A stretch of 64,000 bases of DNA from Clostridia bacterium. Lineage in GTDB: Bacteria > Bacillota > Clostridia > Oscillospirales > CAG-272. The stretch covers positions 37,556 to 101,555 of the forward strand of contig JAFVTH010000011.1 of the NCBI GenBank assembly GCA_017503285.1. Reading direction: 5' to 3'. Shown here one piece after another: positions 1-64,000 of the stretch; the stretch's first letter is position 1; each line of letters begins with the position of its first letter. The notes under the pieces were generated by a model. That model was not told where the DNA came from. It saw only the letters and a program-made list of their open reading frames with translations, and made no database searches. A program made the translations under genes and the position numbers.

Positions 1-508
1 GCACAAGCACGTATCTTATGCGCAGGTGTGTTTTCTTCTCACAAGCAAGGCTTATAAAATCAAGCACAGCCTTGTTTTCGTGACCTGTCAGGTCCTTGTG
101 CTTCTTTGTGTCTGCCTGCTTTATATCAAGCATAACAAGATCGCAAAGGCTAAGTAGCCTTTCGTATTTTTCCCTTTGCTTTTCCGTGTAGCAAATTCCC
201 GAGGTGTCAAGACAGGTATGTATGCCATTTTCCTTGGCCAGGGCAAAAAGCTCTATAAGAAAATCAATTTGCAAAAGCGGCTCGCCACCTGTGGCAGTAA
301 TACCACCGGTTTTATAAAAAGCCAAATTTCTTGTCATTTTGGAAAGCACCTCTTGGGCGCTGTATTCTGTACCAAGAGAGGTGTCCCAGGTGTCGGGATT
401 ATGACAATATTTGCACCTCATAGGACAGCCCTGGAAAAACACAACAAACCTAACCCCGGGCCCGTCAACCGTGCCAAAGGTTTCAAAGGAATGTATTCTT
501 CCCCTCAT
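1..508 (-). CDS. pflA: Pyruvate formate-lyase activating enzyme (radical-SAM glycyl-radical activase); 3' end cut by window edge
   Basis: Reverse translation from the ATG at 508..506 reads [42 protein letters not shown]..., which includes the CX3CX2C cluster motif. The start overlaps the pflB stop (TAATG). The ORF track shows only an antisense ORF here (176..586). Confidence 0.88.
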   Translation of the reverse strand, partial: MRGRIHSFETFGTVDGPGVRFVVFFQGCPMRCKYCHNPDTWDTSLGTEYSAQEVLSKMTRNLAFYKTGGITATGGEPLLQIDFLIELFALAKENGIHTCLDTSGICYTEKQREKYERLLSLCDLVMLDIKQADTKKHKDLTGHENKAVLDFISLACEKKTHLRIRYVLV

Positions 509-2736
509 TATATCCTACCGTGGAAGGTTCTTGAAATAACCTCGTCCTGCTGTTCCTTTGTAAGCTTAATAAAGTTAACTGCATAGCCGGAAACACGGAT
601 TGTAAGCTGAGGATAAAGCTCCGGATGCTTTTGAGCATCAAGCAAAAGCTCCTTGTCAAATACGTTTACGTTAAGGTGGAAGCCACCCTTGCCGGTATAG
701 CCATCAAGCAAGGCAACAAGGTTGTCAACCCTTTCGTCATTTGTTTTACCGAGGGCAGATGGTACAATAGTAAATGTGTTGGAAATACCATCCTGTGAGT
801 CCATAAATGGAATCTTAGCAACAGAGGCAAGAGAAGCCACAGCGCCGTTTTCGTCTCTTCCGTGCATTGGGTTAGCGCCGGGGGCAAATGCCTCGCCCTG
901 CTTTCTACCGTCAGGGGTAGAGCCTGTATTCTTTCCATAGGAAACGTTAGATGTGATTGTAAGAATTGAGGTTGTGATAATACCCTCACGATAGGTGTGG
1001 TTTTGACGGAGATACTTAAGGAATGTATGCAAAACCTCCTTAGCAATGTCGTCAACCCTGTCATCATCATTACCGTATTTAGGGAAGTCGCCCTCTACAA
1101 TGTAGTCAGTAACAATGCCACGCTCATCACGAACAACCTTAACCCTGGCATATTTTATAGCGGAAAGGGAGTCTGCAACAACGGAAAAGCCGGCAATACC
1201 GGTGGCAAACCAGCGCCTTACGTGCTTATCATGCAAAGCCATTTGCAGCCTTTCGTAGGAGTATTTGTCGTGCATATAGTGGATAATATTAAGTGCGTTT
1301 ACGTAAACCTGTGCAAGCCATTTCATCATAGCCTTGTACTTGGTCATAACATCCTCGTAGTCAAGATAGTCGCCAACAACAGGACGGTAGTCAGGGCCAA
1401 CCTGCTGACCGGAAATTTCGTCAACACCGCCGTTGATTGCGTAAAGCAAGCACTTTGCAAGGTTAGCTCTTGCGCCAAAGAACTGCATTTCCTTACCAAT
1501 TCTCATAGAGGAAACACAGCAAGCAATAGCATAGTCATCGCCATGTAAAGGACGCATAAGGTCGTCATTTTCATATTGGATTGCGTGGTGCTTAATTGAA
1601 ATGTCAGCACAGAATTTCTTAAACTCCTCAGGCAATTGTGAGGACCAAAGCACAGTAAGGTTTGGCTCCGGAGCTGCGCCCAGGTTGTTTAAGGTGTTAA
1701 GATATCTAAAGGACATCTTTGTAACCAAAGGACGTCCGTCTGTGCTCATACCGCCAACAGACTCGGTAACCCAAGTAGGGTCCCCTGCAAAAAGTGCATT
1801 GTACTCCGGTGTTCTTGCAAAGCAAACAAGACGGAGCTTCATAATAAAGTGGTCGATAATCTCCTGTGCCTCAGCCTCGGAGATAACGCCGTTTCTAAGG
1901 TCTCTTTCAGCATATATGTCAAGGAAGGTAGAGGTTCTGCCAAGGCTCATTGCAGCACCGTTTTGCTCCTTAACTGCGCCAAGGTAAGCAAAGTAAAGCG
2001 CCTGGGTTGCCTCCTTAAGCGTTCTTGCGGGCTTAGAAATATCACAGCCGTACTTTTGAGCCATAACCTTAAGCATTTCAAGGGCTCTTATCTGCTCGGC
2101 AATTTCCTCTCTGTCACGCATAACATCTGCGTACATAGTAATCTTTGCGCCTTCCTTCGCGTTTTGCTTATCCTCAATAAGCCTGTCAACGCCATAAAGG
2201 GCAACTCTACGATAGTCACCGATAATTCTACCTCTGCCGTAAGCGTCCGGTAGGCCTGTAATAATGTGGTTTGAACGACACCTTCTCATTTCAGGTGTGT
2301 ATACATCAAACACGCCTGCGTTATGTGTCTTTCTATGCTCGGTATAGGTGTGGATAACCTCCGGGTCCACCTCGTAGCCGAACTCCTTGCAGGCCTTTTG
2401 AGCCATGCGAATACCACCGTAAGGCTGGAGCGCTCTTTTCAAAGGCTTGTCAGTTTGTAAGCCAACAATTTGCTCCTTGTCCTTGTCGATGTACGCAGCG
2501 TCGTGAGATGTGATAGTGCATACAGTTTTTGTATCCATATCAAGCACACCGCCTGCTGCAACCTCTTGCTTCTTTAAATCTGAAATTGTATCCCAAAGGT
2601 CGATGGTGTCCTGTGTAGGACCGCAGAGAAAGCTACCATCGCCATAATAAGGGGTGTAGTTGTTTTGAATAAAATCACGAACGTTGATTTCATCCTCCCA
2701 AGCACCCTCGGCAAAGCCGAACCATTCTTCTCTCAT
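508..2736 (-). CDS. pflB: Pyruvate formate-lyase (formate C-acetyltransferase)
   Basis: 742 aa. It has the catalytic Cys-Cys ([10 protein letters not shown]) and the C-terminal glycyl-radical fingerprint [11 protein letters not shown]. The pflA activase lies immediately downstream. Confidence 0.95.
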
Positions 2737-2962
2737 AGTGGGAAACCTCCTATATATGACATTCTTGATTATATTATACTATGCTGATAGTATAAAGTCA
2801 AGGAATTTTCGGTGACGAAGCTGTGAATTTATAAATCGCACAAAATCAGCAGTCAAGCATAGCTTGAAAATAGAAAAAATCACAAAACTTGAAAAAAATA
2901 TTGAAATGGGATATGCCCTTGTGCTAAAATATGCATATACAAAAAAGAAGAGGTGGTTTTCC

Positions 2963-3946
2963 TTGATTAGAGTAGGCATTTTCGGATATGGAAATCTTGG
3001 CAGAGGCGTTGAGCTTAGTATAAAGCAAAACCCGGATATGACCCTTGTGGCAGTTTTTACCCGTCGCGACCCAAGCACGGTTAAAATTCTAACCGAGGGG
3101 GTAGGAGTTTATCACGTTGACTCTGTGCTTGATTTTAAGGACAAGATAGATGTTATGGTTTTGTGCGGCGGCAGTGCAACTGACCTACCTGTGCAAACAC
3201 CGTTTTTAGCAGAGCACTTTAATGTTGTTGATAGCTTTGACACCCACGCAAAAATTCCTAATCACTTTGAAAATGTGGACCCTGTGTCTAAAAAAGCAGG
3301 CAAGGTTGCTATAATTTCCGTGGGCTGGGACCCCGGTATGTTCTCCTTGAATCGTCTTATGGCAAGCTGCATTTTAGTTGATGGCAAGGACTATACCTTC
3401 TGGGGTAAGGGCGTTTCCCAGGGTCACTCGGACGCAATCCGCAGAATAAACGGCGTTATAGACGCAAAGCAGTATACTATCCCTGTTGAAGAGGCGCTTG
3501 AAAGCGTTAGAGCAGGCGAAAATCCGGAGCTGACAACAAGACAAAAGCACACTCGCCTTTGTTATGTTGTGGCAGAGGACGACGCAGACCTAAACAGAAT
3601 TGAAAATGAAATCAAGACAATGCCAAACTACTTTTCTGACTATGACACAACAGTTAACTTTATCTCCCTTGAGGAGCTAAAGCGTGAGCATAGCGGTATT
3701 CCGCACGGTGGTGTGGTTATTCGTAGCGGAAAAACAGGCAAGGACCTTGAAAACACTCACATTATCGAGTATAAGCTAAAGCTTGACTCTAATCCCGAGT
3801 TTACTGCATCAGTTATTGTTGCTTACGCAAGGGCAGCGTATCGTATGAACCAAGAGGGTGCTTGCGGCTGCAAAACCGTGTTTGATATAGCACCTGCATA
3901 CTTAAGCCCAAAGGACGGCGCAGAGCTGCGCAAGAGCTTTTTATAA
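2963..3946 (+). CDS. ddh: meso-diaminopimelate D-dehydrogenase
   Basis: The N-terminus IRVGIFGYGNLGRGVE...PDMTLVAVFTRRDP is typical of Ddh. I place the start at the in-frame TTG at 2963, preceded by GAAGAGGTGG. The track start at 2864 would add 33 aa of non-homologous sequence. Confidence 0.82.
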   Translation: MIRVGIFGYGNLGRGVELSIKQNPDMTLVAVFTRRDPSTVKILTEGVGVYHVDSVLDFKDKIDVMVLCGGSATDLPVQTPFLAEHFNVVDSFDTHAKIPNHFENVDPVSKKAGKVAIISVGWDPGMFSLNRLMASCILVDGKDYTFWGKGVSQGHSDAIRRINGVIDAKQYTIPVEEALESVRAGENPELTTRQKHTRLCYVVAEDDADLNRIENEIKTMPNYFSDYDTTVNFISLEELKREHSGIPHGGVVIRSGKTGKDLENTHIIEYKLKLDSNPEFTASVIVAYARAAYRMNQEGACGCKTVFDIAPAYLSPKDGAELRKSFL

Positions 3947-3962
3947 AATCTCTAAAATACAC

Positions 3963-4009
3963 AAAAAACAGACACTCTCCCAAGGGAAAGCGTCTGTTTT
4001 CTTTTTTTT
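3963..4009. terminator. Bidirectional Rho-independent terminator (CAGACAC...GTCTG family)
   Basis: An A-run, a GC-containing hairpin (acagacac...gcgtctgt) and a T-run lie between the convergent ddh and hydrolase genes. Confidence 0.7.
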
Positions 4010-4010
4010 A

Positions 4011-4973
4011 TTAGTCGTTTAAGAAGTCAATAACCTGATTCCATATTTCCATATTTTGCTCAGTGATTTGGAACCAATCGTATTTGTCAATGTGGGGCTG
4101 ATGGGTCGCAGGGTCCTTAAAGTAGCCTGCGCGCTCAAGCCTTCTTGTGTCCTTGAAAAATGCTTTCTTGGCAGTAATGCCGGCAATAGAGTAGCTTGGG
4201 TTGTGGTCAGCGCCATTCGTTATAATAAACCTGATTCTTTCGTTGCCCTTAAGGGACTTCATCAGCTTTTTACAGTGGTGGTTGAACTTAACCGTTCTGT
4301 CGTCCTTTGATTGAACAATAAGGGCGCGCACATTGCTTTCGGCAAGGCTCTTGTCCGAGGAGCACTCAAAATATTTTGGATTAATTGCCTTTTCAAGAAA
4401 ATAAACCCTGCCACGGAAGGGTATTAAAAGGTTTTTCATGTGCTGCTTGATAATAGCTTTTATGGAAAGAAGCCCCGCAAAGGAAACCACCTTTTTTACA
4501 TCCGGATGGAAGCTGCAAATATTCATAGCCGAGTATCCGCCCCAGCTGTGTCCCACAATATAAAGCTCCCAGCCTGCAAGCTCCGGCATTTGCTTAAGCT
4601 GTGTCAGCGCGTCGTCAAGGTCGCGCAGAGCCTGTCCAAAGCCAAAGGTTGCAGCCCCCTCAGACTCCATACAACCGGTTTTGTCGTGGGCATAAACTAA
4701 AAAGCCTTGACTGGCAAGCAGCTCAATCTCTCTTAAGTAACCACGGTGGCCTGTCCACATGCCATGCTCAAAAATAACCAGCCTGCCGCTTTTTACCTTG
4801 TCCTCATAGTAGTAGAAATTGCCCTGTAAATTATGTCCCAATGAGGATTTAATTGTGATTTTGTGGCACATAAGCCCCGGAAAATCATCGCTGGTAAATA
4901 GAAAAATGTAGGGCTTACCGTCAAAGCGCTTAAAAATAGATTCAAGGTAAACCTTGTCAACAATATGTCCCAT
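4011..4973 (-). CDS. Alpha/beta-fold hydrolase (serine hydrolase, substrate unknown)
   Basis: 320 aa. It has the nucleophile elbow GHSWGG, a later SKDDRTV (Asp) and GADHN (His). No signal peptide. Confidence 0.7.
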   Translation of the reverse strand: MGHIVDKVYLESIFKRFDGKPYIFLFTSDDFPGLMCHKITIKSSLGHNLQGNFYYYEDKVKSGRLVIFEHGMWTGHRGYLREIELLASQGFLVYAHDKTGCMESEGAATFGFGQALRDLDDALTQLKQMPELAGWELYIVGHSWGGYSAMNICSFHPDVKKVVSFAGLLSIKAIIKQHMKNLLIPFRGRVYFLEKAINPKYFECSSDKSLAESNVRALIVQSKDDRTVKFNHHCKKLMKSLKGNERIRFIITNGADHNPSYSIAGITAKKAFFKDTRRLERAGYFKDPATHQPHIDKYDWFQITEQNMEIWNQVIDFLND

Positions 4974-4981
4974 TATATCTC

Positions 4982-5986
4982 CTAAATAAAAATTTCACAG
5001 TCGAAGGTATATCCGTCCTTAGTCTTGTTAATGCCGTACTGTGTCCTCTTTACTAAGTTAAACAGCTTGTCGCCATCTATACCAACTAAATTATCAACTG
5101 ATTCAATAAATCTTTCTGCCATTTCGTGAAAGCGGGTGGTGGTAACATAAATACCGCGGGTGCCGCCCTGCGCCACCATAGCGCCGTAAAACTCGCGCAC
5201 CTCTTTTTCGTTAATTTGAGCTCTGTCACGGTTTTTTGTCTGCACCTTGATTTTTTCTACAAAGCCAAAGTAGTCAACAACCTCAAGCACTACATCAATG
5301 CCACCGTCATCGCTACCGCCGGAAACATCGCAGTAAACAACCATCTGTCCGGAAAGGGAGTAATACTTTTCCAAAAGTCCTGCCATAAAGCTCTCAAAGA
5401 AAGCTCCGCCGCGTAGCCATAAATTTCTGAAGAATTTCGGCTTAAATTCATTTTCGGGCAGGGGAGTGTCGCATTTTGCCATATTATCTGCTTCACTTTT
5501 TAGTGTGTATTTGCCGTTTACAACGTCAATTTCTCCAATATCCACAAGGTTGAAAAGAATATTGCCGGCAATGGAACGCAGGGAAAAGTCGTCCTTTTGG
5601 GAAACGGTAGTGTCTGTACCAAAGTGACTTTCAAGATGGGAATAAATATCCTCCTTTGTGCGCACAGCACCCTCTAAAAAGGCAAGGATTTCAAGCTCAA
5701 CGCTGTCCTCGCGAACAATAACAAGCTCCTCCTTGGCAAGGGAATAAAGCTCTCCTACACGCTTAACAGCCTTCTTGTTCAGCAGGTCGTTTAGGGCAGT
5801 AGAAAGGTAGCTTTTTATAACACTGTATTTGCTTTTTGGAGATAAGTCGCCCTTTTCCTCTTCAGTAAGGCCGAAAAGGTCAATAGCCCCTTCAATAAGC
5901 TCATTTCTTGTGGCGCTTTGCTTTTTGGAAAGTGTTTCCACAATTTTAGAAACGGATTTTTTTCTTAGCTTGTTTGTAATTTTCAC
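4982..5986 (-). CDS. Mrr-like (type IV) restriction endonuclease domain protein with N-terminal winged-helix-like region
   Basis: The C-terminal half carries GGSDDGGIDVVLEV...KVQTKNR...GIYVTTTRF, a PD-(D/E)xK-like core. I place the start at the GTG at 5986, behind GGAAGGGTGGG. Confidence 0.55.
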   Translation of the reverse strand: MKITNKLRKKSVSKIVETLSKKQSATRNELIEGAIDLFGLTEEEKGDLSPKSKYSVIKSYLSTALNDLLNKKAVKRVGELYSLAKEELVIVREDSVELEILAFLEGAVRTKEDIYSHLESHFGTDTTVSQKDDFSLRSIAGNILFNLVDIGEIDVVNGKYTLKSEADNMAKCDTPLPENEFKPKFFRNLWLRGGAFFESFMAGLLEKYYSLSGQMVVYCDVSGGSDDGGIDVVLEVVDYFGFVEKIKVQTKNRDRAQINEKEVREFYGAMVAQGGTRGIYVTTTRFHEMAERFIESVDNLVGIDGDKLFNLVKRTQYGINKTKDGYTFDCEIFI

Positions 5987-6191
5987 AAATATCCCACCCT
6001 TCCTCATTTTATCATATCATAAATCCAAAAATCTTTCAACAATACTTTACAAAAATCGACAAAATTTTTCACACCTTAACCGGTCGTGAAGCTTTTTATA
6101 TGGTATGCAAAAAAAGTTTTTCATATGGCATTACCATCTTGCAAAGCTATGCTATAGGTGCTATAATATAATAAATTTGGCAATTTGAGGT

Positions 6192-7358
6192 GTGAAAATG
6201 AAGAAAGCTTTAATGGTTTTTATTGTATTATCCCTGTTTTTGCTGCTTGGTCTATGCTCCTGCGGCAAGTCATATATAGGCGAGGAGTATTTAGAGTATT
6301 TACCTGTGGGTGATGGTAGTGAATTTGGCGTTAGGGTGGGGGAAGCAATAGCTCTTGATAAAATAGAAATTCCGCCATATCATAACGGCAAGCCTGTTAC
6401 TGTGATTTTGGAAAGTGCCTTCAAGGATGCGAGGGCAAGTGAAATAGTGATTCCTGACACAATTACAACCATCGAAACGGGTGCTTTTTATAACTGTAGA
6501 AACCTTTTGGCAATTCACATTCCTGCGTCAGTTAGTAAGATTGAAAATATGGCGTTTTTCAATATACTTATTACCTGTGAGGCTTTAACCGAGGGAGAAA
6601 ATTGGGGCTATAACTGGGAAAATAATTGTAGTGTACTCTATGATGTTCAATCATCTGGAATAGAAAATGACTTTTTCTGGGTGAAAAGCTATTCAACAGG
6701 GGAAATAGAGCTTATTCTATACGTGGGAAACGAACAACCAAGTAATATTGTTAAGGTTCCATCAAGCATTCAAGGAACAAGCATTACAGAGGTTAACCTT
6801 TATAACCTGGGCATACCAAAAGAGGCTGTTGTTTATTTGCCAAAGGAGCTGACGGATGTTAGCTTTGATGGTGCTACCTTTGAGATTGTGCTTTGTGAAG
6901 CGCCAAGCGGCGAATTAGATTACTACAAAGGCGCGATTGTTTGGGATGCCAAAATGGACGGTGAAAATGGTTTTGATGGTGGGCTTTACTGGGCAGAGCT
7001 TAATAATGGTGGGGTGGCAGTGCTTGATAGCTTAGTAGGCGCAAGACAAATAAATATTCCGGAGCAGATTAACGGCAGAGACGTGACAGTAATAGCTGAA
7101 AACGGCTTTGCAAATAATGAGTATATTACAGAAGTTATTATCCCAAAAACCGTACGTAAAATAGGAACCAATGCATTTAGCTCTTGTTCAGCTTTAGTAA
7201 GTGTTTATATACCATCCTCTGTTGAAGTAATTGAACGCTTTGCATTTTATGATTCTCCCAACCTAACAATTTACTGTGAGGCAACAAAAAAGCAGGACGG
7301 CTGGTACTACCTTTGGAAGGCAAGATCCATTGATGTTGTTTGGGGCTACAAATATTAA
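6192..7358 (+). CDS. BspA-type leucine-rich-repeat lipoprotein
   Basis: Signal peptide plus lipobox (LLGLCSCG). Repeats of the form IP.SV..IE..AF..C..L..I.IP (for example IGTNAFSSCSALVSVYIPSSVEVIERFAFYDSPNL). Confidence 0.75.
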   Translation: MKMKKALMVFIVLSLFLLLGLCSCGKSYIGEEYLEYLPVGDGSEFGVRVGEAIALDKIEIPPYHNGKPVTVILESAFKDARASEIVIPDTITTIETGAFYNCRNLLAIHIPASVSKIENMAFFNILITCEALTEGENWGYNWENNCSVLYDVQSSGIENDFFWVKSYSTGEIELILYVGNEQPSNIVKVPSSIQGTSITEVNLYNLGIPKEAVVYLPKELTDVSFDGATFEIVLCEAPSGELDYYKGAIVWDAKMDGENGFDGGLYWAELNNGGVAVLDSLVGARQINIPEQINGRDVTVIAENGFANNEYITEVIIPKTVRKIGTNAFSSCSALVSVYIPSSVEVIERFAFYDSPNLTIYCEATKKQDGWYYLWKARSIDVVWGYKY

Positions 7359-7365
7359 GAATAAA

Positions 7366-7405
7366 CAAAAAACAGACACTTTCCTTGGGGGAGTGTCTGT
7401 TTTTA
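7366..7405. terminator. Bidirectional terminator (CAGACAC...GTGTCTG family)
   Basis: The sequence aaaaaacagacactttccttgggggagtgtctgttttt lies between convergent genes. Confidence 0.75.
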
Positions 7406-7408
7406 TAA

Positions 7409-9376
7409 TTATTTTTGTGGTCTTGGAATTACGAATACAGGCATTTCAGAAACGTCGATTGTAACATATCCGTCCTCTTCAACAAGGTCGGTTCTTAAAC
7501 CGTTGTATCTTTCAAATGCAAGCTGCGCAAGGATGTAATCACCGTGTCCTACCTTTAGCTTGTAGCCCTCAACGGTAGTTGAATTTGAGGTTGGGCACCA
7601 AACTGCATACTTGTATGCGCCGTCCTTTGTAACATAGCGGAAAATCTTAACATTTTCGTTGCCGGACTCTATCTCGCAGTCAAAGCGAGTGTCGGAAATA
7701 ATTTCCTTAAGAGTATATACATAATAGAAGGAATCCTTCTTATTACCCATGATAACATTATTTGGAGTAATCTCAATTGGGAATCTAACAAGACCGGATG
7801 AGCCGTATTTACCGATTGCGTGCTCCTCAGGGCCGCAGTCACGGGACATATACATGGCAGCTCTTTCAATACCGATAGATGAAAGGAGCAAATATTCACG
7901 CACGAGCCACATACCCTGCACCTGTCTGCCTGTATAATTGCCGTATGCATGGGCAGCGGTAGAGGTTTTGTAGCTTTGGTTAGTATCCCAGCCAAACTCT
8001 GTAAGCCAAATTTCCATATCAGGGCAGTATCTGTCACGCCAATCTCTTATGCAGTCGAAGCGGCCGATGATATCGCCCTCCTCCGGGCTTACGCCAACAT
8101 AAACCTTTTCGCTGAGTGCATCTCTGTCATCAATATTTACGTCAACAAGCTGAATGATACCTGCCTTGTCAACGCTCTTACCACAGTAGCAGTGAGCATT
8201 AATAGCATCGAAAGGAAGCTTTTTGTCCTTTCTGTTGTACTCGCACCAGAACTGCATAGCACGGAGCCTGCCAAGGTGCAAGCCTGCGCCACCGGACATA
8301 GACATAAAGAAGTTAGGGTCAGCCTGCTTAACGCCAACATTTTTATACATACCCTCGTGTCCGTCGTAGCAGATAGACAAAAAGGCAGCCATTTCAAATG
8401 GGGAGAAGTATTGACCTCTGCCAAGCCAAGTACCATCAGGCTCGTTTAACGGCTCAAGGGCGTTTAAAACGCCAAGACCGATTTTCTTTTCCTGTCCCTC
8501 GCCAACCTTTACAGTATCGGGGTCGATATCCTTATTTGAGCCGTAACGGGCAACAAACTGATAAAGCATAGCAGCATAGGAAAGGAAGTTTCTTGGGTCA
8601 TCGCTTGGCTCAAAGCCGTCCTTTGGAAAACGCTTGCTGTGTGTGGAAATTGTTGGGCAAAGCGCAATACCGTAATTGTGCATTCTTGTATAGTAATCAT
8701 CAAAGTCCCACATTTTGTTAAGGCTTGGGTTCATAGAAAGTGTAACATCTGTGCCCTCGCCCTCGCAGGTCCAGGTCCAAGGATGGTATTCACGAATGTA
8801 GGTAACGGCACGGTTAATGTCGTCTGCATCGTTAACAAATGCATTCATACCAACAAAGTGTGAAAGGTCGGAGAACTTGTGCTCCTTTCTTTCAGGAGGT
8901 GTAAGGTCGATATCCTCAACCTTATAGCCGTATATAAGAATTTCGCTAGGAGCTTGGTTGTTGTTGAAGGAAAAGTTAATGAATCTTGTCTTGTAGCCGG
9001 TTTCAAAGCCGGTCCACTCTCTCTCCTTAGGTGCGTGTAATTCGTCGTATTCCCAGCTAAATGGTGTACCCATCTTAACTCTAACCTTACGAACGCCGTA
9101 GTCGTGCTTGTCAGCCTCTGGCTTGTAAGCGTCGTAATCGTTATAGAAATACATATTAGTAATTTGGTAAATTGCGCCTAAATCAACAGTAAAGGCAAGA
9201 TCGGTTTGACCAACCCACCAATGGTCGTGCCTTGGATGCACCTGAGGAATTTGACCCTCAACGCCGTAAAGCGGGTCACCGTCGTTTTCAAACTCACAGA
9301 AAAAGTTTTCAATTCTCTCAAGGCCCATATCGTTGATGAGCATTTCTGGAGTGACTCTAATTTTTTGTGGCTTCAT
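7409..9376 (-). CDS. Clan GH-A-like glycoside hydrolase, family unassigned, no signal peptide
   Basis: An NEP acid/base motif (ALEPLNEPDG, Glu codon 8441..8443) and a nucleophile motif (EIWLTEFGWD, Glu codon 7997..7999) sit in the order expected for a (beta/alpha)8 fold. I place the start at the ATG at 9376, behind AAGGAGAA; the track start at 9424 lacks an RBS. Confidence 0.55.
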   Translation of the reverse strand: MKPQKIRVTPEMLINDMGLERIENFFCEFENDGDPLYGVEGQIPQVHPRHDHWWVGQTDLAFTVDLGAIYQITNMYFYNDYDAYKPEADKHDYGVRKVRVKMGTPFSWEYDELHAPKEREWTGFETGYKTRFINFSFNNNQAPSEILIYGYKVEDIDLTPPERKEHKFSDLSHFVGMNAFVNDADDINRAVTYIREYHPWTWTCEGEGTDVTLSMNPSLNKMWDFDDYYTRMHNYGIALCPTISTHSKRFPKDGFEPSDDPRNFLSYAAMLYQFVARYGSNKDIDPDTVKVGEGQEKKIGLGVLNALEPLNEPDGTWLGRGQYFSPFEMAAFLSICYDGHEGMYKNVGVKQADPNFFMSMSGGAGLHLGRLRAMQFWCEYNRKDKKLPFDAINAHCYCGKSVDKAGIIQLVDVNIDDRDALSEKVYVGVSPEEGDIIGRFDCIRDWRDRYCPDMEIWLTEFGWDTNQSYKTSTAAHAYGNYTGRQVQGMWLVREYLLLSSIGIERAAMYMSRDCGPEEHAIGKYGSSGLVRFPIEITPNNVIMGNKKDSFYYVYTLKEIISDTRFDCEIESGNENVKIFRYVTKDGAYKYAVWCPTSNSTTVEGYKLKVGHGDYILAQLAFERYNGLRTDLVEEDGYVTIDVSEMPVFVIPRPQK

Positions 9377-9614
9377 TTTTGAATTCTCCTTGCGATTTTG
9401 CAAAAGCATAGTAAAGGTGCGCAAAAATCGTAATGCGCCCTTAGGTTGATTATATAATAATCAATGGTAAAAGTCAATAAAAAAAGGGAATTTAAGTCAA
9501 AATAATTTTATGCACGAAAGGGGGTTTTTGTTGACAACGCAAATAATAAATGGTAAAATAAATTGTTAAAATTAGTCGGTAAAATGAATTGCTAAGAAAA
9601 AGAGGTAGAAAAAA

Positions 9615-10829
9615 GTGAAATTAAGTATTATTACATGTGTCTGCAATACTAGCATAGAATATGTTGACGCATGCCTAAGGAGCATAAAAAACTCCACCCT
9701 TAAGGAAGGGGAATATGAGGTTATCTTGGTTGACGACGGCTCACAGGTGGACTACACCAAAATCAGAAAAAAGTACAACCCTGTGTATGTTAAAACAGAA
9801 AACAGAGGACACTTGGCGGCAAGACTCTTCGGTATTATGCTTGCTCGCGGAGAGTATATCACATTTGTTGATTCGGATGATACAGTATCGGCAAACTATC
9901 ACGCGCCAATGCTTGCTTGCGCAGAAAAACAGGGATGCGATATGGTTCTTGGCGACTGGGCATTTTTAAGCGGAAAAACAAGAGCATATCCAAAAAACGA
10001 TATTGTAATTAAGGAAGATATCGACTTAAAGGGAGACGAGGCGCTTGATTTTTATTTCAGCGCCGAGGGTAAATTCCATTCAGTATTCGTGCTTTGGAAC
10101 AAGCTTTTCAAAAGAGAGCTTTTGCTAAGGGCTAAGGCAGAAATTGAAAAAACCAACGCAATTATGTCCCGCTATACATATTCCGAGGATGCGCTTATTA
10201 CATTCTTTGCCTACAAAAATGCAAAGCATATAAAAAATGTGCATACAGGCTACTATTTCTATCGCACACATGCGGGTCAGGGCGTGATGGCAGAGGGCTT
10301 TGACAGTCTTGCTTCCAAAATTGCCCATATGACCTCAACACTAAATATTATGGAAGCGCACACAGAAAATGACAGCCATAAAAACGGCATATGTGCTTGG
10401 CGTGGCATTATGGCAAGAGCGCACTATTCCCACGCAAAGGGTCAAGGCTTAAAATCCCTTTATCCATTGATTTTGGACAAGTATAAGCAGGAAAAATTAC
10501 AGGCTTCAAAGCCAAGCGACGACTATGGATACATGGCAACAGGGCTAATTGCAAGCAACCTTGAGGATATAGACAGCGCGCTTGTGAAAATTACAAAAGA
10601 AGAGGACCCTGTGTACGTTAATTACGATAAAAAGGACTCCTACGTGGTAAATTTCTTCCGCGAAACGGGCAAGGCTGTTGTTTATCTTGACACAGCAAAG
10701 CACTATGTTCCAAGGGCGCAAATTTCTACAAAGGATAAAATCACACACTCTCCGCTTGCATACTTTATTGCTTTAAGGCTTTTCAAAAAAGGCTCAAAGG
10801 CAAGAAAAAAATTGAAGGGTAAGGTGTAA
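9615..10829 (+). CDS. Family-2 glycosyltransferase with ~170-aa C-terminal extension
   Basis: GTG start behind AGAGGTAG. Motifs SIITCVCN, VILVDDGS and FVDSDD are the GT-A DxD signature. Confidence 0.8.
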   Translation: MKLSIITCVCNTSIEYVDACLRSIKNSTLKEGEYEVILVDDGSQVDYTKIRKKYNPVYVKTENRGHLAARLFGIMLARGEYITFVDSDDTVSANYHAPMLACAEKQGCDMVLGDWAFLSGKTRAYPKNDIVIKEDIDLKGDEALDFYFSAEGKFHSVFVLWNKLFKRELLLRAKAEIEKTNAIMSRYTYSEDALITFFAYKNAKHIKNVHTGYYFYRTHAGQGVMAEGFDSLASKIAHMTSTLNIMEAHTENDSHKNGICAWRGIMARAHYSHAKGQGLKSLYPLILDKYKQEKLQASKPSDDYGYMATGLIASNLEDIDSALVKITKEEDPVYVNYDKKDSYVVNFFRETGKAVVYLDTAKHYVPRAQISTKDKITHSPLAYFIALRLFKKGSKARKKLKGKV

Positions 10830-10831
10830 AA

Positions 10832-11638
10832 ATGAAAAAGCTTACTGTTTTACTTTCTCTTGCGCTTGTTATTGCATCACTTTTTGTTCTTGTGTCCTGT
10901 GACGGTGGCGCACCACAGGAAAAATCCTACACCGTAGAGCTTGAGACTGCAAATGGCAAGGTGCTTTCCGGCGCAGTCATAGAATTTGTTGACGAAAACG
11001 GCGCGTTTTTAGATTATAAGGAAATATCCACAGAAAACAAGGCTACCTCAAAGCCACTTAGTGGCAAGGTGCTTGCAAAAATTTCCGATCTACCCCTTGG
11101 ATATGTAGTGTCAAATAGCACGGTAGAGCTAACAGAGGAAGCAACCAAAATTAGTGTTAATACAGAAATAATCAAAAATTACGAGGAGCTACCAAATAGC
11201 CTGTCAGTTGGAGATGTAATGTACGATTTTACATTTACCGACCTTGACGGAAACAGTTACACCCTTTCACAGGTGCTGGAAAGCAAGAAAATGGTGCTTC
11301 TAAACTTCTGGTATTCAACCTGTATGCCCTGTAAGCAGGAATTTCCTGCATTAAACAAGGTTTATCTTGATAACAAGGAAAACGCACTTGTTTTAGGTCT
11401 TAACACCACAGACAACAATTTTTCATCCTTTAAGGACAATTTCGACCCAGCACTTTCAATTCCGCTTTGCAAGGCAGACCTAGAGGTAGAAAGCCTTTTT
11501 GCCCAGGGCCACTCAGGCAACTGGGGCGCGCCTGCCACCGTGGTTATTGACCAAAACGGCATTGTTGCCCTTGTCCACGTTGGACCTATGACCGAGGCTG
11601 AATTTGAAAGCCTCTTTGCCACCTACATCGGCGAGTAA
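10832..11638 (+). CDS. Lipoprotein: prealbumin/Cna-B-like module + TlpA/ResA-like thioredoxin domain (CMPC)
   Basis: Lipobox LVSC. Motif LLNFWYSTCMPCKQEFPAL (CxxC at 11321..11332). The start lies 2 nt after the GT2 stop. Confidence 0.75.
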   Translation: MKKLTVLLSLALVIASLFVLVSCDGGAPQEKSYTVELETANGKVLSGAVIEFVDENGAFLDYKEISTENKATSKPLSGKVLAKISDLPLGYVVSNSTVELTEEATKISVNTEIIKNYEELPNSLSVGDVMYDFTFTDLDGNSYTLSQVLESKKMVLLNFWYSTCMPCKQEFPALNKVYLDNKENALVLGLNTTDNNFSSFKDNFDPALSIPLCKADLEVESLFAQGHSGNWGAPATVVIDQNGIVALVHVGPMTEAEFESLFATYIGE

Positions 11639-11640
11639 AA

Positions 11641-11676
11641 AACAAAAGAGCGAGGCACTTGCCTTGCTCTTTTTTG
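11641..11676 (+). terminator. Rho-independent terminator
   Basis: Hairpin agagcgaggc-actt-gccttgctct followed by TTTTTT. Confidence 0.7.
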
Positions 11677-11888
11677 TTTGAAATTATGTATTTTTGTTAA
11701 ATTTTAATGAATTAAAAGGGTAAAGCTTGTAAGATTATAGACACAGGGTGGGCATTTTTTAACTTGCCGTGTCCACAAGTGGTAGACAAGTGTAGGCAAA
11801 AACTTGACAACTTTTATTTTTTATGATATTATAATATGCGACTATTTTATTTTAATACGTAAATAATATATTTAGGAGAATTAAATTT

Positions 11889-14800
11889 ATGAAAATGAAA
11901 AGAGTGGTTTCACTGCTAATTGCAATGCTACTTTTGTTTAGCGTTGCTTTCCAGCTTGTTTCCTGCGGTGGTGACGGGGACAACGGAGATGGCGGTAACT
12001 CGGGCGAGCCACCTGCCGGCACACCTACAACCTATACCTTTGAGGTTAAGTCTATTGGCGGCATGCCTCTTAAGGACGTTTTGGTTGAGATTTACGACGC
12101 AAATGGCGACCTTGCTGCAAGAGGTCAGAGAACAAATTCCACAGGTATAGCTTCAATTTCCTGTAATGCAGGCACATACACAGCAAAGCTTTCCAACGTT
12201 CCTGAGGGATATGTTGTAAACGAGGCTGGCTATAAGGTATCTGCAAACGGCAACCCAATTGTACTTACCTCCAAGGTTATTGACAACATGGACCTTGACG
12301 GGGTTGAATACAAGGTTGGCGACATTATGCGTGACTTTGAGCTTACAACCATTGATGGAAAGACCTGGAAGCTTTCTGAGGTTCTAAAGGACAAGAAGGC
12401 AGCAGTTCTTAACTTCTGGTACACAACCTGTACCTACTGCATTGGCGAGTTTCCACATATGGAAAACGCATACAACACATACAAGGATAAGCTTGGACTT
12501 ATTGCAATTAACGGTAACTCTCAAGAGGACGTTTTTGATGTTAAGAGCTTCGTTGATGAATTTAAGGACAGATATTATGCTTACTACCCGGTAGCTGATG
12601 CGAACGATAAGGAGGATCTAAAGCTCTCCTTCCCGGTTGCTAAGGATAGCCAAACAAACCCGGTTGAGGAGGCGTTTGCTGCTCCATATGGCGACTCTTG
12701 GGGTAACCCGGTTACAGTTATTGTTGACCGCTACGGCGTTATAACAATGATTTACCTGGGCGCAATTCCATCTGAAAGACACTTCAACACAATTTTTGAC
12801 TACTACACAAGTGATGAATATAAGCAGATGCTTATTGAAACAGAAGAGGATCTTAAAAACCTTGTTCCTACAGAAAAGCCTGACATTGAGCTTCCTGAGG
12901 ACCACTATCAGCAGCTTGAGGACGTGCTTGTAAAGAACGAGGACCAAAAGGACAAATTCACCTTCGAGGCTGAAACAGGCAGTGATGCTGAATATGCTTG
13001 GCCGTTTATCATTATCGACAGAGAAGGCGAAAGCGTTGCTACAACCTCTAACACAGGCAAGGATTCATCTTATTCTATCCTGCACGCAAAGGTAGAGCTT
13101 AAGGCAGGCGAGGCTATTAAGTTTGAGTATTTTGCATCTATGCAAGCGCTTTACGACACCTTCTACGTTCTTGTAAACGAGGAGGATATTTATACAATTT
13201 CATCTAAAAATACCGAGTGGGTTGGCTGTTGCCCATGGGTTGCAAGCGAGGATGGGGTTTATGACGTTGTTCTCCTATACCTTAAGGACCTATCCGGCGA
13301 AAACGGAGAGGACGCAGTTCACCTAAGAGGCTTTGAAATTGTAAATGCCGAGGATCTTGACATTGAGGCATATATCCCAAGAGATGCTGCAACAAATCCA
13401 AACGCAACAAACAGCGACTTTACAAGCTACGCAACTGTTGTTCTTGGTAGCGACGGCTACTATCACGTAGGCACAGAGGATGGACCTATCCTTATGGCAA
13501 GCCTACTTAACTACTCCAACCTTTCAAACAGCTTCAGCGTTTCTGAAAAGCTTTATGAAACATATGAGGAAGCAAGCGACGCCGGCGTGTTTATGGTTAA
13601 CGGCGAAAACAAGTTTGACGCATTTATCCAATACTGTAACTACGCTTCAAACGCAAAAATTTACGGTTATTGCAGCGTTACAGAGGAGCTAAAGACTCTT
13701 CTTGACGAGTTTGCAAAGCAATACGGCTTTGGCGATTACCACGCAAACAAGTGGCTCCAGCTCTGCTCCTACTATGAGGTTTACGGCAAGGATAGCGAGG
13801 GCAATCCTGCAAAGGAGCTTGGTGACATTATTTCCGGTCTTGCAACATTCTCTGCACCAAAGATTGACTTTACACCTGTTATTGACGAGGTAAATCCTGA
13901 AAACAACATTCTTGTTTCTGAGGATTACTACTTCTCCTATGACAGAGTTATTATGCCAAGAGGCTATATGTATGCATTTACACCAACCGTTTCTGGTGTA
14001 TATCGCTTCACATCAAGCAGTGTAAACGAGGTTGTTGGCTGGATTTTCACAGGCAGCCACGAAAATTGGATTGAGCTTGGCGACAGAGTTCTTTATTTGG
14101 ACGGCGACCAGGGCGAAAGATATTGCACCGAGCTTTTGGTTCAGAAGCCGGATGGCACATACGAGAGAGACTTTACCAACGTTTCTATGGTTGCTGAGCT
14201 TGAGGCAGGCAAAACCTACTACATTGATTTTGCTTACTACGATGTATATCAAACAGGCTCATTTAGCATTAACGTAAAATTTGTTGGACATAGCTTTGCA
14301 CATTTCAAGGCTGCATCTCCGGGCTTCTTCACCTACGAGGAAACACAGGATGGCAGTGTTGGTGACTATATTGTTGGCGGCATTAATGTTGAGCTTTGCA
14401 CCGATGAGAGCGATGAAAGATATGGCTACTACTGCCATAAGCTTCCAAATGGCGAGCTTGGCTCCATAATCTACGCAGACTTTATCTACGGAACAAACAT
14501 TTTCCCATCTAACACAATTAAGGGCATGATTGAAAATGGCGCCTTCGATTTCAGTAAAACCGAAATAGATAACGAGGGCTTGACTATTCTTGCAAACAAT
14601 ACCCTTGATGAGCTTAAGGAAACATGGGGCGCAGACTACGACTACTGGTATGAGTTCTATCAATTTGATGACCTTCAAAACGGCATTTACCACGGTAGAG
14701 GACAGGATTTGACCGATGATATTAGCGCATACCTCGATAAGCTTATAGACGATAATGATCATCCTGAGCTTAAAGGCTGTGTTGCTGTTGACGAGGAGCT

Positions 14801-14897
14801 TGCATCCATTTTGCAAAAGCTTGTTGACAAGTTCTCCTTCCAGGTAAACGGCTCTTGGACAAAGGTTTGCTATTATTATGACTATCTCGGCGAGTAA
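11889..14897 (+). CDS. 1002-aa modular lipoprotein: prealbumin-like module, TlpA-like thioredoxin domain (CTYC), large Cys-containing C-terminal region
   Basis: Lipobox LVSC plus a G/D-rich linker. Motif LNFWYTTCTYCIGEFPHM (CxxC at 12429..12440). It shares the DGYYHVGTEDGP module with the next gene. Confidence 0.7.
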   Translation: MKMKRVVSLLIAMLLLFSVAFQLVSCGGDGDNGDGGNSGEPPAGTPTTYTFEVKSIGGMPLKDVLVEIYDANGDLAARGQRTNSTGIASISCNAGTYTAKLSNVPEGYVVNEAGYKVSANGNPIVLTSKVIDNMDLDGVEYKVGDIMRDFELTTIDGKTWKLSEVLKDKKAAVLNFWYTTCTYCIGEFPHMENAYNTYKDKLGLIAINGNSQEDVFDVKSFVDEFKDRYYAYYPVADANDKEDLKLSFPVAKDSQTNPVEEAFAAPYGDSWGNPVTVIVDRYGVITMIYLGAIPSERHFNTIFDYYTSDEYKQMLIETEEDLKNLVPTEKPDIELPEDHYQQLEDVLVKNEDQKDKFTFEAETGSDAEYAWPFIIIDREGESVATTSNTGKDSSYSILHAKVELKAGEAIKFEYFASMQALYDTFYVLVNEEDIYTISSKNTEWVGCCPWVASEDGVYDVVLLYLKDLSGENGEDAVHLRGFEIVNAEDLDIEAYIPRDAATNPNATNSDFTSYATVVLGSDGYYHVGTEDGPILMASLLNYSNLSNSFSVSEKLYETYEEASDAGVFMVNGENKFDAFIQYCNYASNAKIYGYCSVTEELKTLLDEFAKQYGFGDYHANKWLQLCSYYEVYGKDSEGNPAKELGDIISGLATFSAPKIDFTPVIDEVNPENNILVSEDYYFSYDRVIMPRGYMYAFTPTVSGVYRFTSSSVNEVVGWIFTGSHENWIELGDRVLYLDGDQGERYCTELLVQKPDGTYERDFTNVSMVAELEAGKTYYIDFAYYDVYQTGSFSINVKFVGHSFAHFKAASPGFFTYEETQDGSVGDYIVGGINVELCTDESDERYGYYCHKLPNGELGSIIYADFIYGTNIFPSNTIKGMIENGAFDFSKTEIDNEGLTILANNTLDELKETWGADYDYWYEFYQFDDLQNGIYHGRGQDLTDDISAYLDKLIDDNDHPELKGCVAVDEELASILQKLVDKFSFQVNGSWTKVCYYYDYLGE

Positions 14898-14910
14898 TTA
14901 GTTTCAAAAA

Positions 14911-14934
14911 TGCCACGGCGCCTTTGCCGTGGCA
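14911..14934 (+). terminator. Intercistronic 9-bp-stem hairpin (weak terminator or processing site)
   Basis: Hairpin tgccacggc-gccttt-gccgtggca followed only by TTTAC, so the U-tract is poor. Confidence 0.3.
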
Positions 14935-14952
14935 TTTACAAAAGAGGATTTT

Positions 14953-16485
14953 ATGAAAAAAATTATATTAATGCTTCTTGCGGGTGTTTTATTCGTTCTA
15001 TGCCTCGCATCCTGCGGCGGCGACCAGGACCCAACCTATACTGTTACAGTAAAGGATGCCTTTGGCAATGTGCCCGACAAGACTATTTATGTAGAGATTT
15101 ACCAGCCGGCAGAGGACGGCACGGAGACCTTTGTTAAGTTTCTAAAGGCAAACGAGCAGGGTGTTTGCTCCGTAACTCTACCTAAGGCAAGCTATACCTT
15201 CAAAATTTCCACAGCAGATGGGGAAATCAACTACGACAAGACAAGCTGTCACTTTACAGACGAAATTTTATCAAGGGAGGTTGTTGTATATAACGCACCC
15301 GAGGGTGGCATTGATATTACAGCCCCCACAGAGGACGGCTTTGAGGATGTAAAAGCCCCACTTGTTACCGTTGGTGCAACCTATGTGGAGCTTGAGGGTA
15401 ACACATATTTGATTTTCGTGCCGGAAAAGAGTGGCTTTTACAAATTCACCTGTCAGGGCGGCACACTTGAATATCGTGGCGGTACTCACTTTGTTCAAGC
15501 CCAACACGCAGTTGGCAGAGAACAGGACGGCTCCTTTGAAATTGAGGTTAAAAACGGTGGCATAGGCACAGGAGAAACAGGCACAACCAGTCTTGTGCTT
15601 TGCGTTTTACCCGATGACAACAGCACCGGCGCTATCGTTACCATTGAAAGGACTAAGGATGCAACTGTTGATGTTCCATATGATGAAAAGCAGGCAACAG
15701 AGGTATCAAGGGACCCTTATGTTTACGATCTTCTAAACTACCTTATTAAGGACATTGACATAACCGATAAGAGCCTTACTGTTGTTAAGGGACAGGACGG
15801 CTACTATCACATAGGAGATGAAAACGGACCTGTTGTTTATATCAGAATCTCCACAGCAAGCCCATATCTTGCATCCTTTAAGGAAATTTGTGACAAAACA
15901 AGCATAGCTTGTATTGAAAAAAATGCAGATGGCGAAATTATCTTAAAGGAGCGCTATAACGATCTTATTTTGGCTTATGCGGAAAAGTGCGATAAGGCAG
16001 GCATTTGTCCGCTTACTGATGAGCTGAAGTATGTTATCGAAAAGGCCGGCGCGTACTATGGCTGGTTCACAGGCGAGAATAATATTTTCAGTGTATATGA
16101 GGAAGCGCCGGACGGCACAGTTACCGAAAAGCCAATTCTAGGTATAGTTGATAAAAACGCATGGCTCTTTGCCTGCTGTTATCTTGAAAAGGGTACAATC
16201 GGTACAAGTCAGCTGCCAATCAGCATAGCTCCCGTTACAGCTGATGATGAGGGCAATATACCAACCTACAGCGTGCTTCTTAAGGATGAAAGCGCATTCT
16301 TTAGCGTAAGCGCCGGCGGTAAGCTTACCTTGGAAGCTGTTGAGGGCGTTACCCTTACATACGGTGGCAACGAGATAACACCGGTTGATGGCAAAATTAC
16401 ACTTACAATTTCCGGTGCGGACAGCTTTAGCATTACAGTAGCAGGAAATAAGACAGTTACATTTACATACGAGGTTATAAAATGA
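14953..16485 (+). CDS. Modular lipoprotein, paralogous to parts of 11889..14897
   Basis: ATG at 14953 behind AAAGAGGA. Lipobox LASC. Modules TYTVTVKD..., SGFYKFT and DGYYHIGDENGP are shared with neighbouring genes. Confidence 0.6.
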   Translation: MKKIILMLLAGVLFVLCLASCGGDQDPTYTVTVKDAFGNVPDKTIYVEIYQPAEDGTETFVKFLKANEQGVCSVTLPKASYTFKISTADGEINYDKTSCHFTDEILSREVVVYNAPEGGIDITAPTEDGFEDVKAPLVTVGATYVELEGNTYLIFVPEKSGFYKFTCQGGTLEYRGGTHFVQAQHAVGREQDGSFEIEVKNGGIGTGETGTTSLVLCVLPDDNSTGAIVTIERTKDATVDVPYDEKQATEVSRDPYVYDLLNYLIKDIDITDKSLTVVKGQDGYYHIGDENGPVVYIRISTASPYLASFKEICDKTSIACIEKNADGEIILKERYNDLILAYAEKCDKAGICPLTDELKYVIEKAGAYYGWFTGENNIFSVYEEAPDGTVTEKPILGIVDKNAWLFACCYLEKGTIGTSQLPISIAPVTADDEGNIPTYSVLLKDESAFFSVSAGGKLTLEAVEGVTLTYGGNEITPVDGKITLTISGADSFSITVAGNKTVTFTYEVIK

Positions 16486-17687
16486 AAAGATTTTTATTGA
16501 TTTTAAGCATAATGATGCTTGTTTTGTGCCTTGGCGTTTGCCTTGTGGCTTGTGGCGGTGGCGGAGATGAAAACCCACCGGCAGAAACAGGCACAGGCAC
16601 GGGAACAGGCGAAACAAACGGTGGTAACACCGACACTAGCATTACTTATACTGTTACAGTTGTTGACCAGCTTGGCAACCCAATCGAGGGTGTTAATTTG
16701 CAGGTTTGCCACGGCGAGGGTGCAGGTAGCTGTCTAAGAGCAGGGGTTACAGACGCAAACGGCATAAAGACATATTCCGTTAAGGAGGCTCTTGTTAGCC
16801 CAAGAGTGCTTATTAACTCAGCACCGGAAAACTCCGTTTACTCAAGCGAGTATATTTATTTCGACGAGGGCAAAACAGAAATTACCGTTACAGTTGAGCT
16901 AAAGAGCAAGTACACCTTTAGCGTAGCTAACGAGGACGGCACAGTAAAGTATAGTGGCGTTAAGTTCTTTATTTATTCGAGCGCTGAAGGCTCTGTTCTT
17001 GTCGGCCAGGGCGAAAGCGACGAAAATGGTGTTGCAACCGTAGTTGTTGACCCGGGCGAATACTACATTGTGGTAGAGCATCCAAACGATGCGTTTGTGC
17101 TTAAAAACGGCACAAACGGTAACATAGTTACAAATATTGAGGGCTTTGCCTTTAATGCGGTTTTCGAGGAAACAACAGAGAATATTGATTATGCAGTTTT
17201 TGCAAAGGACACGGATGACGCACCTGTTGCGGGCGTGATTGTTAGATTCTTTAGCGATAGCTTTACTTATCTTTGCGAAGGAACGACAGATGAAAACGGC
17301 AAGGCGACAGTTAGCCTTCCAAACGGCAAATATTATGCCTACGCTTTATGCGAGGACAAAAGCGCATCTGCAGTTGTTTTTGAGAAAAACCAGTCAAACG
17401 AGGGTGAGTCTGTAGTTACAAACAGCAAGCCCGGCACCTTTAAGAGCAATGCCATAATGATTCTTAGCTCACGTATCTCTGATATGGCAAAGGGTGAGTA
17501 TTGGTTCTATGTGCCGGATGCAGAAAACTACAAAATTGTTGTAAGTAAAGATAACGGTGTTACGGTTTCAACCACTGACGGCACAGTTACAGATAACACA
17601 ATCGTTTTCGACAAAAAGGACGGTTATTTCAAGCTAAAGGTTATTGGTGACAATACCGGTGTTACCATTGAAAGAGTAGAAAAATAA
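16482..17687 (+). CDS. Lipoprotein with three prealbumin/Cna-B-like repeats
   Basis: ATGA overlap with the upstream stop. Lipobox LVAC and a (GT)n linker. Repeats of the form TD.NG.AT..L..G.Y. Confidence 0.6.
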   Translation: MKRFLLILSIMMLVLCLGVCLVACGGGGDENPPAETGTGTGTGETNGGNTDTSITYTVTVVDQLGNPIEGVNLQVCHGEGAGSCLRAGVTDANGIKTYSVKEALVSPRVLINSAPENSVYSSEYIYFDEGKTEITVTVELKSKYTFSVANEDGTVKYSGVKFFIYSSAEGSVLVGQGESDENGVATVVVDPGEYYIVVEHPNDAFVLKNGTNGNIVTNIEGFAFNAVFEETTENIDYAVFAKDTDDAPVAGVIVRFFSDSFTYLCEGTTDENGKATVSLPNGKYYAYALCEDKSASAVVFEKNQSNEGESVVTNSKPGTFKSNAIMILSSRISDMAKGEYWFYVPDAENYKIVVSKDNGVTVSTTDGTVTDNTIVFDKKDGYFKLKVIGDNTGVTIERVEK

Positions 17688-17701
17688 TTTATCAAAATAA
17701 C

Positions 17702-17741
17702 AAAAAACAGACACTCCCCCGAGGGAAGTGTCTGTTTTTTT
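17702..17741. terminator. Bidirectional terminator (CAGACAC...GTGTCTG family)
   Basis: The sequence aaaaaacagacactcccccgagggaagtgtctgttttttt lies between convergent operons. Confidence 0.8.
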
Positions 17742-17750
17742 ATGCTTTTA

Positions 17751-19475
17751 TTAATTGCTTGCTTCGATAACAGCTTTAAGGTCGTCATAGTGGACGGAGG
17801 AGTCAAAGCGGGCAACGATAACGCCGTTTTCGTCAACAATAACCGTCATCGGATAGCTACCAAGACCGCCTAAATCCGTGTAGTATTGGTCAACACCGGG
17901 AACACTGCTTTCCTTGTCAACCAAGAAAATCATCTCGGAGTCAAGATAGATTTTCTCTCCACCAACCACATGGTCCTTTATGTAATTTGGAGCATCGTTT
18001 TCTGCAGTAAAGGCATCGCTTGTGTGGATAGCCACAACAACAACCTGGCCCTTGTAGTCCTCTGCAATCCTATTAAAGTCGGGAAGCTCGGCAACACAGC
18101 CGGAGCACCAAACGCCCCAGAAGTTGATAATTGTAAGCTTGCCTGTTTTTGTTGGGTCAAATGAGAGATATCCGTTTTCATTTTCAACAAAGCCCTGTGC
18201 CTTGTCCTTTTCCTGTGAGTCAGGGGACAAATATCCACCCTCATCAATTGCGTCAAGGGACATAGACGGCGCTTGGTCGCCAACATCAGTACCAAGCTGG
18301 GCAGTAGGCATACCCTCATAAATAAAGTTGTAGTAAATAAGTGCGCCTGCCATTACCACAGCCATAACGGATGCGATAATAATCTTAAATACCTTAGCGC
18401 GCTTTTTGGTTTTTTCACGCTTGATTTCGTTTTCTTCCTTGGCTACCTTAGCCTCATCCTCGCTCATACCGCTTGTGTCAATCTCGTCAGGTGGCAAAAA
18501 GAACTTAGAGCCCTTAAAGGTAATTGCCTTGGTTGGACAAACGTCAATACATTCTCCACAGCTAATACACTCGTGGTCGCCAACGTGCTTAATGTCCATT
18601 TGGCACTTTGAAACACAAAGACCGCAGTTTGTACACTTAGGCTTGTCAACCTTAACGCCAAGCAGGCAGAATTTGTTAAAGAAGCCGTAAATTGCGCCAA
18701 GAGGGCAGAAGAAACGGCAGAAAAATCTGAAAATAAAGATTGAGCCAACAATAAAGCTAACCATAAGGGCAAACTTCCAAGTGAAAAGTGGGCCAAGGTT
18801 TGCAAGCTGGCTTTCGTTTACCTGGTTTGAAAGCAGAGCCACAGCGCCCTCAAGGGTGCCCGCAGGACAAATATACTTACAAAAGGCAGGCAGCGGCACG
18901 TTCCTAAGCCCGTAGGCAATAGGGATAACGACCACAAAGAAAATAAGGATAGGATACTTAAGATATGAAAGAATCCTTGTAAGCTTATTTTTCTTTAGCT
19001 TAGGTGTCTTTATCTTGTGGAAAAGCTCCTGTATAAGTCCAAAGGGACAGAGCCAGCCACAGATGGTCCTACCAAGTATAAGACCATAAAGCATAATAAT
19101 AGCAACTACATAAAACGCCATTGACTTGTTTGCCGCATTAAGCTCAGCCTGAAGTGAGCCAAGAGGGCAGGCAGCCACAGCGCCGGGACAAGAGTAGCAG
19201 TTAAGACCGGGGGCACAAACGCCCTTGGTGTTGCCAACAAAGAACTTGCCTGTAACAAAGCCCTTAAGATGTGCGTTAGTCAAAACAGCAGCATAAAGCT
19301 GGATAAGCTTTCTCTTTGAGGGCTTGATTGAAATAAGCCACTCCTTAAAGGATTTTCTCTTTTTCTTTGGGGGAGTGTCTGTTTTTTCTATTTTTTCCTC
19401 TGTGTTTTCTGCAGAAACTGCGGTAGCATCAGTAGGCTCTTGTTCAAGAGGGGAAACAATCTTTTCGTCTTCCAT
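17751..19475 (-). CDS. Membrane polyferredoxin (NapH/NosR-type CxxxCP modules + two 4Fe-4S motifs) fused via an extra TM helix to a TlpA-like thioredoxin domain (CSGC)
   Basis: Motifs CYSCPGAVAACPLG, CGWLCPFG, CKYICPAG and CRFFCPLG sit in hydrophobic segments. Two ferredoxin motifs follow (CTNCGLCVSKC and CISCGECIDVCP). A TM helix VFKIIIASVMAVVMAGALIYYNF precedes IINFWGVWCSGCVAELPDF (CxxC at 18095..18106). Confidence 0.75.
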   Translation of the reverse strand: MEDEKIVSPLEQEPTDATAVSAENTEEKIEKTDTPPKKKRKSFKEWLISIKPSKRKLIQLYAAVLTNAHLKGFVTGKFFVGNTKGVCAPGLNCYSCPGAVAACPLGSLQAELNAANKSMAFYVVAIIMLYGLILGRTICGWLCPFGLIQELFHKIKTPKLKKNKLTRILSYLKYPILIFFVVVIPIAYGLRNVPLPAFCKYICPAGTLEGAVALLSNQVNESQLANLGPLFTWKFALMVSFIVGSIFIFRFFCRFFCPLGAIYGFFNKFCLLGVKVDKPKCTNCGLCVSKCQMDIKHVGDHECISCGECIDVCPTKAITFKGSKFFLPPDEIDTSGMSEDEAKVAKEENEIKREKTKKRAKVFKIIIASVMAVVMAGALIYYNFIYEGMPTAQLGTDVGDQAPSMSLDAIDEGGYLSPDSQEKDKAQGFVENENGYLSFDPTKTGKLTIINFWGVWCSGCVAELPDFNRIAEDYKGQVVVVAIHTSDAFTAENDAPNYIKDHVVGGEKIYLDSEMIFLVDKESSVPGVDQYYTDLGGLGSYPMTVIVDENGVIVARFDSSVHYDDLKAVIEASN

Positions 19476-19485
19476 ATTTACCCCC

Positions 19486-20310
19486 TTAACCTATACCGAT
19501 ACACTCTTGACAAAGCTTGTTTGCCTTGGCAAGAACAGATTGTACGCCACCGTTTATAATACCTGTGATAAGAAGCACAAGGGCAACGGTAAGCACAACT
19601 AATTGAAGGACTAAAATAATGATTTTTCTGTGCTTTTCAAAAAACGCCTTAGCCCTGCCGAAAATGCTCCTGCCTTCTTCCTTAGAAGATGCAATTTTAG
19701 ACACAGGGTCGGCTTTTTTTGACTCAACCATAGCCGATTTTAGGAACGCAAGCTCCTTTTCATAGCTGGACTTGAACACAAAAACCATAACTATCGAAAG
19801 AACGATTGGAACGATGAGATAAATCAGCATTGCCAAAACGCCCTTGATAACTGTTTCGTTTGGACTTTCTGTAATGCTGTTTGGGTCAAGCAAATAAGCA
19901 AGACAGAAGATGATAGAAGCAATAAGAGATACAGCAAAGACGATACTCAAGGTCATTCTTATGTAGTGCTGTCTTCTTATCTGCTGTTGCTTTTCCTCAC
20001 TTGCTTGGCAAAGAGGGAAGCGCTTGTAAAGATTTTCTAATACTAAAGCCTTGTCAACTGTGCCGACATTCCTTTTTTTCTCCTTAGGGCAGGCGAGGTT
20101 AAGCACAACACCGCCAACGATAAGAGCAAGGAAAATGTAAACAGGAATGGATATTGCTTGAAAATGTGCGCTAATGCTATCTCTTGTAAAGGGGCTGTCT
20201 CCACCTTGATAAATAGAAATACAGGACACAATAAAGCAAATACCAACTGCTATTGCCAGAAGACCAAGGACAATTTCATAGACTAAATGGACAATTTTTG
20301 CCTTCGTCAT
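19486..20310 (-). CDS. Polytopic membrane protein ending in a CxxC motif (…LCQECIGIG)
   Basis: 274 aa with about 5-6 hydrophobic helices. Only a 10-nt gap separates it from the downstream polyferredoxin gene, whose RBS (AAGGGGG) abuts this stop. Confidence 0.55.
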   Translation of the reverse strand: MTKAKIVHLVYEIVLGLLAIAVGICFIVSCISIYQGGDSPFTRDSISAHFQAISIPVYIFLALIVGGVVLNLACPKEKKRNVGTVDKALVLENLYKRFPLCQASEEKQQQIRRQHYIRMTLSIVFAVSLIASIIFCLAYLLDPNSITESPNETVIKGVLAMLIYLIVPIVLSIVMVFVFKSSYEKELAFLKSAMVESKKADPVSKIASSKEEGRSIFGRAKAFFEKHRKIIILVLQLVVLTVALVLLITGIINGGVQSVLAKANKLCQECIGIG

Positions 20311-20669
20311 ATATTACACCCTTCCTCGGTTGTTTTCTGTTAGCATTTTAACACAACATAAAACTAAAGTCAATAAGACACAAAAAAATGAGCCAATAAA
20401 AAGTTGCTAAATTGTAAATTTTTTGTGATTTCTAAAAAAATATTATAACTAAAATTTGTCATGGGAAAGAGGCTCTTAGCTCCTGTGGTTATTGACACCA
20501 GCCCACTTTTCCAACATTATATATAAGGAATTGGTTTACCACTTTAATTTGTTAAACTGATAAAAGATGCTTGAAATTTATAATATTGTGTGTTAAAATA
20601 GTCCCGTATGTTTATCACTTTTATATAATCACACACGTATATAAGAAAAAAGAAAGGCAAAAATTACAC

Positions 20670-23600
20670 ATGAAAAACAAAGTCATTGTAAGGGTGACAT
20701 CGGTTGTCATCTCGCTAATTTTGGCGACAATTTTACTGCTTTCTGTAATCATTCCGTCACTTGGAAAGAGCTATGCATACGACGCTCAGTACATTAGGCA
20801 GTTTACTGATTCTCTTATCACTAACAGGAATCAGTATTTTGATAGCTCAGTTGTTTATGAGCTTCCATCCGGAGTAAAGGATACAGACGAGATATCTGTA
20901 ATTATCAGCCTGTCAAATCCTGCGCTTCTTGATGAATATAACGAAACAAATAAGGAAATGAGCTTTACTGAGTTTGCATTTTCAGAAAGGGCAAATCAGG
21001 TTAGGGCAGAAATCGCCTCTGAAAAGGAGCAAATTTTAGCTACCTTTAAGGAGCAGGGCATTGAGGTAAAAACCGGTGCTGACTATTCTGCTATCCTAAC
21101 AGGCTTTGAGGTTATTATCAAGGCTGGGGACTTTAAGACAATGTCTATGTCCCTTGACAAGGATGTTACCCCAATTGTTTGTGAGGTTTATAAAAAGGCT
21201 GAAACTCAGCTTGTTGAAAATAAGGTTAATGTTAACGAAACCGGTATTTTCAACAGCAAGGAGTATATTGAAAAGTATGGCTATGACGGTACAGGTATGG
21301 TTGTTGCCGTGCTTGACACAGGTCTTGACTATACACACTCCGCATTCTCTGTTAGCAACTTTACCGCTGACAAGACAAAGCTTGGCTTGACAAAGGCTAT
21401 GGTTGCGCAGCTTGTTGGCTCAACAAAGGCAAGCACCTTGCTTCCCGGCCTTACAGAGGACGACGTTTATGTAAATGAAAAGGTGCCATTCTCCTTTGAC
21501 TATGCAGACAGAGACCCGGACGTTTACTCACTACATAATAACCACGGTACTCACGTTTCCGGTGTTATTGTTGGTAAGGACGACACAATTACAGGCGTTG
21601 CGCCAAACGCACAGCTTGTTGCTATGAAAATCTTCTCCGACACTAAGGATTCTGCAATTGCCTCCTGGATTCTTTCCGCACTTGAGGACTGCGTAATTCT
21701 CGGCGTTGACGTAATTAATATGTCACTTGGTACTGCTTGTGGTTTTAGCCGTGAGAGTGACGAGGAAAAGATTTCCGGCGTATATGAAAAAATCCGTGCG
21801 CAGGGCATTAGCTTGGTGGTTGCTGCATCAAACAGCTTTACATCATCCTACGGCTCTGAAAAGAACGGTAACCTTGGTCTTACCTCAAATCCGGACACAG
21901 CTACCGTTGGCTCTCCGTCTACCTACGAGGGTGCGCTTTCCATCGCATCTATCAACGGTATTAAGACACCATACATTCTTTACAATGGCAAGATAGTTTA
22001 CTTTACTGAGTCCAGCGATAGCTCAGCAGAGGAAAGATACTTTGTTGACGGTCTTCTTAAGGAGGGCGTTAACGACATAGAAATTGAATACGTGCTTATT
22101 CCGGGCGTTGGCCGTGATGCCGAGTACACAGGCATCGACGTTAAGGGCAAAATCGCCTTGGTAAAGCGTGGAGATACAACCTTTGAGGAAAAGGCACAGG
22201 CTGCTGAAAAGGCAGGCGCACTCGGCGTTATCGTATACAACAACATTTCCGGTGATATCCGTATGAATGTTGGTACGGTTAAGATTCCTGTTTGCTCAAT
22301 TTCACAGGAGGACGGAGAGGTGCTTGCTGCCGCAAAGCGTGGCACAATCAAGATCAGCAGAGATCAAACCTCCGGTCCGTTTATGTCCGACTTCTCATCC
22401 TGGGGTCCATCTCCAAGCCTTGGCATTAAGCCTGAGCTTACAGCACACGGCGGAAACATTCTTTCTGCTATTACCGGTGGTGGCTATGACCGTCTTTCCG
22501 GTACATCAATGGCTTGTCCTAACACAGCCGGCGTTATTATTCTTCTTCGCCAGTATGTTATTGACAAGTTCCCGGAAATTAAAAACGACCCTGTAAAGGT
22601 TACAGCTCTTGTTAACCAGCTCCTTATGTCAACTGCCGATATTGTTTATAACAAAAACGGCTTGCCATACGCAGTCAGAAAGCAGGGTGCAGGTCTTGCA
22701 AACCTTGAAAGCGCAACTGAAACAAAGGCAATTATCCTTACATATAACAAGGACGGCTCCGTTATGGATAAGTCCAAGCTTGAAATTGGGGACGACGCAG
22801 AAAAGACTGGCGTTTATGAGCTTAATTTCTCCGTTTACAACTTCGGCACAGCCCCGGCGTCCTACATTCTTTCCACCTTCGCAATGACCGAGGGCGTTAG
22901 TGATGTCAGAACACACAAGGGCGAAACAACCGTTACCGAGGAGGGCTATCTCCTTGAGGGCGCAACCGTTTCCTTTACCGTTGAAAACGGCACACAAAAC
23001 GGGGACACCATTACAGTTGAGGCTGGCAAAACCGCAAAGATTAAGGTTACAATCACATTGAGCGACGAGGATAAAAAGTACCTTGACGAGTCCTTTGAAA
23101 ACGGTATGTATATTGAGGGCTTTGTAGAGCTTGATGCAACAGGCGATACAAAGGAAGACCTTTCTGTTCCTTACCTTGCATTCTATGGCGACTGGACAGA
23201 GGCTCCAATCCTTGACCTTGATTATTTCGAGACAAACAAGGACGAGCTTAATGACTCTATCCCAACACTTGATAAGACTCTTCCGGATGCTTACGCAACA
23301 CGTCCGATCGGCGGTATGTTCAGCGACTACATTTCATACCTCGGCTCCTACTACTTCCAGCAAAACCCTGCAAATCAGATTATTTCTGCAAGCAGAGATT
23401 ATATTGCACTTTCCAACGTTTCTGTTTCTGACTACGCAACAGAGGCAGACCAGGATATTGCGACAATCCATAGCCTAAGATTTATTTGGACAGGTATGCT
23501 TCGTAACGCGGAAAAGGTTGTTGTTACAATTACCGATGACGCAACGGGCGAGGTTATACACGAGGTTGTTGATGACGATGTTCGTAAGTCCTATGGCGAC

Positions 23601-26600
23601 GGTGGCTCATATCTTTACCCTGCAAATGTAGAGGTTGAGTTTGATGTGGCAGAGCATAACCTAAAGAATAACACCAAGTACACAGTAAGGCTTGTGGCTT
23701 ATATGGACTACGGCAACGGTGGACTTGAAACAAATGAAAAGAATGTGTTTGAATTCCCATTCACCACAGACTTTGAGGCTCCTGCTGTAACAGACTGCAC
23801 ATTCCGTTCAGAATACGATAGCGATAAGGACAGAATGAGACTGTTTGCATCCTTGGCTGTTTACGACAACCACTACGCAATGAGCATGCAGCCCGGTTAT
23901 ATCAAATCAACAGTTGATGAAAATAACCAAATGTCATACGAGCTTATACCGTTTGAGAGCTATATGACTCCAATTTACTCTGTAAGAAACGGCACAACCT
24001 ATGTTGAATACGAGCTTACAGATTACATTTATGACCTAAAGAACAGCGCCCACGCAAAGAACTCCTTTGTTGTCAGCGTTTATGACTATGCACTTAACCA
24101 CGCAACCTACGAAATCGGCTTGCCGGATGAGTTTGTTGACTTCTTCTTCGACCTCGGCACTGACGAGGAGGGCAATCCGAATACAGGCATTACCCTTAGC
24201 CCTAATGAGCTTTACACAATGAAGCTTAGCGTTTATCCAAACGAGGAGGAGAACGAAAAGTGGGGCGAGCTTCTTGTATTCACATCCTCTGACGAGAGGG
24301 TTGTTAAGATTGTAAATAACAAGCTGGTTGCTTTGAAGCAGGGTAGGGCAACCATTGAGGCTAAGCACCCCAACGACCCAACCAAGAAGGCGTATATGAC
24401 AGTAAATGTCCTTGGGGAAAACGACGAGGGCTTCCAATACTTTGATAAGCCTGTTGCAGAGGTATTTGCAATAAAGGGCTACAAAACCTTGTTTGCCTTT
24501 GATATTATGGATAGCAACGACAAGGATATTGGCGAAACCGGTATAACAAAATTCTTCGGCGCAACCGAGGCACATTCTGTTAAGATGTTCCCATCTGAGT
24601 CAATTCAGCTTCTGTATAGCCTAAAGGCATACTTCCCTGACGATACCGAGATAGTATTTGCAACGGGTAATGACAAGGTTGTTTCCGTTGACCAAAACGG
24701 TGTTATTACAGCAAACGAAGAGGGCTTTTCTAACATTACAATCAGCCTAAAGCTTGATGGCTCATCTACCTTCTACACAGAAACACTTAGCGTAGAGGTT
24801 AAGGATCCGTTTGTAAGAACAGCACCAACCCTTACACACTACTATGGAAACGGTGGTCTTGTTGAAATTCCTGCTGACCTTCTTCTTACTAAAATCGGCG
24901 CATTTGCATTCTCAAATTATGAGTGGGTGCCAAAGACCGAGGCTGAGTATTTAGAGGACGACAGCAGCAGAACAAAGCAAAGCCCAATCGGCAACGATAC
25001 AATTACAAAGATTATTATTCCTGAGGGAATTAAGACAATTGATGCATACGCATTTGCAAGGCTCACAGCCCTTAAGGAGGTTGTGCTTCCTTCCACAATC
25101 GAGAACATCGAATACGGCGCATTTGCAGGCTGTACAAAGCTTGAAAAGGTAACCGGCATTGAGAATGTTCAGCTCATTAACTACGGCGCATTTGAGGGCT
25201 GTAACCTTAAGGGTACATTAAAGCTTGACAAGGCTTGCGCTATTGGTGACTTCTGCTTTGCATCTAACCCTAACCTTGAAAAGGTTGAAATGTCAGACAA
25301 GCTTCAATCCATCGGCGCATCCGCCTTTGCATACTGTCGTAAGCTTACCACAGTAAGCATCGGCGCAGAGAAGGCTAAGCTTGGTACATACGTGTTCTCA
25401 GACTGCTCATCACTAACCACCGTAAAGGCTAACGCAAGCGTTATTCCTGAGGGTGCGTTTATGAACTGCTCCAGCCTTGAGAATTTGACAATCGGTAAGG
25501 ACGTTGGCTACATTGGCGAGCTTGCGTTTGCAGGAACAAAAATCAGCCAGTTTAAGCTTGATAGCGCAAACACAGTATATAAGGTAAGCGCTGACGGTAA
25601 GTATCTCCTTACTAAGGACGGCAAAACACTTCTTCTTGCTGCTCCAACCGAAAGGGGTAGCATTGTAGTTTCCGATGCAAGCATTACAGCAATCGGAAAC
25701 GGTGCATTTGCAAGCAACAAAAATATAACATCTATCAAGGCAACCGGCGTTACAATGGTTAAGGACTATGCCTTCTATGGCTGTTCAGCTCTTACAAGCG
25801 TAACACTTGGCAAGCTTAGTGAAATTGGTAGCTATGCGTTCTACAACACAGCAATTTCCACCTTGCCGGCACTTGACGGACTTGATAAGATTGGCGAAAA
25901 CGCATTTGCATATACAGACCTTACAGTGGTAACAATTCCAAACGGTATGGTTGTCGGAAACGGCGCATTCTACGAGTGCGATAAGCTCCACACGGTTGTA
26001 ATTGGCGACGACGTTGTAATTGGCGATGGCGCATTTATGACAAGCTGGTCAAACAAGGTACCGGTTTATATCAAGGATGATAATTACACAACAAAGGTTT
26101 ACTATCCACATATCCCATCTGCACTTAAGAGCCTGACAATCGGTAAAAATGCAGTAATCGGCGATAGCGCATTCTATGGCTCAAGTGAGCTTAAGGCAGT
26201 TACACTTGATAGCGGTGCAAAAATTGGCAGAATGGCATTCTATAACTGCTATAAGCTTGAAAGCATTGAACTTGAAAACGTAATTACTGTTGGGGAATAC
26301 GCATTCTCCGGTGATGAATATCAAACCGCATCATCTGCTGAGGGCGCCGGCATCGGTGTTGACGAAAAGGGCTACAGCGTTAGCCACATTTACGCAACAA
26401 AGCTTAGTCACATTGCATTTGAAAGGCTTGAGAGCCTTGGCGCATATGCCTTTGCTCTTTGTCCGGAGCTAATTGATGTTCTAATGAGTCAGGATTGCAC
26501 GCTTACAGAAATTCCGGAAAGAGCATTTGCAAAGTGCTACAAGCTAAGCGGCATCAATCTTTCCGAATCTGTTACAAGAATCGGTCTTGAATCATTTGGA

Positions 26601-27995
26601 GAAACAGCTGTACAGCTTGTTTGTCTACCAAGCAATATTGAGTATATAGACAACTACGCATTTGCAGGCTGTACAAAGCTTGAAGAAATCTCACTTGGTG
26701 TAAACGGCACCGACCTTGGCGAGGGTGTATTTGCATACTGCGAAAAGCTTTCAACAGTTACAAATCTTGAAAAGGTTAAGAAAATCGGCGCATATGCCTT
26801 TGCCCTTACAGATTTAAGGGGTGCAAAGCTTTCATCTGCTGTGGAAATCGGCAATGAGGCGTTTATGAAGGAAACAATGACCGACTTCGACCTTGACCTT
26901 GGCGAAAACAAGGTTCTTTCAGTAATCGGCGACAACCCATTTGCACTTTGCAGAATTGACGCCCTTTACATTACAGAAACAATGGAGTTTAACGGTAAAG
27001 AATATCCTGTTATCGTTTACGACTTTGATATTAGTGAAACAGTTCATGTAATTAACGGTTCAATCTATGCCGACGTTCCAAACGGACTTGAGCTTATTAC
27101 CTACGCAAGCGTAGATGATAGCTTTGTTGAGGTTGCGGACGGCACAGTTAGAATCACAGCATACGCCTTTGCCGGTCACGACATTGTTAGGGTTAAGCTC
27201 CCATACACCGTTAACGCAATCGGCCACAAGGCATTCTATGATTGTGATGAGCTAATCACCGTTATCTTTAATAGCTACACAGCACCTACCCTTGAGGAGG
27301 AGTTCGACCAAAGCTACTTTACCGTATTCAATATTCCTGCAAGCTCAGGCGACACAGCAGGCTACGAGTATTACGATGAAGAGGGCAACTTGAAAACAAC
27401 TCCGGGCCTTGGCGTTGTACCATACTTTATGTTCAACCCAATGGTTTACACTACACAGGGCATTTATCCGCAATCCGCAAACTACTACTCAATGTACTAT
27501 GGTGGTAACTTTGTAAACATGATAGGCCACGGCAACCCGGAGCTTATTATGATTAGACCATCAAACGGTCAGGAGTATGATTCATTCATTATGGGTCAGT
27601 ACTTTACAACCGTAATTGATGGCTCAGTTGCACCGGACAAGATTACAATTGCTGCAATTGAGGCAATTGACAGGCTACCGGATAAGGTTATGCTTTCCGA
27701 CAAGCCTTTAGTTGTTGCAGCACGCTTGGCATATGACAAGATTGCAACACTTGAGCAGCAGGCGCTTGTTACTAACTATGGCGAGCTTCTTACTGCCGAG
27801 CAGAGAATTAAGGCGTTTGAGTCAGGCGACAATCAAGAGCCGGAGATTGAGGAGCCGATTGCTGATACAACAGTTGACCCGCTGATGGTTGTTGTGATTG
27901 TTGAGTCAGTTCTTCTCGGTATAGGCATAATCGGCGCAGGTGTGCTTGCCTTTATTAAGAGAAAGGCTATTGTAAGATTATTTACAAGAAAGTAA
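20670..27995 (+). CDS. Giant membrane-anchored subtilisin-like (S8) cell-envelope protease with PA insert, Big_2-like domains and a ~800-aa BspA-type LRR region
   Basis: Catalytic triad: VAVLDTG (Asp codon 21315), HGTHVSG (His codon 21543) and GTSMACP (Ser codon 22506). PA-like insert GKIALVKRGDTTFEEKAQAAEKAGALGVIVYNN. The LRR units span roughly 24830-27250. C-terminal TM helix plus KRK. The ATG at 20670 gives an N-terminal signal anchor. Confidence 0.9.
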   Translation: MKNKVIVRVTSVVISLILATILLLSVIIPSLGKSYAYDAQYIRQFTDSLITNRNQYFDSSVVYELPSGVKDTDEISVIISLSNPALLDEYNETNKEMSFTEFAFSERANQVRAEIASEKEQILATFKEQGIEVKTGADYSAILTGFEVIIKAGDFKTMSMSLDKDVTPIVCEVYKKAETQLVENKVNVNETGIFNSKEYIEKYGYDGTGMVVAVLDTGLDYTHSAFSVSNFTADKTKLGLTKAMVAQLVGSTKASTLLPGLTEDDVYVNEKVPFSFDYADRDPDVYSLHNNHGTHVSGVIVGKDDTITGVAPNAQLVAMKIFSDTKDSAIASWILSALEDCVILGVDVINMSLGTACGFSRESDEEKISGVYEKIRAQGISLVVAASNSFTSSYGSEKNGNLGLTSNPDTATVGSPSTYEGALSIASINGIKTPYILYNGKIVYFTESSDSSAEERYFVDGLLKEGVNDIEIEYVLIPGVGRDAEYTGIDVKGKIALVKRGDTTFEEKAQAAEKAGALGVIVYNNISGDIRMNVGTVKIPVCSISQEDGEVLAAAKRGTIKISRDQTSGPFMSDFSSWGPSPSLGIKPELTAHGGNILSAITGGGYDRLSGTSMACPNTAGVIILLRQYVIDKFPEIKNDPVKVTALVNQLLMSTADIVYNKNGLPYAVRKQGAGLANLESATETKAIILTYNKDGSVMDKSKLEIGDDAEKTGVYELNFSVYNFGTAPASYILSTFAMTEGVSDVRTHKGETTVTEEGYLLEGATVSFTVENGTQNGDTITVEAGKTAKIKVTITLSDEDKKYLDESFENGMYIEGFVELDATGDTKEDLSVPYLAFYGDWTEAPILDLDYFETNKDELNDSIPTLDKTLPDAYATRPIGGMFSDYISYLGSYYFQQNPANQIISASRDYIALSNVSVSDYATEADQDIATIHSLRFIWTGMLRNAEKVVVTITDDATGEVIHEVVDDDVRKSYGDGGSYLYPANVEVEFDVAEHNLKNNTKYTVRLVAYMDYGNGGLETNEKNVFEFPFTTDFEAPAVTDCTFRSEYDSDKDRMRLFASLAVYDNHYAMSMQPGYIKSTVDENNQMSYELIPFESYMTPIYSVRNGTTYVEYELTDYIYDLKNSAHAKNSFVVSVYDYALNHATYEIGLPDEFVDFFFDLGTDEEGNPNTGITLSPNELYTMKLSVYPNEEENEKWGELLVFTSSDERVVKIVNNKLVALKQGRATIEAKHPNDPTKKAYMTVNVLGENDEGFQYFDKPVAEVFAIKGYKTLFAFDIMDSNDKDIGETGITKFFGATEAHSVKMFPSESIQLLYSLKAYFPDDTEIVFATGNDKVVSVDQNGVITANEEGFSNITISLKLDGSSTFYTETLSVEVKDPFVRTAPTLTHYYGNGGLVEIPADLLLTKIGAFAFSNYEWVPKTEAEYLEDDSSRTKQSPIGNDTITKIIIPEGIKTIDAYAFARLTALKEVVLPSTIENIEYGAFAGCTKLEKVTGIENVQLINYGAFEGCNLKGTLKLDKACAIGDFCFASNPNLEKVEMSDKLQSIGASAFAYCRKLTTVSIGAEKAKLGTYVFSDCSSLTTVKANASVIPEGAFMNCSSLENLTIGKDVGYIGELAFAGTKISQFKLDSANTVYKVSADGKYLLTKDGKTLLLAAPTERGSIVVSDASITAIGNGAFASNKNITSIKATGVTMVKDYAFYGCSALTSVTLGKLSEIGSYAFYNTAISTLPALDGLDKIGENAFAYTDLTVVTIPNGMVVGNGAFYECDKLHTVVIGDDVVIGDGAFMTSWSNKVPVYIKDDNYTTKVYYPHIPSALKSLTIGKNAVIGDSAFYGSSELKAVTLDSGAKIGRMAFYNCYKLESIELENVITVGEYAFSGDEYQTASSAEGAGIGVDEKGYSVSHIYATKLSHIAFERLESLGAYAFALCPELIDVLMSQDCTLTEIPERAFAKCYKLSGINLSESVTRIGLESFGETAVQLVCLPSNIEYIDNYAFAGCTKLEEISLGVNGTDLGEGVFAYCEKLSTVTNLEKVKKIGAYAFALTDLRGAKLSSAVEIGNEAFMKETMTDFDLDLGENKVLSVIGDNPFALCRIDALYITETMEFNGKEYPVIVYDFDISETVHVINGSIYADVPNGLELITYASVDDSFVEVADGTVRITAYAFAGHDIVRVKLPYTVNAIGHKAFYDCDELITVIFNSYTAPTLEEEFDQSYFTVFNIPASSGDTAGYEYYDEEGNLKTTPGLGVVPYFMFNPMVYTTQGIYPQSANYYSMYYGGNFVNMIGHGNPELIMIRPSNGQEYDSFIMGQYFTTVIDGSVAPDKITIAAIEAIDRLPDKVMLSDKPLVVAARLAYDKIATLEQQALVTNYGELLTAEQRIKAFESGDNQEPEIEEPIADTTVDPLMVVVIVESVLLGIGIIGAGVLAFIKRKAIVRLFTRK

Positions 27996-28064
27996 AATAA
28001 GTTAGTCGCATAAGGGGCGTGCGCGCCCCTGTGCGTCGAAAACAAGAAAAGGATAAAACTACAA

Positions 28065-29462
28065 ATGAACAGGAAAATTAAGCTGCTTACGCTTCTTATG
28101 CTTGTGCTCGCTTGCGTTATTGTTGTATGCTCCTGTAATGAAAGCGCATACGATAAAAACGACAGAGACGGCTATAATGTCAGCGTAAAATTTGATGCTA
28201 ACGGTGGCTCCTTCGGTACCAACTCAACTGTTGTTGTGGACTCCTATAACATTTCCTCCCTTCCACTTAACGAAAACGGAATGAAGGAAATATATGTTGT
28301 TCCAACTGACAGCCAGCACAGAGTTGATATTGACAGAAAAACCGCTAAGCAAAGTGGCTATTTCTTTGCTGGTTGGTTCACCGAGAGGACAGCTGTGGTT
28401 AACGACAAGGGCGAGGCACTTGACTATTATGGCGAGGTTGCCTCTGTATCCAAGCGCACCCCTGCATATACCTATAGCGGTAAATGGGACTTTAATACCC
28501 CCTTCGAGGTTAATCCAAATGAGGAGCATTCCTCTTACACCCCTGTGCTTACACTATACGCAGGCTGGATACCGGAGTTTAGGATTGAGTTCCGTGACTA
28601 CGAAAGCAAGGAGCTAATAGACACAAAATATTTTGACCCAACTAAGGAGGGCGCTCTTACAATCAATGTTCCGGCTTGGGATATGGATAAGGGCACACAA
28701 AACCTATACACCTTCCCAAAGATTGACTATAAAACCTTTGTAAAGGCATATATAGGCGAAAACGAAATTACAGAAGCCACCTTTGCCCACACAGGCACCT
28801 ACAGCCTTGATAGCGCAAGCTACGAGAACGAAACAATGGTGGTATACGCAAGCTACAAGGATGGCGAGTGGTACAAAATCACAAAGCCACAGCAGCTTAG
28901 CGAGATTTGGAACACAAACGGCATTTACGAAATTCTTTCCGACCTTGACTTTGCCCCTGTAAACGAGGACGGCGAGGTTGAAAGCATTGTATGGCCATTT
29001 GCAAATAACACCTTCACAGGTAAAATCATCGGTAACGGACACACAATCTCCGGTGTTTATATTGAGCAAAACGGTACAAGCACACAGGCGTTTGGTCTTT
29101 TCGGCACTCTTAAGGGCGCAGAAATTGAAAATATTACCTTTGATAAGGTTAACGCATATATAGGCGGCGGCACACGATTGCCGGCAACCTGCTTCGGCTT
29201 GCTTGCGGGTACAGTTGAGGCTGATAGCGAGCTTGATGGCGTTAGCATTACAGAAAGCAAGCTCAGCATTTATCTGGGCGCAAACTTTGCTATGACAACT
29301 GACCATAGCGTTGGTCTTTTGTGCGGTGTAGACAACGGCACAGCACTTGAAAGCGTAAGCTATGATATCACCCTTGAGGAGGTTACTGATGAGTACACCG
29401 TCGAGGGCTTTGATACAGAGGTCGGCAGTGATGGCAACAGGGTTATTATTACCCTCAAATAA
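28065..29462 (+). CDS. Lipoprotein with Listeria/Bacteroides-type repeat and GLUG-like C-terminal region
   Basis: Lipobox-like VCSC. Motifs VKFDANGGSFG...GYFFAGWF and AFGLFGTLKGAEIENITF. Confidence 0.5.
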   Translation: MNRKIKLLTLLMLVLACVIVVCSCNESAYDKNDRDGYNVSVKFDANGGSFGTNSTVVVDSYNISSLPLNENGMKEIYVVPTDSQHRVDIDRKTAKQSGYFFAGWFTERTAVVNDKGEALDYYGEVASVSKRTPAYTYSGKWDFNTPFEVNPNEEHSSYTPVLTLYAGWIPEFRIEFRDYESKELIDTKYFDPTKEGALTINVPAWDMDKGTQNLYTFPKIDYKTFVKAYIGENEITEATFAHTGTYSLDSASYENETMVVYASYKDGEWYKITKPQQLSEIWNTNGIYEILSDLDFAPVNEDGEVESIVWPFANNTFTGKIIGNGHTISGVYIEQNGTSTQAFGLFGTLKGAEIENITFDKVNAYIGGGTRLPATCFGLLAGTVEADSELDGVSITESKLSIYLGANFAMTTDHSVGLLCGVDNGTALESVSYDITLEEVTDEYTVEGFDTEVGSDGNRVIITLK

Positions 29463-29507
29463 TTTAGTCAAATAAATTTAACTTACATAGATTAAGGAGA
29501 AACAAAC

Positions 29508-32150
29508 ATGAAAAAGAGAATTTTATGTATCGTGCTTTGCCTTGTTATGCTTGCAGGCATGATGACAGCATTCTCTGGCTGTGGTGGCTCAGGCGGAGCA
29601 GACGCATTCGTTATTCAGTCTGAGGAGCTTGATGGTCTTTTCAACCCATTCTACGCAACCACAGGACCAGACAACACCATCGTTGGTATGACCCAAATCG
29701 GTATGCTTACATCCAAGATTGGCTCCGACGGTAAGGTTACCTACGCTTATGGTGATGACCAGGCAGTAGCAACAAAGGATTTTGCCTTTGAAGCAAATTC
29801 TGCAAAAACAGAAACAACCTACACATTTGTTCTTAAGAAGAATATTCTTTTCTCTGACGGACACCCACTAACAATAGAGGACGTTCTTTTCAACCTCTAT
29901 GTTTACCTTGACCCTGTATATACAGGCTCAAACACAATGTACTCAACAGACATTAAGGGTCTTTCAGCTTACAGAACACAGACAATCTCATCCGGCACAA
30001 CAAACAACGATGAGCAAATTACATCAAACGCGCAAAGAAAGGCTCAGCTCCGTATTAACGAGCTTTTGGCTGTATACATTCAAAACTTCAGAACAAACTC
30101 CGGCTACAACGCAACAGACGCTCAAATGAGAGAGGCTATTAAGAATCACATTCTTTCCGATGGCTATAAGGGCACTATTGCAGTAGACAAGGGACAAACA
30201 GTTACAAACGACAAGCTTCTTGAGGACTACGAGCTTGCTCTTAAGTACTTCAGAGAAGAGCTTGAAACAGACTACACAACTGCTCAAAGCGCATACACCG
30301 AGGGTGCATATAAGGAAAGAGAAGAGTTCAAGAATGAAATCGTTTGCTATATGTATCACGAGGGCTTTGTAAAGCTTACATATGCTGACAAGGCAAATGC
30401 TGACGGCACAGTAGAGCCACAGGGCGACAAGTCCAAGATTGTTAAGGTAGAGCTTAACTACGACACAGATACAATCACAAATAAGGAAGAAGCAATCAAC
30501 TTTGTATATACCGTAACAACACAATCAAAGTTTGACCAAATTCTTCAATACTGGGCAACAGCTCAGAAGCTACACACAGAATTTACAGCAGAGGCTAAGG
30601 AGGTTATCCTCCACGAGGGTATGAAGGACGACGGCTCTCTTAAGGTTCCAAGCATTGAGGGTATTAAGTCCTTGGCACACACAAGCCTTGCCGGCACAAC
30701 AATCACAGTAAACGGCAACGAGTATAAGATTGCAACAGCTGACGGCAGAGACGCAAACGGCGTTCCAACCGACGGCTATGACGTTCTTCAAATCACAATC
30801 AACGGTCAAGACCCTAAGGCACACTGGAATTTCTCATTCACAGTTGCACCACAGCACTATTATGGAGAGGGCTCCAGCGTTGGCGTTGATATTAAGAACA
30901 ACAAGTTCGGCGTTGAATTTGGTACATACAGCTTTATGACAGGCGTTATCCAATCCCCAAGAAACATTAGAGTTCCTATGGGCGCAGGCGCTTATCAGGC
31001 AACAGACCGTTCAAACGGCGACCCAACATCCAGCACATTCTTTGTTGATAAGGTAGTTTACTTCAAGAGAAACGAAAACTTTACAACAGTTGACGATAAT
31101 GCAGCATCAGACCCAATCAAGAATGCAAAGATTGAAAAGGTTCGTTACCAGGTTATTCCTGCAACAGACGCAATCGGTATGCTTGAAAGAGGTAGCGTAC
31201 ACTACATTTCCCCACAGCTTACAGACGACAACTATGCAGAGCTTGACAGACTAAAGGCAACAGGCAGCTTTGATAGAATTATCACAAATCAGCTTGGTTA
31301 TGGTTACATAGGCGTTAATGCTAAGGAGGTTTCAAACCTTAACCTTAGAAAGGCAATTATGTGTGCTATGAACACAGCACTTGCTGTTGGTTACTATCGT
31401 GATGGTACAGCAGAGCAGATTTACTGGCCAATGTCACAGGTTAGCTGGGCACACCCGGTTGTTGGCTACGATGCAAGCGGCAATCCGATTTATAGCAAGG
31501 ATAACGGTCACGACTATCCACAGCTTAACGAATCCTGGAATGAGCAAACAGCAAGAGACAACATTTCTAAGTATATGAGAGCTGCCGGCGTTAGCGCAGG
31601 CGACCCATCACTTAAGCTTACATTTACAATTGCAGGCTCCAACCTTACAGACCACCCAACCTACACAGTATTCAGAGATGCGGCAGCACTTCTTAACGAT
31701 ATGGGCTGGGAGATTACAGTAGTTGCTGATACACAGGCTCTTACAAAGCTTGCAACAGGCTCACTTGCAGTTTGGGCAGCAGCTTGGGGCTCAACAATTG
31801 ACCCTGACCTATATCAGGTTTACCACAAAAACTCCACAGCAACAAGCACACTTGCTTGGGGCTATCCGGCAATTAAAAACTCCGGTACAAAGGCTGAAAA
31901 GGATATTCTTGATCAGCTAAGCAAGCTTATCGACCAGGCAAGAGAAACTCTTGACCAGGACGAAAGAACAGCACTATACGAGCAGGCAATGAGCAAGATT
32001 CTTGACCTTGCAATTGAGCTTCCTGTATATCAAAGAAGCGTTGTATATGCGTTCAACACAAATGTAATTGACGCATCAACTCTTCCTGCTGAGGTTAACC
32101 CATATTCTTCTCCACTTGACAGAATTTGGGAAATTGACTTTGCGAAATAA
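29508..32150 (+). CDS. ABC transporter substrate-binding lipoprotein, peptide/nickel (family 5) type, unusually long (880 aa)
   Basis: Lipobox FSGC. It has the SBP_bac_5-like core (FSDGHPLTIEDVLF...) and is followed by cognate permeases and ATPases. Confidence 0.85.
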   Translation: MKKRILCIVLCLVMLAGMMTAFSGCGGSGGADAFVIQSEELDGLFNPFYATTGPDNTIVGMTQIGMLTSKIGSDGKVTYAYGDDQAVATKDFAFEANSAKTETTYTFVLKKNILFSDGHPLTIEDVLFNLYVYLDPVYTGSNTMYSTDIKGLSAYRTQTISSGTTNNDEQITSNAQRKAQLRINELLAVYIQNFRTNSGYNATDAQMREAIKNHILSDGYKGTIAVDKGQTVTNDKLLEDYELALKYFREELETDYTTAQSAYTEGAYKEREEFKNEIVCYMYHEGFVKLTYADKANADGTVEPQGDKSKIVKVELNYDTDTITNKEEAINFVYTVTTQSKFDQILQYWATAQKLHTEFTAEAKEVILHEGMKDDGSLKVPSIEGIKSLAHTSLAGTTITVNGNEYKIATADGRDANGVPTDGYDVLQITINGQDPKAHWNFSFTVAPQHYYGEGSSVGVDIKNNKFGVEFGTYSFMTGVIQSPRNIRVPMGAGAYQATDRSNGDPTSSTFFVDKVVYFKRNENFTTVDDNAASDPIKNAKIEKVRYQVIPATDAIGMLERGSVHYISPQLTDDNYAELDRLKATGSFDRIITNQLGYGYIGVNAKEVSNLNLRKAIMCAMNTALAVGYYRDGTAEQIYWPMSQVSWAHPVVGYDASGNPIYSKDNGHDYPQLNESWNEQTARDNISKYMRAAGVSAGDPSLKLTFTIAGSNLTDHPTYTVFRDAAALLNDMGWEITVVADTQALTKLATGSLAVWAAAWGSTIDPDLYQVYHKNSTATSTLAWGYPAIKNSGTKAEKDILDQLSKLIDQARETLDQDERTALYEQAMSKILDLAIELPVYQRSVVYAFNTNVIDASTLPAEVNPYSSPLDRIWEIDFAK

Positions 32151-32172
32151 TTGATTGGAGTAAAATAATAAA

Positions 32173-33165
32173 ATGGCAAAATATATACTAAAAAGACTTG
32201 CTCTTTCAGTTCTTATTTTGCTGGGCGTATCACTTATAATCTACGTGCTCATAAGACTTATGCCTGTAGACTTTATTGAGAATAAAATCAACCAAATGAA
32301 CCAGGGTGGTGCAACCATTCCACAGGAAACCGTGGATGCGCTTTATGCCACCTATGGTATTGGTGATGATAGCTTTCTCGGTATTATACAGGGTTATCTA
32401 AACTGGTTACTCAATATTTGCAAGTTTGACTTCGGTACAAGCTTCAAGTATGGCTTGCCTGTAACACAGGTTATAGCAAGCAAAATGGGTGTATCCTTTG
32501 CAGTTGCGCTTATTGCTACTGTATTTGAATTTATGATTGCCATACCTCTTGGTATAACGGCAGCTACCCACCAGTATTCCTTCAGAGACTATCTAACCAC
32601 CTTCCTTGTAATGGTAGGTATATCACTGCCATCCTTCTTCTTTGGGCAGATGCTTAAAAACATCTTCGCCTATAATTTAGGCTGGCTACCACCAACGGGT
32701 ATGGTAGAGGCAGGTAGCTCCTCGGTTGGATTTGCCCTACTTATTGAGTATGTTCAGCATATGATTCTTCCAATTCTTACAATAGTTATCCTAAGCATAG
32801 GACCAAGAATGAGAATGACAAGAACAAATATGCTTGAGGTTATGAACTCGGATTATATCAGAACCGCCCGTGCAAAGGGACTTAAGGAAAGCAAGGTTAT
32901 AAACAAGCATGCCTTCCGTAACACCTTGATTCCTCTTGTAACCACCATGGCAGGACTTTTGCCATCACTTTTCTCAGGTGCGATTATTACAGAGCAGGTG
33001 TTTGGTCTTGATGGTATTGGTAATGTTGCCCTTGCCGCAATGAACGAGGGTGATATTCCGTTTATCATGGGCTACAATATGTTCTTGGCGCTCCTTAGCG
33101 TTATAGGCGTTTTACTTTCAGACCTTATGTACGCAATAGTTGACCCAAGGGTTAAGCTGGAGTAA
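32173..33165 (+). CDS. ABC transporter permease (OppB/DppB-like)
   Basis: 330 aa. It has the EAA-type loop region YIRTARAKGLKE and is polytopic. Confidence 0.9.
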   Translation: MAKYILKRLALSVLILLGVSLIIYVLIRLMPVDFIENKINQMNQGGATIPQETVDALYATYGIGDDSFLGIIQGYLNWLLNICKFDFGTSFKYGLPVTQVIASKMGVSFAVALIATVFEFMIAIPLGITAATHQYSFRDYLTTFLVMVGISLPSFFFGQMLKNIFAYNLGWLPPTGMVEAGSSSVGFALLIEYVQHMILPILTIVILSIGPRMRMTRTNMLEVMNSDYIRTARAKGLKESKVINKHAFRNTLIPLVTTMAGLLPSLFSGAIITEQVFGLDGIGNVALAAMNEGDIPFIMGYNMFLALLSVIGVLLSDLMYAIVDPRVKLE

Positions 33166-33179
33166 GGGGGTAAGATAAG

Positions 33180-34589
33180 ATGAAGAAAAGAGTTTTATTG
33201 AGCCTTCGCCCAACTGACAAAAAGGGCATATTCAAAGCTTACATAGCAGGCAAAAACGAAAAAGCAGATGATATGGACCTTTATGAGGTTTTTGATATCA
33301 TAGAGGATATTAAGTCTGACAAGGCGCAGGTTCTTGACCAGACTGATATTGACAGGATTGCCGATGATATCATAGCAGATAAAAGAGATGCTATTGACCC
33401 CGAGGCTGAGTCAAGCCAAATGGCAGAGGATATTAAGGCAGATAAGCAAGCAAACGCCTTTTCCGAGGCAGAGGCAGAGGTTCTTGGCGCTTACATCGAC
33501 TCATGCGAAAAGGACGATGCCGAAATCATAGAAGAGGCAAATGAAATAGCCGACAAAATGAACGAAAGCGACCCACCGGCAGTAGAGGATGACGAGCCAC
33601 ACGATAAAAATGTAAAGCTTATGTCCCCAACTATGATGGTTGTGCGCCGTTTCTTCCGTTCCAAGCTTAGCATTATTGGTCTTATTATGGTTATTGGACT
33701 ATTCCTATTTAGCTTTGTAGGACCACTATTTTACACACAATGGGGCATGTCAGAGCCTGACTCCTCTCCTGTTACCGAGTATGCAGAGTCCACCTTTACC
33801 TTTGTTGTAAACGGACAAACCTATGAGGTAAGACAATCAACAGAGAGCCAAAGCTTCTATAACACCCTTGCTCCGGCATCGCCATCACACCCACTTGGCA
33901 CAGATATTGAGGGATATGACGTGCTTGCCCGACTTATGTACGGTGGCAGAGTATCTCTTATTGTATCCTTCCTTGCGGTATTCCTTATTACCATTCTCGG
34001 TGTAATCATAGGCGGTATAGCAGGCTACTTCGGCGGCTGGGTTGACAACGTTATAATGCGTCTTTGCGATATACTTATGTGTCTACCGGGCATTCCGATT
34101 TTGCTTATCGTAGGCTTCATTCTTGACTCTCAGGGCTTTGCAGAGAGCGAGTCAAGAATTTACCTTCTTATGACAATCCTTTCCCTCATTTCATGGCCGG
34201 GCACAGCTCGCCTTGTAAGAGGACAGATTTTGTCACTGCGTGAGCAGGAATATATGGTTGCCGCAGAGGCAATGGGTTATTCTGCCGGAAGAAAAATCTT
34301 CAAGCACCTGATTCCAAACGTTATGCCACAGCTGATTGTTCAAATGAGCCTTAGCCTTGGTAGTATGATTCTTTACGAGGCAACTCTTTCATACTTGAAC
34401 CTTGGTGTAAGACCGCCGAACTCTGCTTGGGGTACAATGATTAACATTATTTCATCAAATACAGACGTGCTAAAGCACTACCCACTTGTTTGGGTACCGG
34501 CAGGTATCTGTATCGTTATTGCGGTATTGGGCTTCAACTTCGTTGGCGACGGTCTTCGTGATGCCCTTGACCCTAAGGCAAGGAGGTAA
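33180..34589 (+). CDS. ABC transporter permease (OppC/DppC-like) with ~150-aa acidic N-terminal extension
   Basis: The core begins near MSPTMMVVRRFFRSKLSIIGL and includes YMVAAEAMGYS. The upstream 148 aa are open in frame and preceded by an AAGGGGG RBS. Confidence 0.85.
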   Translation: MKKRVLLSLRPTDKKGIFKAYIAGKNEKADDMDLYEVFDIIEDIKSDKAQVLDQTDIDRIADDIIADKRDAIDPEAESSQMAEDIKADKQANAFSEAEAEVLGAYIDSCEKDDAEIIEEANEIADKMNESDPPAVEDDEPHDKNVKLMSPTMMVVRRFFRSKLSIIGLIMVIGLFLFSFVGPLFYTQWGMSEPDSSPVTEYAESTFTFVVNGQTYEVRQSTESQSFYNTLAPASPSHPLGTDIEGYDVLARLMYGGRVSLIVSFLAVFLITILGVIIGGIAGYFGGWVDNVIMRLCDILMCLPGIPILLIVGFILDSQGFAESESRIYLLMTILSLISWPGTARLVRGQILSLREQEYMVAAEAMGYSAGRKIFKHLIPNVMPQLIVQMSLSLGSMILYEATLSYLNLGVRPPNSAWGTMINIISSNTDVLKHYPLVWVPAGICIVIAVLGFNFVGDGLRDALDPKARR

Positions 34590-34591
34590 TT

Positions 34592-35779
34592 ATGGCAGAA
34601 AAGAAATCTAACCATTATCTCTCAGCTAAGGAAATCCGCAGAATAGCTAAGGAAAACGCAAAAACCGTAAAAACACTTGAAAAGTATAAGAACAGACGTG
34701 CGAAGGAGGAGGAATTCCTCACCGAAATGAACGACCCGGAAAACATTTTGGAGATTGATGACCTTCATACATACTTCTTTACTGACCAGGGCGTTGTTAA
34801 GGCGGTAAACGGCGTTTCCTACAACGTTCCAAAGCACTCCATTGTAGGTGTTGTTGGAGAAAGCGGATGCGGAAAGAGCGTAACAAGTATGTCAGTTATG
34901 CGTCTTATCCAAGGTCCGCAGGGACAGATTTGTCAAGGTAACATTCGCTTTGCATCAAGCGAGCCGCTTTTTGACGAAAACGGTCAAGAGGTAGGCAAGA
35001 AGTGCTATGATATTGCAAAGATGCCAATAAATGAGATTCATAGAATCCGCGGCAAGGAAATTTCAATGATTTTCCAAGAGCCAATGACCTCACTAAATCC
35101 AATTTTCACTATTGGTGAGCAGCTTGACGAGGTTACATTTATCCACGTTAAGGGCGCAACAAAGGAAATGGCTAAGGCAAAGTCTATGGAAATGCTTAAC
35201 CTTGTTGGCATTGCAGCACCGGAGCGTGTTTACAAATCATTCCCACACGAGCTTTCGGGCGGTATGCGTCAGAGAGTTATGATTGCCATGGCTCTTGCCT
35301 GCAACCCAAGGCTTGTTATCGCAGACGAGCCAACAACTGCACTTGATGTTACAATTCAGGCGCAGATTCTTGATTTGCTCCGTGATATTAAAACAAAAAT
35401 TGACGGCTCTATTTTGCTTATCACTCACGACCTTGGTATTATTGCCGAAATGGCAGACTACGTGGTTGTAATGTACGCAGGTAGAGTAATAGAAAAGGGC
35501 ACAGTTAGAGAGATTTTCCATAATCCTATGCACCCATATACCATAGGTCTACAAAAATCCAAGCCAACCCTTGAATCTAACACCGATACCCTATTTAATA
35601 TTCCGGGTAACGTACCAAACCCAATTAATATGCCATCTCACTGCTACTTTAAGGAAAGATGCAGTAAGTGTACAGGCGCATGCTCCGGGGACTATCCGGA
35701 CATGATACAGGTTAGCCCTACACACTATGTAGCGTGCCACCTCTATAATGAAGCAAAGGAGGAAGGCGCAAATGGCTGA
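34592..35779 (+). CDS. ABC transporter ATP-binding protein (OppD-like) with ~50-aa basic N-terminal extension
   Basis: Walker A GESGCGKS, signature LSGGMRQR, Walker B LVIADEPT, and a C-terminal oligopeptide-type Cys-rich tail. Confidence 0.9.
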   Translation: MAEKKSNHYLSAKEIRRIAKENAKTVKTLEKYKNRRAKEEEFLTEMNDPENILEIDDLHTYFFTDQGVVKAVNGVSYNVPKHSIVGVVGESGCGKSVTSMSVMRLIQGPQGQICQGNIRFASSEPLFDENGQEVGKKCYDIAKMPINEIHRIRGKEISMIFQEPMTSLNPIFTIGEQLDEVTFIHVKGATKEMAKAKSMEMLNLVGIAAPERVYKSFPHELSGGMRQRVMIAMALACNPRLVIADEPTTALDVTIQAQILDLLRDIKTKIDGSILLITHDLGIIAEMADYVVVMYAGRVIEKGTVREIFHNPMHPYTIGLQKSKPTLESNTDTLFNIPGNVPNPINMPSHCYFKERCSKCTGACSGDYPDMIQVSPTHYVACHLYNEAKEEGANG

Positions 35780-36914
35780 TTACGTAGAAAACGATTCCGT
35801 GCTTGAGCCAACCGAGGTAAGCGAGCCAACAGAGGTAAGCGAGCCGGTGGTAGAGTATGATGATGCAGCTATCGAGGCTGAATATCGCGCAAGAAAGAAG
35901 GCGCAGGCAGAGTACGACTTTGCCCAGCCCTACGACCCTGAGGCACTCCTTGAGGTAAGGCATTTGAGAAAGGCTTTCCCAATAAAGAAAAGCCTTTTTG
36001 GCAAGGTACAGCAGGAGCTTATTGCAGTTGACGATGTTTCCTTTAAGCTTTACCCGGGCGAAACCCTTGGTATAGTTGGAGAAAGCGGCTGTGGTAAGAC
36101 AACAATGGGTAGAACTATTTTGAAGCTTCACCCATCAAACGGTGGTCAAATCATCTTTAACGGACAGGATATTACAAATGTTAAGTCCTCTAAGATGAGA
36201 GAGCTACGCCGTCAAATGCAGATTATTTTCCAAGACCCCTACTCATCACTTCCACCAAGAAGCACAGTAGGCGGCATTCTTTCCGAGCCTGTTGAGGTGC
36301 ACAAGATTGTACCGGCCGGCGAAAGAAAGGACTATGTGCTTGACCTTATGGACAAGTGTGGTCTTCGTGATTACTACTACGAAAGATACCCGCACGAGTT
36401 TTCCGGTGGTCAGCGTCAGAGAATTTGTATTGCAAGAGCGCTTTCCGTAAATCCTAAGCTTGTTATTTGTGACGAGCCTGTTTCGGCGCTTGACGTGTCT
36501 ATCCAGGCGCAGATTATTAACCTGCTTAAGGACCTACAAAGGAATATGGGACTTACATATCTCTTTATTTCCCACGACCTATCGGTAGTTAAGTACATCT
36601 CCGATAAAATCGGCGTTATGTACCTTGGCGCAATGGTAGAGTTTGGTAAAAAGGATGATATCTTTGAAAACCCGCTTCACCCATATACAAGGGCGCTGTT
36701 TTCAGCAATACCAAATCCAAATCCTGACATAAAAATGAACCGTATGGTTCTGACAGGCGATATTCCATCACCTGCAAACCCACCAAAGGGCTGTCGCTTC
36801 CATACCCGTTGTCCTTACGCAAAGGAAATATGCAAGCATATTCCACCTGAGTATAAGGAGTATGGCGACGGACACTTTGCAGCTTGCCACCTTTTAGAGG
36901 AGCAAGAGGGCTAA
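35772..36914 (+). CDS. ABC transporter ATP-binding protein (OppF-like) with ~65-aa N-terminal extension
   Basis: The ATG at 35772 behind GGAGGAAGG overlaps the upstream stop by 8 nt. Motifs GESGCGKTT, FSGGQRQR and LVICDEPVS. Confidence 0.9.
   Translation: MADYVENDSVLEPTEVSEPTEVSEPVVEYDDAAIEAEYRARKKAQAEYDFAQPYDPEALLEVRHLRKAFPIKKSLFGKVQQELIAVDDVSFKLYPGETLGIVGESGCGKTTMGRTILKLHPSNGGQIIFNGQDITNVKSSKMRELRRQMQIIFQDPYSSLPPRSTVGGILSEPVEVHKIVPAGERKDYVLDLMDKCGLRDYYYERYPHEFSGGQRQRICIARALSVNPKLVICDEPVSALDVSIQAQIINLLKDLQRNMGLTYLFISHDLSVVKYISDKIGVMYLGAMVEFGKKDDIFENPLHPYTRALFSAIPNPNPDIKMNRMVLTGDIPSPANPPKGCRFHTRCPYAKEICKHIPPEYKEYGDGHFAACHLLEEQEG
35805..35845 (+). repeat. In-frame 18-bp tandem repeat, 2.3 copies (EPTEVS-EPTEVS-EP)
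   Basis: gagccaaccgaggtaagc / gagccaacagaggtaagc / gagcc, with 1 mismatch between the full units. Confidence 0.9.
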
Positions 36915-36940
36915 AACTCCAAAATCTATGTGAGGTAAAA

Positions 36941-37192
36941 ATGAGCAAGAAGCCAAACGAAAAAAAGAAAAAGGAAAAGGTTGTATATATTGACGACGGC
37001 AGGACAATTGCAGATATGTCAAACCTGCCAAACGCAAAAAAGCCTAACTACAACACAGGCAAATCCACCTTTAAGGATAAGTGGATTACCTATTGGTCAG
37101 CCGTTAAAATGATGGTTGTGCCAATGCTTATAATGATAGGCATACTTTGCGTTGCCTTCGGTCTTGCTTGGCTTGCATTTACATTTTTATAA
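36941..37192 (+). CDS. Small lysine-rich tail-anchored membrane protein, last gene of the ABC operon
   Basis: ATG behind GAGGT. 83 aa with a single C-terminal hydrophobic stretch, MMVVPMLIMIGILCVAFGLAWLAFTFL. Confidence 0.45.
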   Translation: MSKKPNEKKKKEKVVYIDDGRTIADMSNLPNAKKPNYNTGKSTFKDKWITYWSAVKMMVVPMLIMIGILCVAFGLAWLAFTFL

Positions 37193-37195
37193 AAG

Positions 37196-37228
37196 CAAAA
37201 AGGAACAGAGCATATCTGTTCCTTTTTT
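37196..37228 (+). terminator. Rho-independent terminator of the ABC operon
   Basis: Hairpin aggaacaga-gcatat-ctgttcct followed by TTTTT. Confidence 0.8.
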
Positions 37229-37289
37229 CTAATATAAAACTTTGCATGGCTCTATGTAGGCTTTGAACGTGAGCGAAAAATAAAAATCG

Positions 37290-37450
37290 GAGTTGAGCCT
37301 TCTTAATCTAAAGGCTCCCTTGTGAAAGGGAGCTGTCAGCAAGGCTGACTGAGGGATTGCTTTGAGCAAGATTTACAATCACTCCGTCATTTTCTCCACG
37401 AAAATGCCACCTCCCTTTCACAAGGGAGGCTTATCCTTAAGCTTGTAAGC
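37290..37450. repeat. Intergenic multi-hairpin repeat element (paired CTCCCTT-loop-AAGGGAG hairpins)
   Basis: Hairpin ctcccttGTGAaagggag at 37315..37332 and ctcccttTCACaagggag at 37411..37428 have the same stem and reverse-complement loops. Additional hairpins lie at 37295..37317 and 37335..37349. Confidence 0.55.
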
Positions 37451-37505
37451 AATGGTCATGGGGCAGACAGCTTAATTTTTAATGCACAAGTAATTTGTTC
37501 CAAAA

Positions 37506-37536
37506 CAAAAAGAGGCAAGAGATGCCTCTTTTTTCA
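37506..37536. terminator. Bidirectional terminator downstream of trmO
   Basis: The sequence aaaaagaggcaagagatgcctctttttt. Confidence 0.7.
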
Positions 37537-38205
37537 TTCAATGCTAATTACAAAAAGCTCCTTGCCCTCAACCTTAAACTTTACCTCGAAATTTTCAAAG
37601 GGAAACCCAAAAACGCGGGAGGGCGTGTCTATATAAGAGGGTCTTGGGTCTTGACTAAGTGCTTCCTTAAGACAAAGGAGCTGGCATTCTGTCAGCTTAT
37701 GACAAAGCTCTTTTGGTATGTTTACATTTAGTATGTAATCATCAAGTGAGGCAGAAAAGCCACCGCTTGCGTTTTCTATGCTTTCAAACTGTGGTAAATA
37801 TGGCTTTATATCGTAAACAGGAGTCCCGTCCATCATATCAGCGCCGCTTAGATGCAAAACATATCCCTGGTTTTCCGTTTTTTCAATGGCATCAAGCTTC
37901 AAAAGAGAAAGCCCCAGACTATTTGGTCTAAAGGGAGAGCGAGAGGCAAAAACCCCCACACGGGTGTTGCCACCCAGTCTTGGCGGACGTACAGTCGGAG
38001 AAAACTCCTTGTATTCTGCCTTGTTAAAGCCCCAAATTACCCAAATGTGGGAAAATTCCTCAAGCCCGCGCAAGGCCTCCTTTACCCTGTATTCCGGAGA
38101 AAAAACAAGTGTAGCTAGGCTGCTTTTTACAGTTCCGCTTTGCCTTGGTACACCAAACTTTGTCTTAAATTGTGTCCTTAAATGCCCAATTTCCTTAATT
38201 TCCAT
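37534..38205 (-). CDS. trmO: tRNA (m6t6A37) methyltransferase TrmO/TsaA family (YaeB-like)
   Basis: The N-terminus IGHLRTQFKTKFGVPRQSG and FSHIWVIW...RPPRLGGN..GVFASRSPFRPN are typical of the UPF0066/TsaA fold. Confidence 0.8.
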   Translation of the reverse strand: MEIKEIGHLRTQFKTKFGVPRQSGTVKSSLATLVFSPEYRVKEALRGLEEFSHIWVIWGFNKAEYKEFSPTVRPPRLGGNTRVGVFASRSPFRPNSLGLSLLKLDAIEKTENQGYVLHLSGADMMDGTPVYDIKPYLPQFESIENASGGFSASLDDYILNVNIPKELCHKLTECQLLCLKEALSQDPRPSYIDTPSRVFGFPFENFEVKFKVEGKELFVISIE

Positions 38206-38224
38206 TTTTACCTCTTATAATAAG

Positions 38225-39484
38225 CTAAGACTGTTGCTTCTTCATAGGTCCGGGTAGCTTTATTTCAAAATCCACCGCACCGTCGTTTGCCTTAGGTGGG
38301 GGCATCTTTTTTTCGTCAAGCACGGTTGCAGGCTTAATAGAGCCCTTGCCGTAGGTGTTTTTTATCTCGTCAACAACGGAAAAAAGCTTCTTTTTCTTTT
38401 CTGCCTTGTCGTAGTCGTAAAATAAATCTCTTTGCTGGGGTAGGTCCTCGTCAATTAGGTCAATGGCAGTAATTGTTATAGCCCTGACCTTGCTTTCCCA
38501 ATTATAAATTTCCTTAAAAAGGCTAAAACCGGCTTTTGCTAAGCTGACCTCGTCCTGCACAGGCTTTGGTAGCCTTGCTTGCGCAGAAGCCGAGCTTAAA
38601 AACTCGTTCTTTACAGTGATGGCAACGCCACGGGCGCAAAGCCCCTCCTTTCGCAGCTTGTAGCCAACATCAATAGCCAAGGAAACAATAACCTTTTCAG
38701 CCTCGTCATTGTTTACAAGGTTTTCCACACAGGTAATGCCGTGACCGATAGATTTAGGTGGAGCTTTTTCGTCCATGTGGGCAACAGGGGACATATCAAG
38801 CCCGTTTGCAAAATCCCAAAGCATACCGCCGTTTTTACCAAGACGCCTTTCTAAAAAGTCCCTTGGCACCTTAGCCAGCTGACCGATGGTTGTAACACCA
38901 ATCTCCTCAAGCCGCATAGTTGTTTGCCTGCCACAATAAAGCAAATCCGAGCAGGGGAGTGTCCAAATTTTCTCCTTAAAGTTGTCCTCGGTTATCTCGG
39001 TTATAGCATCTGGCTTTTTCAAGTCACTGCCTAATTTTGCAAAAACCTTGTTAAATGAAACACCTATGCTGACAGTAAGCCCAAGCTCGTCCTTTACACG
39101 CTGCCTTATCTTACTGGCAATCTCCATAGGGGACATAAGGCTGTCTGTAACATCAAGCCAGCACTCATCAAGCCCATAAGGCTCAATAAGGTCGGTGTAG
39201 TCCTCGTATATTTTGTGCAGTAGCCTTGAAAATTCCTTGTAGTATTCAAATCTCGGTGGCACAATAATAAGCTCGGGGCATTTTTTCTTAGCCTCCCAGT
39301 TTGGCATACCTGTTGTGATGCCCGCCTTTTTTGCAAGCTCACTTTTTGCCAAAACAATACCGTGCCTTTCCTCGGTAGAGCCACAAACAGCAACAGCCTT
39401 ATCTCTAAGCTCGGGATTTAACACTATTTCACAGGATGCGTAAAAGCAGTTTGCATCGCTATGTAAAATTGCACGCTTTTTCAT
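38225..39484 (-). CDS. dinB: Y-family DNA polymerase (Pol IV / UmuC-like)
   Basis: Motifs ILHSDANCFYASCE, GLDECWLDVT and SIGVSFNKVFAKL. 419 aa. Confidence 0.88.
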   Translation of the reverse strand: MKKRAILHSDANCFYASCEIVLNPELRDKAVAVCGSTEERHGIVLAKSELAKKAGITTGMPNWEAKKKCPELIIVPPRFEYYKEFSRLLHKIYEDYTDLIEPYGLDECWLDVTDSLMSPMEIASKIRQRVKDELGLTVSIGVSFNKVFAKLGSDLKKPDAITEITEDNFKEKIWTLPCSDLLYCGRQTTMRLEEIGVTTIGQLAKVPRDFLERRLGKNGGMLWDFANGLDMSPVAHMDEKAPPKSIGHGITCVENLVNNDEAEKVIVSLAIDVGYKLRKEGLCARGVAITVKNEFLSSASAQARLPKPVQDEVSLAKAGFSLFKEIYNWESKVRAITITAIDLIDEDLPQQRDLFYDYDKAEKKKKLFSVVDEIKNTYGKGSIKPATVLDEKKMPPPKANDGAVDFEIKLPGPMKKQQS

Positions 39485-39503
39485 AAAATCCCCCGTGGAG
39501 TGT

Positions 39504-39761
39504 CTAAATTTCCTCTTTTATTGAGAACCAGCTATTGGTGTAAGCCTCAAAATAAATCTTTTTTTCTACCCCCTCAACCAGCACCGAATATTCAATCGGA
39601 GCAACGCAGGTCACAACCCTGGGGCAGTAGCTTCTTGTGTCTAAAACCTTGGTTATCTCAAAGGCTTTGTCCTTGTAAATTATGCGCCTTGGGCGCAATT
39701 TGCCATTTTTCAGAAAGCGAGCATCTACCTCTAAATTGACTCTTATAAAATGCTCTGCCAT
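39504..39761 (-). CDS. 85-aa hypothetical protein between the LexA-family repressor and the Y-family polymerase
   Basis: Intact ORF with tight spacing: 7 nt after the repressor stop and 19 nt before the polymerase start. I recognise no motif. Confidence 0.5.
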   Translation of the reverse strand: MAEHFIRVNLEVDARFLKNGKLRPRRIIYKDKAFEITKVLDTRSYCPRVVTCVAPIEYSVLVEGVEKKIYFEAYTNSWFSIKEEI

Positions 39762-39768
39762 TTTAACC

Positions 39769-40368
39769 TCAAAGGGACTTTATTACCTTTGTTGCAACGC
39801 CCTGTATAAGACAGCTTGAAACGATAATATCGTCCATCTCCTCGTTTTCGGGGTGCAAAACAATTCTCTTGTTTTCAGGCTCCGGATAGTAGCGCTTTAG
39901 TGTGCTTTGACCATCGGCAAGAGCAACAACAATATCCCCGCGCCTTGCGTAGTCCTGCTTTCTTATAATAACCATATCTCCGTCGTCAATGCCTGCGTCA
40001 ATCATGGAATTTCCGTCAGCAGTAAGGATAAAAAAGCTTCCCTTACCAACAAAGGACTTAGGCAATCTAACATAGCCGTCAATATATTCCTCACGGTCAT
40101 CAAGCGGTCCACAGGGGATAGTGCCTATCTTAGCCACGGAAACCATTTCGCGCTCGGTCTTTGAGATGTAAGGCGTTTCAAAGCCAAGGTCGCTTTTTGT
40201 TATAATGCCGGCACGCTCCATAGCGTCAAGATATCTCTGCACCGTGCTTTTTGAAACACCTGTGCTTGCGGAAATCTCACGGACAGATGGAGAAGAATTA
40301 TATGTATCAAAATAGTTTTCAATACATTGCTTAATAGAAATAATAATATCAACCTTTACGTTTGCCAT
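39769..40368 (-). CDS. LexA-family (S24 peptidase) autocleavable repressor
   Basis: ATG at 40368 behind AAGGAAGG. N-terminal wHTH (VSKSTVQRYLDAMERAGII). Predicted cleavage site IPCGP, Ser in DGNSM, Lys in STLKRY. Confidence 0.85.
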   Translation of the reverse strand: MANVKVDIIISIKQCIENYFDTYNSSPSVREISASTGVSKSTVQRYLDAMERAGIITKSDLGFETPYISKTEREMVSVAKIGTIPCGPLDDREEYIDGYVRLPKSFVGKGSFFILTADGNSMIDAGIDDGDMVIIRKQDYARRGDIVVALADGQSTLKRYYPEPENKRIVLHPENEEMDDIIVSSCLIQGVATKVIKSL

Positions 40369-40458
40369 AATAAATACCTTCCTTTTTTCAAAGCAGAGTA
40401 GCCATAAAACGCTTAATTCTGCTTCGGTGTAAATTTGTGTCCCACCTTGTGCGCACAT

Positions 40459-40540
40459 TGGGACACTTTGTCCCATTTATTATAGCACCCTAAAAAGCCC
40501 TTGTCAATAGAATTTCATAAAAAAAGGGACAAACTGTCCC
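40459..40540 (-). promoter_or_regulatory. Sigma-A-type promoter bracketed by two GGGACA-N3-TGTCCC operators
   Basis: On the minus strand: TTGACA (40507..40502), a 17-nt spacer, then TATAAT (40484..40479). Palindromes: TGGGACACTTTGTCCCA at 40459..40475, just downstream of the -10, and GGGACAAACTGTCCC at 40526..40540, upstream of the -35. Confidence 0.65.
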
Positions 40541-40704
40541 AAAACTAAAACAAAAGAGGTCAAAAGCTCCTGCTTTTGCTGATTTTTTGCGCCTTATCCT
40601 ATATAATTAATGAAGGATTTTATGCGATAGCCTACCTTTTTCTTGACAAAAAATATGCTGGGTGCTAATATATAATAGTATAAAGAAAAAACGAGGTTTA
40701 TAAA

Positions 40705-41454
40705 ATGCCAAGATTTTTTATAAGAAAAGAGCAAATTGAAATAAAGGAAAACGAAAAGCTAATCCACATAGTAGGCGAGGATGCCCACCATATAGCAAGG
40801 GCACTTCGTATGGCTGTTGGCGAGGGTGTTGAAATATGCGATATGCAAAAAAACCTTTACATGTGTACGCTTTTGGAGTTTTTTGACGATAAAGAGGTGC
40901 TTGCCAGGGTGGATAGCGAGGTTAAGTGCGACACCGAGCCGGAAAACGAAATCGTTTTATATCAAGCCCTTGCCAAGGGCGAAAAAATGGAGATTATTAT
41001 CCAAAAGGCTGTGGAGTGTGGTGCAACAAAAATTGTGCCCTTTAAGTCCGAGCGCTGTATTGCCAAGCTGGATAAAAAGGACGAGCCAAAGAAAATTGAA
41101 CGCTGGCAAAAAATTGCTGAGGCAGGGGCTAAGCAAAGCGGCAGAGGTATAATTCCGCAGGTCTTTCCGGCTTTGACATTTGACCAAATGATAGATGAGG
41201 CAAAAAAATGCAGCCTGCCACTTTTCTGCTACGAGGCAGAGGACGGCTCAACGATAAAGAGCGCACTAAGGGGTGCAGAGGACAAATCCACCATTGCCAT
41301 AATTATAGGCAGTGAGGGTGGCTTTAGCGTTACAGAGGCTAATAAAATAAAGGACGCAGGCATAAGAAGCGTGGGTCTTGGCAAAAGAATATTAAGGTGT
41401 GAAACCGCATCTGCCTTCGCTCTTGCGTGCATTGTGTACGAAAACGAGCTGTGA
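40705..41454 (+). CDS. rsmE: 16S rRNA (uracil1498-N3)-methyltransferase
   Basis: MPRFFI...GEDAHHIARALRM at the N-terminus and a C-terminal IIGSEGGFS SPOUT motif. Confidence 0.85.
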   Translation: MPRFFIRKEQIEIKENEKLIHIVGEDAHHIARALRMAVGEGVEICDMQKNLYMCTLLEFFDDKEVLARVDSEVKCDTEPENEIVLYQALAKGEKMEIIIQKAVECGATKIVPFKSERCIAKLDKKDEPKKIERWQKIAEAGAKQSGRGIIPQVFPALTFDQMIDEAKKCSLPLFCYEAEDGSTIKSALRGAEDKSTIAIIIGSEGGFSVTEANKIKDAGIRSVGLGKRILRCETASAFALACIVYENEL

Positions 41455-41597
41455 TTTTTGGGCAATTTAACAATAAAAATAGCAATATTCACAAAAAAAT
41501 ATTGAATTTCCTATTGAAAACTTTGTAAAAATAGTGTAATATAGATATACTAAGTGCACAAATTGCACAAAAACGACAATTTTGTTCGGAGGTAAAT

Positions 41598-42683
41598 ATG
41601 TCAAACAGATTGTTCCAGGGCGTAATTCATCAAATGCACGATGCAGTAGACAGGGTTATCGGAGTTATAGACGACGGTGGCGTTGTTGTTGCATGTAGCG
41701 AGCTTTCAGTTATTGGCGAGGTAAGAGCTAAGGTGAAGGAGGAGATGGCGTTTACAACAGAGAAAATCGTTGCAGATGGCTATACATACCAGCACATTGG
41801 CACTAATGCAAAGCCGGAGTTTATGGTTTTTGTAGAGGGCGAGGATAAGACAGCAGAAAAGTATGCATCTATTCTTACTATCACTCTTGCAAACATCAAA
41901 AGCTTTTATGACGAAAAATGCGACAAAAGCTCATTTATCAAAAATATCATTATGGATAACATCCTACCAAGCGACATTTACGCAAAGAGTAAGGAGCTTC
42001 ATTTTGATGGTAACGAGCCACGTGCCGTATTGCTTGTTAGATTCTATACAAGGACTGACCTTCTCCCCTTCGATATTATCCAAAATATGTTCCCAGACAA
42101 GTCCAAGGACTTTGTTATCAGCACAGGCGAGCAGGATATAGTTGTAGTTAAGGACTTAGAGGGAGAGGCAAGCACGCTTGATGTTGAGCAAATTGCTCAG
42201 AACATTGCTGACACAGTAAGCTCCGAGTTTTACTGCAAGGTTGGTATCGGTATAGGTACTATTGTAGAAAACGTAAAGGACCTTGCAAGATCATATAAGG
42301 AATCACAGATTGCTATTGAGGTTGGCAAGGTGTTTGAAAGCGAGAAGGAAATCATCAGCTACGAAAACCTTGGCATTGGTCGTCTTATTTACCAGCTTCC
42401 GACAACCCTTTGCGAAATGTTCCTTTCTGAGGTATTTAAGCACGGCTCTCTTGACACACTTGACAAGGAAACTCTTCAAACAATTCAGGTTTTCTTTGAT
42501 AACAACCTAAACGTGTCCGAAACCTCAAGAAAGCTTTTTGTACACAGAAACACACTTGTGTACAGGCTTGAAAAGATAAGAAAGCTAACAGGCCTTGACC
42601 TTCGTCAATTTGACCACGCAATCACATTCAAGGTTGCACTTATGGTTAAGCGTTACCTAACATCTAAGCCTGTAAAATTCTAA
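41598..42683 (+). CDS. PucR/CdaR-family transcriptional regulator
   Basis: C-terminal HTH NVSETSRKLFVHRNTLVYRLEKIRKLTGLDLR. Confidence 0.75.
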   Translation: MSNRLFQGVIHQMHDAVDRVIGVIDDGGVVVACSELSVIGEVRAKVKEEMAFTTEKIVADGYTYQHIGTNAKPEFMVFVEGEDKTAEKYASILTITLANIKSFYDEKCDKSSFIKNIIMDNILPSDIYAKSKELHFDGNEPRAVLLVRFYTRTDLLPFDIIQNMFPDKSKDFVISTGEQDIVVVKDLEGEASTLDVEQIAQNIADTVSSEFYCKVGIGIGTIVENVKDLARSYKESQIAIEVGKVFESEKEIISYENLGIGRLIYQLPTTLCEMFLSEVFKHGSLDTLDKETLQTIQVFFDNNLNVSETSRKLFVHRNTLVYRLEKIRKLTGLDLRQFDHAITFKVALMVKRYLTSKPVKF

Positions 42684-42724
42684 GAAACGACCTCCTTGTT
42701 AAACAAAGCAAAAAAGGAGAAAAA

Positions 42725-44026
42725 ATGAATAAGCAATTAAGTGTAAAATATGCACTACTTTATGGTGCAATTGCAGTAGTTGTGGCTGTTTCAATGACCA
42801 TTGGCGCAATGATGCTTGTTTTCAATTTTGAAAAGGCAGAAATGGAGAAGGAGCACGGTAAGGACCTTGCCGCAGCATACGAGGGTGTTGATGCTCTTAG
42901 CGAAATTATTGAGTATTACAACACCTTGCCAGAGGACCAGCGCAACTATGATATGTATCTTAAGCTCTGTGAGCTTGAGAAATGGTACCGTGCCTACTAT
43001 GTTAAGGCAAACGAAATGGACAATGATAAAATCACCCATATGGTTGCAAACGGCTTTATTGCCGGTGTTGGCGACAAGCATGGTGAGTTTTACACAGCGG
43101 ACGACTTTGCTGCCTTGACAAGCCAAACACAGGGTAACACCGTTGGTATTGGAGTTTATGTTAGACTTGACCCTGACACAATGTGCATCAAGGTTTTGAC
43201 GGTTATGAAGGACTCTCCGGCGCTTGATGCGGGAGTTAAGGCGGGCGACATTATTACACATGTTGACGGACAGAGCGTTATCGAGCTTGGCTATTACGAG
43301 GCTATCAATCGTGTTGCGGGTAAAGAGGGAACAAACGTGGAGCTTACCGTTTTAAGAGACGGTCAGACCATGACTTTTGTCGCTACAAGACGCAGGGTTG
43401 AAACCGAAACCGTTTATTTCCACAAGCACGAGGCTGACCCGAAAGTTGGCGTTGTTCGCATTATAGAGTTTAATAACTCCACACCTAACCAGTTTAAGAA
43501 TGCGGTAAACACTCTTCTTAACGACCAGGGCTGTACCTCTCTTGTGTTTGATATGAGGTCAAACCCGGGTGGCACTCTTGAATCGGTTGTTGAAATGCTT
43601 GACTTCCTTCTACCAAGGGGAGACGTGGTATATGTTACCGACAAGGACGGCATAGTGCTTGAAAAATATGTTTCAGACGACAGCTGTATTGATGTTCCAA
43701 TGGCGGTTTTGACTGACGGTAACACAGCCAGCGCAGCAGAGCTGTTTACCTGCGCGCTTCGTGATTACGAAAAGGCAATTATTGTTGGCACAACAACCTA
43801 TGGCAAGGGCTCTGTCCAAAGCCTAATTGAGCTTGAGGACGGCACAGGCCTTAGATTTACAACATATTTATATAGCCCACCAAAATCGGAAAATTATGAT
43901 GGCGTTGGCATCGTGCCCGACGTAATAGTGGAGCTTGATGAGTCACTTATAGACAAAAATTATTTTGAAATAACAGACGCAGAGGACAATCAGCTAAAGG
44001 CTGCCCTTGATGCGCTTAAGAAATAA
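42725..44026 (+). CDS. Carboxyl-terminal processing protease (S41 family) with PDZ domain
   Basis: N-terminal TM helix, PDZ domain (GDIITHVDGQSV), and motifs DMRSNPGGTLES, NTASAAELF and TYGKGSVQ. Confidence 0.85.
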   Translation: MNKQLSVKYALLYGAIAVVVAVSMTIGAMMLVFNFEKAEMEKEHGKDLAAAYEGVDALSEIIEYYNTLPEDQRNYDMYLKLCELEKWYRAYYVKANEMDNDKITHMVANGFIAGVGDKHGEFYTADDFAALTSQTQGNTVGIGVYVRLDPDTMCIKVLTVMKDSPALDAGVKAGDIITHVDGQSVIELGYYEAINRVAGKEGTNVELTVLRDGQTMTFVATRRRVETETVYFHKHEADPKVGVVRIIEFNNSTPNQFKNAVNTLLNDQGCTSLVFDMRSNPGGTLESVVEMLDFLLPRGDVVYVTDKDGIVLEKYVSDDSCIDVPMAVLTDGNTASAAELFTCALRDYEKAIIVGTTTYGKGSVQSLIELEDGTGLRFTTYLYSPPKSENYDGVGIVPDVIVELDESLIDKNYFEITDAEDNQLKAALDALKK

Positions 44027-44036
44027 GGAGATTATT

Positions 44037-44519
44037 ATGGCAGAGCAGAAGACAAAATACACTAAAGAGGGCTTTCAAAAATTAATTGACGAGCTTGAAT
44101 ATTTAAAGGTTACAAGAAGAGCCGAGGTTAAGGAAATGCTTAAGGAGGCAAGAGCCTTCGGTGACCTTTCAGAAAACAGTGAATATGATGAGGCAAGAGA
44201 CCAGCAGGCTAAGGTTGAAAGCCGTATTTTCGAGCTTGAGGAGCTTATTAAAAACGGTGTTGTAGTTGACGAGGGCGAGATTAACAAGAATATTGTTAAC
44301 ATCGGCTCCACAGTTACAATCAGATATAAGGACGGCAAGGAAATTACCTACTACATTGTTGGCTCTAACGAGGTTGATTCTCTTAACAGAAAAATCTCCG
44401 ACCATTCTCCAATCGGTATGGCACTTATCGGCCACAAGAAGGGTGAAACTGTAACAATCGTTAAGCCAAAGGGCGAGGAGGAAGCAACAATTGTTGCCCT
44501 CGAAAGAACAAAGAGATAA
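44037..44519 (+). CDS. greA: Transcription elongation factor GreA
   Basis: ATG behind AAGGAG. N-terminus YTKEGFQKLIDELEYLK...RAFGDLSENSEYDEA. Confidence 0.9.
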   Translation: MAEQKTKYTKEGFQKLIDELEYLKVTRRAEVKEMLKEARAFGDLSENSEYDEARDQQAKVESRIFELEELIKNGVVVDEGEINKNIVNIGSTVTIRYKDGKEITYYIVGSNEVDSLNRKISDHSPIGMALIGHKKGETVTIVKPKGEEEATIVALERTKR

Positions 44520-44533
44520 TTTGAGGAATTAAA

Positions 44534-46054
44534 ATGGCAGACATTGTAAATAATGAGGCTGCTGAGGTTCAAGACCTTAGCGAGCAGATGATTATAAGAC
44601 GCGAAAAGCTAAAGGCTCTTTGTGACGAGGGTAAGAATCCCTTTGAAATCACAAAGTTTGATGTTACACATTCAAGCGTAGAGGCAATAAAGCTTTTCGA
44701 AGAGAAGGAAGCTACCCTTGCCGAGGGCGAGGAAATTGTAGTTAGAGTTGCAGGCAGAATGATGTCCCGTCGTATAATGGGTAAGGCGTCCTTTGCACAT
44801 CTTCTTGACGGAGAGGGCAAGGTTCAGCTTTACGTTTCCAGAAACGATATTGGTGATGAGGATTATGCAGCATTCAAAAAGTGGGATATCGGCGATATTA
44901 TCGGTATTGAGGGCGTGCTTTTTAGAACAAGAACAGGGGAAATCTCCGTTCACGCAAAAAGCGCTATCCTTCTTGCAAAGTCCCTTCATCCACTACCGGA
45001 AAAGTATCACGGTCTTACCAATCTTGAGCAAAGATATAGACAAAGATACGTTGACCTTATTGTTAACCCTGAGGTTAAGGACACATTTGTAAAGCGCTCC
45101 CAAATCCTTAAGGAAATAAGAAGCTTCCTTGATAACAAGGGCTTTTTAGAGGTTGACACACCTATCCTTGTTCCAATGGAAATCGGCGCTTCCGCAAGAC
45201 CATTCAAGACACACCACAACACCCTTGATATTGATATGACCCTTCGTATCGAAACCGAGCTATACCTAAAGCGCCTTATCGTTGGAGGTATGAACAAGGT
45301 TTACGAGGTTGGTAGAATCTTCAGAAACGAGGGTATGGATACAAAGCACAACCCGGAATTTACCACTATCGAGCTTTATGAGGCATTTGCTGACTACAAG
45401 GATATGATGAACCTTGTTGAGGAAATGTACAAAATGCTTGCTGTTAAAATCTGTGGCTCTGAAAAGATAACATTCCAGGGCGTGGAGATTGATATGGGCA
45501 AGTGGGAAAGACTTACCATGGCAGAGGCAGTAAAGAAGTACGCAGGCGTTGATTATAACGACTGGGCTGATGATGCTGCTGCAAGAGAGGCTGCAAAGCA
45601 GCTCCACGTTGAGGTTGCTGAGGATGCAACCAAGGGCAGAGTGCTTATTGAAATCTTTGACGCGTATGTTGAGGAAAAGCTTATTCAGCCAACCTTCATT
45701 TACGATTACCCGGTTGAAAACAGCCCACTTGCAAAGAGAAAGCCAACAAATCCAGCCTTTACAGAAAGATTTGAGTACTTTATCAATGCAACCGAATACG
45801 GTAACGCATTTAGTGAGCTAAATGATCCAATCGACCAAAAGGAGCGCTTTGAAAAGCAGGTAGCAGAAAAGCTTAAGGAAGAGCCGGACTCCAAGGCAGA
45901 GGTAGACTACGACTACATAGATGCCCTCGAGTACGGTATGCCACCAACAGGTGGCCTGGGCTTTGGCATCGACCGCCTTGTTATGCTCCTCACCGATAGC
46001 GCATCCATAAGAGACGTTTTGCTCTTTCCAACCATGCGCCCGGAAACAAAATAA
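44534..46054 (+). CDS. lysS: Lysine--tRNA ligase (class II)
   Basis: 506 aa. Motifs RIFRNEG...NPEFT and GLGFGIDRLVM. Confidence 0.95.
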   Translation: MADIVNNEAAEVQDLSEQMIIRREKLKALCDEGKNPFEITKFDVTHSSVEAIKLFEEKEATLAEGEEIVVRVAGRMMSRRIMGKASFAHLLDGEGKVQLYVSRNDIGDEDYAAFKKWDIGDIIGIEGVLFRTRTGEISVHAKSAILLAKSLHPLPEKYHGLTNLEQRYRQRYVDLIVNPEVKDTFVKRSQILKEIRSFLDNKGFLEVDTPILVPMEIGASARPFKTHHNTLDIDMTLRIETELYLKRLIVGGMNKVYEVGRIFRNEGMDTKHNPEFTTIELYEAFADYKDMMNLVEEMYKMLAVKICGSEKITFQGVEIDMGKWERLTMAEAVKKYAGVDYNDWADDAAAREAAKQLHVEVAEDATKGRVLIEIFDAYVEEKLIQPTFIYDYPVENSPLAKRKPTNPAFTERFEYFINATEYGNAFSELNDPIDQKERFEKQVAEKLKEEPDSKAEVDYDYIDALEYGMPPTGGLGFGIDRLVMLLTDSASIRDVLLFPTMRPETK

Positions 46055-46056
46055 TC

Positions 46057-46088
46057 AAAAAAAGCCGACCCCCGTGTCGGCTTTTTCT
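46057..46088 (+). terminator. Rho-independent terminator (GCCGAC...GTCGGC family)
   Basis: The sequence aaaaaagccgacccccgtgtcggcttttt. Confidence 0.8.
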
Positions 46089-46137
46089 TGTTTTCTAGCA
46101 CCAAGACTATACCCACGTACCTAAGGCGTAGATTCGT

Positions 46138-46311
46138 TTACTTGGTGCTTTTGTTTTTGTTTGCTTTCTCTAAAACAATCAATACGCCGTTTTCTTGTGG
46201 AATAACTTGAACCATACAGTTATCCTCAAACCCATAGTGCTTGCGCACATCCTTTGGAATAACAACCCTACCTAAGCTATCAAACTTTTTGACAATTACA
46301 AAGCTCTTCAT
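46138..46311 (-). CDS. AbrB/SpoVT-domain small DNA-binding protein (57 aa), absent from the ORF track
   Basis: Reverse translation gives MKSFVIVKKFDSLGRVVIPKDVRKHYGFEDNCMVQVIPQENGVLIVLEKANKNKSTK. The LGRVVIPK..R motif is the swapped-hairpin signature. AAGGAG lies 7 nt upstream of the ATG. Confidence 0.7.
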   Translation of the reverse strand: MKSFVIVKKFDSLGRVVIPKDVRKHYGFEDNCMVQVIPQENGVLIVLEKANKNKSTK

Positions 46312-46434
46312 TTTACAACTCCTTTTTGGTTAAAATTTTAACTGTTAGCTTATTTTATCACAATAAAAGCGAGAAGTTTGTCGAATTTTGTAGTTAAGTA
46401 AAAAAATCCAAATAAAAAGGTGCTAAATAGCACC

Positions 46435-46758
46435 TTATTTTAAATTTTTAATAAATACGTCTAGTAAATCTAAAGCGGCTTTTCTTTGCTTTGGGGTTAG
46501 TCGGTCAAGTCGTTCTGTAAATTCATTATAGACGTATGGTTTTCCGGAAGAAATATTATCTCTCAAAAGGTAGTCGGCTGAAATGTCAAGGACTTCTACA
46601 ATGTCAATAAATAACGGAATACTTGGCATTTTATTTCCACGTTCGATTTCACTTACATAAACATCAGTAATACCAAGTGCTTCAGCTAATTGTTGCTGAG
46701 TAAGCGATTTTTGTTTTCTGGCTTCACGAATGCGCTTTCCTAAAGCTTCACGTTGCAT
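46435..46758 (-). CDS. XRE-family HTH transcriptional regulator
   Basis: Motif LGKRIREARKQKSLTQQQLAEALGITDVYVSEIERG. Confidence 0.8.
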   Translation of the reverse strand: MQREALGKRIREARKQKSLTQQQLAEALGITDVYVSEIERGNKMPSIPLFIDIVEVLDISADYLLRDNISSGKPYVYNEFTERLDRLTPKQRKAALDLLDVFIKNLK

Positions 46759-46772
46759 ACTGTACCTCTTTA

Positions 46773-46859
46773 AACTAATAGTTAAGATTTATACCATTAT
46801 TATAAAATAAGAAAAGGAGATATTTTATAAACAAGTAGTTTTAAAATTAACTAATAGTT
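46773..46859. promoter_or_regulatory. Two copies of the palindrome AACTAATAGTT flanking the XRE gene promoter
   Basis: Identical 11-mers (5-1-5 palindrome) at 46773..46783 and 46849..46859. A TATAAT-like box lies between them on the minus strand. Confidence 0.5.
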
Positions 46860-47008
46860 TAAATTCAAAGCTTGAAAAGGCAATAATCAAGTTGTTTTTG
46901 CCCCAAAACAACCTTTAGAATCTTTTGCTACTAAAAATCAGTTTTGAAAAGCGTTCTTTTTGGCTTGATTTGGTACAAATTCAAAAGGTTACTTGTGGTA
47001 CTAAAATG

Positions 47009-47037
47009 GTATGCCACGTATGCCAAATTGTATGCCA
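47009..47037 (+). promoter_or_regulatory. Triple direct repeat GTATGCCA upstream of the GH4 promoter
   Basis: GTATGCCA occurs at 47009, 47018 and 47030. A candidate promoter follows: TTGAAA, 17 nt, TAATAT at about 47056..47084. Confidence 0.45.
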
Positions 47038-47119
47038 AAATATACTAAAATATCTTGAAATAGTATTTTGAATATGGTAATATAAAATTACAATATTTGT
47101 AATTTTAAGGAGAACAACT

Positions 47120-48439
47120 ATGAAAGTAACCTTTATGGGTGCCGGAAGTACTGTTTTTTCAAAAAATGTACTTGGCGACACAATGCTGTGCGAGGCGTTT
47201 CACGATGTTGAAATTGCGCTTTACGATATAGATTCCGACAGGCTTAATGAGTCATACATTCTTATTTCTAAAATGAACGAATCTATAAATGAGGGACGAG
47301 CAACAGTCAAAAAATATCTTGGCGTGGAGCAAAGAAGGGAAGCGTTAAGAGAAGCTGATTTTGTAATCAACGCAATACAAGTAGGCTTATATGACCCATG
47401 CACAATTATTGACTTTGAAATTCCAAAGAAATATGGGCTTCGCCAGACTATTGGAGACACCTTGGGTATAGGCGGAATTTTCCGTGCCCTTCGTACCATA
47501 CACGTATTAAAGGATTTTGCAAGAGATATGGAGGAGGTATGTCCAAATGCCTGGTTCCTTAATTACACAAATCCTATGGCTATGCTTACAGGCTATATGC
47601 TTAGATATACAAAGGTGAAAACAATCGGACTTTGCCACAGCGTGCAGGTTTGCTCAGAGGGCTTGCTTAAAGGCTTGGATATGGAGGATAAGCTAGAGGG
47701 CAGACTTGAAAAAATAGCGGGAATTAATCATATGGCATGGCTTCTTGAAATAACAGATAAGGACGGAAATGACCTTTATCCGGAGATAAAAAAGCGTGCA
47801 AAGGAAAAAAATGCAAGCCAAAAGCATGGCGATATGGTACGCTATGACTATATTGATAAGCTTGGCTACTACTGCACGGAATCAAGTGAGCATAATGCAG
47901 AATATAATGCATTCTACATAAAGGCAGGCAGAGAGGACTTGATTGAAAGGTTCAACATTCCTCTTGATGAATATCCACGACGCTGTATCAACCAAATCGC
48001 AGGCTGGCAAAAGCAATATGAGGAGCTAATGTCCGGAGCGAAAATTGAGCATACACGCTCAAAGGAATACGCATCTCACATTATGGAGGCAATATACACA
48101 AACACTCCATATAAGATAGGCGGAAACGTTCTAAACCGCGGACTTATAACCAATCTTCCATACGATGCTTGTGTAGAGGTACCTTGCTTGGTTGACGGTA
48201 ATGGAGTAACTCCTACCTTTGTAGGCGAGCTTCCGCTTCAGCTTGCAGCAATGAATAGCACCAATATCTATACCCAAATGCTTACAATTGATGCCGCCCA
48301 TACAATGAGCAAGGAAAAGATTTACCAAGCGGCGATGATGGACCCACACACAGGCGCACAGCTTTCTCCGGACGAGATTGTGTCCCTCTGCGATGAGCTT
48401 TTTGAGGCACACGAAAAGGCAGGATATCCAATATTCTAA
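47120..48439 (+). CDS. Family-4 glycoside hydrolase (NAD/Mn-dependent alpha-galactosidase/alpha-glucosidase type)
   Basis: N-terminal Rossmann motif MKVTFMGAGSTVF. Motifs NYTNPM and GLCHS. Confidence 0.85.
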   Translation: MKVTFMGAGSTVFSKNVLGDTMLCEAFHDVEIALYDIDSDRLNESYILISKMNESINEGRATVKKYLGVEQRREALREADFVINAIQVGLYDPCTIIDFEIPKKYGLRQTIGDTLGIGGIFRALRTIHVLKDFARDMEEVCPNAWFLNYTNPMAMLTGYMLRYTKVKTIGLCHSVQVCSEGLLKGLDMEDKLEGRLEKIAGINHMAWLLEITDKDGNDLYPEIKKRAKEKNASQKHGDMVRYDYIDKLGYYCTESSEHNAEYNAFYIKAGREDLIERFNIPLDEYPRRCINQIAGWQKQYEELMSGAKIEHTRSKEYASHIMEAIYTNTPYKIGGNVLNRGLITNLPYDACVEVPCLVDGNGVTPTFVGELPLQLAAMNSTNIYTQMLTIDAAHTMSKEKIYQAAMMDPHTGAQLSPDEIVSLCDELFEAHEKAGYPIF

Positions 48440-48492
48440 ATTTATATTATGATAAAATAACAGGATTGAAAGAACCAAAAGAGGCATCTGAA

Positions 48493-50661
48493 ATGAGCAA
48501 AAGAACAAAAGAAATTCTGGCAAATATGACCCTTGAGCAGAAGATTTATCATCTGCAGCAGATTACAACTGCCGCATTTTTGACAACCAAGGAAAGTAAA
48601 TACGAAATTATAACAGGACCAAACAGCGCAGTAAAGCTTAAAAAGGATATGGTTTATGATGTTGGCACATCTCTTAACCTTGTTGGCGCTGAAACTATGA
48701 TAGATGCTGAGTCCAACTATCTCAAAAACAGCAAGTATAAAATACCTCTTATGATAATGCAGGACGTTATCCACGGCCATCGCACCCTCTATCCAATCAA
48801 TCTTGGTGTTGCCGCGTCCTTTGACAGAGCTTTGGCTAAGGAGCTTGCTGCTATGGCAGCTAAGGAGGCAGCCCTTGACGGAATGTGCGTTACCTTTGCG
48901 CCAATGGTTGACCTTGTGCGTGACCCACGCTGGGGCCGCGTTATGGAATCAAGCGGAGAGGACCCATACCTTAACGGAGAAATTGCAAAAGCCACCGTTG
49001 AGGGCTATCAGGGCGATATGGGCAAGTACAATATTGCCGCTTGCGTTAAGCACTTTGCCGCATACGGTGCAGCAGAGGCAGGACGTGACTATAATACTGT
49101 TGATATAAGCGAGCGCACCCTGCGCGAGTATTATTTGCCTGCCTACAAGAGCGCAGTTGATGCCGGAGTTAAAATGGTTATGACTGCCTTTAATATAGTA
49201 GACGGCGTACCCTGTGTAGGAAATAAGCACCTTGTAAAGGAAATTCTGCGTGATGAGTGGGGCTTTGACGGAGTTGTAATAAGCGACTATGGAGCATACG
49301 AGGAGATGATTGCACACGGTGCTTGCGAGGATAAAAAGGAGGCTGCCTTCCTTGCTATGGATGCAGGCTGTGATATCGAAATGATGTCAAGCTGCTATGT
49401 AGAGCATCTTGAAGAGCTTATTAACGAGGGTAAGGTAACCGTCGAGCAGGTTGACAAGGCAGTTTTGAGAATCCTTGATTTGAAGGAAGAGCTTGGAATT
49501 TTGGATAACCCATACCGTAGCGTAAATGTTGAGGAAGCAAAAGCAGTTCAGCTTTCAAAGGAGCATCGCGCTATTGCAAAGAGAGGCGCTGTTGAGAGCG
49601 CAGTTCTCTTGAAAAACGAGGGAATTTTGCCGTTTAGCAAGGAAGCTGGTAGTGTGGCAGTAATAGGCCCACTTGGCGCAACAGGAGCTATCCACGGTAG
49701 CTGGCATTGTGGCGGTAAAATTGAGGAAACCGTTAGCGTGCTTGAGGGCTTAAAGAGCCTTCTTGGAAACAAGGTAAAATATGCTAAGGGCTGTGCTATT
49801 GAATACGACGCAGATGATGAGTCCCTCTTTGACGAGGCTTGTCAGCTTGCAAGGGAAAGCGAGTGCGTTGTCCTTTGCTTAGGCGAGGATCAGGAATATT
49901 CAGGCGAGGGCAACTGCCGTACAAGTATAGATTTACCGGAAATACAGTATAAGCTTCTTGACAGAATTTTAGAGGCTAACAAAAACGTGGCTGTGGCTCT
50001 CTTTACAGGTAGACCACTTGCTATTAGCAGACTTGACGAAAAAGCTCCCGCAATACTAAATATGTGGATGCCGGGCACAGAGGGTGGAAACGCCTGTGCA
50101 AGCTTGCTCTTTGGCGATTCTGTTCCTTCCGGAAAAATCACAATGACCTTCCCACGCACCCTCGGTCAGTGTCCTATTTATTATAATCACTACACCACAG
50201 GCAGACCAAAGGCAGAGGCGGATGATAAGAAGTTTGTTCGCTTTACATCCTGTTATCTTGATATGCCAAACAGCCCGCTTTATCCATTTGGCTACGGCTT
50301 ATCCTATACAAGCTTTGAGTATAGCGACTTTACTCTCAGCAGCGACACAATGAACAAAGGTGATACCCTTGTGGCAAGCGTTAAGGTTAAAAACACAGGA
50401 AAGTACAAGGCAAAGGAAGCAGTACAGCTTTACATAAGAGATGTAAAGGGCTCTTGTGTTCGTCCTGTAAAGGAGCTTAAGGGCTTTGAAAAGATAACCC
50501 TTGATGTAGGCGAGGAAAAGACAGTTAGCTTTGAAATTACCGAAGAAATGCTTAAATATTGGAATCGCGACCTTAAATTCGTTGCCGAAAAGGGCGAGTT
50601 TATGGTATTCATCGGCAAGGATTCCACCTGCAAGCCGTTTGCAAGCTTTATGCTGAATTAA
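48493..50661 (+). CDS. Family-3 glycoside hydrolase (beta-glucosidase/BglX-like)
   Basis: Motifs DPRWGR, KHFAAYG and GVVISDY (nucleophile region), with a C-terminal Fn3-like domain. The ATG at 48493 behind AAGAGG is preferred over the TTG at 48466. Confidence 0.88.
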   Translation: MSKRTKEILANMTLEQKIYHLQQITTAAFLTTKESKYEIITGPNSAVKLKKDMVYDVGTSLNLVGAETMIDAESNYLKNSKYKIPLMIMQDVIHGHRTLYPINLGVAASFDRALAKELAAMAAKEAALDGMCVTFAPMVDLVRDPRWGRVMESSGEDPYLNGEIAKATVEGYQGDMGKYNIAACVKHFAAYGAAEAGRDYNTVDISERTLREYYLPAYKSAVDAGVKMVMTAFNIVDGVPCVGNKHLVKEILRDEWGFDGVVISDYGAYEEMIAHGACEDKKEAAFLAMDAGCDIEMMSSCYVEHLEELINEGKVTVEQVDKAVLRILDLKEELGILDNPYRSVNVEEAKAVQLSKEHRAIAKRGAVESAVLLKNEGILPFSKEAGSVAVIGPLGATGAIHGSWHCGGKIEETVSVLEGLKSLLGNKVKYAKGCAIEYDADDESLFDEACQLARESECVVLCLGEDQEYSGEGNCRTSIDLPEIQYKLLDRILEANKNVAVALFTGRPLAISRLDEKAPAILNMWMPGTEGGNACASLLFGDSVPSGKITMTFPRTLGQCPIYYNHYTTGRPKAEADDKKFVRFTSCYLDMPNSPLYPFGYGLSYTSFEYSDFTLSSDTMNKGDTLVASVKVKNTGKYKAKEAVQLYIRDVKGSCVRPVKELKGFEKITLDVGEEKTVSFEITEEMLKYWNRDLKFVAEKGEFMVFIGKDSTCKPFASFMLN

Positions 50662-50811
50662 GGAAAAATAAACCCATATGGAAACAAAGCCATATGGGTT
50701 TTTTGATGTAAGCTCGGTATCAGGCATAGCTTGCCCAGGCTCTGTTATTGACAAGGGGCTTTTTAGATGTTATACTGTTTGTGTAGATTAGCCTATATAA
50801 AGGAGAAGAAA

Positions 50812-52332
50812 ATGAATAAGAAGCTAATTATATTTTTCGTGGCTTTATGCGTAATAATGGCGTTTATTGTAAGCTGTGGAACAGTTCCGGAAGCACCGGG
50901 GGTAAATACCGACACAGGAAGCGGTAGCACTTATGAAAGCACACCGGACAGCACTCCGAGCAAGGACTCAAGCCTGGACACAAATACCGATATCGGTGGT
51001 GGCGAAAGCAACGACCCGGAAATCGGTGGTGGCACTCAAGAGCCTGAACCCGAACCCGAGCCCGAACCCGACCCAACTCAGGATTGGAACAAGGATGAGC
51101 ATCTTAAGATCCTTGCAATCGGCAACAGCTTTTCTGACGATACAACAGATTTTGTTTATCAGGTTGCCAAGGATGCGGGTGTGAAGAAGGTTACAGTGGG
51201 CAAGCTTTATATTGGCGGATGCACTCTTGCGACCCATCTTAACAATGCAAAAAACAACAATTACGCCTATGACTACAAGATCAACACAGCAGGCACATGG
51301 GTAGCCCAGGGTAATAAATCCATTAAATATGCAGTAGAAAGCGACGATTGGGATTTTATAACCTTCCAGCAAGCAAGCGGCTATAGTGGAATTGCCGACA
51401 CCTACGACGACCTTAGTGAGCTTATAAGCATAGTTGAGCCCCTTTGCCCCGATGCCCGTCTTGTGTGGCATATGACTTGGGCGTACAAGGTTGGCTCCAC
51501 ACATCAAGACTTTCCTAAATACAACAGTGACCAAATGACAATGTATAATGCTATTGTTAATGCGGTTCAAACCAAAATTTTAACAAATGATAAAATTGAA
51601 ATAGTAATCCCGTCGGGAACAGCTGTTCAAAACGTAAGAACCTCGTTTATCGGGGACACCACCCGTGACGGCTATCATCTTTCCTATGGCGTTGGCAGAT
51701 ATATTGCGGCAATGACATTTGTAAAGGCACTTACAGGACTTTCTATTGATAATTCCACAACAAGACCAAATGACATAGACAGCTATGAGCTTGAAGCTAT
51801 TATAGCAAGCGTTAACGATGCAATCAATACGCCGTACGCAGTAACCAATTCTTCATATCCCGTAAAGGATGCCGGCACAGGTGGAGATGATTCTGCAAAC
51901 GCAGGCGTAATTCCGGAGGGATACGTTCAGCTTACCGCTACACAAATGGGACTTGTATCGTCAAGCTTTTATAATTCCTCCTCAAACGGCAATCTTAACA
52001 GTGGAACAAACGGCTGGTACGGTGGATTTATGGCAACAAAGAAGTTTACAAGACAGGAGCTTCCCGTTGGCACAATAATCGAAATTGCCGAGGGCTGGCA
52101 GTACCGTCCTGAGGGCTGGAACTATACAGGCTCAAGACCCGACAATGTAACAGTGTTGAGAATTGTGATTGATGAGGATTGGTGGGGCTCATATACAGAA
52201 AGGGGCTTTAATATTTCTCAAGTAGGACATTCAACGAGCTCAAACAAGGTAATAAACCTAACTACCGAGCAAGTAGCATCAATGGTGTTTAAGATCATAG
52301 TTCCCGAGTCTTGTATAAACAACGCAGAATAA
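50812..52332 (+). CDS. Lipoprotein with SGNH/GDSL-like hydrolase-type domain and (EP)n linker
   Basis: ATG behind AAAGGAGAAG. Lipobox IVSC. EPEPEPEPEPDP linker. ILAIGNSFSDD block I-like motif. Confidence 0.5.
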   Translation: MNKKLIIFFVALCVIMAFIVSCGTVPEAPGVNTDTGSGSTYESTPDSTPSKDSSLDTNTDIGGGESNDPEIGGGTQEPEPEPEPEPDPTQDWNKDEHLKILAIGNSFSDDTTDFVYQVAKDAGVKKVTVGKLYIGGCTLATHLNNAKNNNYAYDYKINTAGTWVAQGNKSIKYAVESDDWDFITFQQASGYSGIADTYDDLSELISIVEPLCPDARLVWHMTWAYKVGSTHQDFPKYNSDQMTMYNAIVNAVQTKILTNDKIEIVIPSGTAVQNVRTSFIGDTTRDGYHLSYGVGRYIAAMTFVKALTGLSIDNSTTRPNDIDSYELEAIIASVNDAINTPYAVTNSSYPVKDAGTGGDDSANAGVIPEGYVQLTATQMGLVSSSFYNSSSNGNLNSGTNGWYGGFMATKKFTRQELPVGTIIEIAEGWQYRPEGWNYTGSRPDNVTVLRIVIDEDWWGSYTERGFNISQVGHSTSSNKVINLTTEQVASMVFKIIVPESCINNAE

Positions 52333-52335
52333 TAA

Positions 52336-52367
52336 GAAAAAAGCCACAGAAATCTGTGGCTTTTTTA
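52336..52367 (+). terminator. Rho-independent terminator
   Basis: The sequence aaaaaagccacagaaatctgtggctttttt. Confidence 0.85.
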
Positions 52368-52422
52368 TCTTTATAAAGCTTTCTTAAATTCTTGATACAC
52401 CTGTTTTTACAGCAGCATCATA

Positions 52423-52859
52423 AACATCCCTTGCTCTTTTACAGCAGCTTGGTGACAAAAAATCCGTAGTCGTTGTTACAAACAGCGCAAAGGCACCGTT
52501 AGTGCTTGCTAAAACCAACATAAAAACCTTTGTAACAGGTGGGGGAACTGGCTTTAGGCTCTTATGTATATATCGGTAGTTACGCCGAGGAATTTTTACG
52601 CTCCTTTAATGCTGATGTGTGCTTTTTTTCAGTAAGAACGCTAACATTGGACGGTGTGTTGACCGATAACGCCATAGCAGAAAATTCAGTCCGCAGAGTG
52701 ATGATGTCGCAATCAAAGAAAAGCATTTTGATGATCGATTCGAATAAGGTGGCAGAGCCGTGTATGAATAGCCTTTGCACCCTTGACGCGGTGGACTTTG
52801 TAGTTAGTGAGTGCGATATTTTGGATCAATTCAAGGAGCATAAAGAAAAATTTATTTAA
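52423..52859 (+). pseudogene. DeoR-family regulator remnant: N-terminal HTH missing and frameshifted
   Basis: Frame A reads ...LLQQLGDKKSVVVVTNSAKAPLVLAKTNIKTFVTGG and then stops. Frame B (track ORF 52539..) continues ELALGSYVYIGSYAEEFLRSFNADVCFFSVRTL.... The frames switch at the G-run ggtggggga (52538..52546). No start codon or HTH lies upstream. Confidence 0.65.
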
Positions 52860-52874
52860 CGAAAGCAAAATAAT

Positions 52875-52904
52875 AAAAAAGCCGACACAAGGTCGGCTTT
52901 TTTG
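52875..52904. terminator. Bidirectional terminator (GCCGAC...GTCGGC family)
   Basis: The sequence aaaaaagccgacacaaggtcggctttttt. Confidence 0.8.
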
Positions 52905-52905
52905 C

Positions 52906-53697
52906 TTATTTCTTTCTTTCCCAGTATAGCACTCCGTCGTCAAAATCCATGCAGGAAAGCATTTTTGCGTTCTTTTGTGGGCTACTAAGGTCAAGCTTGT
53001 ATTCCTTTTCGTTATAGCTACAGTAGCTGACCCAGCCCAAGGGCTTTTCAAAGGTAACGGATTTTAGATTTGCGCAGCCACGAAAGGCAAGGGACTCTAT
53101 CCTTGTTATGTTTTTCGGTATAACAATATCTATAAGTCCGTCGCAATTTTCAAATGCATCCTCCTCAATGGTTGTGGCATTTTCTTTTAATGGTAAGTGG
53201 GTAAGACTGTTACAGCCACTAAATGATCCTTGGCTAATTGTGGAGCAGGGGGTAATTTCCTTTAAGGAAACACAGTCAGAAAAAACGCAGGAATAAAGAA
53301 ACGGGTCCCCATGCATAACCACCTTAGAAAGGGCGGTACAGCCATTAAAGGCGCTCCAGCCGATAGATGAAAAGCATTCTGGAACAGTTATTTCAGTAAG
53401 AGATGTACAGCCCCAAAAGGCATAGTCCTCAATCCTTGGCAGCTCCTCTTCCAAATCAGCAAACGCTTTTTGTATAATATACTCCTCATCGCTTGCAAAT
53501 CTGCTGCTATAATCAGGGAGCGTAACAGATTTTAGCGCCTTGCAGTCCTTAAATGCGCTTTCTCCAATGGATTTTACAAAAATGCCGTCAATAGAGCTAG
53601 GGATAACAACCACCTCAGCATCCTTTTCACAATCAATAACATTATAAGCCCCGTCAACAAGTGAAAGCGTCAGCTTGCCATATTTTATCTCATCCAT
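52906..53697 (-). CDS. BspA-type leucine-rich-repeat protein without signal peptide
   Basis: 263 aa. Repeats such as SIGESAFKDCKALKSVTLP, AFWGCTSLTEITVP and LAFRGCANLKSVTF. The N-terminus MDEIKYGKLTL is not hydrophobic. Confidence 0.7.
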   Translation of the reverse strand: MDEIKYGKLTLSLVDGAYNVIDCEKDAEVVVIPSSIDGIFVKSIGESAFKDCKALKSVTLPDYSSRFASDEEYIIQKAFADLEEELPRIEDYAFWGCTSLTEITVPECFSSIGWSAFNGCTALSKVVMHGDPFLYSCVFSDCVSLKEITPCSTISQGSFSGCNSLTHLPLKENATTIEEDAFENCDGLIDIVIPKNITRIESLAFRGCANLKSVTFEKPLGWVSYCSYNEKEYKLDLSSPQKNAKMLSCMDFDDGVLYWERKK

Positions 53698-53845
53698 AAA
53701 AGCACCCCCTTTAGTATCTGATTATATATTACAATAAAAACCACCGACTTGTCAACAAAGCGACATAAATAAAAACTTGCTTTTAGCAGCCTTAGGTGGT
53801 ATAATTAAGGTAGCAACGTACAAGGTAAACTAAAGGAGAAAAGGT

Positions 53846-55012
53846 ATGAAAAGACTTATTTTATTCTTTCTTATAACACTACTGACACTCATATTCATAT
53901 TTACATTTGCAGGCTGTGATATGCTTTTGGGCGACCTTGGCGGTACAGGTGGCGGTGGCAACAATGATGACGACCCACCGCAAATTGATAACGAAACCGA
54001 TTTGGACGTGTTTGTGCCACAGCCGGAGGACGGCGGATATGTAGAGGGCGAAACCTATTACAAATCCAACTCCGTCAGCCTTGTTACCGAGGTTAATGGC
54101 AATTACTCAATTGACAGACCCTTTACCTTAGATAAGGATGATGAAAGCAAAAGGATTTACCACAACCTTTACCTGTATGAGGGCGACTTTTTCCAGGTTA
54201 TTTACTATAAGGAGGGTGACCTCTTGGGGCAAATCTTTGCCTCACTCAGCGACGAGGGAGATAGCCAATATGCCGCTGTTGAGTATGACGATGGTGGCAA
54301 CCCCTTGCAGCTAAATATCATAGAGCAGGGTGTATACGACTTGATTTTGGATGTCGAAACCATGGCAATTGATATGGTTAAGGTGTCCGATATTGATACA
54401 CCTGTGTACGAAACCATAACAAGCTGTGAAATCTATGTTCATATGGGCTTGTCTAATTATACATACACAGAAATGGCGTTTAATGAGGAAACAAACGAGT
54501 TTTATATAGAAAAGGAAATTCCAAGAGATGCCGTGGTTGGCTTTTTCAGCGCCTCCCATGCCAGTCGCTACAATATCACAGTAGAGGACGAGGCTATGGA
54601 CAAGGTCCTATATTGGAATGACCAATCTCCCAATGGCTATCATGCAAGCGTCGGTGGACTTTATAAGATTTACCTAAACGCAAAAACCTATCAGGTTAGG
54701 GTAGAGCTATTAAATCCGGACACAGCAGAGTACTATTGTCAGGTTGGCTTTTTGGAAAACAATGAGCTAAGCCCTGTAAGTGCAAGCACCCCATACTTGT
54801 TTGAATACACCTTTGTTGCCGTGGCAGAGCGCAATGATCCATATGTTAGCCTGCCAAGGCTGTACCCTGAGCTTGGTATGAAATATAAGCTATCTATCAT
54901 AGACGAGCAAGATGTTACCGCCCTTGATGAGTATGTTGATGGCTCCGGCACGTATAAGCTTACAATAAACCTTAAGGATTTTACCCTTACTGTTGAAAAA
55001 ATCTCAGACTAA
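53846..55012 (+). CDS. Lipoprotein of unknown function
   Basis: RBS AAAGGAGAA. Lipobox FAGC followed by a G/N/D-rich linker. 388 aa. Confidence 0.55.
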   Translation: MKRLILFFLITLLTLIFIFTFAGCDMLLGDLGGTGGGGNNDDDPPQIDNETDLDVFVPQPEDGGYVEGETYYKSNSVSLVTEVNGNYSIDRPFTLDKDDESKRIYHNLYLYEGDFFQVIYYKEGDLLGQIFASLSDEGDSQYAAVEYDDGGNPLQLNIIEQGVYDLILDVETMAIDMVKVSDIDTPVYETITSCEIYVHMGLSNYTYTEMAFNEETNEFYIEKEIPRDAVVGFFSASHASRYNITVEDEAMDKVLYWNDQSPNGYHASVGGLYKIYLNAKTYQVRVELLNPDTAEYYCQVGFLENNELSPVSASTPYLFEYTFVAVAERNDPYVSLPRLYPELGMKYKLSIIDEQDVTALDEYVDGSGTYKLTINLKDFTLTVEKISD

Positions 55013-55013
55013 T

Positions 55014-55043
55014 AAAAAAGCCGACCAAACGGTCGGCTTTTTG
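55014..55043. terminator. Bidirectional terminator (GCCGAC...GTCGGC family)
   Basis: The sequence aaaaaagccgaccaaacggtcggcttttt. Confidence 0.8.
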
Positions 55044-55051
55044 TTTGTCAA

Positions 55052-55717
55052 TTAAAAGAATACACCCTTAGCTCTTGCCTTCATTTCCTGAGAAGCGATA
55101 AATGGAATCCTTGTGGTGTAGCCGTTTTTAGCAGCTACGATTTTCTTGGTTGGCCAAGCAAAAATATCACGGTTCCACTGGTCGATTGTGTCGTTGTAAA
55201 GCTCTCTTGCAGCAGTGATTTCTCTTTGTAGGTACATATTTTGCTGCATAGCATCAGCAATCTCTCTGTGGGCTTGCAAATCAGGATAGTTTTCCATAGC
55301 TATGTTGATATCTCTGGAAATAGTGTCAACCTGTGCGCCAATTTCATTTCTTGCCACGTCAGAGTCGCCGCTGCCGGATCTATACCTTGCAATGTTTTCA
55401 AAGGTGGACTTGTCAAGGTCAATAGCCTTGTCAAGAAGACGCGCGCAGTTTTGGAGAACAACTACACGTTGCTCAAGATAATTGTCAATTTGAGAAGCAT
55501 TTCTTTGGATTTTTTGCTGTAGCTGATCAAAATGCTTTTTTGCGTTTATCTTCATAAATAGGAAAATAACGCCTGGAATAATACCGCAAATCCACAACAA
55601 AATTTCAAATAATGTAGAGCCAAAGCCTACAGTTGCAGGGATTTTTTTGGCGATAACATTTGTGTCAAGTCCTTCTTCTCTTATTTCGGGTTCAAGCTCG
55701 TCAAGTTCGTTTGCCAT
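55052..55717 (-). CDS. lemA: LemA-family membrane protein
   Basis: One N-terminal TM helix (LFEILLWICGIIPGVIFLF) followed by LemA-like helices (QRNASQIDNYLEQRVVVLQN...ARELYNDTIDQWN). Confidence 0.78.
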   Translation of the reverse strand: MANELDELEPEIREEGLDTNVIAKKIPATVGFGSTLFEILLWICGIIPGVIFLFMKINAKKHFDQLQQKIQRNASQIDNYLEQRVVVLQNCARLLDKAIDLDKSTFENIARYRSGSGDSDVARNEIGAQVDTISRDINIAMENYPDLQAHREIADAMQQNMYLQREITAARELYNDTIDQWNRDIFAWPTKKIVAAKNGYTTRIPFIASQEMKARAKGVFF

Positions 55718-55739
55718 TTTTATTTTCTCCTTTTATGTA

Positions 55740-57356
55740 TTATCGATATATGCACAAATTCTTTCGCGCGGCAATAACGCCACTGCTGCGGCTTTCGTCA
55801 TATGGCCCTACGAAAAAATCATTGTGTGCTTCAAGCGGAATATACTCATCCCAAGGTACACCAACACTATGAAAGCGCCCGTCGCCACCATAAACAGATA
55901 TGTAGTCAATGCGTGGAATGATATCATATGAAAATGCAGAAATACGCACCGTGTCCGTCTCTCCGTTTGCCTCAACAAAGCTTGACTTAAGTATAGCCTG
56001 CGTCTTTGTGTCGGGATGCACCACATATCTTGCATCTATGCAGTTTGCAAGCGCCTCACATTCCTTAGAGGAATATGTTTGCTTGTAGTCCGGAATAGGC
56101 ATAAGTGAATGGACAGGCCTTTCTTGATAAACAGGAATTGCCAAAATTGGTGCCAGGTCAAAATATACAGCCTTAAAGTATTCCTTGTTGCCCTCAATAA
56201 AGCTGCTTCTAATGGTGTCATAGGAGTAGGACATATAGCTCTGTGGCAAAAGGTTAATAGGTCTGCCTTGGCTGTGCTGTGTAATAATTCGGTTGGTTTT
56301 GTTTTCCTTGATAAAGGTAAAGTCATCGCCATAGCCCGTCTGGGAGCGAATTAAATCAACCATATTAGTTTGGGCAAGAGGCGTAAACAAAAGCCTAAAT
56401 TGCACCTCGTTGGTTCTGTCAAGTGCATAAAAAAGCACCTCAAAGTCAGAGTTTGACATGGTGGTAAAGTTAGAGTTTTGCTCAACAGCCTCGTCGTTAA
56501 GACGCTGCAGCTTTTTCTCCCCGCGCTTTATATACCTTTCAATCTCCTTGTCGCTCTTTCTGTCAAGATTAGTGGCATCTCTGGTAAAGCGCAAATCATC
56601 TCCGCCGAGAGAGCAGTAGTCAAGCACAACCTGCGTGTGGTAAAAGGGCTTGGGCTTAGTTACAGATGCATGCAGGGTCTGTGACCTTGTAACGGTATAT
56701 CGCTTGCCGTCACGACCACGGACGCTTTCTGTCCAGAAAATAGTCTTGTAGCCGTGATAGGTTTCTGTGCCCATTTTATGTATAAATTTGTTTTCAAACA
56801 AAAAGGGATTTCCGTTATACCTGCCTGCCAAAACATCAATTGCAGATTGTGCGCTGTCGTTGTAGTCCAAAAAGTCGTAATTCTTTATCATATCGACCTC
56901 TTGCTCCACAGAAAAATAAGGGGCAAAGTCAATAAGAGGAATAGTGGACTCAATTATATTTATGCAGTCCCTGTCTGTAAACAGCTCGTTTAGCGGTTGC
57001 ATTTGCGCGCCGGCAAGATTGAGCAGCTGTTGCCTTGTTGCCTCAAAGGATTCAATCTCTCCCTGTAGCTTTTTTATCAAGGGGTTAACCTTCAAAATAG
57101 CAAGAGGGATAAGTATAAGCGTGATAAAGAGTATAACCCTTAAAAATTTCCATAGCCCCAGCTTTCTTTTTAGCTTCTTTAGGGTGTCACCAAGTGCTAC
57201 ATATTCATTAACCGTTTTTCGGTTAGCCTCAATATCAACGCCGGACCTTGTAACAAGCTCATCGAAAAAGCTGGTGGTGTTTTGCAAATGCAGGGCGCAA
57301 AACTTGTTTTCATATTCCTCTAAAGGATTGTAAATCATATTGTCCAAAAGTCTCAC
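55740..57356 (-). CDS. 538-aa hypothetical protein with one TM helix, co-transcribed upstream of lemA
   Basis: Long intact ORF with TM helix LWKFLRVILFITLILIPLAIL near residue 70. A 22-nt gap separates it from lemA. The exact start is uncertain (GTG at 57356 or TTG/ATG a few codons in). Confidence 0.6.
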   Translation of the reverse strand: MRLLDNMIYNPLEEYENKFCALHLQNTTSFFDELVTRSGVDIEANRKTVNEYVALGDTLKKLKRKLGLWKFLRVILFITLILIPLAILKVNPLIKKLQGEIESFEATRQQLLNLAGAQMQPLNELFTDRDCINIIESTIPLIDFAPYFSVEQEVDMIKNYDFLDYNDSAQSAIDVLAGRYNGNPFLFENKFIHKMGTETYHGYKTIFWTESVRGRDGKRYTVTRSQTLHASVTKPKPFYHTQVVLDYCSLGGDDLRFTRDATNLDRKSDKEIERYIKRGEKKLQRLNDEAVEQNSNFTTMSNSDFEVLFYALDRTNEVQFRLLFTPLAQTNMVDLIRSQTGYGDDFTFIKENKTNRIITQHSQGRPINLLPQSYMSYSYDTIRSSFIEGNKEYFKAVYFDLAPILAIPVYQERPVHSLMPIPDYKQTYSSKECEALANCIDARYVVHPDTKTQAILKSSFVEANGETDTVRISAFSYDIIPRIDYISVYGGDGRFHSVGVPWDEYIPLEAHNDFFVGPYDESRSSGVIAARKNLCIYR

Positions 57357-57708
57357 CCCCCTATAATATTAATATACTACATTTTTCCCAAAATGTAAAG
57401 AAAAACCGACAAAAACCCACAAAACACCCAAAACCCGGGCGACTTTTCGGACAATTAAAGGGCAAAACTCAAAAAGCATGGCGAAAAATAGAAAAATCCA
57501 AGCTAGAATTCTCGCCATAGGCGAGGCTTTTGCCAACGCCTTATCCGTGAAGCAGACAACGCCTTATGGGCAAAAGAGCGCTACCCAAGGTAGCCCTGTT
57601 GTCGTTAGCCAATTAAACAGCGCAATAGTAGTATTGCTCGTTTTCTTGGACGACTGCCACTCCTTGTTTCTCGCTTTATCTCTCCCTAAGAGCGCTCAAA
57701 ACCATCCC

Positions 57709-57765
57709 CCAATCCAAAATCGCCGAGCAATTTTGGAGCTGGTTCAAAGACAGACCCCCCAGCCA
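57709..57765 (+). repeat. Copy A of a direct repeat (38-nt perfect core) ending in a mimic of the tRNA 3' end
   Basis: The core cccaatccaaaatcgccgagcaattttggagctggttc is identical at 57709..57746 and 59418..59455. It continues aaagacagaccccccagcca; compare the tRNA-Gln 3' end ...ctgggttcgaatcctagatccccagcca. Confidence 0.85.
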
Positions 57766-57878
57766 CAAAAAAGGACTCAGTAGAACCGAGATGGTTCAAC
57801 TGAGTCCTTTATGTATAAAGGCTACGAAAAAGATATTTTTTGCGGTTTACAGTAAGGATTCGAACTCCCGTACTCAAT

Positions 57879-58157
57879 CACGGCATAGCCGTGGATATCA
57901 TCAATTCCGCAGGAATTGTATATCACCAACGGCTTGCCGTTGTATATCATCATTGCGAAAGAGGATGCAGCCTGCGGCTGATGATATACTCGCCTTGACG
58001 AGATATGCTCGTCAAGGCGGATGAGATGCACGCTAAAGCGTGATGAGATACAGCCCCAAAAGGGCTGATGATATGCACCACGCTTCGCGCGGTGATGATA
58101 TGCCAAGCCTGCGGCTTGGATAAAAAATTCGACAAGCCGAAACTTGTCGAATTTTTT
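57879..58157. repeat. Array of ~10 different short hairpins separated by a conserved 8-10-nt linker (TGATGATAT / ATATCATCA), ending in a bidirectional terminator
   Basis: Hairpins lie at 57879-93, 57903-17, 57928-41, 57968-80, 57991-58019, 58029-42, 58051-67, 58076-94, 58103-19 and 58128-51. Linkers are RTATATCAYC for the first three units and the reverse complement (G)ATGAKAT for the rest. Confidence 0.7.
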
Positions 58158-58383
58158 GGCAGCGGAACTAGGGTATTCGCCTGTGGCGAAGATACCCGCG
58201 ACCTTTGCCTGAAAAGCAAGCTTTTCGATCTTCGGTCGTAGCAAAACGCATTTTTTTATTGTAAATTTTGAAAAGTAAAAGGTTTTATGTTATAATACTC
58301 TCAAAAAATAATTTTCAAAAACTTTTCTTGTATTCTCGTTTTCTTTCGGTATAATGTGTTTACCACCCGAAAGGAGAACGAAA

Positions 58384-58599
58384 ATGCCAAATCTAAAACC
58401 ATACTATCAAGTAAAATTAACTTTGTTGCGATGTAAGCTGTCTTTTCTCAAAAATCCCCCGAAAAACGAGGACGATCAATACGCTTACGGTTTTATCCGA
58501 AAAGCGTATGAGATAAACGAGAAACAGATAGAAATGCTTGATTTTGATAAGAACAAAAAGCGGTTAGAGGATTATTTTATGTGGCTTGGTGAAAATTGA
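58384..58599 (+). CDS. 71-aa hypothetical protein (orphan)
   Basis: ATG at 58384 behind AAAGGAGAA. Two upstream TATAAT boxes. I recognise no motif. Confidence 0.4.
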   Translation: MPNLKPYYQVKLTLLRCKLSFLKNPPKNEDDQYAYGFIRKAYEINEKQIEMLDFDKNKKRLEDYFMWLGEN

Positions 58600-58658
58600 A
58601 TAATTAAAAAAAGGATTTGCAATTTTCCAATGCAAATTCTTTTTATTTTTAAAAACTA

Positions 58659-58687
58659 TTGACAACAGTGAAAATCAGTGATATAAT
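58659..58687 (+). promoter_or_regulatory. Consensus sigma-A promoter for the 124-aa ORF
   Basis: TTGACA (58659..58664), a 17-nt spacer, then TATAAT (58682..58687). AAGGAG RBS before the ATG at 58718. Confidence 0.7.
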
Positions 58688-58717
58688 AAAACAAAAAATA
58701 AAAAGGAGAATTTTTAT

Positions 58718-59092
58718 ATGGAATGGAACATAGTAAAAATAAGTCAAACAAGTGGAAATACAGTGCCTTTTGTCAGCATAGGAAGAGGACAGCTTGACTT
58801 CAACGCAGTAGCTTGCGATTTGGTGAACGATAACGGAAATTACAAATACGCACAATTATTAACAGCAAAAGACAAAGGAAAAACAGTTGTTGCTGTAAAA
58901 TTTTTGGAGAATTACGAAAATGACACCATAGTGATTAAAAGAAAAGTGCAAAACGGAAAAACTATTAAAGGAATGACTGTAGTAAATAAAGGTATAATTT
59001 CGGATTTGTTTGGAAAAAACGGTAAGAACGAAGGTATGGTTAGATATAGCGTCGAATTAATTGCGCCGGATATGCTTAAAATTCTTGAGTAA
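58718..59092 (+). CDS. 124-aa hypothetical protein (orphan) in an AT-rich islet
   Basis: Consensus promoter and RBS, intact ORF, and a hairpin terminator acgat-aaa-atcgt plus T-run about 90 nt downstream. Confidence 0.55.
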   Translation: MEWNIVKISQTSGNTVPFVSIGRGQLDFNAVACDLVNDNGNYKYAQLLTAKDKGKTVVAVKFLENYENDTIVIKRKVQNGKTIKGMTVVNKGIISDLFGKNGKNEGMVRYSVELIAPDMLKILE

Positions 59093-59324
59093 TGTGAATT
59101 TTGGCATCAAAAAGATACGTATGTATCAACTAATATAGTCATCTATTTCGGTCAGATGGAAAAATAAAAAAATACGATAAAATCGTTTTTATCATTGGAA
59201 AGCGGGTTGAAAAACAGTTAAATAGTCCTCAAAATCCTTGAAATATCTACGTTTTAGCCATGTCATCTAAAACGGTCGCCAACCACAAAAGAAAGAACCG
59301 ACCCTTGTGGTCGGTTCTTTCTTT

Positions 59325-59342
59325 TGGCTGGGGATCTAGGAT
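59325..59342 (-). repeat. 18-bp perfect duplicate of the tRNA-Gln 3' end (att-like), preceded by its own terminator hairpin
   Basis: tggctggggatctaggat at 59325..59342 is identical to 59521..59538. A hairpin gaaagaaccgacc-cttgt-ggtcggttctttc lies adjacent at 59291..59321. Confidence 0.85.
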
Positions 59343-59417
59343 GCATTGCCATTGGCAATGAGTTGCGACAAGCCTCTGGTGAGCAAGCTCCCCGATGACT
59401 TTTGTCGCACTTGCGCA

Positions 59418-59472
59418 CCCAATCCAAAATCGCCGAGCAATTTTGGAGCTGGTTCGAAAACAGATCCCCAAA
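59418..59472 (+). repeat. Copy B of the direct repeat ending in a mimic of the tRNA 3' end
   Basis: It shares the 38-nt perfect core with 57709..57746 and then continues gaaaacagatccccaaacca. Its agatcccc is the reverse complement of ggggatct at 59330..59337. Confidence 0.85.
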
Positions 59473-59520
59473 CCATAGATAAAACAAAAAAAGACACCGT
59501 TTGGTGTCTTTTTCGTTTTA

Positions 59521-59594
59521 TGGCTGGGGATCTAGGATTCGAACCCAGACATACAGAGTCAGAGTCTGCTGTGCTACCTTTACACAAATCCCCA
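59521..59594 (-). tRNA. tRNA-Gln (anticodon CUG), CCA encoded
   Basis: Hand-folded cloverleaf. Acceptor stem TGGGGAT/ATCCCCA, D stem GTGT/GCAC, anticodon stem GCAGA/TCTGT with loop CTCTGAC, T arm CTGGG-TTCGAAT-CCTAG, discriminator G plus CCA. 74 nt. Confidence 0.9.
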
Positions 59595-59716
59595 ATGCGT
59601 GAATTATTATAGCATAGTGAGTTTTGATTGTCAATGATTTTTTTGGAAAAATTTATACTTTTTCTTTACAACCAAGATATAAAGACTTATAATAAATAAA
59701 AAGAGGGGGGGAGAAT

Positions 59717-60094
59717 ATGGGATATTTAGTTTATATGACGCTTGTGTGCGTTTTGATACCCATAACTATGCTTGTTATTGGAATTATCTTTATAAAGAAG
59801 CCACCGAGAAGCATAAATAGTATTTATGGCTACAGAACAGATTATTCAATGAAAAATCAAGACACTTGGGATTTTGCCCATAAATATATAGGTAGAATTT
59901 GGGCTGTTTTGGGTCTTGTGCTTTTAGTCCTATTTACCGCTACCTCTATACTTGTATATATGTTTTTTTACGAGCGCTTTGATGATATCTGCGGGCTTCT
60001 TTGCCTGCTCGGTGTTGCGGGTCTTATTGTGCCTATAATCCCAACGGAGATAGCTCTAAAAAAGACCTTTGATAAAAATGGAAATAAAAAATAG
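59717..60094 (+). CDS. SdpI/YhfL-family small membrane protein
   Basis: Motif IYGYRTDYSMKNQDTWDFAHKY between TM helices. 125 aa. Confidence 0.7.
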   Translation: MGYLVYMTLVCVLIPITMLVIGIIFIKKPPRSINSIYGYRTDYSMKNQDTWDFAHKYIGRIWAVLGLVLLVLFTATSILVYMFFYERFDDICGLLCLLGVAGLIVPIIPTEIALKKTFDKNGNKK

Positions 60095-60106
60095 CGACAC
60101 GTGTCG

Positions 60107-60676
60107 CTATTTTTTTATTATTTCTAAAAATTCCTCTTTAGAATAGAGAATATTAAGCGCGCATAGCATGGCGTTTGGTGTCATAGATTCCGGCAAATCA
60201 AGCTTTCTTAAAAGCTGTGTGCGTGCATCCTTGCTATCAGCCCTGCCACTAAGCCCAAGCGCGTACAAATCTGCCTTGGTTATTCCTCCGGTTGCCTTGC
60301 ATTCTGCCTCGGTGGAAAACGGTGCAAGCAGGTTAGTCAGCACCTCCTTAGAAATGCCCTCAACCCCTAAAATACCTTCCTTAGATGGGGAGGTCTTTCT
60401 TTTTTCCTTGCCCTCAACTCTTGGTATATAAAGGTTGATAAGTTGCTGGCTCGGTACAACCCTTTTTATGTAGGACCTAATAAGGTGACCACCACCGTCA
60501 GAGTCCGTCAGCAAAATAAGTGGAGATTTTTCGGCAAGCCTGCGAAGAAGTAAGGATTTTTCCTTGTCGTTAAACACCTTAAAGCCACCGGTTGTAATCA
60601 CCGTCGCCTCAAACAGGGAGTCAAGCTTAATCTTATCGTACTTGCCCTCAACAATAATAGGATATTTTATCTTCAT
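60107..60676 (-). CDS. Toprim-domain protein, RNase M5-like
   Basis: Motifs PIIVEGKYDKIKL and LLTDSDGGGHLIR are Toprim acidic motifs. The ATG at 60676 lies 1 nt after the holA stop; the alternative ATG at 60697 would overlap holA. Confidence 0.6.
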   Translation of the reverse strand: MKIKYPIIVEGKYDKIKLDSLFEATVITTGGFKVFNDKEKSLLLRRLAEKSPLILLTDSDGGGHLIRSYIKRVVPSQQLINLYIPRVEGKEKRKTSPSKEGILGVEGISKEVLTNLLAPFSTEAECKATGGITKADLYALGLSGRADSKDARTQLLRKLDLPESMTPNAMLCALNILYSKEEFLEIIKK

Positions 60677-60677
60677 T

Positions 60678-61718
60678 TTATCTACAAAACAGAGCACAAA
60701 GCTCAGATATCAACCTTTCAACGGCAATATATGAAACCACGTTAGAGGAGGACTTTGACTTTATGTCAGCCTCTCGGCAAAGCTCAATAGCCCTTTCAAG
60801 CCTTTTGGGGCTTTCCTTGCTAACGGCAGTAATATATCTGCCCACCTTAAACTCATGTATGCCGGTTGCCTTGGAAATTTGTGCCTTATTCTGACCCATA
60901 TCAAAAAGCCTTTTTACCAAAAACAGCTCCGTATACATACGCATAACAGATGCAAGAATAGAAGGCGCTGGCTCGTGAGAGGATTTTTGCCTGTAAAGTG
61001 TTTCAAAGGCAAGGGCACGATTTTTGTCTAAAAGCGCATTGGTAAGCTGAAAATCCCCATACTCGATGGTTTGACAGCAAACATTTTCAATATCCTCGCC
61101 TGTTATGGCGGTTCTTTCGTTCATTTTTGCAAAGGCGCAAAGCTTATGTATCTCGTTGGAAAGCGCCCACATATCGTGGCCGCAAACCTCAACCAGCTTG
61201 TCGCAAAGTGACGGGTCAAGCTCAATCTTCTCTTGGGAAAAGTGTCTTAAAATCCAGCTTTTCAGCCTTGATGCAGACGGAAAGGAAAGCTCCACAGGTG
61301 TAAGGTATTTTGTTACCATCTTAAAAAGCTCGGAGGGCTGCTTTGGTAGCCTGCCCACATTAAAATAATCACTGTCTGCGCGGATAATAAGCACAGTATG
61401 GTCGTTGTCCTTTAGCTGAGAAAGGGCAATTTCAAGACCCTGCAGCTCGTCCTTTTTAAGAGCATTGAAGTCAACACCGCGGACCTCAACCAGCTTTTTG
61501 TCTGCCATCATAGGTAGGGAGCAGATTGCGTCCTCTAACACGGCAGAGGTAAACTCCTCGGCATAAAGCACAATATGGTTAAAGTCATCAAATGAGCCGT
61601 CAAGCACAGCCCGCTGCGCCTCTTTGGAATAAGAATATTTTAAGTAGTCCTCATCCCCATAAAAAAGGTAGCCGCCGTTTAGTGATTTTAGCTCGTTTCT
61701 AAATTCCTGCTCGGTCAT
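60678..61718 (-). CDS. holA: DNA polymerase III subunit delta
   Basis: 346 aa. The N-terminus GGYLFYGDEDYLK is typical of HolA, and its position in a conserved housekeeping neighbourhood fits. Confidence 0.8.
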   Translation of the reverse strand: MTEQEFRNELKSLNGGYLFYGDEDYLKYSYSKEAQRAVLDGSFDDFNHIVLYAEEFTSAVLEDAICSLPMMADKKLVEVRGVDFNALKKDELQGLEIALSQLKDNDHTVLIIRADSDYFNVGRLPKQPSELFKMVTKYLTPVELSFPSASRLKSWILRHFSQEKIELDPSLCDKLVEVCGHDMWALSNEIHKLCAFAKMNERTAITGEDIENVCCQTIEYGDFQLTNALLDKNRALAFETLYRQKSSHEPAPSILASVMRMYTELFLVKRLFDMGQNKAQISKATGIHEFKVGRYITAVSKESPKRLERAIELCREADIKSKSSSNVVSYIAVERLISELCALFCR

Positions 61719-62197
61719 ATTTTTTTAACTTCCATTTTAAAAACAGTTCTTTGTGCACAAGCACCCTTGATTTCAATAAGATATATAATTTCCAGGGACC
61801 CTGTGTCTAAAAGACGGTTATCAACCTGCTTTGCAAAGATGCAAATTTCAAAGGGCATAATGCCTGTGTTGTATACACAAACATGGCGTTTTCCCTCCTC
61901 AAAATACATAAAAGCATCAATCGCGCCGGTGCGCACAATGCTAAGCTCCTTAGGTGTATTTATATCAAATTTTACCTGTGTATGTACACCACCCATGCCC
62001 TCGCCATCCTCGTCATATTCAAGGACGCATGTCTTGCCCTGACAAAGAAGCTTGCCAAAGAGGGTGGTTTCTATAACATCGCCGTCCGTACCCTCGGAAA
62101 AGCTTTCGGTAATCATAAGCTCATCGGCAGCACGGTCAAAAATAGACTTGCCCTTGTAATCTGCCTGTGAGGTCGTTATCTTAATTTTTACATCCAT
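61715..62197 (-). CDS. DUF1934-like beta-barrel protein
   Basis: 160 aa. Pattern ...GKLLCQGKTCVLEYDE....VKFDI....LSIVRTG......YFEEGKRH.C.Y.T. 4-nt overlap with the holA start. Confidence 0.5.
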   Translation of the reverse strand: MDVKIKITTSQADYKGKSIFDRAADELMITESFSEGTDGDVIETTLFGKLLCQGKTCVLEYDEDGEGMGGVHTQVKFDINTPKELSIVRTGAIDAFMYFEEGKRHVCVYNTGIMPFEICIFAKQVDNRLLDTGSLEIIYLIEIKGACAQRTVFKMEVKKI

Positions 62198-62214
62198 TTT
62201 GTTTTTTCCGTTTC

Positions 62215-63063
62215 TTAGTTTTTAACAATATGCTCCGGCTTTTTCACATAAACCCTGCAGCCGGGCTCAACGCTTTCGGTAATAAAGCAGTTACCACCAA
62301 TAACAGCACCCTCGCCAATTACAGTTTCTCCACCAAGTATTGATGCGCCGGAGTAAATAGTAACATTGTCGCACACGGTTGGATGGCGCTTGATGCCTGC
62401 AAGGCTCTGTCCCTTTCTTGGAGAAAGAGCACCAAGGGTAACGCCCTGATATAGCTTGACGTGATTTCCAATAGTGGTGGTTTCGCCGATAACAATGCCT
62501 GTACCGTGGTCTATAAAGAAATATTCTCCAATAGTTGCACCCGGGTTTATATCAATACCTGTCATGGAATGGGCATGCTCTGTCATAATACGAGGCATGT
62601 AGCTAACGCCCTCGGAATAGAGCAAATGTGCTACCCTGTATACGAAAATCGCATAAAATCCGGGGTAGGAAAAGATAATTTCCTCCTTGCTTGATGCGGC
62701 AGGATCCCCCTCAAGGGTTGCGTAAACATCCTTTACCAAAAGCGCGTGTATTTCCGGTAAGCTGGAAATAAATTTGTCGGCAATAGCCTTTGATTTTTCG
62801 CCTTTTTCCGGGCACTTTAGAGAAAGCTCAATCTGCTTTTTTATTCTGTAATAAATAGAGCTTAAAAGCTCCTCGGCAAAGCCAACCTCGTCCTTTTTTG
62901 CAATAGAAGCAAAGTAAGAGGGGAAGAAAAGCTTTTGTATATCCTTTATAATTTCAATAATTTCATTCTTGTCGGGTAGGCAAAGGCCCTTATCGAAAAG
63001 CGGAAAGCCTGCCTCGTTATAGGTTTTTGCAATGCTCTTAGCAATGCCTTCAATGTTGCTCAT
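62215..63063 (-). CDS. cysE: Serine O-acetyltransferase (long form)
   Basis: Hexapeptide-repeat core GIDINPGATIGEYFFIDHGTGIVIGETTTIGNHVKLYQGVTLG. Confidence 0.88.
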   Translation of the reverse strand: MSNIEGIAKSIAKTYNEAGFPLFDKGLCLPDKNEIIEIIKDIQKLFFPSYFASIAKKDEVGFAEELLSSIYYRIKKQIELSLKCPEKGEKSKAIADKFISSLPEIHALLVKDVYATLEGDPAASSKEEIIFSYPGFYAIFVYRVAHLLYSEGVSYMPRIMTEHAHSMTGIDINPGATIGEYFFIDHGTGIVIGETTTIGNHVKLYQGVTLGALSPRKGQSLAGIKRHPTVCDNVTIYSGASILGGETVIGEGAVIGGNCFITESVEPGCRVYVKKPEHIVKN

Positions 63064-63137
63064 AATAAGCCCCCTTTTGTAACAAGTATATGTAAATCAT
63101 ATCACAAAGTCATAAAAATATCAAGTTATTATATAAA

Positions 63138-63172
63138 TAAAAGGGCTATTCTTTGAAAATAGCCCTTTTTTG
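63138..63172. terminator. Terminator downstream of rmuC
   Basis: The sequence aaaagggctattctttgaaaatagccctttttt. Confidence 0.75.
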
Positions 63173-64000
63173 TTATTCGCCGTCAAAGACATCCTTTGCC
63201 TCAGCATCCGGAAGCTCGCCGATTTCCTTTAATTTTCGTTGCATTGCCCTGGTTCTTTTTCCTACAAGCTCGTCAAGATCGTCACTTGCCTTGCTGATTT
63301 TAGTTTGAGCATCCGAAAGTGCGCTTGCAAACTTGTTGAATTCCGTTTTAACTGCGCCGAGAAGCTTGAACACCTCACCGCTTCGCTTTTGAATTTCAAG
63401 GGAGCTAAAGCCAAGTCTGAGCGCATTGATAATAGCGGAAAGAGTGGTAGGTCCTGCTATATTTACGTGATATTCTCTTTGGCATTCCTCAAAAAGACCC
63501 ATTTCGATTGCCTCAATGTAAAGGCTTTCGGTAGGTAAAAACAGAATAGCAAAGTCAGTGGTGTTTGGTACGTCAATATATTTCTTTATTGTTTTTGCTT
63601 CATTCTTGATTTGGCGTCCCAGCTCCTTTCTTGCACCTTCAACCAGAACCTTGTCACCGGCTGAAACAGCGTCCTTTAGCTTGTTGTAGTATTCGAGAGG
63701 AAACTTGGAGTCGATAGGTAAATAAATGAAGCTGTCTCCGCTTGGTATCTTGATAGCAAATTCAACCATATCACGAGGAGAGCTTTTATTTGTTGAAACG
63801 TTTTTATCGTATTGGTCGGGAGACAAGATTTCTCCGATAATGCTGTCAAGAATAACCTCGCCCACAATACCCTTGGTTTTAACATTTGTAAGTATGTTTT
63901 TAAGCGAGCCGACATCATCTGCAACGGCACGCAAGGAGCCGATAGCATTGTTAACCTGTCCGATTTGAGTAACCACATTGTCAAATGAGGTCTTAAGCCT
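63173..64000 (-). CDS. rmuC: DNA recombination protein RmuC; 5' end beyond window
   Basis: Motif FAILFLPTESLYIEAIEMG...NIAGPTTLSAIINAL. The reading frame stays open to position 64000, so the track start at 63976 is not the true start. Confidence 0.85.
   Translation of the reverse strand, partial: RLKTSFDNVVTQIGQVNNAIGSLRAVADDVGSLKNILTNVKTKGIVGEVILDSIIGEILSPDQYDKNVSTNKSSPRDMVEFAIKIPSGDSFIYLPIDSKFPLEYYNKLKDAVSAGDKVLVEGARKELGRQIKNEAKTIKKYIDVPNTTDFAILFLPTESLYIEAIEMGLFEECQREYHVNIAGPTTLSAIINALRLGFSSLEIQKRSGEVFKLLGAVKTEFNKFASALSDAQTKISKASDDLDELVGKRTRAMQRKLKEIGELPDAEAKDVFDGE

Follow-up and report, generated by a model that had tools for sequence, protein, structure and literature searches.

Thioredoxin-fold proteins of the ResA/TlpA family act reductively. 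In the Neisseria envelope, PilB is a fusion of thioredoxin, MsrA and MsrB domains. Ferredoxin:thioredoxin reductase uses Fe-S chemistry and ferredoxin electrons to reduce the disulfide of thioredoxin. Known cell-envelope proteolytic systems include lactococcal PrtP-PrtM-Opp and the C5a-peptidase-type proteases with S8, PA and fn3_5 domains. On the surface of Streptococcus pneumoniae, Etrx1 and Etrx2, lipoproteins of the thioredoxin family, are supplied by CcdA1/2 and have MsrAB2 as their client (PMC3914529). NapH-like systems, such as NosR, PceC and the flavinylated clusters, combine a multi-TM Fer4_5 protein, which bears CX3CP motifs and, on the cytoplasmic side, two [4Fe-4S] motifs, with an extracytosolic redox mediator that is fused to it or encoded alongside (PMC8238504).

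Here we analyze a conserved yet unstudied gene cluster in a 64,000-nucleotide stretch of Clostridia bacterium DNA (the window, whose positions are used throughout), in which four neighboring lipoprotein ORFs, A-D (10832-17687, + strand), lie beside genes for a membrane polyferredoxin (E), a protein with a CxxC tail (F), a giant protease (G) and an Opp-type transporter (Table 1). A and B resemble ResA, TlpA and CcmG (DsbE) in their fold with the extra elements of that family, in a CxxC followed by x-x-E-F-P and in their membrane tether on the outer face, but they fall below the NCBIfam cut-offs, have unusual CxxC dipeptides (CTYC/CSWC in the B family) and carry an Ig-like stalk ahead of the domain; moreover, about 680 aa of undescribed domains follow the thioredoxin of B, and there is no cytochrome c maturation context. 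As with Etrx1 and Etrx2, both of which are structural matches, Gram-positive surface thioredoxin lipoproteins are encoded beside a membrane electron supplier. However, in this cluster the part of CcdA would fall to a NapH-type Fe-S protein and its CxxC-tail partner, and in place of an Msr client the candidate is the DGYYH module described below or proteins that it binds. E shares the above features of the NapH-like systems, but its mediator is a thioredoxin fold and not an ApbE-flavinylated FMN-binding domain, and its CD1871A-type CxxC-tail partner is obligatory. The combination of a thioredoxin and two DGYYH modules in B would parallel PilB, in which one polypeptide joins thioredoxin to the thiol-dependent domains that it regenerates, although DGYYH has no detectable relation to Msr domains. 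As in PrtP-PrtM-Opp, an ABC importer for oligopeptides is encoded together with a subtilase of the cell envelope and one or more accessory lipoproteins, but the lipoproteins are of the thioredoxin/DGYYH kind rather than PrsA-type foldases, and the protease has about 900 aa of BspA-type LRRs. Finally, ferredoxin:thioredoxin reductase is a precedent for Fe-S-cluster reduction of a thioredoxin disulfide, but it is a soluble enzyme of unrelated sequence that does not act across a membrane.

Table 1. Features of the locus (positions in the window)
Feature	Position	Strand	Evidence and details
GT2 glycosyltransferase	9615..10829	+	Pfam Glycos_transf_2, E=2e-24
A, lipoprotein, 268 aa	10832..11638	+	Lipobox LVSC; Ig-like aa 29-113; ResA/TlpA-type thioredoxin domain aa 126-262
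Terminator-like hairpin closing GT2-A unit	11644..11673	+	13-bp stem, then T-run
Promoter-like site 5' of B	11804..11832	+	TTGACA-17-TATTAT with extended TG; 11/12 consensus match only
B, lipoprotein, 1002 aa	11889..14897	+	Lipobox LVSC; six domain blocks
B thioredoxin domain (ResA-like), aa 138-312	12300..12824	+	CTYC at 12429-12440; Foldseek matches
B DGYYH module 1, aa 491-645	13359..13823	+	D522, H526, C595, C626; hhalign to C and B copy 2
B DGYYH module 2, aa 813-1002	14325..14894	+	C964, C994 equivalent to C595, C626
C, lipoprotein, 510 aa	14953..16485	+	Lipobox LASC; four domain blocks
D, lipoprotein, 401 aa	16482..17687	+	Lipobox LVAC; Pfam Big_1, SpaA, CarboxypepD_reg matches
Bidirectional terminator-like hairpin between D and E	17702..17740	.	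18-bp stem, A-run and T-run flanks
E, NapH/MauN-type membrane polyferredoxin	17751..19475	-	Pfam Fer4_5 (E=5e-18), Fer4, AhpC-TSA/Redoxin
F, 5-TM protein, CD1871A-type tail ...KANKLCQECIGIG (nt 19489-19602)	19486..20310	-	NF040920, E=8e-9, above cut-off
G, 2474-aa membrane-anchored S8 protease	20571..27995	+	Pfam PA, fn3_5, BspA-type LRR_5 domains
465-aa protein of no assigned family and Opp-type ABC transporter	28065..36914	+	Pfam

Domain architecture of the lipoproteins

The four lipoprotein genes are predicted to lie in two transcription units, GT2-A and B-C-D. Since a promoter-like site (9531-9559) precedes the GT2 gene and no terminator separates it from A, the two are probably co-transcribed as a single unit; in 16 related loci a GT2 gene directly precedes the B homologue. 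The first 4 nt of D overlap the end of C, stop codon included, and C has an alternative GTG start at 14929. The position of A outside the B-C-D unit is a point absent from the first-pass annotation of this DNA.

That annotation had regarded all four ORFs as lipoproteins, and this assignment stands: each has a lipobox preceded by a hydrophobic h-region and followed by a G/D/T-rich linker, and the lipobox Cys is invariant in homologues of B (62/62) and C (40/40). Its proposal of a common prealbumin/Cna-B-like first module of ~85 aa is likewise borne out by a profile of the first domain of B, which matches residues 29-113 of A, 27-87 of C and, in D, a tandem of three copies (52-139, 141-199 and 233-288), by hhalign of the first domains of B and C (probability 97.6%), and by above-threshold Pfam SpaA (prealbumin-like fold) matches on B and D. 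Every one of A-D hence has an Ig-like stalk domain, with D consisting of three such domains in tandem and a C-terminal beta domain. A paralogous, domain-shuffled family, as had been suggested, fits the construction of A-D from Ig-like, ResA-type thioredoxin and DGYYH modules. Other genomes show further module combinations, for instance a 1155-aa Ig-Trx-Big_1-CarboxypepD_reg protein that looks like A fused to D.

Directly after the first module, A and B carry real ResA/TlpA-type thioredoxin domains, as already proposed, with the motifs CMPC (A, 11321-11332) and CTYC (B). Pfam Redoxin/AhpC-TSA matches both (E=1e-14; Redoxin on A, E=9e-15), A aligns to B 7-309 (E=3e-39), and the fold of the B domain holds when modelled, the AF2 model of B (pLDDT 88) giving Foldseek TM scores of 0.84-0.89 to ResA, Etrx and TlpA-type structures. 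The match of A to the ResA subfamily (E=3e-17) is under its cut-off, and both domains score below every NCBIfam equivalog/subfamily cut-off. All 62 homologues of B have C181, C184, E187 and P274 and thus preserve a ResA-like C-x-x-C-x-x-E-F-P context and, where the cis-Pro is expected, a Pro. The CxxC itself varies (CTYC 33, CSWC 16, CSYC 6), and this C-[ST]-[YWF]-C pattern is atypical among ResA/TlpA reductases.

AF2 secondary structure and hhalign divide B into Ig-like (aa 45-130), thioredoxin (138-312), beta-sandwich (355-490), DGYYH (491-645), beta-sandwich (672-812) and DGYYH (813-1002) blocks, and C (AF2 pLDDT 90.8) into Ig-like (25-112), beta-sandwich (113-240), DGYYH (255-416, nt 15715-16200) and beta-sandwich (420-510) blocks. 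DGYYH is an undescribed alpha/beta module, with no match among Pfam families or PDB sequences, that occurs twice in B and once in C: the first copy of B aligns with that of C at 99% hhalign probability (E=5.5e-18) and with the second copy of B at 97.8%. The first-pass annotation had correctly recognized the module in B and C, together with a 15-nt identical core; the second copy in B is an addition to it. This core, GACGGCTACTATCAC, has exactly two copies, one at 13452 and one at 15796. The 54 nt around the copies are only 72% identical, which led us to reject recent gene conversion as its source, and the repeat represents old paralogy under peptide constraint.

DGYYH is carried by 934 of 1.84 billion representative proteins, which, among the best 150 matches listed, fall into length classes of ~900-1,440 aa and ~420-640 aa. 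In a Pfam scan of nine varied matches, all five proteins longer than 700 aa carry redoxin/AhpC-TSA and no other Pfam family; the homologues of C (n=42) are without Pfam domains except for three outliers with Ig-like, dockerin or redoxin domains. An Asp, a His and a Cys of the module are nearly invariant and a second Cys is usual: of 479 instances, 98% have the strand Cys and 74% its partner, and 24% have the strand Cys without the partner. The many paired cysteines previously claimed for the last 680 aa of B were an overstatement, there being 10, of which 6 are conserved, and they do not form a simple structural-disulfide pattern. Also discarded was a pre-peptidase-C-terminal-like module said to recur in three of the proteins: it reduces to a motif of 15-19 residues in B (695-713) and C (154-168) with 6-7 bits (hhalign 72%, 19 columns), D has no counterpart of it, and Pfam PPC matches none of A-D.

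Gene neighborhood and membrane partners

Homologues of B number 403 at E<=1e-5, and 62 full-length ones were aligned. With 445 matching stretches in species-representative genomes and a C homologue after B in 70/72 loci, B-C(-D) is an operon conserved among uncultured Clostridia of the herbivore gut, and it travels with two units, F-E and the S8/LRR protease with its Opp transporter. Of the 40 loci whose two flanks are both covered, 30 have E/F and 31 have G no more than 10 kb from B, and 34 have at least one of the two, which agrees with the previously suggested tie to the convergent polyferredoxin operon. E/F are convergent, co-directional or upstream relative to B, in at least three gene orders, and G occurs on either side of B; F adjoins E in 43/43 loci, and in one MAG F-E-G lie together on a contig separate from that of B-C-D. 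The 10 loci without E/F within 10 kb belong mostly to distant B homologues (~38-40% identity), several of them labelled Acutalibacteraceae or Faecousia.

In E, the polyferredoxin part (aa ~50-325) is followed first by a fifth TM helix at aa 362-380 and then by a TlpA-like domain on the extracytoplasmic side (aa ~430-574, WCSGC); E scores 83 bits against the NapH/MauN subfamily, short of the cut-off of 213. Of its 21 Cys, 20 are invariant in 35 homologues, including those of CX3CP and CX5CX2CX6CP, and it has two cytoplasmic [4Fe-4S] motifs. The tail CxxC of F is present in 57/57 homologues. By hydropathy and positive-inside reasoning, the K/R-rich loops place the ferredoxin motifs of E inside, and its thioredoxin domain and the F tail outside. 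In 80 metagenomic relatives of E, a CD1871A-tail ORF ends at the NapH-like start in 74 of the 76 with upstream sequence, and 37 have the thioredoxin part as a downstream fusion, whereas in 24 it lies upstream. More distant relatives encode a lipoprotein thioredoxin, a small CxxC-tail protein and a NapH-like protein as separate adjacent genes, the latter two being of 65 and 277 aa in one such locus (L110). A link between the lipoproteins and E/F is supported by these three-gene neighbors, by the TlpA-like domain of E and by a synteny that survives rearrangement. The window shows neither CcdA nor DsbD, and Pfam scans of its ORFs of at least 180 aa found no FMN-binding domain or ApbE. The thioredoxin domain of E was absent from the first-pass annotation, as was the company of the giant protease and transporter. 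The Opp block (an 880-aa SBP_bac_5 protein, two permeases and two ATPases) always accompanies G, and all loci with coverage of this flank retain the order OppA-U465-G (U465, the 465-aa protein).

A candidate thiol-reducing system on the cell surface

We tentatively favor, at a little under an even chance, the view that A-D and E/F work together at the cell surface as a thiol-reducing system. A low-potential cytoplasmic donor would pass electrons to E at its two cytoplasmic [4Fe-4S] motifs, and E would carry them across the membrane via CX3CP and CX5CX2CX6CP and, with the external CxxC tail of F, reduce its own external thioredoxin domain. The latter would keep the CxxC of A and B reduced, and these in turn would reduce disulfides in one of three surface targets: the paired Cys of DGYYH in B and C, proteins that the beta-sandwich and DGYYH modules hold before they pass to the S8 protease and are taken up by Opp, or else that protease. 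In the first case, DGYYH would be a new thiol-dependent end-point domain. Redox activity of the A, B and E domains is predicted, and the gene neighborhood suggests a possible link to proteolysis. The direction of electron flow is plausible because the step from reduced ferredoxin (~-400 mV) to a thioredoxin-type disulfide (~-250 mV) is downhill. Against this mechanism stand the atypical dipeptide of B, the 10/40 loci without E/F and the usual view of NapH as a dehydrogenase of quinol that is not ferredoxin-linked; a conventional donor may supply A and B instead of E/F.

The same domains could run oxidatively, with the thioredoxin domains of A, B and E making or shuffling disulfides in DGYYH modules or G, and E/F as an electron sink replacing DsbB or VKOR, which to our knowledge these anaerobes lack. 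We consider this quite unlikely, even though the conserved Cys pair in 74% of DGYYH instances would suit it, as would the aromatic second CxxC residue of B (CTYC/CSWC), a feature of DsbC/DsbG-type isomerases, and the pairing of redoxin MauD with NapH-like MauN in mau clusters. The re-oxidising partner of clostridial DsbA homologues is likewise still not known (PMC12453122). Nevertheless, electrons would have to go thermodynamically uphill to reach ferredoxin-type clusters from thiols, and the 24% of DGYYH modules with a lone strand Cys are a misfit with an obligatory structural disulfide. The domains are also of the reductive ResA/TlpA kind and bear the ResA-type Glu after CxxC. A role in metal reduction or acquisition appears improbable: E would resemble CcoG, a cupric reductase of the NapH family, and the thioredoxin lipoproteins would resemble metal-handling redoxins of the Sco/TlpA or FetE type, with DGYYH binding metal through its conserved Asp, His and Cys and uptake possibly via the ABC transporter, SBP_bac_5 being a family that also includes nickel-binding NikA. 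The pertinent matches (CcoG on E, E=1e-3; FetE of the Campylobacter iron system, rank 37 among fold matches; NikL and DUF4198 on D and one homologue) are all far under threshold, no metal transporter or chaperone family was detected, the conserved partner is a protease, and the transporter shows OppC_N and oligo_HPY, as peptide importers do. P19 iron-uptake clusters can, however, use FMN-binding or thioredoxin-like proteins (PMC8238504).

Unlikely, too, is that B, C and D are chiefly ligand-binding stalks for plant or host polymers, with the thioredoxins only protecting surface proteins or repairing them after oxidative damage, as Etrx1/2 do for pneumococcal MsrAB2, and no dedicated substrate in the cluster. 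The Ig-like stalks and beta-sandwiches do resemble pilins and CUB, galactose-binding and phage receptor-binding domains, B 672-812 has a sub-threshold Pfam GLEYA match, Etrx lipoproteins are among the Foldseek matches (ranks 30-41; PMC3914529), and the BspA-type LRRs of G are adhesin-typical. But no Msr gene is present in the window or the inspected loci. Moreover, DGYYH, with its conserved Asp, His and Cys, is found only in redoxin proteins or next to one (C after B, 70/72), and this company and these residues therefore point to a redox or catalytic role of the module rather than plain binding.

Modular architecture of the four lipoproteins

Each of the four neighbouring plus-strand genes A, B, C and D (see table) encodes a protein in which a lipobox of the form [LVI][ASTVI][GAS]C, namely LVSC in A and B, LASC in C and LVAC in D, ends a hydrophobic signal segment and is followed by a G/D/T-rich linker, just as the first-pass annotation had described. 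The lipobox cysteine is invariant in all 62 B homologues and all 40 C homologues compared. In all-against-all BLASTP comparisons the whole of A aligns with residues 7-309 of B (E=3e-39), and B 516-614 with C 276-371 (E=3e-9). Domain boundaries of B and C were delimited using profile comparisons along with AlphaFold2 models, which were built with family alignments and have a pLDDT of 88 and 90.8, respectively. The first module had been proposed to be prealbumin-like, and this assignment holds: Pfam SpaA, a family of that fold, is detected above threshold on B 57-121 (25.2 bits; cut-off 23.1) and on D (30.6 bits, together with Big_1 at 49 bits and CarboxypepD_reg), and the models show beta-sandwiches at B 46-128 and C 28-111. 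C is devoid of Pfam matches above threshold; A and C are tied to the SpaA-type set via profile matches only, with the profile of the first B domain matching A 29-113, C 27-87 and three tandem copies in D, and hhalign relating the Ig-like domains of B and C with a probability of 97.6%.

Features of the locus, with positions in the window (nt) and domains in residues
Feature	Position	Strand	Description
Promoter-like site	9531-9559		5' of the GT2 glycosyltransferase gene; consensus scan
GT2 glycosyltransferase gene	9615-10829	+	A begins 3 nt after it
A	10832-11638	+	268 aa
13-bp hairpin	11644-11673		candidate end of the GT2-A unit; consensus scan
Promoter-like site	11804-11832		5' of B-C-D; consensus scan
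B	11889-14897	+	1002 aa; Ig-like 45-130; thioredoxin 138-312; beta-sandwich 355-490; DGYYH module 1 491-645; beta-sandwich 672-812; DGYYH module 2 813-1002
C	14953-16485	+	510 aa; Ig-like 25-112; beta-sandwich 113-240; DGYYH module 255-416; beta-sandwich 420-510
D	16482-17687	+	401 aa
18-bp bidirectional hairpin	17702-17740		candidate end of the B-C-D unit; consensus scan
E	17751-19475	-	Fer4_5 in three stretches, Fer4 (4Fe-4S) in two, C-terminal AhpC-TSA/Redoxin with WCSGC
F	19486-20310	-	five predicted helices; CD1871A-family tail
G	20571-27995	+	2474-aa S8 subtilase with PA, fn3_5 and about 900 aa of BspA-type LRR_5 repeats
Opp-type ABC importer	29508-36914		after G and a 465-aa protein; Pfam

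The Redoxin/AhpC-TSA families match above threshold on A (126-259), B (142-295) and the membrane protein E; the AhpC-TSA match is the usual cross-match of TlpA-like domains. That the embedded domain would adopt a thioredoxin fold when modelled was borne out for B, as Foldseek searches with the B model recovered Etrx1/Etrx2, two surface lipoproteins of the pneumococcus, along with ResA and further proteins of the TlpA/DsbE type (target TM 0.76-0.89), with ResA at TM 0.84-0.89 and E about 1e-8 and the insertions typical of TlpA/ResA/DsbE in place. C181, C184, E187 and P274 are invariant in the 62 B homologues, whose local consensus around the active site is NFWYTTCTYCIEEFP, and whose CxxC is mainly CTYC (33), CSWC (16) or CSYC (6); in the E family it varies among CGPC, CPGC and CSGC. 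B has the C-x-x-C-x-x-E-F-P arrangement of ResA, with equal spacing in A (CMPCKQEFP) and E (CSGCVAELP). Thus, the CxxC, a predicted cis-Pro loop and an acidic residue corresponding to ResA Glu80 can all be recognized, the latter two equivalences following from alignment logic. All matches to the NCBIfam ResA, DsbE, TlpA and StoA models fall far below their cut-offs (best 63 bits against 170, for the ResA subfamily), so that these domains are members of the superfamily rather than of any named orthologue group, and their thiol-disulfide reductase activity is putative. The label peroxiredoxin, given by one source to homologue P0012, is rejected: the active site, WYTTCTYC, is a CxxC lacking the Pro/Thr context of PxxxTxxC.

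A further claim, that a PPC-like module recurs in three of the proteins, did not survive; just a motif of 15-19 residues is common to B and C, and Pfam PPC is not matched even at E<=10 on isolated segments. In a single case Foldseek gave a match to a 157-aa viral 'VesC' beta-sandwich, at TM 0.49. The 15-nt identical word reported for B and C does exist, and reflects peptide constraint since the surrounding 54 nt are only 72% identical, which also rules out gene conversion as its source.

The same modules are recombined in other genomes. One related locus (L070, 14130-17597) encodes a 1155-aa Ig-Trx-Big_1-CarboxypepD_reg lipoprotein resembling A fused to D, and short stand-alone redoxins of 202 aa (L083, 14024-14632) and 163 aa (L002, 19462-19953) occur inside the cluster. 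Consensus matches, which are not proof, suggest two transcription units in the window, GT2-A and B-C-D; in the latter, B and C are 55 nt apart and D starts 4 nt before the end of C. Divergent from the GT2 gene, which is apparently co-transcribed with A, is a gene for a 671-aa protein (7409-9424, minus strand) with neither a Pfam match nor a visible signal peptide; in 16 related loci the same two genes lie ahead of the B homologue, and the 671-aa protein scores about 1,000-1,200 bits there in tblastn. The 3' ends of A (11623-11638) and B (14882-14897) share a nearly identical 16 nt (…Y-I/L-G-E-stop), probably a coincidence or a leftover of common origin.

A cysteine-bearing module in B and C

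The DGYYH module is present once in C and twice in B, the second B copy having gone unseen in the first-pass annotation. With hhalign, module 1 of B matches the C module at 99% (E=5.5e-18) and module 2 at 97.8% (E=1e-12). It has no Pfam or NCBIfam match, and Pfam searches at E<=10 on isolated segments gave nothing above threshold. Likewise, phmmer and profile searches of PDB sequences with B 321-1002 and the C family recovered nothing relevant. Whole-chain Foldseek searches of B against the PDB yielded thioredoxin-domain matches only, with nothing on the C-terminal 680 aa, and those of C against the PDB and B against viral models only generic beta-sandwiches (TM<=0.16, rmsd>13 Å).

A three-sequence profile of the window copies, searched against 1.84 billion representative proteins, matched 934 at E<=1e-3. 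The best 150 of these are either about 900-1,440 aa long with two or more copies or about 420-640 aa long and mostly with one. Among nine deliberately varied matches, all five longer than 700 aa carry a redoxin/AhpC-TSA domain, and other Pfam families were found in none. Of 479 module instances, 98% have a cysteine in the closing strand (C626 and C994 of B, C408 of C) and 74% one at the start of the preceding helix; in 24% the strand cysteine lacks its helix partner. The motif residues Asp522 and His526 are conserved in about 99% and 97% of the aligned instances. Because of this pattern, a functional site, with a catalytic and a resolving cysteine or a set of ligands, would fit better than an obligatory structural disulfide. 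Origins of the motif in thioester (TED), sortase-like, SGNH-like or choline-binding-repeat domains were set aside by reasoning alone, as the motif order and secondary structure do not fit.

The membrane proteins E and F and the conserved gene neighborhood

E, the polyferredoxin encoded convergently with the lipoproteins, has the layout of NapH/MauN proteins, i.e. Fer4_5 transmembrane units, CX3CP and two 4Fe-4S motifs, with all 16 cysteines invariant, and scores 83 bits against a NapH/MauN family cut-off of 213. In 35 homologues 20 of its 21 cysteines are invariant: a CX5CX2CX6CP motif (C87, C93, C96, C103), three CX3CP pairs, eight ferredoxin cysteines and the CxxC. Hydropathy and the positive-inside rule suggest that the N-terminus, two of the CX3CP pairs and the ferredoxin motifs lie inside, that the C87-C103 motif and the C199/C203 pair are at the outer face, and that the fifth helix (362-380), preceded by a K/R-rich stretch, puts the thioredoxin domain outside. 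The neighbouring membrane protein F belongs to the CD1871A family by virtue of its last 38 residues (NF040920, 35.2 bits; cut-off 32), but has four transmembrane helices more than the usual 40-65-aa form. The CxxC of this tail, which is predicted to be outside, is found in all 57 homologues (consensus KAIxICTECIG(L/M)G).

More than 5,500 homologues of E were recovered at E<=1e-5 in one search; the top 120 are without exception Fer4_5-redoxin fusions, and their names go no further than '4Fe-4S binding protein' or 'redoxin family protein'. We also compared 80 metagenomic relatives of 33-61% identity. Where upstream sequence was available, an ORF with a CD1871A tail, usually a single-helix protein of 40-65 aa, ends at the start of the NapH-like gene in 74 of 76 cases; the thioredoxin part is fused downstream in 37 and is located upstream in 24. 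In a separated form (L110, 9602-11385) the lipoprotein thioredoxin (246 aa, WCGPC), the CxxC-tail protein (65 aa) and the NapH-like protein (277 aa) are encoded individually. This pattern of fusion and fission indicates that lipoprotein thioredoxins are likely working partners of the NapH-like/CD1871A pair. On many gut-metagenome contigs the three, with the TlpA-like thioredoxin fused or as a separate lipoprotein, form a near-obligate gene trio. Neighbours of the distant relatives are mainly two-component systems and ABC ATPases, and give little indication of function; in 17 of the 80 (among L137-L165, e.g. L150, 7135-9010) an OmpR-type response regulator and a histidine kinase adjoin the trio, which suggests regulated expression in those lineages. 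A close relative (L084, 10001-12292) encodes a 763-aa E homologue with two tandem redoxin domains after the NapH-like part. A literature search on CD1871A and on NapH-thioredoxin fusions found nothing.

For B itself 403 homologues were recovered at E<=1e-5; most match over the full length with 37-88% identity, and they are named only 'redoxin domain-containing protein'. From 445 stretches matching B in a species-representative genome collection we kept 80 loci and surveyed them by tblastn with the window proteins. All are from MAGs, for the most part from the guts of ruminants and other herbivores; their labels are Clostridia, Eubacteriales, Oscillospiraceae, Acutalibacteraceae or Faecousia and, in a few cases, Lachnospiraceae-type names. 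In 72 loci the sequence extends far enough downstream of B, and in 70 of them the next gene is a C homologue; E and F adjoin each other in 43 of 43. Both flanks are covered in 40 loci, of which 30 contain E and 31 the giant protease G, 27 having both and 34 at least one of the two, so the suggested tie between the lipoprotein cluster and the polyferredoxin operon is upheld. The orders include B C E< F< G>, <G B C E< F<, <G B C F> E> and F> E> B C G>; in one MAG (GCA_017461385.1) F-E-G and B-C-D lie on separate contigs. As the association outlasts rearrangement, there is good evidence that B-C and E/F/G are functionally linked. Wherever the flank reaches, G is followed by the 465-aa protein, which lacks a Pfam match, and by OppA of the Opp importer; this group (20571-36914 in the window) is together in all related loci with a covered flank. 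At 880 aa the SBP_bac_5 protein OppA is unusually long.

A candidate surface thiol-redox system

The best-supported reading, which we hold tentatively, is that the cluster is a dedicated surface thiol-redox system. E and F would be the electron source for the thioredoxin domains of A, B and E itself. These domains in turn may target the cysteine site that the DGYYH modules of B and C carry or, alternatively, proteins bound by the beta-sandwich and DGYYH domains beside the protease and the peptide importer. The argument is weakest with regard to the terminal substrate. G as a client through a Cys-rich LRR_5 region is not compelling, with only 25 cysteines in 2474 aa. For electrons, the step from a ferredoxin-level donor to a thioredoxin disulfide is energetically downhill, and for this reason, and because of the ResA-like context of the active sites, the reductive direction is favoured; an oxidative folding system is accordingly quite improbable. 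Pfam scans of window ORFs of at least 180 aa found no CcdA/DsbD, Msr or thioredoxin reductase, and those of the window no NapA/G or Mau genes. It is unlikely that the lipoproteins are adhesins with an added antioxidant function, a reading that would make the thioredoxin domains accessory to binding, and metal handling is very improbable.

A broader proposal, rather doubtful as a whole, is that the trio, with its TlpA-like thioredoxin, its CxxC-tail protein of the CD1871A family and its NapH-like polyferredoxin, might be an unrecognised Fe-S-based, DsbD/CcdA-independent route by which strictly anaerobic gut Firmicutes export reducing power from ferredoxin-level donors in the cytoplasm to the cell surface, with B and C as the dedicated clients of this route in this clade and DGYYH as a new thiol-dependent catalytic domain (Asp/His/Cys plus a resolving cysteine) alongside the giant surface protease. 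If real, this electron path would be a third mediator type besides DsbD/CcdA and flavinylated systems. Little is understood of thiol redox chemistry outside the cytoplasm of anaerobic Clostridia, and a 2025 survey of clostridial Dsb enzymes left several without a regenerating partner (PMC12453122); the locus suggests a membrane Fe-S protein and a small CxxC protein, with abundant homologues, as the electron link to surface thioredoxins. In the NapH-like proteins of Meheust et al. a flavinylated FMN-binding domain occupies the position where E has its thioredoxin domain, and those authors remarked on parallels between flavin- and thioredoxin-based mediators (PMC8238504). The locus also points to a new Cys-bearing domain family met only beside thioredoxin domains, and to a possible coupling of disulfide reduction with protein degradation and peptide uptake in abundant uncultured herbivore-gut bacteria.

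The TlpA-like lipoproteins, the NapH-like membrane Fe-S protein and the Ig-like stalks are of known kinds. The DGYYH module, its restriction to proteins with a thioredoxin domain or encoded beside one, the thioredoxin/CD1871A/NapH-like trio and the coupling of these to a giant S8 protease appear undescribed.

Elsewhere in the window are two more small BspA-type LRR_5 proteins (6192-7358, plus strand; 52906-53697, minus strand), and such surface proteins are therefore abundant in this genome. The 2-kb bins 46001-48000 and 58001-60000 have a G+C of 0.36 against about 0.43-0.45 elsewhere; the latter is free of ORFs of at least 180 aa and contains the sole tRNA gene (tRNA-Gln, 59521-59594, minus strand).

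Follow-up and report, generated by a model that had tools for sequence, protein, structure and literature searches.

The lexA-like operon and its promoter

The window, that is, the whole 64-kb stretch of DNA analysed here, derives from the MAG of an uncultured gut Clostridia bacterium and carries on its minus strand a tight operon in the order lexA-like / orf85 (85 aa) / polY, with gaps of 7 and 19 nt, followed by trmO. The proposal, made from the sequence, that the lexA-like gene goes together with those for the 85-aa protein and the Y-family polymerase was retained, with the lexA-like gene heading the operon. The genes are the following.

39769..40368, minus strand: LexA-family repressor of 199 aa, with an S24 peptidase domain and a wHTH whose recognition helix is SKSTVQRY
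39504..39761, minus strand: 85-aa all-beta protein (orf85), a candidate standalone ImuB-C-type polymerase accessory factor
38225..39484, minus strand: Y-family (DinB/YqjH-like) translesion polymerase of 419 aa (polY), with a RecA-NT-like C-terminal motif (…VDEIKNTYGKGSI…)
37534..38205, minus strand: trmO (tRNA methyltransferase O), with Pfam TrmO_N and TrmO_C domains, 19 nt downstream of polY

The true start of the lexA-like gene is the ATG at 40368, which yields the 199-aa product and matches the NCBI protein record and the starts of the orthologues. A mechanical ORF of 235 aa from the ATG at 40476 was rejected, as that codon sits between the -10 and the predicted transcription start. The polY product matched PF00817 (E 7.6e-45), PF11799 (E 3.8e-18) and PF21999, corresponding to an IMS catalytic core plus little-finger domain, and it scored under the cut-offs of all the NCBIfam Pol IV and UmuC models, so that it was placed in no subfamily. 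Its RecA-NT-like tail was seen in the translated sequence and set against the motif given in PMC6511836.

The cassette lies between trmO and rsmE, the latter diverging on the plus strand, and this synteny was kept in the window and in five related loci (L001-L005), with no obvious mobile element; no gene lies upstream of the lexA-like promoter on the minus strand. No terminator-like site was found on that strand between polY and trmO. In the related loci L006-L009 trmO does not follow the cassette, and it is possibly a read-through passenger outside the conserved unit. At least 18 loci, spread over several clades of the tree, have the complete lexA-like / orf85 / polY order, and two more have the lexA-like / orf85 pair.

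The promoter region of the lexA-like gene contains the following features, with all coordinates read on the minus strand.

40526..40540, minus strand: distal operator GGGACAGTTTGTCCC, an exact match with a T7 run after it, centred at about -60 with respect to the predicted start
40502..40507, minus strand: -35 hexamer TTGACA, part of a 12/12 promoter match, followed by a 17-nt spacer
40479..40487, minus strand: extended -10, with TG at 40487-40486, one base, and TATAAT at 40484-40479
40459..40475, minus strand: proximal operator TGGGACAAAGTGTCCCA, an exact match overlapping the predicted transcription start at ~40472
40449..40456, minus strand: GTGCGCAC palindrome in the 5' leader, read from the sequence
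40438..40444, minus strand: lone TGGGACA half-site in the 5' leader, read from the sequence
40377..40384, minus strand: ribosome-binding site AAGGAAGG, 8 nt before the ATG at 40368

As the original prediction had it, the TTGACA/17 nt/TATAAT promoter is bracketed by two palindromes, both of them exact copies at these positions. The promoter score of 12/12 was the best match in the region 38000-41000, and the proximal palindrome begins 3-4 nt past the -10, hence spanning the expected start near 40472. The 64-kb window holds two exact copies of GGGACA-N3-TGTCCC, both at this promoter, compared with a chance level of 0.01 expected from shuffles, of which 0/100 held two matches, and no further site was found in the window with up to two mismatches. 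The heptamer TGGGACA by itself was not enriched (8 found vs. 6 expected in the window), and four of the eight copies fall inside this 104-bp stretch.

No Cheo box (GAAC-N4-GTTC) was found in the 300 bp upstream of the lexA-like gene with one mismatch allowed, as had been anticipated, and the single copy in the window, at 51617, lies within a coding sequence. The description of the operator as non-canonical was right as regards its difference from the Firmicute Cheo box, with the refinement that the operator reads as a recognisable Cheo-box derivative (GGGAC-N5-GTCCC vs. GAAC-N4-GTTC), in which GGGACA is close to CGAACA and the arms are one base further apart.

Conservation of the operator and co-variation with the recognition helix

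The upstream region was intact in eight orthologous loci (L001-L004 and L006-L009), whose proteins show 56-85% identity, and the register of -35, 17 nt, -10, 4 nt and palindrome was kept in all eight. The TTGACA -35 was invariant in 9/9 orthologous promoters, at an identical offset from the operator, and the -10 was either TATAAT or TATACT without any change of register. The proximal operator, located 4 nt past the -10, was exact in five of the eight loci and carried one mismatch in the other three. Because the register is held in these orthologues while the spacer, the leader and the remaining intergenic DNA diverge, the palindrome is, on sequence evidence, a genuine conserved cis-element at this promoter, which bears out its proposed role as the operator. 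Searched for with at most one mismatch in the 300 bp before the gene, the motif was detected in 9/9 members of the clade formed by the window and the same eight loci, and this motif-bearing clade was monophyletic in the tree of lexA-like relatives. Outside the clade, the same search detected it only in L015, whose protein has the helix KSTVQRY.

The distal operator was restricted to this species and to L001, where it has one mismatch and the same 66-bp centre-to-centre distance, and was absent from the remaining orthologues; both operators were identical in six conspecific contigs. The additional half-site and the GTGCGCAC palindrome are present in the leader, as had been noticed, but neither of them was kept in L001-L003 or L006-L009, and comparable additional TGTCCC half-sites in the leader were seen only in L004. 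The lone half-site is possibly a weak auxiliary site.

When 80 relatives were compared, the recognition helix of each protein and the palindrome at its promoter, which in this family mostly sits just past the -10, were found to co-vary in the following combinations.

Helix xKSTVQRY: operator TGGGACA-N3-TGTCCCA
Helix PRPTVQRY: operator TGAGAC-N5-GTCTCA
Helix ARGTAYKY: operator GGAAGCA-N3/4-TGCTTCC
Helix SKATxSRY: operator TGAAACA-N2-TGTTTCA

This co-variation speaks for binding of the protein to its own promoter and points to autoregulation.

The Cys-Gly LexA-like protein and orf85

The assignment of the protein to the LexA family was upheld by its score with TIGR00498, the LexA equivalog (120.5 bits vs. 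a cut-off of 110.95, residues 14-197), and by its wHTH and S24 domains; PF00717 gave 86.6 bits and PF01726 gave 19.3, under the cut-off of 23.7. Its best PDB relative was the LexA of T. maritima (3k2z, E 3.6e-25), aligned from residue 15, and the identical protein at NCBI, MBR2444201.1, is named 'repressor LexA'. Alignment confirmed the predicted autocleavage site as Cys-Gly (C86-G87, within IPCGP) at the position where the LexA proteins of T. maritima, B. subtilis and E. coli have Ala-Gly, and Ser121 and Lys158 aligned with the catalytic residues of the B. subtilis and E. coli enzymes.

As Cys-Gly and the Ser/Lys dyad are intact in 80/80 relatives, these can be taken as a separate subfamily, and in the tree the whole Cys-Gly subfamily formed a clade apart from B. 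subtilis LexA. Two copies were present in some MAGs, and members were found on a Lactiplantibacillus plasmid, in phage-labelled contigs and beside mobile-element genes. The separate clade, the two copies per MAG and these plasmid, phage and mobile settings make us lean towards a dedicated or accessory repressor.

Compared with canonical Firmicute LexA, whose Cheo box is CGAACRNRYGTTYC, the protein shares the wHTH-S24 architecture, the Ser/Lys dyad, a palindrome overlapping its own promoter and the PSVREI motif, the last also present in B. subtilis LexA, but differs in having neither the Ala-Gly bond nor a Cheo box at its own promoter. The recognition helix of canonical Bacillus LexA is SSSTVHGH, vs. 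SKSTVQRY here, at 35% identity between the proteins. With UmuD, the subunit of E. coli Pol V, the protein has in common the S24 fold, the Cys-Gly self-cleavage site and the genetic coupling to a Y-family polymerase (PMC8565304). However, UmuD is a polymerase subunit without a DNA-binding domain and not a repressor, whereas here a full wHTH precedes the S24 domain and the UmuD model NF007621 reached 66 bits vs. a cut-off of 110, so that a UmuD identity was rejected despite the Cys-Gly bond. LexA, HdiR and UmuDAb have been grouped as SOS-like S24-family regulators with RecA-mediated self-cleavage (PMC8565304). The N-terminal DNA-binding domains and the operators of UmuDAb and HdiR are, nevertheless, unlike those of the protein described here. 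Acinetobacter UmuDAb has a UmuD-derived DNA-binding domain and streptococcal HdiR an XRE-type HTH, and each acts on inverted repeats of its own to repress genes for error-prone polymerases.

The product of orf85 had no match in Pfam or NCBIfam, with DUF6504 touched by only 2 of 63 members (E 0.11); a literature search for 'DUF6504' found nothing. The model of the protein showed six strands with a pLDDT of 96.3, whereas an earlier model from 7 sequences had reached a pLDDT of 64 and its structure matches were meaningless. One sequence-profile search and two structure searches found no relative in the PDB, in agreement with ImuB-C being without relatives there (PMC12926913). Residues G20, P24 and W78 were invariant among the 63 sequences, and R43 and K67 were the majority residues at their positions. 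Two large profile searches retrieved only small stand-alone proteins, with no polymerase fusion and no named relative. The genes for these relatives adjoin those for IMS polymerases, SRAP and LexA-like proteins, with the arrangement IMS / SRAP / orf85-family gene in Agathobaculum and IMS / orf85-family gene in Eggerthellaceae; the gene for one distant member is isolated, without a polymerase nearby. A YolD-like identity was rejected, as there was no PF08863 match and the true YolD-like proteins of other loci look different.

Standalone ImuB-C proteins are small and mainly beta, with strong conservation of a Trp at the C-terminal end and with conserved basic residues (PMC3765255; Aravind 2013, Timinskas & Venclovas 2019), and their neighbourhoods include a DinB-type polymerase, LexA and SRAP (Aravind 2013; Timinskas & Venclovas 2019). 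Being small and mainly beta, with a C-terminal Trp and conserved basic residues, orf85 fits the description in PMC3765255 and is probably a standalone ImuB-C, an assignment made by context and description.

A probable cassette-dedicated repressor and its alternatives

The above results are best read as an autoregulated, DNA-damage-inducible translesion-synthesis cassette, a reading to which we give a probability of about 0.7, with binding and RecA-dependent cleavage as its predicted steps. A dimer of the lexA-like protein (39769-40368) would sit on GGGACA-N3-TGTCCC over its own transcription start, joined in this species by a second dimer 66 bp upstream, and the bound repressor would keep the lexA-like / imuB-C-like / polY operon shut. 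Upon DNA damage, RecA filaments would stimulate self-cleavage at Cys86-Gly87 through the Ser121/Lys158 dyad, and the release of the repressor would allow the polymerase and the small accessory protein to be made, with the polymerase probably docking on RecA via its RecA-NT-like tail. With a Cys-Gly bond, as in UmuD, cleavage may be slower than in a standard LexA, and the error-prone polymerase would then be switched on late, if these presumed kinetics apply. Encoded by the first gene of a translesion operon and equipped with a palindromic operator of its own that departs from the Firmicute consensus, the protein most likely belongs to a Clostridial subfamily of Cys-Gly LexA proteins with diversified operators, as a member dedicated to this cassette with a putative private regulon, rather than being the master SOS repressor.

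Operons of the lexA-imuB-C-polY type, including those with YqjH-type polymerases of Clostridia, have published precedent (PMC6511836; PMC3765255), and what is new here is the operator variant of a probably cassette-dedicated LexA; a search of the accessible literature found no link between LexA and GGGACA-N3-TGTCCC. PMC6511836 describes the lexA-imuB-C-polY operons of Geobacter sulfurreducens LexA1/LexA2 as single transcription units that are induced by damage. They have a like order, with a LexA repressor, a small ImuB-C-type protein and an active Y-family polymerase, but the phylum and the operator are unlike those of this locus, and orf85 is likened to ImuB-C by context and description. The Geobacter LexA motif is GGTT-N2-C-N4-G-N3-ACC. 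A further parallel is LexA2 of Pseudomonas putida and Xanthomonas, which, in work attributed to Abella et al. in J Bacteriol in 2007, is said to have its own operator and to head a lexA2-imuA-imuB-dnaE2 cassette that it mainly controls; its coexistence with a primary LexA is reportedly proven. Both cases present a repressor-first mutagenesis cassette with its own palindromic operator, although the P. putida / Xanthomonas cassette encodes ImuA, a catalytically dead ImuB and DnaE2, whereas this locus encodes a predicted active PolY and a small beta protein.

A rather improbable alternative, and the one that survives best, is that an uncultured Clostridia lineage has this protein as its only LexA, and GGGACA-N3-TGTCCC would there be a diverged SOS box for recA, uvr and other genes, a new LexA-binding motif and not a private operator. 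The TIGR00498 equivalog cut-off is passed, the NCBI name is that of a LexA repressor, the rsmE/trmO surroundings are those of a stable chromosomal housekeeping locus, the motif clade is monophyletic and the motif can be derived from the Cheo box by one base change and one spacer base; moreover, it is an established model that a diverged duplicate takes the place of a primary LexA (PMC8565304). Against this, the Cys-Gly subfamily is often accessory, and the identity to canonical Bacillus LexA is low. It also counts against it, though weakly, that neither ~80 kb of this species nor ~85 kb around the orthologues yielded a second GGGACA-N3-TGTCCC site, since classical SOS genes are missing from that DNA and the sample is too small to decide. 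No second lexA was found in the annotated part of the window, nor a second S24 match in any orthologous or related locus fetched. The flanks of the window, with a radical-SAM activase, a helicase and an AAA ATPase in ~6 kb to the left and rmuC, rbfA, nrnA, truB, comEC and a WYL regulator in ~10 kb to the right, contained no recA, uvr, lexA, GGGACA motif or good Cheo box. Motif matches in L034, L038 and L054 were rejected as regulon members, since all fall within the ParB-like coding region that a repeated mobile element carries.

Two wider readings, (a) this sole LexA with an unreported motif and (b) a diversifying Clostridial Cys-Gly repressor family, are together unlikely. If (a) were true, GGGACA-N3-TGTCCC would govern the whole SOS response of an uncultured Clostridia lineage. 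If (b) were true, there would be a large, fast-diversifying set of mutually orthogonal RecA-sensing repressors, each with a helix-to-operator code for its own cassette, be it a translesion polymerase, a mobile-element module or even a plasmid EPS cluster, and the UmuD-type Cys-Gly bond would be a built-in delay. The LexA-binding motifs counted in a 2021 review number 17 (PMC8565304).

That the palindromes act as nucleic-acid hairpins, the distal one with its T-run as a terminator or insulator and the proximal one as a 5'-terminal stabilising mRNA stem, is very improbable. Both palindromes do fit a terminator-like pattern, the distal one weakly, and in the folded 116-nt leader (-32.4 kcal/mol, z-score -2.8) the operator forms a 7-bp hairpin at the 5' end, but the stems have just 6-7 bp with 3-nt loops and no Rfam family was matched. 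Over 12 sites there were 0 compensatory changes, and 7/7 departures, including that of the distal copy in L001, were one-sided and pair-breaking; in addition, the arm sequence is conserved while the loop is variable, and changes in the arms go hand in hand with changes in the protein's recognition helix. The distal palindrome was rejected as an intrinsic terminator despite the pattern, as its stem has 6 bp and there is no upstream gene on the minus strand to terminate, rsmE being on the plus strand.

Exact TGGGACANNNTGTCCCA was found at at least 120 loci in public metagenomes, and among the matches listed none had LexA, orf85 or PolY relatives and most were a different, longer palindrome in other contexts; these matches have no bearing on the lineage studied here. 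Therefore, as the 17-mer recurs in unrelated metagenome contexts without a nearby LexA-like gene, the palindrome alone is not diagnostic. Even so, binding by another regulator, either the host's canonical LexA on a degenerate Cheo box or an unrelated factor that reads TGGGACA-N3-TGTCCCA elsewhere, is hardly credible: such gut metagenome contigs, where the 17-mer is often inside a longer palindrome, and the resemblance of the half-site GGGACA to CGAACA would fit it, but the palindrome tracks the recognition helix of the adjacent protein over 80 loci, and the N5 arm spacing (vs. N4) and the altered core base depart from the Cheo consensus.

The reading of the locus as a translesion cassette with its own repressor does not overturn current understanding. 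Automated annotation gives the gene the name 'repressor LexA', and if it is a cassette-specific paralogue, SOS regulons deduced from Cheo-box searches of such MAGs would be wrong at this operon and would overlook the polymerase as a damage-inducible gene. The locus offers a clean, testable operator for one member of the Cys-Gly LexA subfamily, and a concrete conserved Clostridial example of the little-studied PolY / ImuB-C-like pairing. The joint change of helix and operator provides a natural data set for the drift of LexA specificity after duplication, an open theme in SOS evolution (PMC8565304). The Cys-Gly LexA subfamily itself is seemingly widespread in gut and rumen Clostridia.

Architecture and genes of the LexA-like operon

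The following elements precede the LexA-like gene.

Promoter and operator elements upstream of the LexA-like gene
40540-40526, minus strand: distal palindrome GGGACAGTTTGTCCC, then a T7 run
40507-40502, minus strand: -35 TTGACA, then a 17-nt spacer
40487-40486, minus strand: TG of the extended -10, at the spacer end
40484-40479, minus strand: -10 hexamer TATAAT
40475-40459, minus strand: proximal palindrome TGGGACAAAGTGTCCCA, 3-4 nt past the -10
40456-40449, minus strand: leader element GTGCGCAC
40444-40438, minus strand: single TGGGACA half-site
40384-40377, minus strand: AAGGAAGG, upstream of the ATG
40368, minus strand: start codon ATG

The promoter scored 12/12 with its extended -10 and was the top match within 38000-41000. 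Exact GGGACA-N3-TGTCCC was found twice in the 64 kb (expected 0.01), both times at this promoter, and allowing two mismatches revealed no extra site in the window. The Firmicute SOS box (Cheo box, GAAC-N4-GTTC) was absent upstream of the gene, its sole copy in the window (51617) being within a DUF4886 coding sequence. Therefore, the original prediction of a consensus promoter bracketed by two palindromes, with no Cheo box upstream, was accurate.

A mechanically called 235-aa ORF starts at ATG 40476, past the -10 yet ahead of the predicted start of transcription (~40472); the true product is the 199-aa protein from ATG 40368. NCBI lists the identical protein at this length, and the orthologues begin at the corresponding codon. 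It has a winged-helix N-terminus and an S24 peptidase domain (86.6 bits), scores 120.5 against the NCBI LexA equivalog model (cut-off 110.95), falls under the cut-off of Pfam LexA_DNA_bind and has T. maritima LexA as its closest solved structure. An 85-aa ORF (orf85) begins 7 nt past this gene, and polY begins 19 nt past orf85; its product is a Y-family polymerase of 419 aa carrying IMS, IMS_HHH_1 and IMS_C domains. The polymerase terminates in '…VDEIKNTYGKGSI…', which, judged by sequence and by comparison with the N-terminus of RecA, may be read as the RecA-NT-like motif named by Timinskas & Venclovas (PMC6511836). trmO starts 19 nt beyond polY with no predicted terminator between them, and lies outside the cassette in more distant orthologues.

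The exact proteins are named 'repressor LexA', 'hypothetical protein' and 'DNA polymerase IV' by NCBI in an uncultured 'Clostridia bacterium' MAG. The window neighbours are those of an ordinary chromosome (pyruvate formate-lyase, DAP dehydrogenase, rsmE, greA, lysS, opp transporter genes, glycosidases). Also present are an unannotated 2474-aa ORF (20571-27995, plus strand) and BspA-type leucine-rich-repeat proteins (6192-7358 and 52906-53697). A 335-aa WYL-domain protein is encoded ~9 kb past the right end of the window (fetched contig L216, 350-1357), near comEC and rmuC; WYL regulators run LexA-independent DNA-damage responses in some bacteria.

The orf85 product, modelled from 63 homologues (pLDDT 96.3), shows six beta-strands, with G20, P24 and W78 invariant in its family; it received no family assignment and had no PDB relative. 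Its relatives are small unannotated proteins only, adjoining IMS polymerases (once with SRAP in between) and LexA-like genes. Standalone ImuB-C is described as mainly beta, with a conserved C-terminal Trp and without PDB relatives, in operons containing DinB, LexA and SRAP (PMC3765255, PMC12926913). On this published description orf85 resembles it in mainly beta make-up, Trp, gene context and PDB blank, and its identity as ImuB-C is probable, not proven.

A Cys-Gly subfamily and its role

The Cys-Gly noted at the predicted cleavage site was confirmed by alignment and extended: in all 80 relatives (80 loci, obtained by scanning a single genome for each species) the Ala-Gly of B. subtilis and E. 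coli LexA is replaced by Cys-Gly, and the Ser and Lys of the catalytic dyad are conserved. Cys-Gly therefore marks a subfamily and is no quirk of one gene. Being the bond of UmuD (PMC8565304), it may slow cleavage and so delay induction here.

We favour, at roughly 70:25, a dedicated repressor over the sole LexA of its lineage. The latter is consistent with the equivalog match and with the stable, syntenic chromosomal locus. Pointers to an accessory role are the separation of the subfamily from B. subtilis LexA in the tree, the identity of just 35% to Bacillus LexA, two subfamily copies in some MAGs, a 47%-identical relative within an EPS cluster on a Lactiplantibacillus plasmid, and members in phage-labelled contigs or adjoining genes of ParB-, primase- and ImmA-like type, four Lachnospiraceae species sharing identical copies. 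In the DNA read (~80 kb of the window species plus ~85 kb around orthologues), no further GGGACA site, good Cheo box, second S24 gene or classical SOS gene was found.

The plasmid gene (L081, CP028228.1, L. plantarum, 3797-4573) is labelled 'LexA repressor' and lies among rfbX, cap8A, ywqD/E and galE, an unexpected place for an S24 repressor. At relative loci L029-L032, L027, L042 and L069, from several Lachnospiraceae, two genes come after the LexA-like one, encoding a 241-aa protein that has a HEASHH metalloprotease motif (ImmA/IrrE-like) and a Cys-rich zinc-ribbon protein of 82 aa. The aligned N-terminal segments of L029-L032 are identical across four species (Eubacterium, Lachnospira, Coprococcus), suggesting a mobile module. 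At L061, L079 and L073, the LexA-like gene heads a polymerase/small-protein pair with the two genes swapped; by eye, the small partner (66-108 aa, '…AAQFAPFAALTGY…') looks like YolD. Members of the subfamily thus appear to go with translesion cassettes of more than one kind.

Operator conservation and co-variation with the recognition helix

The order lexA-like/orf85/polY is common to orthologous loci L001-L009 (56-85% identity). Leaving out L005, which ends at the gene without upstream DNA, the palindrome is present in 8/8 orthologues with an intact upstream region, five exact and three with one mismatch. Anchored on it, the promoters align gap-free in a fixed register (TTGACA, 17-nt variable spacer, TATAAT/TATACT, 4 nt, palindrome), the remainder having diverged. 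Both palindromes are unchanged in six conspecific metagenome contigs. The distal one is confined to the window species and L001 (one mismatch, identical 66-bp spacing); in its place, L004 has a half-site within the spacer and two more in the leader. The single half-site (40444-40438) and GTGCGCAC are not conserved among orthologues. At the distal-operator place upstream of the -35, L002 (~5855-5880) and L003 (~685-710) carry another palindrome, CCTGTAC-N8-GTACAGG and GCTGTAC-N8-GTACAGC respectively, then an A-run, beside a divergent gene start.

The leader is able to form a 5' hairpin that includes the operator, and the palindromes may have a secondary RNA role, but no compensatory change was seen among 12 palindrome sites, each of the seven departures disrupts a pair from one arm only, the loop is free to vary, no minus-strand gene lies upstream of the distal 'terminator' for it to end, and no Rfam family matched. 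What selection has preserved is the sequence rather than the pairing.

Across the 80 LexA-like proteins, the helix segment and the palindrome just past the -10 vary in step.

Helix segments and palindromes in the Cys-Gly subfamily
S/P-KSTVQRY: TGGGACA-N3-TGTCCCA
GKSTVQRY (L015): TGGGACACCTAGTCCCA
S/P-RSTVQRY: ATGGGC-N-TTATGTCCCA
PRPTVQRY: TGAGAC-N5-GTCTCA
PRSTVPRY: TGAGACAAATGTCTCA
PKSTVGRY: TGGGA-N7-TCCCA
ARGTAYKY: GGAAGCA-N3/4-TGCTTCC
SKATxSRY: TGAAACA-N2-TGTTTCA, Cheo-like

Such co-variation is expected if the encoded protein autoregulates through the adjacent palindrome, and a shared external regulator would not yield it. At the S/P-RSTVQRY loci (L037, L041, L047, L049, L055, L058, L059, L063, L064), the site lies 6-8 nt after TATAAT and is asymmetric, with the GTCCCA half-site kept, the left arm degenerate and the spacing one base shorter.

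The GGGACA group is monophyletic in the NJ tree. The operator had been called non-canonical, and it does differ from the Cheo box in half-site (GGGACA vs. CGAACA) and in its arms, one base wider apart, but it is a recognisable derivative of that box and not an unrelated element. The recognition helix is SKSTVQRY, compared to SSSTVHGH in B. subtilis LexA; its Arg presumably matches the base-contacting Glu45 of the E. coli LexA-DNA structure and, speculatively, reads the extra G of the operator.

In P. putida, LexA2 is a second LexA with a private operator that heads a mutagenesis cassette. Geobacter lexA-imuB-C-polY operons have been described, as has the coupling of ImuB-C to YqjH-type polymerases in Clostridia, 'often' with lexA (PMC6511836), and the accepted view of LexA motif turnover is that the motif diverges after duplication (PMC8565304). 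No paper describing a GGGACA-N3-TGTCCC operator was found in the literature consulted. New here are this operator and its fixed promoter geometry, and the recognition that the whole Clostridial LexA-like subfamily uses Cys-Gly and that helix and operator co-vary across it. As comparative genomics, the case is solid; its biochemistry stands as a prediction.

The same 17-mer in other contexts

In a metagenome scan, the operator 17-mer TGGGACANNNTGTCCCA recurred in gut and environmental contigs (L090-L209) in other contexts only, with no LexA, orf85 or PolY homologue nearby, among the matches listed. It often lies inside a longer palindrome, (A/C)CTTTGGGACAAnnTGTCCCAAAG(T/G), and sometimes occurs twice per contig or in tandem 24-29 nt apart; example sites are L139 1269 and 4561, L095 9727 and 9756, and L180 2046 and 2070, with others in L109, L117, L142 and L195. 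It looks like a separate element bound by something else, possibly linked to mobile DNA.

GGGACAAGTTGTCCC was found inside a ParB-like coding sequence ('…TSGQVVPKS…') at relative loci L034 (9517), L038 (9480) and L054 (7938). The surroundings are a repeated mobile element with primase-like and MobC-like genes and its own Cys-Gly LexA-like repressor with a different operator, and two copies of this type of element are present in one MAG (RGIG1555).

Follow-up and report, generated by a model that had tools for sequence, protein, structure and literature searches.

What is the role of about 280 bp in a Clostridia genome that consist almost entirely of short hairpins? The stretch lies in a window of 64,000 nucleotides, the whole piece of DNA analysed here, and the original prediction described it as a hairpin array whose linkers switch orientation midway and which closes with an A-run/hairpin/T-run terminator. 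All of these were present: positions 57876-58160 comprise nine short hairpins and a bidirectional terminator, with three GYATMTCATC linkers followed by five of the reverse complement GATGAKATRC (Table 1). The exact sequence TGATGAKAT occurs at seven sites in the 64 kb, six of them within the array. Folding-energy z-scores were -11.7 for the + strand as DNA and -10.5 for the - strand as RNA (predicted fold -132 kcal/mol), and 0/200 shuffles matched the folding energy of the array.

Table 1 Features of the window array and its surroundings. Array parts were placed by direct reading and repeat search; positions are those of the whole stretch.
Feature	Position	Strand	Remark
Promoter-like site	57340-57367	+	could read into the array
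Inverted tRNA-Gln-like 3' half	57708-57765		beyond the 18-bp hairpin from the upstream block
18-bp hairpin	57770-57810		terminator-like on the - strand; between upstream block and tRNA-Gln-like half
Subfamily-B upstream block (ggctacgaaaaagatatttttt..gtttacagtaaggattcgaactcccgtactc)	57820-57875		includes T-arm-like GGATTCGAACTCC (57856-57868)
AATCA boundary motif and HP0 (acggc-ata-gccgt)	57876-57892	+	HP0 itself 57880-57892
L1 GGATATCATC	57893-57902	+	left arm (57893-57951)
HP1 aattccgcaggaatt	57903-57917	+	left arm
L2 GTATATCACC	57918-57927	+	left arm
HP2 aacggcttgccgtt	57928-57941	+	left arm
L3 GTATATCATC	57942-57951	+	end of left arm
Centre/junction: X (attgcgaaag, 57952-57961) and spacer (aggatgc)	57952-57968	+	spacer is a degenerate half linker
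HP3	57969-57979	+	start of right arm (57969-58119)
R1	57980-57989	+	right arm
HP4	57990-58019	+	right arm; 12-bp stem
R2	58020-58029	+	right arm
Hairpin between R2 and R3	58030-58041	+	right arm
R3	58042-58051	+	right arm
Hairpin between R3 and R4	58052-58066	+	right arm
R4	58067-58076	+	right arm
Hairpin between R4 and R5	58077-58093	+	right arm
R5	58094-58103	+	right arm
HP6 caagcctgcggcttgg	58104-58119	+	end of right arm
Bidirectional intrinsic terminator	58122-58157		A6 / 15-bp stem (9-bp G+C-containing, A:T-extended) / T6; repeat search
tRNA 3'-end remnant, 23-nt, reverse complement cgaataccctagttccgctgCCA	58157-58179	-	read from sequence

The window array is not unique. A pattern scan recovered homologous arrays at no fewer than 120 loci (three-digit L numbers below), with a chance expectation of <1 and in a sample skewed toward copies having three exact linker decamers; almost all came from Oscillospirales-type Clostridia MAGs. 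The canonical element is ~200 bp long, dyad-organised, and follows the fixed plan HP0-L1-HP1-L2-HP2-L3-X-spacer-HP3-R1-HP4-R2-HP5-R3-HP6-terminator, where L is GYATMTCATC and R is GATGAKATRC. Hairpin order is position-specific and fixed across copies, the two opposed decamer sets cover ~150 bp, and '---+++' is the dominant decamer orientation pattern among loci. Intact elements have an outward sigma-70 promoter or a T-arm-like block at the left end and an A-run/terminator/T-run at the right end, followed by a stable-RNA gene convergent with the array. The boundary motif AATCA (TGATT on the opposite strand, GTGATT in the window variant) was found in nearly all copies. The window copy has at least three decamers of each orientation with hairpins between them, AATCA on the left, and HP6 with an A-run terminator on the right; its right arm carries five GATGAKATRC linkers versus the canonical three. 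It is very probably a rearranged copy of this large unnamed family. The family is widespread in gut and rumen Clostridia and apparently undescribed, and our literature searches by motif, by context, and as REPs in Clostridia found no description of it. With Rfam 15, only tRNA and tmRNA reached the gathering score in the window, L017, L054, L176, and L125, and at E<=10 the array gave only C/D-snoRNA noise. If the family reading is true, a major gut/rumen bacterial clade marks its tRNA/tmRNA operon ends with an unnamed 200-bp structured element, a natural case in which the shape of DNA or RNA is selected while the stem sequence is left free. Arrays of this kind also break metagenome assemblies and yield spurious ORF calls.

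The comparative data refute any reading of the array as protein-coding sequence or as a chance or simple tandem repeat, to which we give next to no credence. ORFs of 57-140 aa traverse the array, and one gene prediction of the source contig includes a 140-aa product, but these ORFs have no family matches and homologous arrays show hairpin-length indels in any frame, with base pairing kept rather than codons. Because the indels are not multiples of three and family matches are absent, the ORFs are artefacts, as had been anticipated. Fold z-scores of about -11 and units that are not copies of one another count against chance and simple repeat amplification, the latter already doubted in the original prediction. 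A CRISPR array has repeats of at least 23 nt, unique non-palindromic spacers, and cas genes; this candidate was rejected since the repeat here is only 10 nt and the 'spacers' are palindromes position-conserved across genomes. Type III toxin-antitoxin loci of the ToxI type consist of near-identical tandem repeats of ~34-36 nt, then a terminator and a toxN-type gene. That candidate was also rejected: units are dissimilar and the downstream ORFs (71 aa and 124 aa) have no family matches.

Selection acts differently on hairpins and linkers. An alignment of 59 homologues gave 40 consensus pairs, of which 19 had compensatory changes (RNAalifold), all in hairpins, and hairpin positions were ~95% Watson-Crick with 38-52 distinct sequences per position. 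The expectation that stems differ while pairing is kept was therefore borne out, as was that of a linker conserved as sequence. The statement that every stem is different holds within one array but not across genomes, where each position is semi-conserved (e.g., HP1 aattccGCAggaatt). L006 and L035, both in one MAG, have hairpins distinguished by compensatory changes. The 10-12-nt X segment covaries with HP6; it is complementary to the HP6 loop and 3' stem over at least 10 nt in 49/65 canonical copies, with at least nine sequence types. Minimum free energy folds of either strand pair L with R decamers in 127/130 cases. Contingency tables gave no compensation between L and R, RNAalifold reported invariance only, and mismatches were systematic (C.A in 33/65 for L2:R2 and A.G in 25/65 for L3:R1). 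We reject L:R pairing as a selected helix given that the C.A and A.G mismatches occur uncompensated in 40-50% of copies; the pairing may still have some role. Compensated stems, uncompensated decamers, and decamer spacing free of helical phasing favour selection on a single strand.

Loops differ between strands, and the two arms are mirror images in this: the strand running toward the centre of the element has c(GNA)g or GNNA in either arm. G..A loops on the top strand were found in 36/58, 38/65, and 43/65 copies of HP0, HP1, and HP2, respectively, with 0-1 T..C loops, whereas HP3-6 had the reversed bias (e.g., T..C in 59/61 for HP6). G.T versus A.C mismatches are mirrored likewise, 7:1 in HP1 and 1:9 in HP5. 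The commonest loops are GAA/GCA/GTA triloops closed by C-G, a pattern that corresponds to the very stable DNA mini-hairpins of d(cGNAg) type. Neighbouring terminator hairpins, read on the tRNA strand, had UUCG in 18/55 and tetraloops in 34/55. The cGNAg-type triloops versus the UUCG/tetraloops of the adjoining terminators are a hint of folded ssDNA; G.T tolerance and G..A loops are compatible with both DNA and RNA folding.

The suggestion that the linker core UGAUGA represents a box-C/K-turn sequence did not survive. A K-turn or box C/D-like RNP platform would present UGAUGA kink-turns to an L7Ae/YbxF-type protein, and stem end plus linker do read UGAUGA in most right-arm units. In box C/D RNA a C box RUGAUGA pairs with a D box CUGA through tandem sheared G.A pairs; here neither CUGA nor any other strand that could supply the GA partner is present. 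Each hairpin has AURC as its 5' flank, and on any one strand half of the linkers lie in the opposite sense. The weak cmscan matches to C/D-box snoRNA models reach 14-18 bits (E 1-3) versus gathering scores of 36-55. We regard this reading as effectively refuted and extremely improbable.

Closeness to tRNA genes, which the original prediction had proposed to check, is a strong property of the family. Of 94 testable copies, 53 have the end of an intact, convergent gene for a tRNA (16 isotypes) or tmRNA at most 95 nt away. In canonical copies array and convergent gene have one terminator in common, whose good T-runs in both directions point to transcription of both strands as far as this site. 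An outward promoter is present in many copies, with HP0 overlapping its -35 box; in subfamily A this box, TTGATT, is made by the AATCA/TGATT motif. A strong transcription unit directly adjoins the element on one side and a promoter on the other. By eye we saw no promoter facing the array or at the dyad centre, and the conserved one points outward. Encoded CCA was uninformative as a sign of RNA-mediated insertion, as 79/80 non-adjacent tRNA genes likewise encode it. Some arrays have decamers in one orientation only. The one in phage L125 lies on the coding strand between RusA and terS, immediately upstream of terS and 1 kb from a primase-helicase gene; that in L078 lies on the coding strand immediately upstream of a gene. 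Most pattern matches on viral contigs were unrelated coding tandem repeats, and BLAST of phage genomes gave no match to the window array region.

This setting also suits a structured RNA made by tRNA/tmRNA read-through or from an unrecognised promoter, in which an L:R ladder with four-way-junction hairpins would act as an insulator, exonuclease barrier, RNase III-type site, or CsrB-like sponge. Predicted folds are extremely stable and nearly all pair L with R, the shared terminator has good T-runs in both directions, and the promoter-like site upstream of the window array (Table 1) could feed it. The element has a strong transcription unit on one side and a promoter on the other, and the one-orientation arrays of phage L125 and L078 lie within transcription units, where they would be transcribed in the 'T..C loop' sense. 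Yet the loop and G.T asymmetries are mirrored between arms, so no one transcript has all hairpins in the favoured sense, and the only conserved promoter is directed away from the array. The hairpins have mainly triloops, unlike the UUCG-type loops of adjoining terminators, the L:R helices carry systematic mismatches in place of covariation, one-orientation arrays keep no constant orientation relative to neighbour genes, and an Rfam match is absent. Like CsrB/RsmZ sponge RNAs, the arrays have many short conserved motif copies between variable hairpins; unlike them, they use a motif other than GGA, lack a dedicated promoter, carry the motif in both senses within one element, and have mirrored loop asymmetry. 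We judge a structured RNA somewhat unlikely, and the evidence leans toward a recombinase/ssDNA hairpin substrate over a protein-titrating RNA, the two options originally put forward.

Sites in duplex DNA would explain other features of the element. Here the decamers would be read as B-DNA in origin iterons, integrase arm-type sites, a polar transcription/replication roadblock, or a strong gyrase site, and the 3+3 layout would mirror a two-fold symmetric complex. This reading accounts for a 10-bp motif invariant across bacterial families, for two opposed sets over ~150 bp, and for the overlap of HP0 with the -35 box, but it gives no reason for compensated palindromic spacers or strand-specific loops. 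The phage L125 copy lies near a primase-helicase gene and terS, a common neighbourhood for origins or pac/cos sites, and integrase att regions are typically located at tRNA/tmRNA 3' ends, as the arrays are. Against this, decamer centres are 19 to 40 bp apart and show no helical phasing, no integrase or Rep gene was found among flanking ORFs, and at L151, a provirus junction, the array lies outside the phage, to the host side of the tRNA end that was displaced. That host-side position led us to reject the L151 array as part of the integrating phage. Overall we consider duplex sites unlikely.

Cassette-like arrangements were observed at a few loci. tRNA 3'-end direct repeats of 21 nt bracket terminator and array in L100, and in L054 and L109 such repeats bracket array and gene cassettes of 1.1 and 1.65 kb, respectively. 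tRNA-end duplications beside arrays occur in only 3-4 of ~75 loci; therefore most copies could be old host features, vertically inherited. Location and variable cargo are as in genomic islands whose tyrosine-integrase att site is at the T-loop or 3' end of a tRNA/tmRNA gene, and the arrays likewise show nested displaced 17-45-nt tRNA 3' fragments and, in L100, L054, and L109, a replacement tRNA 3' end and terminator supplied by the element. Unlike such islands they form units of 0.3-1.7 kb in which no integrase was found, with the array entirely on one side of the tRNA junction, and unlike known arm-type sites their decamers are separated by hairpins.

The cargo includes PF05635 (Avd-like) genes, and an array lay directly upstream of every copy examined, so that, among these copies, no gene of this very abundant family (>3500 sequence clusters) lacks an array as its upstream partner. 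If this holds, it offers a handle on PF05635 function. The PF05635 proteins of L176 and L180 are identical, and the former lies behind tmRNA, the latter behind tRNA-Ser. One identical protein goes with identical proximal array parts, yet distal arms and downstream genes differ, and breakpoints of these mosaics are at L2/HP2. Read from such junctions, arrays apparently recombine with one another at linkers. The smallest cassette units still contain the array, and by analogy with non-autonomous elements it would therefore be the cis-required part. We found no linked recombinase, transposase, or RT in 954 clustered neighbouring ORFs, nor by Pfam among 140 ORFs within 5 kb.

The reading that we prefer, tentatively and without calling it probable, is that the array is a folded ssDNA module read in trans, the cis part of small cassettes moving between stable-RNA gene ends. 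Each arm would fold on the strand running 5'->3' toward the centre, and one arm would therefore be active whichever strand is exposed, for example as lagging-strand template. Hairpin extrusion would line up the invariant decamers side by side to be read by a protein encoded elsewhere, and the array would thus be the cis-acting recognition and recombination module of the cassettes. A cassette would comprise terminator, array, and outward promoter, sometimes with cargo such as the PF05635 gene; cassettes would sit at stable-RNA gene 3' ends, move among them, and swap parts through crossing over at linkers. Family membership, architecture, covariation, mirrored strand asymmetry, tRNA/tmRNA adjacency, linkage to the PF05635 gene, and mosaicism are direct findings; ssDNA over RNA, the trans-acting protein, and mobility as the function are inferred. 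If true, this reading bears on the way in which small cassettes reach new stable-RNA loci with no integrase linked to them.

Several known systems resemble the proposed ssDNA module in part. Integron attC, CTX-phage attP(+), and IS200/IS605 ends likewise conserve structure while stem sequence is free. As in attC and other folded-ssDNA sites, short conserved motifs flank a hairpin of variable length, features are strand-specific, and gene cassettes and an outward promoter occur. Unlike attC, in which inverse core RYYYAAC and core GTTRRRY pair in the folded bottom strand, the arrays have no such cores, their hairpin flanks AURC and GAUGA are non-complementary, and many tandem hairpins follow one another without ORFs between; no intI, Xer, or TnpA gene was found among flanking ORFs. 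In proteobacteria, the REP/BIME elements and REPINs that RAYT Y1 transposases mobilise are also extragenic and multi-copy, lie just past transcription-unit 3' ends, consist of opposed hairpin-forming palindromic units with short linker motifs, are thought to act as folded single strands, and are rearrangement hot spots. In REPs the palindrome is conserved, whereas here the palindromes vary and the linker is invariant. The arrays further differ from REPs in their stereotyped 3+3 plan, position-specific hairpins, strong preference for tRNA/tmRNA ends, and Clostridia hosts, and no RAYT-like (Y1 HUH transposase) gene, of the kind typically flanked by REPs, was found among their flanking ORFs.

Diversity-generating retroelements (DGRs) provide a precedent for the ssDNA reading. 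Their Avd-containing machinery uses DNA hairpins in cis, with the stem sequence free but the loop strand-specific, 5'-GRNA (PMC3240598); PF05635 is a homologue of Avd (PMC10053308). The DGR target hairpin and the arrays have in common a variable stem, a strand-specific G..A loop, and an Avd-family four-helix-bundle protein. A DGR has one hairpin, downstream of the variable repeat, whose GC-rich stem has 7-10 bp and whose loop has 4 nt, whereas the arrays have seven, with 3-9-bp stems, mostly triloops, and conserved decamers. G..A loops together with an Avd-family gene occur in a subset of arrays, no RT was found in the flanks, and no TR/VR pair was seen on reading the flanking sequence. A more specific version, which we think quite improbable, is that arrays are folded-DNA landing pads where the Avd-like protein would recognise c(GNA)g hairpin-plus-decamer units and recruit a host enzyme, either a polymerase/RT or a recombinase, that inserts or exchanges cassettes of promoter plus gene. 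This would be a new cassette system targeting stable-RNA 3' ends, namely tRNA, tmRNA, and, for PF05635 in other phyla, 23S rRNA. If true, it would give the '23S rRNA intervening sequence protein' family a function outside DGRs.

The window copy itself has a complex history. The T-arm-like sequence noted beside the array is real and lies within the subfamily-B upstream block, which is kept beside HP0 in L017, L061, L038, L080, L102, L015, and L002. The sole defining family feature missing from the window copy is the match of X to HP6. It is alignable throughout with L017, L061, L006, and L047, being of L017/L061 type through R3 and of L006/L047 type beyond. It is therefore a chimera of two subtypes, produced by unequal recombination at a linker. 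The window-type terminator is also found behind the arrays of L017, L061, and L047. The 23-nt remnant after the terminator has ~17/22 identity to the 3' end of the tRNA-Gln at 59521-59594; neither ARAGORN nor Rfam called a tRNA at the remnant, and the order of array, terminator, and tRNA fragment recurs in L033, L034, L037, L063, L092, and L103. On the other side, where the hairpin and tRNA-Gln-like half lie, a 52-bp repeat is shared with 59418-59469. Later insertions separate the window copy from its own tRNA, and it is therefore probably a relic. The proviso that the region might be a decayed mobile-element fragment thus partly fits this chimeric, stranded copy but not the family, whose intact members keep their structure.

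The original prediction of a hairpin array with an orientation switch in its middle was confirmed by direct reading of window positions 57876-58160. Every interval between decamers was a perfect or near-perfect hairpin, six of the seven exact TGATGAKAT copies in the 64-kb window were inside the array, and folding of the region surpassed that of dinucleotide shuffles by ~11 standard deviations (as DNA on the + strand and as RNA on the - strand). Such an array lies far outside what chance would give, and both a chance and a coding origin were rejected, as was the suggested likeness to K-turn/box C/D elements, and an Rfam search returned no family for the window array. The surroundings, on a metagenome scaffold, were those of an ordinary Firmicutes-type chromosome (LemA, RNase M5, holA, tRNA-Gln). 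The terminator type that closes the array was found again at four related loci (L017, L047, L054, and L061). Both arms of its stem contain TGTCGAA or TTCGACA, which we take to be the Bacillus Spo0A-box consensus; the likeness is probably coincidence.

Features at the array locus (window coordinates)
Feature	Position	Strand	Detail
Reverse-sense decamers (3)			GGATATCATC, GTATATCACC, GTATATCATC
Junction			17 nt, between reverse- and forward-sense decamers
Forward-sense decamers (5)			GATGATATAC, GATGAGATGC, GATGAGATAC, GATGATATGC (twice)
Terminator	58122-58157		A-run/stem/T-run; closes the array
tRNA 3' remnant	58157-58179		23 nt; all that remains of the tRNA beyond the terminator
Orphan ORF, 71 aa	58384-58599	+	Near-consensus sigma-70 promoter upstream (58268-58296)
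Orphan ORF, 124 aa	58718-59092	+	Near-consensus sigma-70 promoter upstream (58659-58687)
tRNA-Gln	59521-59594		tRNA gene
Duplicate of tRNA-Gln 3' end, 18 nt	59326-59343 vs 59522-59539		TGGCTGGGGATCTAGGAT; 180 nt from the gene
Direct repeat, 52 bp	57708-57759 and 59418-59469		94% identical

A scan for three GATGAKATRC decamers spaced 8-38 nt apart, in one genome per species and with <1 match expected by chance, recovered at least 120 loci. The scan finds only loci with three exact decamers, most loci are MAG contigs, and the ORF calls within them are our own and crude. Nearly all matches were Clostridia MAGs from ruminants and other animal guts, including Acutalibacteraceae, Oscillospiraceae, 'Eubacteriales', Christensenellaceae, and Ruminococcus. 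One canonical array was on a 2.6-kb contig of a MAG labelled Spirochaetales (L039), probably a binning error. Matches in Nitrospirota, Desulfobacteraceae, and Bacteroidetes (among L018, L041, L072, and L101) were unrelated tandem repeats that include the decamer and have a coding-like period (33-42 nt). When decamers were clustered on both strands, the dominant plan was three reverse-sense then three forward-sense copies spanning about 140-155 bp (n = 65, no two alike in sequence). Oriented copies shared one order: AATCA and then HP0-L1-HP1-L2-HP2-L3 on the left; a central segment X (~10 nt), then an A/T-rich spacer with a half linker at its end; and HP3-R1-HP4-R2-HP5-R3-HP6, ATAAAAAA, the terminator stem, and TTTTTT on the right, where HP denotes hairpins and L and R the left- and right-arm decamers. 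Hairpin identity was semi-conserved by position, HP1 being mostly aattccGCAggaatt, HP2 mostly aaaacGAAgtttt, and HP6 cattgcTTTCgcaatg or caagccTGCggcttg. The fixed order and position-specific hairpins indicate a defined entity, not a loose repeat. One-orientation arrays also occur, one of them in a phage (L125 8645-8742, IMG/VR 3300018494_004896; also L135 and L143), where five units and a terminator lie between the RusA resolvase gene and terS, with a primase-helicase gene 1 kb upstream; candidate roles for this array are origin, pac/cos region, and leader of a late operon.

Stems and decamers appear to be under different kinds of selection. Hairpin positions were ~95% Watson-Crick paired with 38-52 distinct sequences per position, and compensatory double changes occurred in 19/40 consensus pairs, every one in hairpins (RNAalifold, 59 copies). 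Decamers were kept as sequence. L always paired with R in MFE folds, yet the bases facing each other did not covary: L2 was mostly GCATATCATC and R2 ended in ATAC (C.A in 33/65), and R1 began GATGAGAT in 26-27 of 65 copies, 25 of them opposite A in L3 (A.G). In 49/65 copies, representing at least nine sequence types, X was complementary to the HP6 loop and 3' stem for 10 nt or more, and the longest perfect run averaged 9.6 nt versus 5.6 nt in mismatched element pairs; X and HP6 together form a long-range inverted repeat that covaries. Taken together, the data require that selection acts on a fold of single strands and that the decamers are read sequence-specifically by a factor encoded elsewhere. 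An array of duplex-DNA sites would account for the invariant decamers but leaves the palindromic, covarying spacers without explanation, and we consider it improbable; decamer spacing of 19-40 bp without helical periodicity also argues against rigid duplex recognition and for hairpins looping out.

Loop sequences were strand-asymmetric, as mirror images between arms. On the top strand (L arm first), G..A loops made up 36/58 at HP0, 38/65 at HP1, and 43/65 at HP2, with 0-1 T..C at each; T..C loops made up 30/59 at HP3, 24/65 at HP4, 33/65 at HP5, and 59/61 at HP6, with 0-4 G..A at each. G.T versus A.C mismatches followed the same mirror pattern, and both asymmetries imply that each arm is 'written' on the strand reading toward the center. 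The favored loops were C-G-closed GAA/GCA/GTA triloops and GNNA tetraloops, the triloops matching the d(cGNAg) DNA mini-hairpin, known for its unusual stability. Neighboring terminator hairpins instead had mostly tetraloops, and in 18/55 the tRNA-strand loop was UUCG.

Of the 94 testable copies, 53 had the end of an intact gene for tRNA (16 isotypes) or tmRNA ≤95 nt beyond R3, against a chance expectation well below 1%. The gene was convergent with the forward orientation of the array and shared its terminator, giving the tRNA-strand order tRNA-CCA, A-run, hairpin, T-run, array, TGATT. Terminator and array followed tmRNA (ssrA) genes at L176/L177 (1855-2219) and L017 (470-825), with a PF05635 (Avd-like family) gene next at L176. 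Other copies had a 17-45-nt tRNA 3' fragment at this place and the intact gene 200-350 nt further on, past a small insert that had a terminator of its own, and in one provirus contig (L151) phage DNA began directly after the fragment. The array is therefore tied to the tRNA end, from which later insertions can displace it. On the side away from the tRNA, 23/63 copies had a promoter whose -35 box, TTGATT, was formed by the end of HP0 (spacer 16-18 nt, mostly 17; perfect TATAAT in 14, TG extension in 16); this promoter reads outward from the array, on the tRNA strand. A second subfamily (GTGATT), which includes the window copy, had a conserved T-arm-like block next. That the array is a structured RNA would fit the two-way terminator, the location of some arrays within transcription units, and the very high stability of the L:R ladder; we regard this as less likely than the folded single-stranded DNA proposed below.

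The only recurrent neighbor was a PF05635 protein of 114-119 aa, annotated either as '23S rRNA intervening sequence protein' or as four-helix bundle; it is homologous to the Avd of DGRs (PMC10053308). Its gene was behind the HP0-linked promoter in 13 loci, and an array was directly upstream in every copy with enough upstream sequence. Homologues formed >3500 clusters at 90% identity, mostly on contigs <2 kb. Rumen and gut metagenomes are extremely rich in this protein, and the contigs encoding it are for the most part 0.5-2 kb long and stop within the array, suggesting that short-read assemblies are systematically broken by arrays. Several observations point to movement and mosaicism. One identical protein was behind tmRNA in one assembly and tRNA-Ser in another; a second had three different downstream genes, and its upstream arrays were the same through HP0-L1-HP1-L2, then diverged. 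Direct repeats of tRNA 3' ends bracketed a bare terminator and array at L100 (21 nt) and array-gene units of 1.1 kb (L054) and 1.65 kb (L109). No integrase, transposase, or RT was found among the neighboring ORFs.

Tentatively, we favor folded single-stranded DNA, in which the array would serve small cassettes at the ends of stable-RNA genes as their cis module. This preference stems from the mirror-image asymmetry, by which one arm would be active whichever strand is exposed, from the contrast of DNA-type triloops with adjacent RNA terminators, from the fact that even the smallest duplicated units keep the array, and from mosaic recombination at linkers. DGR target hairpins, with free stems and strand-specific GRNA loops in an Avd-containing system, offer a precedent (PMC3240598). 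Rfam 15 and the searchable literature yielded no account of the family. It is nearest in kind to extragenic palindromic arrays of the REP/BIME type and to recombination sites made of folded DNA, for example attC, but here the logic is inverted (linker invariant, stems free), and the family differs in its fixed 3+3 plan, tRNA/tmRNA specificity, and PF05635 link. There is a modest chance that it is something beyond a variation on these kinds.

Aligned with relatives, the window copy was of the L017/L061 subtype as far as R3, counting from AATCA (the L017 array adjoins tmRNA), and beyond R3 had the hairpin-R-hairpin-R-HP6 of the L006/L047 subtype. It thus joins two subtypes by unequal crossover at a linker, which explains its 3+5 layout. 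Its X (attgcgaaag) has lost the match to its own HP6 (caagcctgcggcttgg). Between the tRNA remnant and tRNA-Gln were two orphan ORFs behind strong promoters, an 18-nt duplicate, and one copy of a 52-bp repeat. Neither ORF had a significant Pfam/PHROG match; the 124-aa ORF had a marginal one (phrog_25419, unknown function, E 0.0063). The 18-nt duplicate is a signature of a T-loop insertion that regenerated the tRNA end, and similar ~200-nt inserts with an inverted T-arm copy were beside tRNAs at seven loci (L033, L034, L037, L054, L063, L092, and L103). The 52-bp repeat resembled a degenerate tRNA-Gln 3' half (T-arm and acceptor) in opposite orientation to the real gene; the first copy ended in CCCCAGCCA, and a terminator hairpin followed each. 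The remnant, the duplicates, and the mini-array described below make the locus a stack of nested insertions, in which the window array is probably a stranded relic. In the same species from another sample (L002 1-256, joining the window at 57817), an extra 2+2 mini-array lay just upstream, almost perfectly symmetric, flanked on both sides by a terminator hairpin and bracketed by inverted 'ggctacgaaaaagatatttt' blocks; its absence from the window strain indicates strain-level structural variation at the locus.
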